This document shows, one piece after another, positions 1 to 22,427 of a DNA stretch of 22,427 nucleotides (its first letter is position 1; every line of letters begins with the position of its first letter). Location of the stretch: positions 1 through 22,427 of the forward strand of contig JAEORO010000092.1 in NCBI GenBank assembly GCA_016840855.1, read 5' to 3'. The translations under genes were made by a program, and so were the position numbers. Below the pieces are notes generated by a model. It was not told the DNA's origin. It saw only the letters and a list, made by a program, of their open reading frames with translations, and ran no database searches. Origin of the DNA: Candidatus Thorarchaeota archaeon (GTDB taxonomy: Archaea > Asgardarchaeota > Thorarchaeia > Thorarchaeales > Thorarchaeaceae).

Positions 1-2
1 GT

Positions 3-752
3 GAATACATAGTGCGTCAGCGCCTTCGAGAAGTTGCACCAGATGCATGGCAAGCTGATAGATGTCCGCAATGCAAACGTAAATGGAACACAAAACTAGA
101 CATGTGCAAGAAATGTAACTTATCTCACGACGAAGCTAGAGTCGCCTATGCAGATCTTCTTTCGGCAAAAGTTCCCATAGCTCTTCGGTGGGTGGGTAAG
201 AAGAAATCGACTGATGTTAAAACTTTAGCAAAGAAAACAAAGTCAACACAATACAATGCTGGCGTGATTGCTGCAGCAATGGTTGATACTAATGTCACAG
301 AAATAACAAAGGTCGGGACACCACTTCGATCCTTTGTCATGAACACAGCAGGACTCGCGTTCCTCGTAATCACATGGCAACAGTTGCTAGGTGATAGCTC
401 AAGTACATGGTTGACAACTCTCACCATTGTTGGTGCTGCGCTTTCACTAGCTGTTATTGTTGCTCTTTACTTCACTAGAAAAGCCCAGATTGCGAAATTT
501 GTAGCAGAGCAAGATGAAGGTCTTAAGATTCTGCCAACTCAGGAGGAAGCTGCAGCTGCTGCTGCAAAAGCTGAGCCTGAAACTATAGAAGAAGTTGAAG
601 AACCAGAAATGACAGAGGAAACATCCTCAATCGAGGACACCTATGATGTACATGAAGATGTGTATGAAGAAGAAGTTTCAGACGAAGTTGCTGATGAAGA
701 AACCTACTCTGACGAGTACACCGATGACGATGAATTCTCAAAACAAGAGTAA
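3..752 (+). CDS. 5'-truncated membrane protein: CxxC..CxxC zinc ribbon, two TM helices, very acidic C-terminal tail
   Basis: Frame is open from base 3, so the start lies outside the window. Contains CPQC-x10-CKKC, two hydrophobic segments (AGLAFLVITW; LTIVGAALSLAVIVALYF) and an E/D-rich tail. Stop TAA at 750-752. Confidence 0.8.
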   Translation, partial: EYIVRQRLREVAPDAWQADRCPQCKRKWNTKLDMCKKCNLSHDEARVAYADLLSAKVPIALRWVGKKKSTDVKTLAKKTKSTQYNAGVIAAAMVDTNVTEITKVGTPLRSFVMNTAGLAFLVITWQQLLGDSSSTWLTTLTIVGAALSLAVIVALYFTRKAQIAKFVAEQDEGLKILPTQEEAAAAAAKAEPETIEEVEEPEMTEETSSIEDTYDVHEDVYEEEVSDEVADEETYSDEYTDDDEFSKQE

Positions 753-778
753 TTCGGGTGTCTAAAGAAAAATGATTG

Positions 779-799
779 GCGGCCCTTGCATTGGGCCGC
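779..799. terminator. GC-rich hairpin between convergent genes, probably a bidirectional terminator or 3' stabiliser
   Basis: GCGGCCC-ttgcatt-GGGCCGC is a perfect 7-bp stem. T-rich tracts follow on both strands (- strand: caatcatttttcttt). Confidence 0.55.
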
Positions 800-815
800 A
801 TTACTCCTTTAGGTA

Positions 816-3800
816 TTAGCTATCTGCAGGTGCAGACGGTATTTTTCCTCTTGACATTTTGCTGAAAATTTGAATTATCTTGGATGAGATGAATGGTATC
901 ACAACTAGGAATGCAACTGGGAGAAGTACTATGATACCAAGCTCCCAACTTGCTAAGAAGTCCATGCTCATAACAGTAGTCGCACCAACAACCACTAAGA
1001 ACATCAAGAACTTGATTCTAACGGATGAGCTGAATCTACTGACCATAGATGTTTTCTCATCTTCAACAACACTTGCAGGTGTTCCGGCATCCTCCATTTT
1101 CACAATCTTCTTGAGACCTTTGCTCACCTCTCTATAGAGATTCACTACAACTACAAGTATTGAAGATAGGTAGGCTGCAAAAATAGTAGTCATGATTGTA
1201 GGTACAGTAATCATGCCAATTGTAAATGATTGATCTATGATGTATGCCTTGAACCAATCTATCTCAACTCCATACAGAAGGATTAGGAAAATTACAACTG
1301 GGACGAACACCAAATGCCAAAGACCAAGCACCATTCTTTTTCTGCTAAGTGAACCCCGAACAAGCACAGCCGCAGTTGCGTCTCTATATAGCCATAGCCC
1401 ATATAGAAGTACTGAACATCCAAGAAGCGCAACTGTTAGTATCAGAGCAAGTGAATAGTTTCCGGCTGTATAAGTTGAATATGATGCTGCAAGTCCGGCT
1501 GCACTTCCTAGTACAATTAGAAGATAAAGCCTATCCATATTCTTGATAGATTTCTTCCGCCCTTCCAGAGATTTGTCATCAACTTTCATAGAGGATGCAA
1601 TTCTGAAGTAGATTACCATGCCAATTAGACTCATCACAAACGACAGTCCTGCACCAATTGACAGTGTGCTAGTTGACATTGTGAAATCTGGAGTTGCAGG
1701 AGAGACTGGTATTGTTGTTGATGTATCAATCGATTCCCCAACATACTCTCCTACTGCAGTAATTGTGAGAGTGAAATCTCCATATCCCATAGTTGTGGGG
1801 ATGCGCGGAATTTCCACAAAGTATTCACCAATTTGATCTGTGGGATATGCTATCATTGGTGGAAGATCCATCAGCTGAATTGTTACCTCAAGACCTGGGA
1901 CTGGATTGCCATAACCATCAATAATACTCACTACCACAGTTAACTCTTGACCTTGGGTGGGTGTTTCTGGACTATATGAAACGAAGAATTCTAAATCACC
2001 CATCACGGTGACGTTTCCTTCGATTGGATCACCAGTTTCAACATCTGGGTGATCTACAGAGATTACATATTCATATTCTCCTGGCAACCATCCTGCTGTA
2101 GATATTGTTGCTGAATATACGCCCAGTCCACTCTCAACCAAATTGTAGGAAAGAGCTTTTACGAAGAATGTCACTGTAGCTCCAGAAATAGGCCTATGTG
2201 ACCAATCCATGAACTGGAGTACAACCATTGTCTGGTCTCCCTGAGTGAGTACCCAACCTTCCGACGAATGAATCTCTGAGGAGGTCGCTGCATCAGAATA
2301 GGCTCGGATGGAGAATTGACCTGACCATGGATTGGCATATGTCGCATTTATGTGGACATTAAAGAGATTCGGGCCAAGCAAGAAATCTGCAGGGACCCAC
2401 ATGCTATACTCTGCCAAATCTGTAGTAGATGGGAATGCAGTATATCTAGTGCCATTGATTTCGACTTGAATCGAAGTCCAATTGAAAACTGGACCATACT
2501 TGTCCTTGACAAATATGGTGACTTCGAAGTCTGAACCTCCCTCAACTCTGGGAACAAAGAATACGTTTGGTTGAAGATTTCCAAACACATCAAAGGATAT
2601 TTCCAATGCTGGGGGTCCAACTATGCTAGGTTTTTGTACATTCAATTCGAAGGTATGACTTCCCAAACCAAGAGTTATGTTATGGGAGAAAATGTAGCAA
2701 CCCAATACAGGACTTTCAATTAGTTGAAACGCCTTCGGACCACTCTTGAGAGTAACAATGGCTCCTTCAACTGGAAATCCATAGGGATCAGAAATATTGA
2801 ACCATGCCACGACCCGTTTATCCTGTTCAACTGTGTCTGGAAAGTCTGTACTAACTATTAGGCTTGTTGTCAAGATTTGAACTTCGAACGCTTTCTCACC
2901 CACACCGATACCAATAGCATGAGGATGAATAGCTAAAGCAGAAATGAAATGAACTCCTGCTTCCAATTGCAATTCTGGTATGTTAACAACATAGAACGGA
3001 CCTGATTGAATCGCGGGTAGAGCAACACCTTCCAAGGTGATTGATACTGTTGCGTCATCAACAGGGCTACCAAGATTGTCATTCACCCAGACTGTGACAT
3101 TCATAGCATCTCCTTGATTAACTAAATCTGGAGCTTGGACTTGGATATGTAGGTCACTTTGAACTATTATTGCATTAACAAGCGTTTTCTCGTACGGGTG
3201 GTAGAATTTGTTATCAACTGTGATACTTAAGTTTGCGACTCCTATAGGCCAAGTGGCATCAGTGACAGCATGGTACTTTGCCCATCCATCTGCATAATAG
3301 AAACCGAATGTATTCAAAGCTGGTCCTTCAGGGGTCATAAAGTGGGCACTCATGTATACAGATGCATCTTCCACAATTTCACCATAGATATTTGATACAG
3401 TTGCATTCACTTCAAAGACATCGCCCTGGATGATATTTGAGGATGAGTACTCAACTAAGACATCAAGCAGGTAATTACTATCTAGGTTCCTTACAGCACC
3501 AAGGGTATAACTTGTGACTTTAGCAAAAGGATATGCAGCAATTTCCTCACCAGGTGTAAGATCAATATCTCCAAGAAGCAGTGGGTTATAGACCTCTCCG
3601 ACTTCAACGGTCCACTTGACTTCTCCTGAGAAGGATATCTGTGTTAGAAGTTCGTCTTGGTCGGTGAACAATAGAAAATCTTTTTCACTATCACCGTCAA
3701 AGTCAGTTATTATTGCACTAAGTGGAGCTGCCCCTGTAACTGTTGTAGACCACATATTTGTTAGAGTCGTTCCTAGTTGAGAAAGATACAAGTTACCTGT

Positions 3801-6362
3801 AGACACAATGAGGAATAATTCATCTGTGGGGTTTCCTGAAGCATCTACTGGATAAATATAAGTGAGGTCTTGATGTAGAAGTTCGTAAACAGGTGTATTG
3901 TTCACATTGGTTGTTGCGCTATCAAATACAAAAATTCGACCTGTCGGATCACTTGCATTCCAATAATTGATACCAGCAACAAATTGTTCTTTTCCGGTAG
4001 TCGAATTGTACATAGTCCTAATTCCAACTGGTTCCATATTGGAATACCCACTCATATCAACATCCAGAGAGTGTGAGAATGACAAATCCGTTGTGTAAAT
4101 GTCGATTCGTGTATTTCCTCTGATAACAGCGACATATCCAAATGAAACACCTTCTATAACAGAGAAACCTCTGACTCCTATTTCTTCTGGAAACTCCACA
4201 GATGTCCAGCTAAGATCTGAATCCATCTTGAGTATCGATTCTGGACTTGTTTCTGATACAAGAAATAGTTCTTCATTTCCATCTCCGTCATCATCAAAGA
4301 CTTCGATAAATGTAAAGCTCTTGTAGGGATATGGCACAACACCTTCTCCCATCAAGCTAAATGTGTCACCATGATACACGTGATATCGAAATAATGAGGC
4401 CTTTAAAACACCATCATAGTAGTAATCAAGAACTATGATGTCAAGGACATTATCTCCATCTAGCATAGCTGTATAAACTTCAAAATTATCGAATCTGTCA
4501 CCTGATGGTATGGTGATGTTTAAGGAGTCAAGTATTGTACCACTTGAAGAGTATTTTATGAGCGATAAGTCTTCAACACCCATGGGTCTCTCTATTGTGT
4601 AGATTACCTTATTGCCATCAGATAGATTTCCAATATCCGACTGATGGAACATCTTATGCACATAATCCGTTTCAGTCTTGTCTATTTTCCATACGAAATC
4701 CCCTGAAACTAAAAAGCTCAGAGGATGCGTTGAATTTCCTAAATCACCAATATTGAGATAGCTGTCTTGGACTGTAATATAATATTGATAGACACCGGGT
4801 TGAAGGTTCCCAATGAAAGCATAATATAGACCCTCTTGGTGAGATGCATACATTTCATCTTGGGGCTGAATCCATGATGAACTCCCAGGTAATCTCATCC
4901 ATAAATCGATATGCTCAATTGATGAAGATTCAACGACGTTGACTCTCACTGTAACATAATCGTCTAGGATTGTTGGGTGGATCGGATCAATTGGTGTCGG
5001 CAATAAAGCTGGAGGTGTAATATCGCTAGGAACTATGTAGACATCACTATCAATCCTGACCACAACATCATCTCTGCCATTACCAATTATATCAAAGCTG
5101 ATTATTTGATGTCCTCCAAGCCTAACATCGACAAGGTACTCGAGATTGGCGAAAATTCCATCAGCACCACGTATTATGCCAAGACCGCCACGAGTGGTTC
5201 CTATAGCCAAATCATCCATAGCATCCTGATCCATTGGTCCTACTCCAAGCTGTTTGGATGAGTAGGCGTAGATTCCATCTATTTCCCTTAATGGAGTGCC
5301 ATCATTTCCATTTATGAAAAATGCCTTCTCCTGAGTCCGACTTATAACGACTAAATCATCTTGTGGATTTCCACCAAAATCTCCTGTTTCTATGTATCTA
5401 GTTGTACTTGATAGCCCATCAACAAGTTGAGAATATACCACTCCTGGAGTATCACCCCAATATACAACAACATCGCCATCGCTTTCAATAGTAGCAATCT
5501 CTTCCAATCCTCCCATGTAGTTGAACTTCACCATATCCTGAATACTTGGAGTAAGGAGAATTGAATAAACCTGAGTTCCATCAGCATCTGCCACTGTCAG
5601 GTTTCTCTGACCTGCAGTTCCCATTGAATTTGAATATGCAATTGAATCCTGAGATGAGTTTGTAAATCTACCAATGATCGGTCCAAACCATGCATAGTCA
5701 ACTAAGAATGTACCAATTATGGTATTCGATCTCAAATCTAGTGTGAGGAAGTTGTCGCGATTGCCCACATCTTGAACTAACAAGTCAGGATAAGAATCTC
5801 CATTGAATATGCCAAATCCCTTAGGCGCTGCGTAGGTGAATGGCATTGGATACTCTGATACAATTACATCATCTATATCAACCATCAGAATATAGTAGGT
5901 AGGACTAACGAAGTTCCTAAGGAAAAACTCAGTATCACCATCCAAATCCACATCGTAGCCTGTGAGATATGCTCCGTTGTTCTTGCTGCCTGCTGGTAGA
6001 GCTATGTCCATTGTGACTTCACCAATCAAATCAACGAAATACAATCTACTCTCTTCTTCTATTACATACGCAAAACCGCGATGACCCTGAATCTCTCCAA
6101 TTGCAATCTGGATGTTCGTATCTGGAAGACTATAGTGATAAAGCGATTCAGTTTGAGCTAAATCATGTTGATCCTCCAATTGAAGAACGGCATTGGTTGT
6201 TGGTTCATAATTTAGTATTGTAGGTACAATGATTATGAATAGCAGAAAACCAATTATCAGAATCTTCAAGATGCCAATATCATCAGCATCCATGTTTTTA
6301 GATTTTGGACGGTATCGACTTACTCTATTATTCAAAGCATCAGTAGTTTTGGATGGATACAT
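816..6362 (-). CDS. Large cell-surface protein: signal anchor, two FG-GAP/VCBS-type beta-propeller regions, Ig-like repeats, C-terminal 7-TM region
   Basis: 1848-aa ORF with GGAGTGA/GAGG upstream of the ATG. Repeated DxD/NxDGxxD motifs (DVDLDGDTE, FNGDSYPDLLV, DIIGNGRDDVVV, DDDGDGNEELFL, DFDGDSEKDFLL). Six ~95-aa repeats with a V-x-D-x-Y-G-x-P-V-x-G-A-x-V-like motif. Seven hydrophobic segments in the last ~280 aa. Confidence 0.9.
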   Translation of the reverse strand: MYPSKTTDALNNRVSRYRPKSKNMDADDIGILKILIIGFLLFIIIVPTILNYEPTTNAVLQLEDQHDLAQTESLYHYSLPDTNIQIAIGEIQGHRGFAYVIEEESRLYFVDLIGEVTMDIALPAGSKNNGAYLTGYDVDLDGDTEFFLRNFVSPTYYILMVDIDDVIVSEYPMPFTYAAPKGFGIFNGDSYPDLLVQDVGNRDNFLTLDLRSNTIIGTFLVDYAWFGPIIGRFTNSSQDSIAYSNSMGTAGQRNLTVADADGTQVYSILLTPSIQDMVKFNYMGGLEEIATIESDGDVVVYWGDTPGVVYSQLVDGLSSTTRYIETGDFGGNPQDDLVVISRTQEKAFFINGNDGTPLREIDGIYAYSSKQLGVGPMDQDAMDDLAIGTTRGGLGIIRGADGIFANLEYLVDVRLGGHQIISFDIIGNGRDDVVVRIDSDVYIVPSDITPPALLPTPIDPIHPTILDDYVTVRVNVVESSSIEHIDLWMRLPGSSSWIQPQDEMYASHQEGLYYAFIGNLQPGVYQYYITVQDSYLNIGDLGNSTHPLSFLVSGDFVWKIDKTETDYVHKMFHQSDIGNLSDGNKVIYTIERPMGVEDLSLIKYSSSGTILDSLNITIPSGDRFDNFEVYTAMLDGDNVLDIIVLDYYYDGVLKASLFRYHVYHGDTFSLMGEGVVPYPYKSFTFIEVFDDDGDGNEELFLVSETSPESILKMDSDLSWTSVEFPEEIGVRGFSVIEGVSFGYVAVIRGNTRIDIYTTDLSFSHSLDVDMSGYSNMEPVGIRTMYNSTTGKEQFVAGINYWNASDPTGRIFVFDSATTNVNNTPVYELLHQDLTYIYPVDASGNPTDELFLIVSTGNLYLSQLGTTLTNMWSTTVTGAAPLSAIITDFDGDSEKDFLLFTDQDELLTQISFSGEVKWTVEVGEVYNPLLLGDIDLTPGEEIAAYPFAKVTSYTLGAVRNLDSNYLLDVLVEYSSSNIIQGDVFEVNATVSNIYGEIVEDASVYMSAHFMTPEGPALNTFGFYYADGWAKYHAVTDATWPIGVANLSITVDNKFYHPYEKTLVNAIIVQSDLHIQVQAPDLVNQGDAMNVTVWVNDNLGSPVDDATVSITLEGVALPAIQSGPFYVVNIPELQLEAGVHFISALAIHPHAIGIGVGEKAFEVQILTTSLIVSTDFPDTVEQDKRVVAWFNISDPYGFPVEGAIVTLKSGPKAFQLIESPVLGCYIFSHNITLGLGSHTFELNVQKPSIVGPPALEISFDVFGNLQPNVFFVPRVEGGSDFEVTIFVKDKYGPVFNWTSIQVEINGTRYTAFPSTTDLAEYSMWVPADFLLGPNLFNVHINATYANPWSGQFSIRAYSDAATSSEIHSSEGWVLTQGDQTMVVLQFMDWSHRPISGATVTFFVKALSYNLVESGLGVYSATISTAGWLPGEYEYVISVDHPDVETGDPIEGNVTVMGDLEFFVSYSPETPTQGQELTVVVSIIDGYGNPVPGLEVTIQLMDLPPMIAYPTDQIGEYFVEIPRIPTTMGYGDFTLTITAVGEYVGESIDTSTTIPVSPATPDFTMSTSTLSIGAGLSFVMSLIGMVIYFRIASSMKVDDKSLEGRKKSIKNMDRLYLLIVLGSAAGLAASYSTYTAGNYSLALILTVALLGCSVLLYGLWLYRDATAAVLVRGSLSRKRMVLGLWHLVFVPVVIFLILLYGVEIDWFKAYIIDQSFTIGMITVPTIMTTIFAAYLSSILVVVVNLYREVSKGLKKIVKMEDAGTPASVVEDEKTSMVSRFSSSVRIKFLMFLVVVGATTVMSMDFLASWELGIIVLLPVAFLVVIPFISSKIIQIFSKMSRGKIPSAPADS

Positions 6363-6542
6363 CCTCTAATCACTCCATCTTGATAATGCATAACAATCTC
6401 TTGCACACAACAGAGACCCTGCATTATATAGAGCACAATGATTGATTCGCATCCTTTTATTGATTCTGGGCGCGTAATCCACCGATAGGCTAAAGTCGAG
6501 GATGTGTAATCACAAACTTAGTTTTCATAGGGTTTGATAGAA

Positions 6543-7904
6543 ATGGTTGAGCATATCGCTGTAATTGGTTGTGGGGCTGCTGGGGCTACAGCAGCACTAC
6601 AAGCTCGGAAATTCAATAGAAACGTTGAGATATCTGTCTTCAATTCAGAGCCCTACTCACAATATTCACGGTGCGGACTTCCATACACCATATCAGGAAA
6701 AGTAGGTACCTTCGAAGATCTTGTACTAATGCCTCCTGATAATTGGGGAACATTGAAAATTGATGCAAAACTGGGTGTCACTGTTACTGACATTGATCAT
6801 TCGTTAAAGGAGATTACATATTCAGGCAAGGGTGGAGATGGTGTACAAAGTTATGATGCACTAATCTTCGCAACAGGTGCGGAGAATGCAGACCCACCTA
6901 TCAAAGGACTTGATAAGACACGAGTATATGGTCTAAGAACACTTGCAGATGCCAAGGCACTCTCAATTGAGGCTGATAAGGCTAAAACCGCTGTCATCGT
7001 GGGGGGAGGTCTTGTTGGGATGGAGGCCGCAGAGGCTTTCCATGAGAGAGGACTTGATGTTACAGTTGTTGAGTTCCTTCCTCATATTCTACTGGCAATG
7101 GTTGATTCAGATATGGCTGCAATTGTGGAAGAACATTGCATAGAACACGGTCTCAAAATTCTAACCAATACCGCGGCACAGGAAATTACTGGAAAGGACT
7201 CTCCAAAAACAGTAGTGATAAAGAATAGAAACACCGAAGAGGTGTCTGAGATTCCTACCGATTTTGTTGTTGTTGCAACAGGAGTACGTCCTGTCACGAA
7301 ACTAGCTGAGAAAGTTGGTGTTGAGACTGGGACATCAAGAGGTATCAAGACAAATGAAAAGATGATGACAAATTTTGATCAGGTCTATGCTTGTGGAGAT
7401 TGCGCAGAAAACTTCGAGTTCGTAACGCGAAAACCAATGGCTGGAGGCCTCGGTACAATTGCAGTCAGGCAAGCCCGGGTCGCTGGAATCAATGCAGCTG
7501 GTGGTGATGTGACATTTCCAGGGATAGTTGGAGCGAAAGTCACAAAGCTCTTCGGTCTTGAGATTGCGAGTACTGGTTTCACTGAAGATATGGCTAACCG
7601 ATTTGAGATTCCTATTGTCAAAGGTTCTATGAAAGGAAGCACAAAACCACCATACTATATTGGAGGTAAAGAGCTCAAACTGAAGACATTCTATAACAAA
7701 GAAACAGGAAAGCTTGTTGGGGGTCAACTTGTTGGTGAAGAAGATGCTGCAATGAGGTTGAATGTTCTAACTTTGGGTATCCAACAAAACATCGATGCAT
7801 CTGAGTTATTTGACTTTGAGAACTGCTATGCTCCTGCAATCTGTGACACATGGGATCCATTAGTATCATCCGCTGATGCAGCACGACGCAGGCTTAAGAT
7901 ATAG
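6543..7904 (+). CDS. FAD-dependent pyridine nucleotide-disulfide oxidoreductase (CoA-disulfide reductase / NADH oxidase family)
   Basis: GCGAAG FAD motif, single redox Cys in YSRCGLPY, GGGLVG NAD(P)H motif, ACGDCA, and C-terminal CYAPA (YAPP-like). ATG 6543 is preferred over TTG 6534. Confidence 0.92.
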   Translation: MVEHIAVIGCGAAGATAALQARKFNRNVEISVFNSEPYSQYSRCGLPYTISGKVGTFEDLVLMPPDNWGTLKIDAKLGVTVTDIDHSLKEITYSGKGGDGVQSYDALIFATGAENADPPIKGLDKTRVYGLRTLADAKALSIEADKAKTAVIVGGGLVGMEAAEAFHERGLDVTVVEFLPHILLAMVDSDMAAIVEEHCIEHGLKILTNTAAQEITGKDSPKTVVIKNRNTEEVSEIPTDFVVVATGVRPVTKLAEKVGVETGTSRGIKTNEKMMTNFDQVYACGDCAENFEFVTRKPMAGGLGTIAVRQARVAGINAAGGDVTFPGIVGAKVTKLFGLEIASTGFTEDMANRFEIPIVKGSMKGSTKPPYYIGGKELKLKTFYNKETGKLVGGQLVGEEDAAMRLNVLTLGIQQNIDASELFDFENCYAPAICDTWDPLVSSADAARRRLKI

Positions 7905-7905
7905 G

Positions 7906-8364
7906 TCATTCAGATACCAGAGTTCTTATGTTATTCAAGGCAAATTGAAATGAGCTTTGTTGAATGGGTGAACTAGCGACTAACAAAATACTACTAAGAC
8001 TGCAGTCGGTCTTGGAATGACTTACGATTGCTCTTACGATTTCTTCGGCAACCTCCCAGCTTGGAATTCGTGAAACTTCAAGCCCCATCGTGAAAAACCC
8101 AACATTCTGAGCTTTCCGCCCGTTTGCGATTTCTAGAGCTTCTAAAGCTGCATTGTATATGATTAACCGTCGATCTGGATTCTCTAACGAGATTCCTGGC
8201 CAATAGAGAACTTCACAGGCACCACTTCCCTCTTTCACTATAATGTCCGTCTTTCTGCTTCCAAGTCCAATATCACGAGCCTTCACTACAACATCAATGT
8301 CTGAATCATCATTGTGCCCCAACTCAACTTTTACGTTGAGGCTTCCAAGAAACCATCCTTCCAC
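7906..8364 (-). CDS. Degenerate macrodomain-like protein
   Basis: Aligns by eye with the C-terminal two-thirds of the adjacent macrodomain (EALEIANGRKAQNVGFFTMGLEV vs AALSIASDHNLNSIAFPAIGAGV) but lacks GDIT, NAAN and the Gly loops. GTG start lies 5 nt after the upstream stop. Confidence 0.7.
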   Translation of the reverse strand: MEGWFLGSLNVKVELGHNDDSDIDVVVKARDIGLGSRKTDIIVKEGSGACEVLYWPGISLENPDRRLIIYNAALEALEIANGRKAQNVGFFTMGLEVSRIPSWEVAEEIVRAIVSHSKTDCSLSSILLVASSPIQQSSFQFALNNIRTLVSE

Positions 8365-8369
8365 GATTC

Positions 8370-8897
8370 TTAATCCTCACATTCATTGATGGCGTTGCAA
8401 AAGCAATCACACGTATACTTACTTAGCCCTACCAGTGTGATTTCTTTTACTGAGCCCGGTTTCCGAGCATAGTGATTGATTCCTTCAACAATTGCTTTTG
8501 CGGATTGTTCCTCAGTAAGGCCTCCTACTCCTGCACCAATTGCGGGAAATGCAATGGAGTTTAGGTTATGATCAGAAGCAATGCTAAGTGCGGCTTGAAC
8601 TGATGATAATACCTTCCAATAAGTCGCTCTACCACCAGGTGGCATTCCAGCACAGTGAATGACATACTTTGATGGAAGAGCTCCGGCTGTTGTCATTACT
8701 GCTTCGCCGGGTCTTATTGGTCCCATTGACAAAGCTTCATCCTCTATTTGTTGTCCTCCCTTTGACTTGATTGCACCTGCAACTCCAGATCCCATCCAAA
8801 GGTCCGAATTAGCAGCATTAGCAATCACATCAACAGCAAGCTCCGTAATATCTCCAATATAGGTCTTGATTATTACATTACCTACTTTCTTCTCCAT
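8370..8897 (-). CDS. Macrodomain protein (AF1521/YmdB/MacroD type; ADP-ribose binding or hydrolase)
   Basis: Canonical motifs GDIT, NAAN, GSGVAGAI, VIH and SIAFPAIGAGVGG. Confidence 0.93.
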   Translation of the reverse strand: MEKKVGNVIIKTYIGDITELAVDVIANAANSDLWMGSGVAGAIKSKGGQQIEDEALSMGPIRPGEAVMTTAGALPSKYVIHCAGMPPGGRATYWKVLSSVQAALSIASDHNLNSIAFPAIGAGVGGLTEEQSAKAIVEGINHYARKPGSVKEITLVGLSKYTCDCFCNAINECED

Positions 8898-9004
8898 TTA
8901 CCACATCCCCACTTGGAGTATAACCTATATGGAACAATTTTCTTAATAGGTTGTCGTCCCGTAAGCTTTATGCCTTACAGTCCTGCATTTTCTGATGGCG
9001 AGTC

Positions 9005-9583
9005 TTGAACGATATCAATGATGACGAGTTGGCAACTCTAATGGAGAAATATGGCCAACCTCGTGAAAATGAATTCACTGCAGATTTTCTTGATTTTGAG
9101 TGTACACTCGTTAAACGAACAGAGTCAAAGGGCAGACTGCATGACATTACATGTTTCATTCAACAGGATGACGGCAATTACGTGGTAATTCAGAAACCAC
9201 AGTACGCAAGAACAGGAATCTACAGGGCTCCATCTGGCGGAGCTTCTATTGGTGAATCTCTCGAAGCTGCTGCTATCCGAGAGATGCGTGAAGAAACTGG
9301 TCTAACAATTCAACTGACACATTTTGTCTTAGACTTACGGCTCAATGTAGTTTGCAAAGATCGTACAATTCCTTGGAGGTCTTTTGTCTTTCTCGCGAAG
9401 CCAATAGATGGTGAGATGATACCAGTTGACACAAGAGAGATTTTTGATGTGACTACAATGACCCGTGGACAACTAGAAGGAGAAGTAGCAAGGCTTATGG
9501 ACGACTCAGGGTGGGGGGGATTTAAGTATCGGGCTTTCCTAACACGTGAATTCTTTAAACGTCTTGATGAGTTGAATATCTGA
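9005..9583 (+). CDS. Nudix hydrolase
   Basis: Nudix box GGASIGESLEAAAIREMREETGL. TTG start is uncertain. Confidence 0.9.
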   Translation: MNDINDDELATLMEKYGQPRENEFTADFLDFECTLVKRTESKGRLHDITCFIQQDDGNYVVIQKPQYARTGIYRAPSGGASIGESLEAAAIREMREETGLTIQLTHFVLDLRLNVVCKDRTIPWRSFVFLAKPIDGEMIPVDTREIFDVTTMTRGQLEGEVARLMDDSGWGGFKYRAFLTREFFKRLDELNI

Positions 9584-9617
9584 CCCTGTGTTACTCGATT
9601 CCATATTTTATTTTGTA

Positions 9618-9798
9618 CAAGAGGAATCCTAGAGCAGAGACACTCCGACAGATTGAGTTACCCCGAATAATGCAAAAAACTCAACACCTTTACTAATTAC
9701 CCCACAATTCCTGGCGGTGCGCTCTGCTCGTGTATTCTTTTTGAAACTTAGCAGAGTAAAGATAGCTGCTTCTCAATTTTGGAAACGGATTCCCTTTG
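9618..9798 (-). ncRNA. Putative structured RNA, element A (multi-stem junction, unknown family)
   Basis: Nested inverted repeats (+ coordinates): 9618-9629/9787-9798, 9632-9651/9711-9729, 9653-9659/9678-9684, 9741-9754/9766-9776. G-U pairs favour the - strand. Shares sequence blocks with element B. Confidence 0.55.
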
Positions 9799-9804
9799 AA
9801 ACTA

Positions 9805-10404
9805 TTATTTTGATAGCTTGGTGATTAACTCATTACAGAATTGCTCAAGAATTAGTCCTACTCTATCCTGGGTTTCAGTAGTACCATAGAGCTCTGTTAA
9901 TAGATTTAATAAAGCTAGATTATGTAGCATTGCAACTGAAAATTCATTTTTTGCATAGAATTCAGCAATTCTTTCATCCACTATTCCTTTCGCGTCATCG
10001 GTTCCAATTCGCTGAATTGCTTTCTTTCTGACTTCATACATACATGCTTCAAACTCGCTATTCTGAAGAAACTGTCTGATTGGTCCAATTAAGAAGTTCG
10101 CTGAAAGTTCATCGGTGAGATTGTGACTGCCAAGTTCGCGTACGCTATCATTGAATTGAACAAGGATAGGTTCAATGTCAATGGGAACTTTTCTTGCTAC
10201 TTCAATTAGAAATGCTCGGAACTCCTTTCGTCGAATAAGATGAAGATGCTGTTTGAATTCCTCTTCGAATGCTTTTATGACGGGACCAATACCCTGTATT
10301 GATAGTCGGTGTTTTTTATCACGACTGTATAGAACACCTTCTTCTTCAGAGTAGAACTGTAGGTGGACCAGATATTTCACCATGAGTTCTAATTGATCTG
10401 TCAT
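9805..10404 (-). CDS. Hypothetical protein, predicted mostly alpha-helical
   Basis: 199-aa ORF with AGGTGA upstream. No family motif recognised. Confidence 0.8.
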   Translation of the reverse strand: MTDQLELMVKYLVHLQFYSEEEGVLYSRDKKHRLSIQGIGPVIKAFEEEFKQHLHLIRRKEFRAFLIEVARKVPIDIEPILVQFNDSVRELGSHNLTDELSANFLIGPIRQFLQNSEFEACMYEVRKKAIQRIGTDDAKGIVDERIAEFYAKNEFSVAMLHNLALLNLLTELYGTTETQDRVGLILEQFCNELITKLSK

Positions 10405-10463
10405 CTTTGAACATCTAGCTCACCTTTAACAATTCAACATATATTCCTAATTGGGAGTTTCCT

Positions 10464-10510
10464 AAAAAGAGAAAGAGAGATGGGAGGGGTAGATTCCCTA
10501 CCCATTCTCT
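10464..10510 (-). terminator. Hairpin plus U-tract after transcarbamylase 1
   Basis: On the - strand, agagaatgggtagggaatctacccctcccatctctct is followed by ttctcttttt, starting 2 nt after the stop. Confidence 0.6.
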
Positions 10511-10512
10511 AA

Positions 10513-11559
10513 TTATCGCATTGTTAAAGCCATGACAGCTTTCTGAGCGTGCAACCTATTCTCTGCTTGGTCAAAGGCAATGGACTGCGGTCCATCGATG
10601 ACAGAGTTGGTGACTTCAAAACCTCTATCACAGGGCAAACAGTGCATGTATGCTGCCTTGGGACCTGCAATCTTCATCTTGTCATCATCGCAGATCCAAT
10701 GTTTGTTTTTGTCAAACACTGCTTGAGATTTCTCGAGTTCCGGTTTACTGTTGAATGGGGGAATGAACTCCTTACATGTCCAAGCCTTAGGATAGACAAC
10801 GTGAGCTCCCTCAAAAGCTTCATCCATATCGTTCACAATGTCAAAGCTTGCCTCATTCTCTTCTGCGAACAATCTGCATTTGTCTAAAATTCGGTCATCA
10901 AGCTCCATACCCTTTGGATGTGCTAGGACAGTGTCGCATCCCATCTTGGTGGCTGCTATTATTGCACTCTGCGGCACAGCAAGAGGTTTGTGAACTGAGG
11001 GACTATATGCCCATGACATCACGAACTTGACACCCTTGAATGTGCCAAATTTTTCCTTCACAGTCATGATGTCCGCCAATCCTTGGCACGGATGGTAAAT
11101 GTCATCTTCCATGTTGATGATTGGAATATGACTCCAGTGTGCGAAGTTATTGATAATCTCATTCGCGCGACCATAAATCCAGCCAACGGGGTCTCCATAA
11201 CACCTAATCGCTATACCATGACCCATTCTCGCAAGAACACGTGCTACATCTGAAACGCGTTCGGTAGAATAGGCTTTCTCATCTCCTTCAAGAGCTGGAG
11301 CATATATCTTGCCAGGGTCGAGGAAATGTGCATGTCCACCAAGTTGGGTCATCCCTGCCTCGAATGAGTTACGAGTTCTTAGGCTTTGGTTATAGAAAAT
11401 CATGAACAGTGTTTTTGCATCGAGAAGTTTGTGAGGTTCACCCGTCGCAAACTTGCGCTTTAAATCAAGTGCAACCTCTAGGAGTGTCTCGATCTCCTCC
11501 TTCGTGTAATCAAGCAGGGTTATGAAGTCCCTGCCACGAAAAGTCTCTGTTTTAACCAT
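10513..11559 (-). CDS. Ornithine/aspartate carbamoyltransferase superfamily protein, YgeW/AOTCase-like (paralog 1)
   Basis: SLRTR carbamoyl-phosphate loop, HPCQ, HCLP, QAENRLH. Has SWAYSPSVHKPLAVPQ (YgeW-like). YPKAW replaces the DxxxSMG motif of true ArgF. Confidence 0.9.
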   Translation of the reverse strand: MVKTETFRGRDFITLLDYTKEEIETLLEVALDLKRKFATGEPHKLLDAKTLFMIFYNQSLRTRNSFEAGMTQLGGHAHFLDPGKIYAPALEGDEKAYSTERVSDVARVLARMGHGIAIRCYGDPVGWIYGRANEIINNFAHWSHIPIINMEDDIYHPCQGLADIMTVKEKFGTFKGVKFVMSWAYSPSVHKPLAVPQSAIIAATKMGCDTVLAHPKGMELDDRILDKCRLFAEENEASFDIVNDMDEAFEGAHVVYPKAWTCKEFIPPFNSKPELEKSQAVFDKNKHWICDDDKMKIAGPKAAYMHCLPCDRGFEVTNSVIDGPQSIAFDQAENRLHAQKAVMALTMR

Positions 11560-11611
11560 GGTTGGTCACAACCTCTTTACTCGCATTGCAGCTTATAGAA
11601 AAAGCTTACCC

Positions 11612-11780
11612 ATTGTTGAAAACATAGAATTCTTATCAAATAGTTCATCTGGTTAGACGAGGGTTTTTGTTATTCAGTTTGAGCCAGATGTAACGCTTGC
11701 GTCAGTTAATCTAGCTATTCAACGATTCTATCTCAAAAAAAGTGAATCAATTAACATCTTTCAGTCTAATCATTGAAAGA
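11612..11780 (+). promoter_or_regulatory. Structured spacer/leader (element C) between the divergent transcarbamylase 1 and SnoaL genes
   Basis: Stems at 11612-11620/11718-11726, 11643-11654/11682-11694 and 11757-11765/11772-11780, each with G-U pairs favouring the + strand. Confidence 0.35.
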
Positions 11781-11831
11781 CTAAACTTCATCAAGGGGTA
11801 AGTCAATCTTTTGGATAGAGAGGTGCTGAAT

Positions 11832-12272
11832 ATGGAATCTATCACATCCCAAATTGAAGAGATTGTTAACAGAGAAACTGAAGCTTGGGATAAACAGGAT
11901 GTTGACTTATTGATGACAGTCTTTCACCCTGATATGGTCTGGCCTTGGCCACCTCATGCAAAGGCTCACGACCCGATGGACTGGGTTATTGAGTGGGGGC
12001 GTTATGATGCTAAGAGATGGCGGAGAGGATGGCAAGACCTCTTTGACACGCACGATCTTGTTCATAATATTCGGACCATCAAAAAGATAGAGATATCTAA
12101 AGAGGGAGATGGTGCGTTTGCAGTTGTTGATATTGATACTCTCTGGCGTAACAAAGACGGAAATGACACCCATTGGATGGGTCGAACATGTAAAATTTAT
12201 TCAAAGATTATAAATCAATGGAAGATGACAGCGCAGGTTGGTGTTCTCGATTATCATGATGTCATGATATAG
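11832..12272 (+). CDS. SnoaL-like / NTF2-family protein
   Basis: N-terminal helix then AWDKQDVDLLMTVFHPD; beta-rich end with GRTCKIYSKIINQWKM. GAGGTG RBS precedes ATG 11832. Confidence 0.85.
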   Translation: MESITSQIEEIVNRETEAWDKQDVDLLMTVFHPDMVWPWPPHAKAHDPMDWVIEWGRYDAKRWRRGWQDLFDTHDLVHNIRTIKKIEISKEGDGAFAVVDIDTLWRNKDGNDTHWMGRTCKIYSKIINQWKMTAQVGVLDYHDVMI

Positions 12273-12359
12273 GCGGCTTTGGTTTAGTAATCTCTCCTAA
12301 TGCTTAAAGGGAGCTGAGCACATAATATCTGAATTGAATTATTAACAATTGGAGAGAAA

Positions 12360-14951
12360 ATGATGAAGAGAAAGGTTGTGAACCTTGCCTTCTCATTCAT
12401 TGGTCCGATCGCATTAATCATTATTTTGACAATGCCAATAGGTCCATTGACCGGGGGGCTAGGCATCATTGAACCGTGGGGCGGGATATTCGATGTTGGA
12501 CGTGGGATTCAATATCCGAATTCTCAGACGGTTGTCATTCCTGAAATGATAGGTGGTGCAGATGTCATAATTGATGAATGGGGCATTCCCCATATCTATG
12601 GCGACACAGTTGAAGATGTCTTTGCAGCGCTAGGGTATATGCATGCCCGAGACCGTCTATTTCAAATGGTGATGCAGACGTATCTTGCTGCTGGACGTAT
12701 AAGTGAGGTCGTTGGTAGTATTGCAGTAGATACTGACAAATATCAGCGAACCATTGGTCTAGCGAAATCAGCTGAAGAAGCTTATCAATGGTATCTTGAT
12801 AATTCTGACACAAATGAAGATGTGAGTTATACGCTGCGTGCTGTTAATGCGCATGTTGATGGAATCAATGCATTCATCAACTCCATGACTAGTGAAACCA
12901 CACCCATAGAGTTCAAGATACTTGGGTTCACTCCAGATCCTTGGAAGCCAGTCTATTCATTCATCTGGGCTAAATATATGACTTGGACTCTCTCAGGTGG
13001 CATTGAAGATCTCAGGAATGAATACATTAGAATTCAACTCGATAATGATACAATGTATAGTGAGCTCATTCCAGATGTTTTTCCAGATACTGTGCCAATA
13101 ATCCCTGAACAGTACAATCTCAGTCTTGTAGACTATCCTGACGCACCAGGTGGATATCCTGCAAGCGTGACACCTCCGCCTCCAGTACTTGCGGAAGATG
13201 CGCCAACCAATCTTATTTCCTTAGAGAAAATCAATGAGGTCTTGGAAGCAACATCTGACTTGCTTGAATTCTTTGGAGATAGAGCATTTGTTGGTAGTAA
13301 CAGCTGGGCTGTAAATGGCAGCAAGACCGCAGATGGTCAAGCTATGCTTGCTAATGATCCTCACCTTACTCTTCAGGCACCATCTCTTTGGTATGAGGTC
13401 CAACTAGTTGTTGCTGGGGAGTTGAACGTACAAGGTGGATCTCTACCTGGAACCCCTGGAATATTGATTGGTCATACTGAGCATATTGCATGGGGGATGA
13501 CTAATGTGGGTGCTGATCTCCTCGACATCTTTGTTGAAGAGCTAAATCCAGCAAACCCAAATCAATATCGGTACAATGGTGAATGGGTGGATTTTGAAAT
13601 TATAGATGAACCAATCAAGGTAAGCGGTGGATCTGATGTTGCATTTAATGTCAGCTGGTCGGTTCATGGACCATGTATTGACTCCATCACTAGTACCTAC
13701 AATCTTGATGACCAAGAGTCTTTTCCAAACCTCGCAATGAACTGGACCGGTTCTGGTGTGACTCATGAGATATTGACACTTGGGATACTTAATAGAGCAA
13801 ATAATCTCCAAGACTACTTTGATGCTATGTATTGGTGGGACTCACCACCTCACAATTTCATCTATGCTGATGATGCAGGTAATATAGCTCTTACAGTCGC
13901 TGGACGGTTCCCACTCCGAGCAGGATACTCGGGTAATTTCCCAGTGAGAGCTGTCAATGATTCTGTTGGCATGGTGAGTAATGTACCATACGCGTTCAAT
14001 CCACGTTCTGTTAATCCATCACAATGTTTCCTCCAATCTGCGAATCAGAAGTCAATTGATCCTGCAACTTATCCCTATACGATATTAGGTCATCAATCAC
14101 CTGATTACAGAGGTGAACGCATACATATGTGGTTGGATGCAGCCAGTGACCTTACTGCGGAAGATATGATGATACTACAAGCTGATATTGTTGATCTCAC
14201 TGCTGAGAAAATGCTGCCATATGTGCTAACTGCATGGTCAACAGCTGGTGATGGTAATGCGACTATTAATGGAATTATTGGTTTGTTGAACACTTGGAAC
14301 TATGAAATGGATGTCGATATACCAGCCCCAACAATCTGGGTGTACCTTCTTGAAAATATGAGATACGAAGTCTTCGATGAGCTACGGTCTAAGAGTCTTT
14401 CTGCTTCGATAGCAGCAGTTCCTGTCCTTGAATGGGTAGTGACAAACTCAATTTCCTACTACATCGATGACCACACAACAGTTGGAACTGTTGAGAGTCT
14501 AAATGAGATCTTGATTCGTGCACTCCATAGAACTGCGTCAAATCTGTATTCAATTAGTGATAATCCAGATGATTGGAATTATGGACTCCATCATACTATT
14601 GAGATTGAGCATATAGCTGGTTTCACCTATATTGGTGGCGGAGAACATAGAGGAAGTGGATATACAGTCAATGTTGGTAGCGGAGCTGTCGTACACCACG
14701 GACCTTCACGTAGAATGATTGTCAGCTATACACCGATTCCAGAGTATTATGTAATCTATCCCGGAGGACAGAGTCAAGTCATGTTCAGCGAGCACTGGGA
14801 TGACCTGTTTGTTCTTTGGTATGATTATGACCCAATAACAGGTCACTATGACTATATACTAGAATACAACTATGCTACTGCTGCGGCATTTGAAGCTGCT
14901 AATGATGGGACAATGATTGAGATGGTCATCGCCTTAATACCAAGGAGGTAA
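12360..14951 (+). CDS. Penicillin acylase family protein (Ntn hydrolase, peptidase S45), membrane-anchored or secreted
   Basis: N-terminal hydrophobic segment; DEWGIPHIYG, GYMHARDRLFQM, autocleavage site GSNSWAV, LANDPHL, SANQ, YPGGQS. Confidence 0.93.
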   Translation: MMKRKVVNLAFSFIGPIALIIILTMPIGPLTGGLGIIEPWGGIFDVGRGIQYPNSQTVVIPEMIGGADVIIDEWGIPHIYGDTVEDVFAALGYMHARDRLFQMVMQTYLAAGRISEVVGSIAVDTDKYQRTIGLAKSAEEAYQWYLDNSDTNEDVSYTLRAVNAHVDGINAFINSMTSETTPIEFKILGFTPDPWKPVYSFIWAKYMTWTLSGGIEDLRNEYIRIQLDNDTMYSELIPDVFPDTVPIIPEQYNLSLVDYPDAPGGYPASVTPPPPVLAEDAPTNLISLEKINEVLEATSDLLEFFGDRAFVGSNSWAVNGSKTADGQAMLANDPHLTLQAPSLWYEVQLVVAGELNVQGGSLPGTPGILIGHTEHIAWGMTNVGADLLDIFVEELNPANPNQYRYNGEWVDFEIIDEPIKVSGGSDVAFNVSWSVHGPCIDSITSTYNLDDQESFPNLAMNWTGSGVTHEILTLGILNRANNLQDYFDAMYWWDSPPHNFIYADDAGNIALTVAGRFPLRAGYSGNFPVRAVNDSVGMVSNVPYAFNPRSVNPSQCFLQSANQKSIDPATYPYTILGHQSPDYRGERIHMWLDAASDLTAEDMMILQADIVDLTAEKMLPYVLTAWSTAGDGNATINGIIGLLNTWNYEMDVDIPAPTIWVYLLENMRYEVFDELRSKSLSASIAAVPVLEWVVTNSISYYIDDHTTVGTVESLNEILIRALHRTASNLYSISDNPDDWNYGLHHTIEIEHIAGFTYIGGGEHRGSGYTVNVGSGAVVHHGPSRRMIVSYTPIPEYYVIYPGGQSQVMFSEHWDDLFVLWYDYDPITGHYDYILEYNYATAAAFEAANDGTMIEMVIALIPRR

Positions 14952-14955
14952 ATCA

Positions 14956-15381
14956 ATGAGGAAAATCGATGATATCATGCCTAATATAGGATTCATCCCA
15001 GCACTGATAGTAACCATCGTAATTGGAGCTGCGCTTCAATTAAGTGGTGCTTGGATTGCAATGTTGATAGCTGGTGCACTAGGTTCATTGTTCGTAAGAA
15101 GGCATCGTATTGCATTTTTGGTGGGCTTTCTAGGAATAATGTTTGCCTGGGCAATACTCTTTGTTTATCTCATTTTGACAGCGCAAGCGATGGCAATTGC
15201 TGAATTCTTCATCGGTCTACTGGGATTAAGTGGAATGGGTTGGTTGGTCATTGTAATTAGTTGTCTTCTTGGAGGATTGTTAGGTGGTTTCGGTTCGCTC
15301 TTTGGGCGGTCGCTCGTAGAACTCATTGATGAACTGATTCCAAATAACACCCAAGATAGAAAAGAGCCATTAAATGAGTAG
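14956..15381 (+). CDS. Small Gly-rich multi-pass membrane protein
   Basis: About 4 TM helices with GxxxG motifs. Starts 4 nt after the acylase stop, with GGAGG RBS, so probably co-transcribed. Confidence 0.8.
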   Translation: MRKIDDIMPNIGFIPALIVTIVIGAALQLSGAWIAMLIAGALGSLFVRRHRIAFLVGFLGIMFAWAILFVYLILTAQAMAIAEFFIGLLGLSGMGWLVIVISCLLGGLLGGFGSLFGRSLVELIDELIPNNTQDRKEPLNE

Positions 15382-15401
15382 AATCTTTGAAAGCTATGGT
15401 C

Positions 15402-15956
15402 CTAGCCATGGCTTTCATTCTTTCCTTTTATGATAAACCCTAAACCCCCAGCTGTGAATCCTCCAATAATCACCAATGTTAATACAACAAAGCTGTTGAT
15501 CGCATCAGTTCTGTCCAAGGTTCCATTGATTGTCATTATGTAGATTGAATCATTGTAGTATACAATATACCAGACTCCTTTGGAAGGAACCTCAAAAGTC
15601 CATCTGAGACTTAGCACATTATTTCTTGCAAAAGCTGCTACAAATGTTTGACCTTCCACAAAGAGGGAATAATTAACGTTGTCAAGTATATAGAATTGTA
15701 TCCCCTCTAGACTCCAGTCGTCGTATTTCTTTTCGTCTCCAAAAAAGAGAGAACCATCACATACGACCTCAAAACTTCCTAATAGCATGTCCCCCTTTTG
15801 ACAGTCAATATCGTATGCTCTCCAAGAAACGCCCTCTACCAAAATATTGTGGGACTCTTTTATTTCAATCTGAGAGCTAATATCACCATCCACTGCATCA
15901 ACTCCTATCACCAAAATGATGAATAATAGAGGCAGTAGACATATTTTCTTGATCAA
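15402..15956 (-). CDS. Type I membrane protein with a GOLD/emp24-like beta-sandwich
   Basis: Signal peptide, beta-rich domain (GDMLLGSFEV..IQFYILD..WTFEVPSKGVWYIVYYN), C-terminal TM and a short Lys-containing tail. Confidence 0.7.
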   Translation of the reverse strand: MIKKICLLPLLFIILVIGVDAVDGDISSQIEIKESHNILVEGVSWRAYDIDCQKGDMLLGSFEVVCDGSLFFGDEKKYDDWSLEGIQFYILDNVNYSLFVEGQTFVAAFARNNVLSLRWTFEVPSKGVWYIVYYNDSIYIMTINGTLDRTDAINSFVVLTLVIIGGFTAGGLGFIIKGKNESHG

Positions 15957-16052
15957 GTCTTGCTACTCCATATTTAATGACCAATACAACTGGCATATGC
16001 GCTTTTATTCTATATTAATTTCCAAATAAGATTAAGCCACTGCGAAAGAGAT

Positions 16053-16113
16053 TTAACTATGGTTAATATAGGAAAGGGGGATGAGCTAAGGAAGGTCTTT
16101 TATCTCCTTTCCT
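16053..16113 (+). promoter_or_regulatory. Palindrome plus strong inverted repeat upstream of fprA
   Basis: TTAAC-tatg-GTTAA (16053-16066) overlaps TATA-like sequence. AGGAAAGGGGGAT/ATCTCCTTTCCT at 16070-16082/16102-16113. Confidence 0.4.
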
Positions 16114-16146
16114 GCGCTCAAAATGACAAGACTTTGGGTGAAGGAA

Positions 16147-17331
16147 ATGTATAGAGAAGTGGCCAAAGGCGTTTATTATATTGGCGTTGATGATCATCAT
16201 ACAGAGCTATTTGAAAATCTATGGAAGATACCCTTTGGAGTTTCGTATAACAGCTATCTCATAGTGGATGAGAAAGTCGCACTTATTGAAACCGTCAAGG
16301 GACCATGGTCTGAGCAATGGCAAGAAAATATCCGTGAAATTATTGATCCTGCAAAGATAGACTACATCATACTCAATCATATGGAACCAGACCATACTAG
16401 CTCTCTTCCTGATATTGCGAAGATCGCTACGAACGCCACGATGATTTATACAAACAAAGCTTCTGACATGCAGAAGTCATTCTATGACATTCCCTTAAAA
16501 GAAAAGACAGTCGAAGATTTAGAGGAGATCTCCCTCGGAACGAAGACTCTCAAGTTTATACATGCACCTTTCCTTCACTGGCCGGAAACAATGATGACCT
16601 ACATTATAGAGGATGAGATTCTCTTCTCATGTGATGCCTTTGGAGCTTTTGGCGCATTGAATGAAAAGGTGTTTGATGACGAGATTGACCTTAGAATGGT
16701 TGAGTCAGAAAGCAGACGATACCTTTCTGCAATCATTACTTCCTACTTCAAGTTCGTACAAAGAGGAATTGAAAAGGTAAAAGATCTTGGAATTGGCATC
16801 AAGGTGATTGCTCCGAGTCATGGTCCAATCTATAGGAAAGACCCGATGTGGATCGTAGATAGGTACAATGAGTGGACACGACCAGAGCTTGAGAAATATG
16901 CGACAATTGTGTATGGAACAATGTATGGCTACAATCATCGCTTAGCTATCAAGCTGAAGAAGGAACTAATTGATCTTGGCGTTGAGGTTAAGCTGCACAA
17001 TATCTCATATACTGAGATGAGTAGAGTTCTTGTTGATGCAATAAGGGCTGGAGTTCTGATTGTTGGTACTCCAACCTATGATGCATTTCCATTCCCAAAG
17101 ATTTGGGCATTCGTGAATGAAGTCCAAGGGAAAAGATTCCCTGTAAAAACAGTGGCTCTCTTTGGAACCTATGGATGGGGTGGTGGAGGAGTCAAGAAAC
17201 TTCAGAATATGTTTGAGGAGATGAAGTTTGAGATTCTAGAACCAATCATTCGTGTAAAAGCACGACCCTCTGATGAAGAGAGTGAACAGATCAGACTTCT
17301 CGCCAAAGCGATTGCAAAAAGACTGCAGTAA
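16147..17331 (+). CDS. fprA: Flavodiiron protein (FprA, O2/NO reductase)
   Basis: Diiron ligand motifs HMEPDH, LHWPE, CDAFG and SHG. Flavodoxin domain with GTMYGYN and GTYGWGGG. GGGTGA RBS favours ATG 16147 over 16123. Confidence 0.95.
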   Translation: MYREVAKGVYYIGVDDHHTELFENLWKIPFGVSYNSYLIVDEKVALIETVKGPWSEQWQENIREIIDPAKIDYIILNHMEPDHTSSLPDIAKIATNATMIYTNKASDMQKSFYDIPLKEKTVEDLEEISLGTKTLKFIHAPFLHWPETMMTYIIEDEILFSCDAFGAFGALNEKVFDDEIDLRMVESESRRYLSAIITSYFKFVQRGIEKVKDLGIGIKVIAPSHGPIYRKDPMWIVDRYNEWTRPELEKYATIVYGTMYGYNHRLAIKLKKELIDLGVEVKLHNISYTEMSRVLVDAIRAGVLIVGTPTYDAFPFPKIWAFVNEVQGKRFPVKTVALFGTYGWGGGGVKKLQNMFEEMKFEILEPIIRVKARPSDEESEQIRLLAKAIAKRLQ

Positions 17332-17453
17332 GAATAATTGAAAGTTAGTCTGGTCTAACCGCATTCTTATTAACGACATACCCCTGAACTACGTATTCTC
17401 GCATTAGCGTAGAAATGATAGGAGAGTATAATCTTCGTAGTGAGTTGAGAGAT

Positions 17454-18041
17454 ATGAATCTTAAGGGAACAAAAACCGAGAAGAATCTGCTAACTTCCTT
17501 TGCTGGCGAATCTCAAGCACGCAATAGATATACAATTGCTGCAAAGACTGCCAAAAAAGAAGGCTATCCTCATATTGCAGCAATCTTTGAAGAAACTGCG
17601 GGTCATGAGCTAGAACATGCTAAGAGATTCTTCACTACTCTTAAGGAAGGTGGAGCCACAGAAGCTATCAAGGTAGAGTGGGATTTCCCAACAAGTGGCG
17701 GCTATGAAAATACTGAGTCACTTCTCAGACACGCAGCAGCTGGTGAGAAGTTTGAATTCACAGAAATGTATCCAGGTTATGCTGACATAGCAGAAAAAGA
17801 GGGCTTCAAAAGCATCGCTCATATGTGGCGAATGATCGCGAAGGCTGAAACTTGGCATCATGAACGATACTTAGCTTTGGCTGACCAGATTAAGGATGGT
17901 AGCATTTTCAAGAAGAATGAGAAAGTCAAGTGGCGCTGCGATAATTGTGGTTATATTCACGAAGGTACCAGTCCACCAGACAAATGCCCTGCTTGTCAAC
18001 ATGATAAGGCTTACTTTATGCTCCATTTCTCAGAATACTAG
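17454..18041 (+). CDS. rbr: Rubrerythrin
   Basis: LKGTKTEKNL..FAGESQARNRY, ELEH, ETWH, and a rubredoxin-like CDNC..CPAC domain. ATG 17454 gives the family-typical N-terminus. Confidence 0.96.
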   Translation: MNLKGTKTEKNLLTSFAGESQARNRYTIAAKTAKKEGYPHIAAIFEETAGHELEHAKRFFTTLKEGGATEAIKVEWDFPTSGGYENTESLLRHAAAGEKFEFTEMYPGYADIAEKEGFKSIAHMWRMIAKAETWHHERYLALADQIKDGSIFKKNEKVKWRCDNCGYIHEGTSPPDKCPACQHDKAYFMLHFSEY

Positions 18042-18050
18042 TTCTACTAT

Positions 18051-18090
18051 TACCTTGGTCACCAATAGGCCAAGGTACTTTCTATTTCTT
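18051..18090 (+). terminator. Hairpin plus U-rich tract after rbr
   Basis: TACCTTGGTC-accaata-GGCCAAGGTA (10 bp, one G-U on +) followed by ctttctatttctt. Confidence 0.6.
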
Positions 18091-18118
18091 ACTTGATAGA
18101 CACTTTGTAGCAGTCCAT

Positions 18119-18472
18119 TTACCTTAACCCATAATCGATATTCTGAGCGATTATTTCAGTTATTTTCTTGGCATCGTTCATGCGGCCATTATACCGTACA
18201 GTAACTGGTTTCTCGAATGTTGTAAAATCTACACGTAGATTTACTCCAAAAGGTTGTGTGGGCTCTAATGCCACATTATCAATTAGATTCAAGTCAATAG
18301 CATGTGCTGTCCTCTGTTTGGAACTAAATAGTCCACCTCCGATAGCAAAGACCAAACGTTTCTGTGTAAGTATAAGTCTCCCATCTGTGAACCCACCAGA
18401 ATCATGAAGAAAGCTAAACTCGCCATTCGCTAAAACTTGCTCATCTGGCTCTCTCTCATCAAAGGTTACCAT
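18119..18472 (-). CDS. Small PH/GRAM-like domain protein
   Basis: GRLILTQKRLVF..GLF..IDLNLIDNV pattern typical of prokaryotic PH-fold domains, with a C-terminal helix. Confidence 0.75.
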   Translation of the reverse strand: MVTFDEREPDEQVLANGEFSFLHDSGGFTDGRLILTQKRLVFAIGGGLFSSKQRTAHAIDLNLIDNVALEPTQPFGVNLRVDFTTFEKPVTVRYNGRMNDAKKITEIIAQNIDYGLR

Positions 18473-18691
18473 GACATTCCCTCAAACAAGATTTTCTGAC
18501 GCTCGATTTATCACTTTCGAATCTCTTTGCTTTTTTTCACACAATTCTCCAAAACCCTAAGGCATGGAGATGATGACGAAGATTATTGTATCCATAATGC
18601 AGGCTCGAGGATTTAAGATGTTAAAGTTGCTTTCTCCTATTGTTATCTAATGTGCGATAGACTCAAATCTAAGATGAATTGAGATTGCCAC

Positions 18692-19732
18692 GTGACTACA
18701 ATGAAGAGTCTGTATGGACGCGATTTAATAACAACACAAGAATGGAGTGTTGAAGAGCTTGAGAAGACCTTGGATCTCTCATTTGAGTTCAAGGCTAACC
18801 GATACGACCATCCTCTGAATAACTGCCTTGAAAGAAGGACATTCTTCATGTTCTTCTACAACCCAAGTGTCAGAACTCGCCAGTCTTTCGAAGCTGCAGC
18901 CACTGAACTTGGGGGACATGCTCAATTCCTGGAGCCAAAAACGATGAGGCTCAAGACTGGAAAGTCAGCAGGTGAAACCGTCGAAGACGCGGCTCAGGTA
19001 ATGAGTCGTTATGCGGTAGGACTTGGAATTCGAATTCTAGAAACTGGCATTGAATATTATGGCCAAGGAGATGAGCTCTTGAGACAATATGCAGACAATG
19101 CAAGCATACCAATTATTTCAATGGCTCATGACAGGTTCCACCCCTGTCAGGGTCTTGCAGATGTTATGGGTTATCGGCAACATGCTGGCAAGAACCTTAA
19201 AGGCAAGAAAATCTTACAGGTCTGGGGAAAAGGCGCACTTGTCCGCTCGTGGTGTAGTGTCCAAGAGAGTATATTGATCAATTCACGGCTTGGAATGGAT
19301 GTCACACTTGCTCATCCTCCGGGTTATGATTTAGACCCAGAGGTCATCAAGTGGTGTGAGGAAAATGCTGCAGCGGCTGATAGTACATTTGAGATTGTTC
19401 ATGATCTTGAGGACGGCTACAAGAATGCTGACATAGTCTATTCACGCAACTGGATGACTGACGGCTTCTATGATGACATGATGAAAAGAGGTGTGGATGA
19501 AGCTAAGAAGAAAGAGATAGAGATTGCTGCAAAGTATGATGATTGGATAACAACAAGAGAGTGGATGTCACATACTAATAATGCCTATTTCACTCATTGC
19601 GGTCCAGTTGATAGAAATGCGGAAGTCACAGATGAGGTCTGTGACAGCCCTAGGTCTATTGTTTACGATGTTGCTGAGAACAGACTCCATGTTCAGAAAG
19701 CAATCATGGCATTAACTATGGGTAAGCAGTAA
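18692..19732 (+). CDS. Ornithine/aspartate carbamoyltransferase superfamily protein, YgeW/AOTCase-like (paralog 2)
   Basis: SVRTR, HPCQ, GMDVTLAHPPGYDL, YSRNW (no DxxxSMG), HCGP, AENRLH. Start is GTG 18692 or ATG 18701. Confidence 0.9.
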   Translation: MTTMKSLYGRDLITTQEWSVEELEKTLDLSFEFKANRYDHPLNNCLERRTFFMFFYNPSVRTRQSFEAAATELGGHAQFLEPKTMRLKTGKSAGETVEDAAQVMSRYAVGLGIRILETGIEYYGQGDELLRQYADNASIPIISMAHDRFHPCQGLADVMGYRQHAGKNLKGKKILQVWGKGALVRSWCSVQESILINSRLGMDVTLAHPPGYDLDPEVIKWCEENAAAADSTFEIVHDLEDGYKNADIVYSRNWMTDGFYDDMMKRGVDEAKKKEIEIAAKYDDWITTREWMSHTNNAYFTHCGPVDRNAEVTDEVCDSPRSIVYDVAENRLHVQKAIMALTMGKQ

Positions 19733-19740
19733 ACCATGTC

Positions 19741-19770
19741 AAGCCCCCATATCTATTGGGGGCTTTCTCT
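19741..19770 (+). terminator. Hairpin after transcarbamylase 2
   Basis: AAGCCCCCA-tatctat-TGGGGGCTT is a perfect 9-bp stem, followed by tctct. Confidence 0.6.
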
Positions 19771-19785
19771 ACTCAGTGATGAGTA

Positions 19786-20034
19786 GGAGTCATCCAATTT
19801 TTGAAGCAGTATCGCTCAGAATGCATTTTTTCGAGCTTACTGCTCGTTTCTAATAGGCGGAAGAATATTATTCGAGTTGTGCAAGGTAGGAATATTACTC
19901 GTCAGAGCTGGGAGGATAAAGTCGACTAGAAGGATGCGGGACTATTCAGGTTGTTGCTTGCACAGTAACTATGGCAAATCAACTCCAAATAATGTGGTGC
20001 CCATCGACGCTCGGACTTGAAACAGGAATACTCC
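19786..20034 (+). ncRNA. Putative structured RNA, element B (related to element A)
   Basis: Closing helix 19786-19795/20025-20034; hairpin 19803-19850 (AGCAGTA/TACTGCT, GCTC/GAGC); long arm 19875-19970 (TGTGCAAG/CTTGCACA, GAATA/TATTC, CTCGT/GCGGG). G-U pairs favour the + strand. Confidence 0.5.
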
Positions 20035-20056
20035 GTGGGTGCCAAACGGCGCCCAC
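20035..20056 (+). terminator. GC-rich hairpin at the 3' side of element B, just past the ABC ATPase stop
   Basis: GTGGGTGCC-aaac-GGCGCCCAC is fully paired only on + (U-G wobble) and is followed by a T-rich stretch. Confidence 0.5.
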
Positions 20057-20059
20057 ACT

Positions 20060-21145
20060 TCATTCTTTCTCAATCTCACTCCATCGATGACAACGGATAA
20101 AGTGGTCTTGTTTTACCTCTCTATATTCTGGTACTTCTTCCTTACATCTATCAATTACATACTGGCACCGAGGATGAAATGCACAGCCTTTTGGTATAGC
20201 CGTAAGGTCCGGAGGATCTCCTGGAATTCCCCTCAGTTTTGGTTTCTTTCCAGCACGCATCTGCATCATCGCGATTGTTGGAAAACTCGACATTAGACCC
20301 ATTGTGTAAGGATGCTGTGGGTTATGGAAGATATCAACAGCATTGGCATATTCGACAATCTTACCCGCATACATTATGGCAACTCTATCAGCCATTTCTG
20401 CAACAACACCTGCATCATGACTAATGAGAAGCAGTGACACATCAAACTCATCTCGTATCATCTTTAAGACATTCATTATCTGCCGTTGTATAGTAACATC
20501 CAAAGCTGAAGTCGGTTCATCAGCAATCACCAAGTACGGTCCAGCAATGAGTGCCATAGCAATCAGTATTCTTTGCGACTCTCCCCCGCTGAAGCTTCCA
20601 GGGTCTAGTACAAATCGCATGTTAGCATCAGCCAGTTGAACAAGCCCGAGATACTCGAGTACTTTCCTCTTGAGTTCAATAAGTCTAATGTTTTCATCGT
20701 GTATTTCAACTGGTTCTGCTGTCTGGTGCCCAATACTGTGCTGCGGATTAAGGGCATGACCAAGTCCCTGTGGAATAAGTGATAATTCACGTCCTCTAAT
20801 TGCGGTGAGTTCTTCTTGAGGTAGGGAGGATATCTCCTTTCCTCTGAAGAATACTTTCCCTCTAACGCCAGGTAAGTCGGCAGCACCAGGAACCCCTTTC
20901 TCGAACGCTCGTCGCAATGATGGATCATTTGATGTTCCTGCACTAAACCGTGCAACCTTTTCAAATAATCCCATAATGGCTAGTGCCATACTACTCTTCC
21001 CTGAGCCACTTTCTCCCAGAAGTCCAACACATTCACCCTCTCTAACTTCAAGAGAAACATCATCAACCGCTCTGACCAGTCCCTTTTTTGACGAGTAGTA
21101 AGCCCGTAAGTTTTCTAATATAAGTAATGGATCACCCTTGGTCAT
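20060..21145 (-). CDS. dppD: Oligopeptide/dipeptide ABC transporter ATP-binding subunit (DppD/OppD type)
   Basis: Walker A GESGSGKS, signature FSGGESQR, Walker B VIADEPTSALD, ISHD, HPYT, and C-terminal GCAFHPRC..C..C. Confidence 0.92.
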   Translation of the reverse strand: MTKGDPLLILENLRAYYSSKKGLVRAVDDVSLEVREGECVGLLGESGSGKSSMALAIMGLFEKVARFSAGTSNDPSLRRAFEKGVPGAADLPGVRGKVFFRGKEISSLPQEELTAIRGRELSLIPQGLGHALNPQHSIGHQTAEPVEIHDENIRLIELKRKVLEYLGLVQLADANMRFVLDPGSFSGGESQRILIAMALIAGPYLVIADEPTSALDVTIQRQIMNVLKMIRDEFDVSLLLISHDAGVVAEMADRVAIMYAGKIVEYANAVDIFHNPQHPYTMGLMSSFPTIAMMQMRAGKKPKLRGIPGDPPDLTAIPKGCAFHPRCQYVIDRCKEEVPEYREVKQDHFIRCHRWSEIEKE

Positions 21146-21226
21146 GTAGGCACCAACATGGGTTTTTATCTGTCGTGCTAATAAAGCGTATCAAAGAAGC
21201 ATTTTGGTGCAGGGCAACAATATGTT

Positions 21227-22132
21227 TTACCATGCACCTTCCTGAACTTCGAATGATCTAAGGACTAGATACATAATCAGCGCTGTGAAGATGCAAATCG
21301 AAAAGAATCCAAGTAGAAATGCAGGTGCTGATAATTGATTCCAAAATACTAAAGGCCCATAGATGTCAGTAAATGCGGTCACTCCCGTCAAATCTGCAAT
21401 AAACACAAGGAAATATGGCATGAATATGAAGAGTGCGACAGCTCCCAATATGTAAAGTGCACGTTTCCTCCAAATACTTTGCGCGCTCGGTTTGTGTGGT
21501 TCTTCGGTTTTGGTTATTTCTGCATCAATTTCTCTCTCAATCTTTTCATCCAATTGAGTTTCATCTCCACGTCTTTGCTTTCTTGCTGTCCTCATAAGCT
21601 TTTCATCATGTCGCCTGTCTAACCTATGTTTCCACCATTGCTTGAATCCTCGCCAAGTTACATCACTTGTTCGATCAAGCAAACTGTCAACGATAATGAA
21701 TGTAATCAACCCGATTATTAGCCCACTAAACACAGCTGGAAATATTCCATAGAATCGAACCACATTATGTGCCGCCAAGCCCACTCTGATGGCGACTAGA
21801 CCTGAAACAAGACCAATTCTATTATCGACGAGACTTCTTCGTGTATGTAAGTAATATGACCCTGCCATCATAATGAATAAGAAAAATGAGATTGCATCAA
21901 GGAAGAACCAAACAACCCACCATTCACTTAGAAGCGCAGCCCGTACAAATGGATTATACTCAAAAGTGGCACCAATTTGATAAAAGAGAAGAACTGTAAA
22001 GGTAGCATCAATGATTCCCACTGGTGAAAGGAGGAGAACAAAATTTCGCACCCATGGTTCATCCCACCATAATGTAAACATTTGATGCGAAGTCATTGTT
22101 GAAAATCTACTGGTCTTTTCCGCTGTCTGCAT
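21227..22132 (-). CDS. Multi-pass membrane protein with an N-terminal DUF5658-like region
   Basis: IDATFT...FEYNPF pattern, about 4 TM helices, a charged linker, then 2 more TM. AGGTG upstream of ATG 22132; the ORF track extends to 22201. Confidence 0.75.
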   Translation of the reverse strand: MQTAEKTSRFSTMTSHQMFTLWWDEPWVRNFVLLLSPVGIIDATFTVLLFYQIGATFEYNPFVRAALLSEWWVVWFFLDAISFFLFIMMAGSYYLHTRRSLVDNRIGLVSGLVAIRVGLAAHNVVRFYGIFPAVFSGLIIGLITFIIVDSLLDRTSDVTWRGFKQWWKHRLDRRHDEKLMRTARKQRRGDETQLDEKIEREIDAEITKTEEPHKPSAQSIWRKRALYILGAVALFIFMPYFLVFIADLTGVTAFTDIYGPLVFWNQLSAPAFLLGFFSICIFTALIMYLVLRSFEVQEGAW

Positions 22133-22231
22133 TCCAAATGGCACCTGCAACTTTTGCACGAAATTATTGCTATAAGCATTTCCAACTAGGCCATGAATCA
22201 AACTGAATATGTATAAAATAATTAAATCCCG

Positions 22232-22269
22232 AAAAATAAGAAGAGAGACCGAGGTAGCAACCCCGGTCT
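22232..22269 (-). terminator. Hairpin plus U-tract after the substrate-binding protein gene
   Basis: On the - strand AGACCGGGGT-tgct-ACCTCGGTCT (one G-U) is followed by ctcttcttattttt. Confidence 0.6.
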
Positions 22270-22313
22270 ACATTTGTTCTATTGCTTTAGAGTAAGTACT
22301 TGATTACTATTGA

Positions 22314-22427
22314 CTATACAGTCTTGTAGTAGTGGTACCAGTACTCGTCATGCATTGGGTTGAACACATATCCATTCATCCAGGCACCTTCAACGTGGAA
22401 TTCAATGCCTTGTGAGGTCCAGATGAA
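22314..22427 (-). CDS. C-terminal fragment, probably of an ABC peptide substrate-binding protein (OppA/DppA family); start lies outside the window
   Basis: Manual translation gives FIWTSQGIEFHVEGAWMNGYVFNPMHDEYWYHYYKTV*, which resembles family-5 SBP C-termini. A terminator hairpin follows and dppD is nearby. Not in the ORF track. Confidence 0.65.
   Translation of the reverse strand, partial: FIWTSQGIEFHVEGAWMNGYVFNPMHDEYWYHYYKTV

Follow-up and report, generated by a model that had tools for sequence, protein, structure and literature searches.

Two unrelated, lineage-restricted RNA candidates in separate intergenic spacers of an archaeal genome

Do two intergenic spacers of one archaeal genome carry copies of a single new RNA family? 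From the letters of the window, by which we mean the whole 22,427-nucleotide stretch analysed here, it had been proposed that two structured elements, A and B, are colinear relatives, each lying downstream of a YgeW-like transcarbamylase gene. The best explanation overall, to which we give a probability of about 0.68, is that the spacers hold two non-homologous, lineage-restricted non-coding RNA candidates: RNA A, probably a small RNA gene read on the + strand, and RNA B, a larger structured RNA. RNA A and RNA B are not related, and in place of a single new family the outcome is a pair of modest new archaeal candidates. The features on which this reading draws are collected in Table 1.

Table 1. 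Positions of the RNA candidates, their predicted parts and the neighbouring genes in the window
Feature	Position	Strand	Remarks
Macro-domain gene	8370-8897	-	Pfam Macro; divergent from NUDIX gene
NUDIX hydrolase gene	9005..9583	+	Pfam NUDIX; constant upstream neighbour of RNA A
Conserved block	9584..9608	+	GTGTTACTCGATTCCATATT at 9588-9607; BRE/TATA-like; directly after NUDIX stop
Element A as first read	9618-9790	-	quoted strings located
RNA A core (candidate)	9632..9729	+	98 nt; model R1, covariation
RNA A helix P1	9632-9639/9722-9729	+	closing helix
RNA A helix P2	9645-9651/9711-9717	+	
RNA A hairpin P3	9653-9659/9678-9684	+	variable loop 9660-9677
RNA A strand J	9685-9710	+	C-rich, unpaired, conserved, 26 nt
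T5 run	9738..9742	+	candidate archaeal termination signal of RNA A; 9 nt after P1
5' part of A as first read (TCCAA, GAAGCAG..CUGCU hairpin, AAGAAUA)	9741..9790	-	outside conserved RNA
199-aa ORF	9805-10404	-	between element A and transcarbamylase 1
Carbamoyltransferase 2 gene	18692..19732	+	Pfam, NCBIfam; constant upstream neighbour of RNA B
Hairpin 1 after transcarbamylase 2 stop	19742-19748/19758-19764	+	GC-rich; alignments
Hairpin 2, CTACTCA/TGAGTAG	19769-19775/19780-19786	+	pairs in 94.7% of cells
Element B as first read	19783-20034	+	quoted strings located
AGCAG/CUGCU hairpin of element B	19805..19844	+	55.7% of cells pair, 15 orthologues
RNA B conserved body (candidate)	about 19810..20056	+	~250 nt; 5' end uncertain
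RNA B long-range helix	19812-19819/19908-19915	+	
RNA B hairpin base	19873-19876/19898-19901	+	
RNA B covarying hairpin	19950-19957/19974-19983	+	
RNA B terminal hairpin	20035-20043/20048-20056	+	9 bp, GC-rich
ABC ATPase gene	20060-21145	-	converges on carbamoyltransferase 2

The genome is archaeal: RNaseP_arch scored 163.9 bits, over its cut-off, and Archaea_SRP matched at full length with 87.7 bits. The comparison covered 28 genomes of its own genus and 59 genomes in 16 other genera; a second genus, g24, is represented by two genomes. The covariance models were R1 (RNA A), R2 (RNA B) and R3, whose E-values are rough because calibration was short. The conservation and structure of both candidates became apparent only through this comparison with relatives. 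Rfam gave no match at gathering score in the window, nothing below E 5 for either spacer and none at E <= 1 for eight diverged homologue loci, so that the proposed check against known families returned none for either element. Together with the orthologue comparison these searches bear out the view that both spacers are conserved, structured and non-coding, and we regard each as an RNA candidate in its own right.

Model R1 scored 112.9 bits on the + strand of the element A locus and 15.9 on the - strand, and conservation in the spacer is limited to the core and the block upstream of it. Strand J is C/U-rich, containing ..ACUCCUUACCCCAC.., and the P3 loop is C-rich. One copy of RNA A was found by R1 in 26 of the 28 genomes of the genus (27/28 at E 0.0015) and none in the 59 genomes of 16 other genera. 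A targeted scan downstream of the NUDIX gene added G001 (27.4 bits) and the g24 genome G069 (18.1 bits, E 0.0019), which places RNA A just after that gene in 27/28 genomes of the genus and in 2/2 of g24; in G011 the core is cleanly missing and the block after the NUDIX stop is retained. The 5' part that the sequence-only reading had assigned to A (TCCAA, an AGCAG/CUGCU hairpin and AAGAAUA) is unalignable among 12 orthologues, and L039, the closest relative, retains only its T-run/GAATACAC end; these blocks are not kept in A orthologues and drop out as parts of the element.

The helices of RNA A are supported by compensatory changes, which a proposed covariance-model search of related genomes and covariation test duly recovered along with the homologues. 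In g24 they affect P1 (GAGUGGCG/CGCCACUC against GAGCAGAG/CUCUGCUC in the genus), P2 (GUCAGC/GCUGAC against CCGACAG/CUGGCGG) and P3 (UUGUU/AACAA against UUGAGUU/AACUCAA), while the C-rich strand persists in both g24 genomes, together with a CCCCGAA loop. Across 26 sequences 93% of cells are paired, five pairs have changed on both sides and the score was attained in 0/500 shuffles; across 15 sequences including g24, 8 of 21 pairs have changed on both sides, 0/500 shuffles did as well on any of five measures, and slid controls have 35-44% of their cells paired. The shuffle controls overstate this support because the sequences are kin, and the strongest covariation comes from one other genus, since helix positions are mostly invariant within the genus itself; one of the two closely similar g24 sequences is in the counted alignment.

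Upstream of the core, the block that directly follows the NUDIX stop is nearly invariant in orthologues, the next 23-25 nt are variable, and the block ends 23-25 nt before P1 in 25/26 loci. No second copy with three or fewer substitutions occurs in the genome. In the same genome, tRNA genes have A/T-rich boxes ~30 nt upstream, and the RNase P RNA gene is preceded at ~31 nt by a comparable CCATATTT word. These features suggest that the block is a putative BRE/TATA-like promoter of RNA A. Downstream, within 30 nt, a run of at least four Ts is present on the + strand in 15/26 loci and missing in the other 11, and one of at least five in 9/26.

We propose that RNA A is the gene of a trans-acting small RNA of ~100 nt, read on the + strand from its own TATA-like promoter directly 3' of the NUDIX stop codon. 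The predicted transcript would begin with the first G of P1 or close to it, run as far as the T-run after P1, and fold through the closing helix P1, P2 and hairpin P3 so as to leave the C/U-rich strand and the C-rich P3 loop unpaired. These pyrimidine-rich strands may pair with the G-rich ribosome-binding sites of target mRNAs: GGAGG is 7.8-fold enriched roughly 14 to 8 nt upstream of ATG starts across the genome, marking Shine-Dalgarno sites, and the C-rich strand matches the Shine-Dalgarno complement over only 4-5 nt. We infer the transcription of RNA A, its promoter and terminator, its strand and its anti-Shine-Dalgarno action from comparative sequence data.

RNA B lies between carbamoyltransferase 2 and the ABC ATPase gene, both of which flank it in 12/12 complete loci. 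Model R2 scored 139.9 bits at 19810-19947 and found RNA B in 15/28 genomes of the genus, and the spacer is 70-77% identical over ~290 nt in 11 relatives, with one further partial match. On presumed diverged copies, whose homology is based on common blocks recognised by eye and on the terminal hairpin, R2 reached at best 10.5 bits (E 0.036). Among 15 orthologues, 89.5-100% of the cells in six helices are paired, and G.U pairs are numerous on the + strand: 14/15 sequences carry G.U or U.G in the terminal hairpin and one carries A-U, while U.G occurs in the long-range helix in 9 and in 11 of the 15. This pattern is compatible with the + strand alone. Folding the sequences one by one gives a single hairpin, of differing letters, for the arm at 19950-19983. 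The terminal hairpin was recovered by pattern in 22/23 spacers, its variants (GGGC/GCUC, GGGU/GCCC, GAGC/GCUC and GGAC/GUCC) being connected via G.U intermediates, and it is followed by a U-rich stretch, UUYAUUCUU, right where the convergent ABC gene has its stop. The AGCAG/CUGCU hairpin, which the sequence-only reading listed among the parts common to A and B, pairs in only 55.7% of cells against 90-100% for the other helices. RNAalifold returned poor covariation terms for RNA B, many alternative G-rich/pyrimidine pairings are possible, and the modelled structure is only partly resolved.

We suggest that RNA B, of ~250 nt and fixed between its two neighbours, stands alone as an RNA or else forms a structured 3' UTR on the carbamoyltransferase mRNA, and that it would end in the 9-bp hairpin and the U-rich stretch. 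The wider possibility, that A belongs to a structured 3' UTR of the NUDIX mRNA, or B to one of the carbamoyltransferase 2 mRNA, or both, with a cis effect on stability or termination or with release via processing, is a real one, though we think it unlikely. Both RNAs lie on the same strand as the preceding gene, directly after it and in constant synteny, and the block after the NUDIX stop persists in G011 where the core of A does not. RNA B begins ~80 nt past the stop codon and ends in terminator-like fashion, and only 11-18 nt separate the T-rich box upstream of it from its first conserved helix strand, a poor fit to a promoter of its own. In the case of A, however, a block conserved as DNA at a fixed distance, with 23-25 freely variable nucleotides before P1, is the pattern of a promoter and not of a folded UTR. 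In the case of B, two hairpins (19742..19786) with a T-rich stretch 3' of them separate the stop codon from the body and would fit gene termination upstream of B; the hairpins may form the gene's transcript end or be part of RNA B.

The use of G-U pairs in the sequence-only reading to orient each element with its transcarbamylase gene holds for B; for A it had led to the - strand, and here the + strand is most likely, with only moderate confidence. Read on the + strand, in an alignment fitted to the + strand model, the helices of RNA A contain 22 G.U and 14 A.C cells; nine of the A.C cells belong to one terminal pair (27/63), changed clade-wide, and outside it there are 22 G.U cells to 5 A.C. 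There is some small chance that RNA A comes from the - strand after all, exposing a G-rich Shine-Dalgarno-like strand (GUGGGGUAAGGAGU) in place of a C-rich one: both strands fold because the helices are nearly self-symmetric, the 14 A.C cells would become G.U, and one pair in L034 fits the - strand better. Runs of at least four Ts are found on that side in 6/26 loci (at least five in 3/26), against 15 on the + side, where the conserved block keeps its constant 23-25 nt spacing. No promoter-like conserved block stands at a fixed distance upstream on the - strand, because the sequence there is unalignable.

The original proposal, that a single RNA family (or a degenerate MITE) gave rise to both A and B as diverged copies, with a transcarbamylase gene upstream of each, is already contradicted, and we consider it very improbable. 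The quoted blocks are present in the sequence and short colinear matches do exist, but the likeness is at chance level. Local alignment of A(-) with B(+) scored 47, not clearly above dinucleotide shuffles (39.3 +/- 5.9; 54/500 as high), and 69/1000 GC-matched genomic segments equalled it; the 5' parts alone, a post hoc choice, lie nominally above controls (score reached by 29/1000 shuffles and 17/1000 genomic controls). In blastn the opposite-strand match (25/37, E 0.022) was better than the claimed orientation (15/19, E 1.1), and MAFFT did not reproduce the proposed alignment of A and B. Single-sequence folding is unremarkable for both A (z -2.05; 6/200 shuffles fold equally well) and B (z -0.83; 41/200). 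The best non-self match of R1 in the window is the 5' hairpin of B (9.4 bits, E 1.3), and GAAGCAG occurs eight times in the window against 3.3 expected. R2, however, has no match at element A, an nhmmer search of the 3.36-Mb genome at E <= 10 matched the profiles of A and of B each to its own locus only, and the conserved cores show no likeness (391/500 and 260/500 controls as high). The blocks that bear the likeness are those already seen to be lost among A orthologues and poorly paired in B.

The neighbouring genes point the same way. Macro and NUDIX genes adjoin RNA A in 26/26 loci of the genus and in both g24 genomes, whereas transcarbamylase 1 lies within 1.5 kb of it in 7/26 only; the claim that the elements sit downstream of transcarbamylases therefore stands for B, with its constant neighbour, and not for A, where a 199-aa ORF intervenes and the link is to NUDIX. 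The two transcarbamylases are paralogues only ~36% identical and, in place of the YgeW label, look N-acetylornithine/ornithine carbamoyltransferase-like, scoring 293 and 254 bits on NF003384 and only 129-156 bits on YgeW models with cut-offs of 453-500. By these comparisons RNA A and RNA B are not related. Almost certainly the conservation does not reflect a gene for a small protein or binding sites at the DNA level in place of RNA structure: single sequences contain open stretches of 20-100 codons and the - strand of A in the window has GGAG then GUG, but orthologue comparison found no conserved ORF or 3-periodicity in either RNA, the longest open stretches fall in different frames and on different strands from one orthologue to another, variable columns spread evenly over codon positions (31/27/30 in A, 81/75/70 in B), loop indels are not multiples of three and the helices are preserved by compensatory changes.

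Among known systems, MITE or IS ends recall the terminal inverted repeats that bound element A (GAGCAGAG..CTCTGCTC), but A occupies one syntenic site in 27 genomes with no target duplications or second copies seen, and neither A nor B can be such an end because both are single copy in the genome. Archaeal H/ACA and C/D guide RNAs share the size range and a hairpin whose internal loop is closed off by a lower stem; RNA A has no conserved ACA/ANA box after P1, there are no conserved boxes of the C (RUGAUGA) or D (CUGA) type, and orthologues do not retain the GUGAUGAG that B has in the window. Hairpin-plus-U terminators between convergent genes resemble the end of RNA B at the ABC stop, but conservation extends ~220 nt further upstream with more helices, and a terminator would leave all but the last 30 nt unexplained. 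Regulatory small RNAs of Methanosarcina, Haloferax and Sulfolobus were found via expression, most of them lacking a covariation-supported structure, whereas the present candidates are known from structure and conservation alone; the likeness to those RNAs lies in an intergenic location, restriction to a lineage, a length of ~100-300 nt, a putative promoter box of archaeal type and an end in oligo-T. The closest functional parallel that we can propose for RNA A, by description and not by comparison of sequences, is with RsaE/RoxS of Firmicutes, trans-acting small RNAs whose C-rich unpaired motifs pair with Shine-Dalgarno sites. RNA A is archaeal, has no Rfam or sequence relation to them, and its target pairing is a proposal only; like them it is short and structured, with pyrimidine/C-rich strands (CUCCUUACCCCAC and the CCCC loop) outside its helices, in a genome whose ribosome-binding sites are of the G-rich GGAGG type.

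The two spacer elements, RNA A and RNA B, are unrelated, and our analysis supports them as two candidate lineage-restricted structured or small RNAs of archaea. The sequence-only reading had joined them in one family on the strength of colinear blocks; the strings that it quoted are present in the sequence, and as evidence of homology they stand at chance level. The A-to-B local alignment score of 47 was reached by 54 of 500 shuffles (39.3 ± 5.9) and by 69 of 1000 GC-matched genomic segments; the 5' parts alone, a region picked after the match had been seen, reached nominal significance, their score being equalled by 29 in 1000 shuffles and by 17 in 1000 genomic segments. The better blastn match between A and B falls on the opposite strand, MAFFT did not recover the proposed A/B alignment, and the conserved cores resemble each other no better than genomic controls do. 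Profiles of A and B run with nhmmer over the whole genome (--max, E ≤ 10) found their own loci only. With filters off R1, a covariance model built from 12 cores of A, matched B only at 19799-19850 (9.4 bits, E 1.3, the E-values of our models being rough), and R2, a model covering the 5' and central part of B, gave no match at 9584-9800, where A lies. Neither element is picked up by the profile or the covariance model of its counterpart, which contradicts a common family. The AGCAG/CUGCU hairpin that was to unite them pairs in 55.7% of cells in B orthologues and is absent from A orthologues, and the supposedly shared 5' blocks (TCCAA, AGCAG/CUGCU, AAGAAUA) fall, on the A side, outside the core, where 12 orthologues cannot be aligned. 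Folding energies of the single sequences are ordinary (z -2.05 for A, -0.83 for B). What stands is the proposal of structured RNA candidates that belong to no known family, now as two unrelated ones: in this pair of AT-rich spacers short colinear blocks misled, and the real signal came from relatives.

The window comes from a metagenome-assembled genome of 3.36 Mb in 259 contigs with 42% G+C. The genome is archaeal, with matches outside the window to RNaseP_arch (163.9 bits, over the cut-off) and full-length Archaea_SRP (87.7 bits); a search of the assembly for SSU rRNA found none. The two transcarbamylases, about 36% identical to each other and formerly described as YgeW-like, both score instead as N-acetylornithine/ornithine carbamoyltransferase-like. 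Paralogues resembling carbamoyltransferase 1 in two related genomes (G022:C224:908-1936 and G018:C52:18900-19928) contain one in-frame TAG each; a pseudogene, a sequencing error or a recoded stop would each account for it. Elsewhere in the window an ORF of 1848 aa (816-6362, - strand), whose matches to Big_1, Invasin_D3 (Ig-like) and FG-GAP are all sub-threshold, is likely to encode a giant surface protein.

Genes next to or near the two elements, and helices retained in the predicted fold of RNA B
Feature	Position	Strand	Remarks
NUDIX gene	9005-9583	+	its end is one flank of element A
ORF without family, 199 aa	9805-10404	-	other flank of element A
Carbamoyltransferase 1	10513-11559	-	
Carbamoyltransferase 2	18692-19732	+	flanks element B
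ABC ATPase gene	20060-21145	-	its end flanks element B
Long-range helix of B	19812-19819/19908-19915	+	91.6% paired
AUUCU/AGAAU helix of B		+	96% paired
Base of variable hairpin of B		+	100% paired
Hairpin of B	19950-19983	+	arms differ in letters between species, fold alike
Terminal 9-bp hairpin of B		+	100% paired

A DNA search with the A spacer gave strong matches in 11 of 40 related genomes, all within the genus (28 genomes) and spanning only the stretch between the NUDIX stop and about 9741. Their alignment falls into three zones: a core of 95-101 nt with invariant ends, GAGCAGAG...CTCTGCTC, at 9632-9729 of the window; some 23 variable nucleotides; and a nearly invariant block of 25 nt that abuts the NUDIX stop. 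Exactly one copy of RNA A was found by R1 in 26 of the 28 genomes, and a wider search with the model raised this to 27, with none in 59 genomes across 16 other genera. The element lies downstream of the same macro/NUDIX pair in all 26 loci; only 7 of these have carbamoyltransferase 1 within 1.5 kb, and 11 have the 199-aa ORF. The earlier view that each element follows a transcarbamylase thus holds for B, which lies behind carbamoyltransferase 2, and fails for A, which is tied to NUDIX. At 8370-9583 of the window the macro-domain gene (ADP-ribose binding/deacetylase-like) is divergent from the NUDIX gene, a pairing kept in 26/26 genus loci examined, which suggests that the two genes form a fixed ADP-ribose-handling pair beside RNA A.

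Of the 86 genomes in the family 76 have NUDIX orthologues, and we scanned the DNA downstream of those in other genera for RNA A. A copy was recovered in one genome (G001), and a match of 18.1 bits (E 0.0019) in another (G069) that belongs to a second genus, g24. The element sits at this same site in both genomes of g24, and blastn with the g24 copy found these two and nothing else. RNA A was found in none of 16 further NUDIX-downstream loci, from 14 other genera. The iterated model R3, applied to 151 genomes sampled from the phylum under stricter filters that missed the known g24 copy, detected the element in the genus only (8/8), together with two noise-level hits (E 0.011 and 0.075), neither of which has a NUDIX gene nearby.

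In one relative (L069, G011:C104:4198-4660; compared with loci L028, L031, L035, L041 and L046) the RNA A core is cleanly absent and the TTCCATATT block behind NUDIX joins CAGAAAGAGTATTATC directly; in several other species this latter motif, a second conserved word of the spacer, follows RNA A at a distance of 25-40 nt. By eye, 13 of the 16 loci from other genera (L071-L074, L076, L078-L084, L087) share a convergent gene soon after NUDIX with a GC-rich hairpin between the two. On the strand shown this gene, conserved in most other genera of the family, reads …ATTGTAATGTTGAGC…CTTTGTACCT…GTCACTCC…, and it occupies the place that RNA A has in the genus and in g24. The remaining three (L075, L085, L086) read differently from these 13 and are likewise devoid of RNA A.

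The helices of RNA A are kept by compensatory changes beyond controls. In g24 all three are rewritten (P1 GAGUGGCG/CGCCACUC, P2 GUCAGC/GCUGAC, P3 UUGUU/AACAA), and the C-rich strand, the CCCCGAA loop and the upstream GTG..ACACT..ATAT block are retained. Across 26 sequences 93% of cells are paired and five pairs have changed on both sides, with a covariation score that none of 500 shuffles reached. With 15 sequences, one g24 copy among them, 8 of 21 pairs show both-sided change, none of 500 shuffles reaches any of five measures and slid controls pair in 35-44% of cells; in both sets related sequences were aligned by fitting to the model, and the counts overstate independence as a result. Support from beyond the genus consists of the two g24 sequences, which are very similar.

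RNA A folds on either strand because its helices are almost self-symmetric. Three observations together favour the + strand of the window, on which the NUDIX gene is also read. The helices on + hold 22 G.U cells as against 14 A.C cells, of which 9 are at one terminal pair. In 25 of 26 loci the conserved block upstream stops 23-25 nt short of P1, with varying letters in between, and this is the spacing expected from an archaeal TATA box to the start site; in the same genome A/T-rich boxes precede tRNA genes by about 30 nt, and the RNase P RNA gene is preceded by a CCATATTT word. Of the 26 loci, 15 have a run of at least four T in the 30 nt after RNA A on +, and 6 have one on the other strand. 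The constant spacing and the excess of T runs would suit a putative independent RNA gene with a promoter box and an oligo-T end, and the comparison with tRNA and RNase P genes points the same way. The - orientation first given to A therefore seems to be the wrong one. The upstream block is unique in the genome, and it was rejected as a promoter word shared with other loci, there being no other copy.

If RNA A is read on +, a conserved strand of 26 nt, ..CACUUUAACUCCUUACCCCACGAUUC.. (one species has ACCUCCUUACCCC and g24 has CCCCCCUCCCAC), would be left unpaired, and the C-rich loop of P3 would form a second unpaired part. ATG starts of this genome are preceded, at about -14 to -8, by a 7.8-fold enrichment of GGAGG. 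Given these unpaired C-rich strands and the GGAGG enrichment, it is a reasonable proposal that RNA A acts through pairing of its C-rich strands with ribosome-binding sites, which would be their putative partners.

For RNA B, the whole spacer after carbamoyltransferase 2 is 70-77% identical in 11 genomes of the genus, with a further partial match at a contig end, and both neighbouring genes are present in all 12 complete loci. R2 detected B in 15 of the 28 genus genomes and in none of 59 others; orthologues of carbamoyltransferase 2 (84-97% identical) occur in about 24 of the 28. Eight genomes with no R2 match have the same spacer with GCCGGGAGAAA, AGACUUGG and, just before CACACCUUAUUCUU, the terminal hairpin, and one of them (G041) also retains AGAUGGAUGCG and CCCAUCAAGCUCAGACUUGG. 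R2 left these diverged spacers unscored, the best reaching 10.5 bits; that B extends genus-wide in diverged form is likely from the shared words, and not proven. A second R2 match within the window, at 12289-12389 (+; 18 bits), is a UCUCUCC...GGAGAGA hairpin around a ribosome-binding site just before the start of a penicillin-amidase gene; it is the sole non-self match in the window below E 0.01, and as a relative of B it was judged weak and probably due to chance.

Both-sided change affects 8 of the 42 pairs of B, a number that 1 of 500 shuffles equalled, and 5 of the 8 lie in the poorly paired hairpin of the sequence-only reading. For that reason the support for B is taken from one-sided G.U changes, the folds of the 19950-19983 hairpin and the variants of the terminal hairpin. 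In 14 of 15 sequences the terminal hairpin contains G.U or U.G, its variants forming a series of G-C, G.U and A-U; U.G is found in 9 and 11 of 15 sequences in the long-range helix and in 10 of 15 at the base of the variable hairpin. This pattern fits the + strand only, and the orientation originally proposed for B is upheld by it. With RNAalifold the structure obtained for the whole of B was poor (covariation term -0.16), and in an all-against-all scan of columns the alternative helices were too numerous for a set of 15 close sequences. The helices that we retained are those upheld by pairing counts, per-sequence folds and the terminal-hairpin survey, and the fold is a predicted and partial one.

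Neither element is coding: from one orthologue to another the open frames change frame and strand, and variable columns have no 3-periodicity. Their assignment to no known Rfam family was confirmed, as Rfam 15 gave 0 matches in the window at gathering thresholds, only noise (E > 5) on the two spacers and 0 matches at E ≤ 1 on 8 diverged homologue loci. A guide RNA of the H/ACA type would require an ACA (ANA) box just 3' of the lower stem, and there is none, the 5 nt after P1 varying among the 26 sequences (GTGTA, ATATT, AAACT, CAATC and others); conserved C (RUGAUGA) or D (CUGA) boxes of a C/D guide are equally absent from the alignments. A riboswitch or 5' leader is at odds with the position of both elements between convergent genes. 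A MITE or other repeat is dismissed by copy number, with one copy each of A and B in 3.36 Mb and one per genome in relatives. A search for sequencing runs listed no RNA run that contains the stretch. Six metatranscriptomes from the same studies contained next to none of its words, and the contigs of four of these six, compared with 9000-20500 at 80% likeness, matched only in short, diverged pieces over coding genes; these results are uninformative on expression.

The most far-reaching interpretation has two parts. In it, RNA A would be the first described promoter-bearing, covariation-supported family of trans-acting regulatory RNAs in this uncultured archaeal class, with anti-Shine-Dalgarno-like C-rich strands and a functional coupling to the macro/NUDIX (ADP-ribose or nucleotide-cap) pair, and RNA B, about 250 nt in length, would be a new and large structured RNA of archaea that serves its own function and is not a UTR. 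We consider this unlikely, at about one chance in five. Both elements are confined to one or two genera and are predicted to be expressed, so that their value is that of good candidates and not of a discovery. A full-text literature search, covered at the level of listings and abstract openings, brought up no paper on small or structured RNAs from this group of archaea. The structured non-coding RNAs known for uncultured archaea are few. The gene-like anatomy of RNA A and its strict link to the macro/NUDIX pair make it a testable candidate regulator, and RNA B stands out by its length and conservation among RNAs that belong to no known family.
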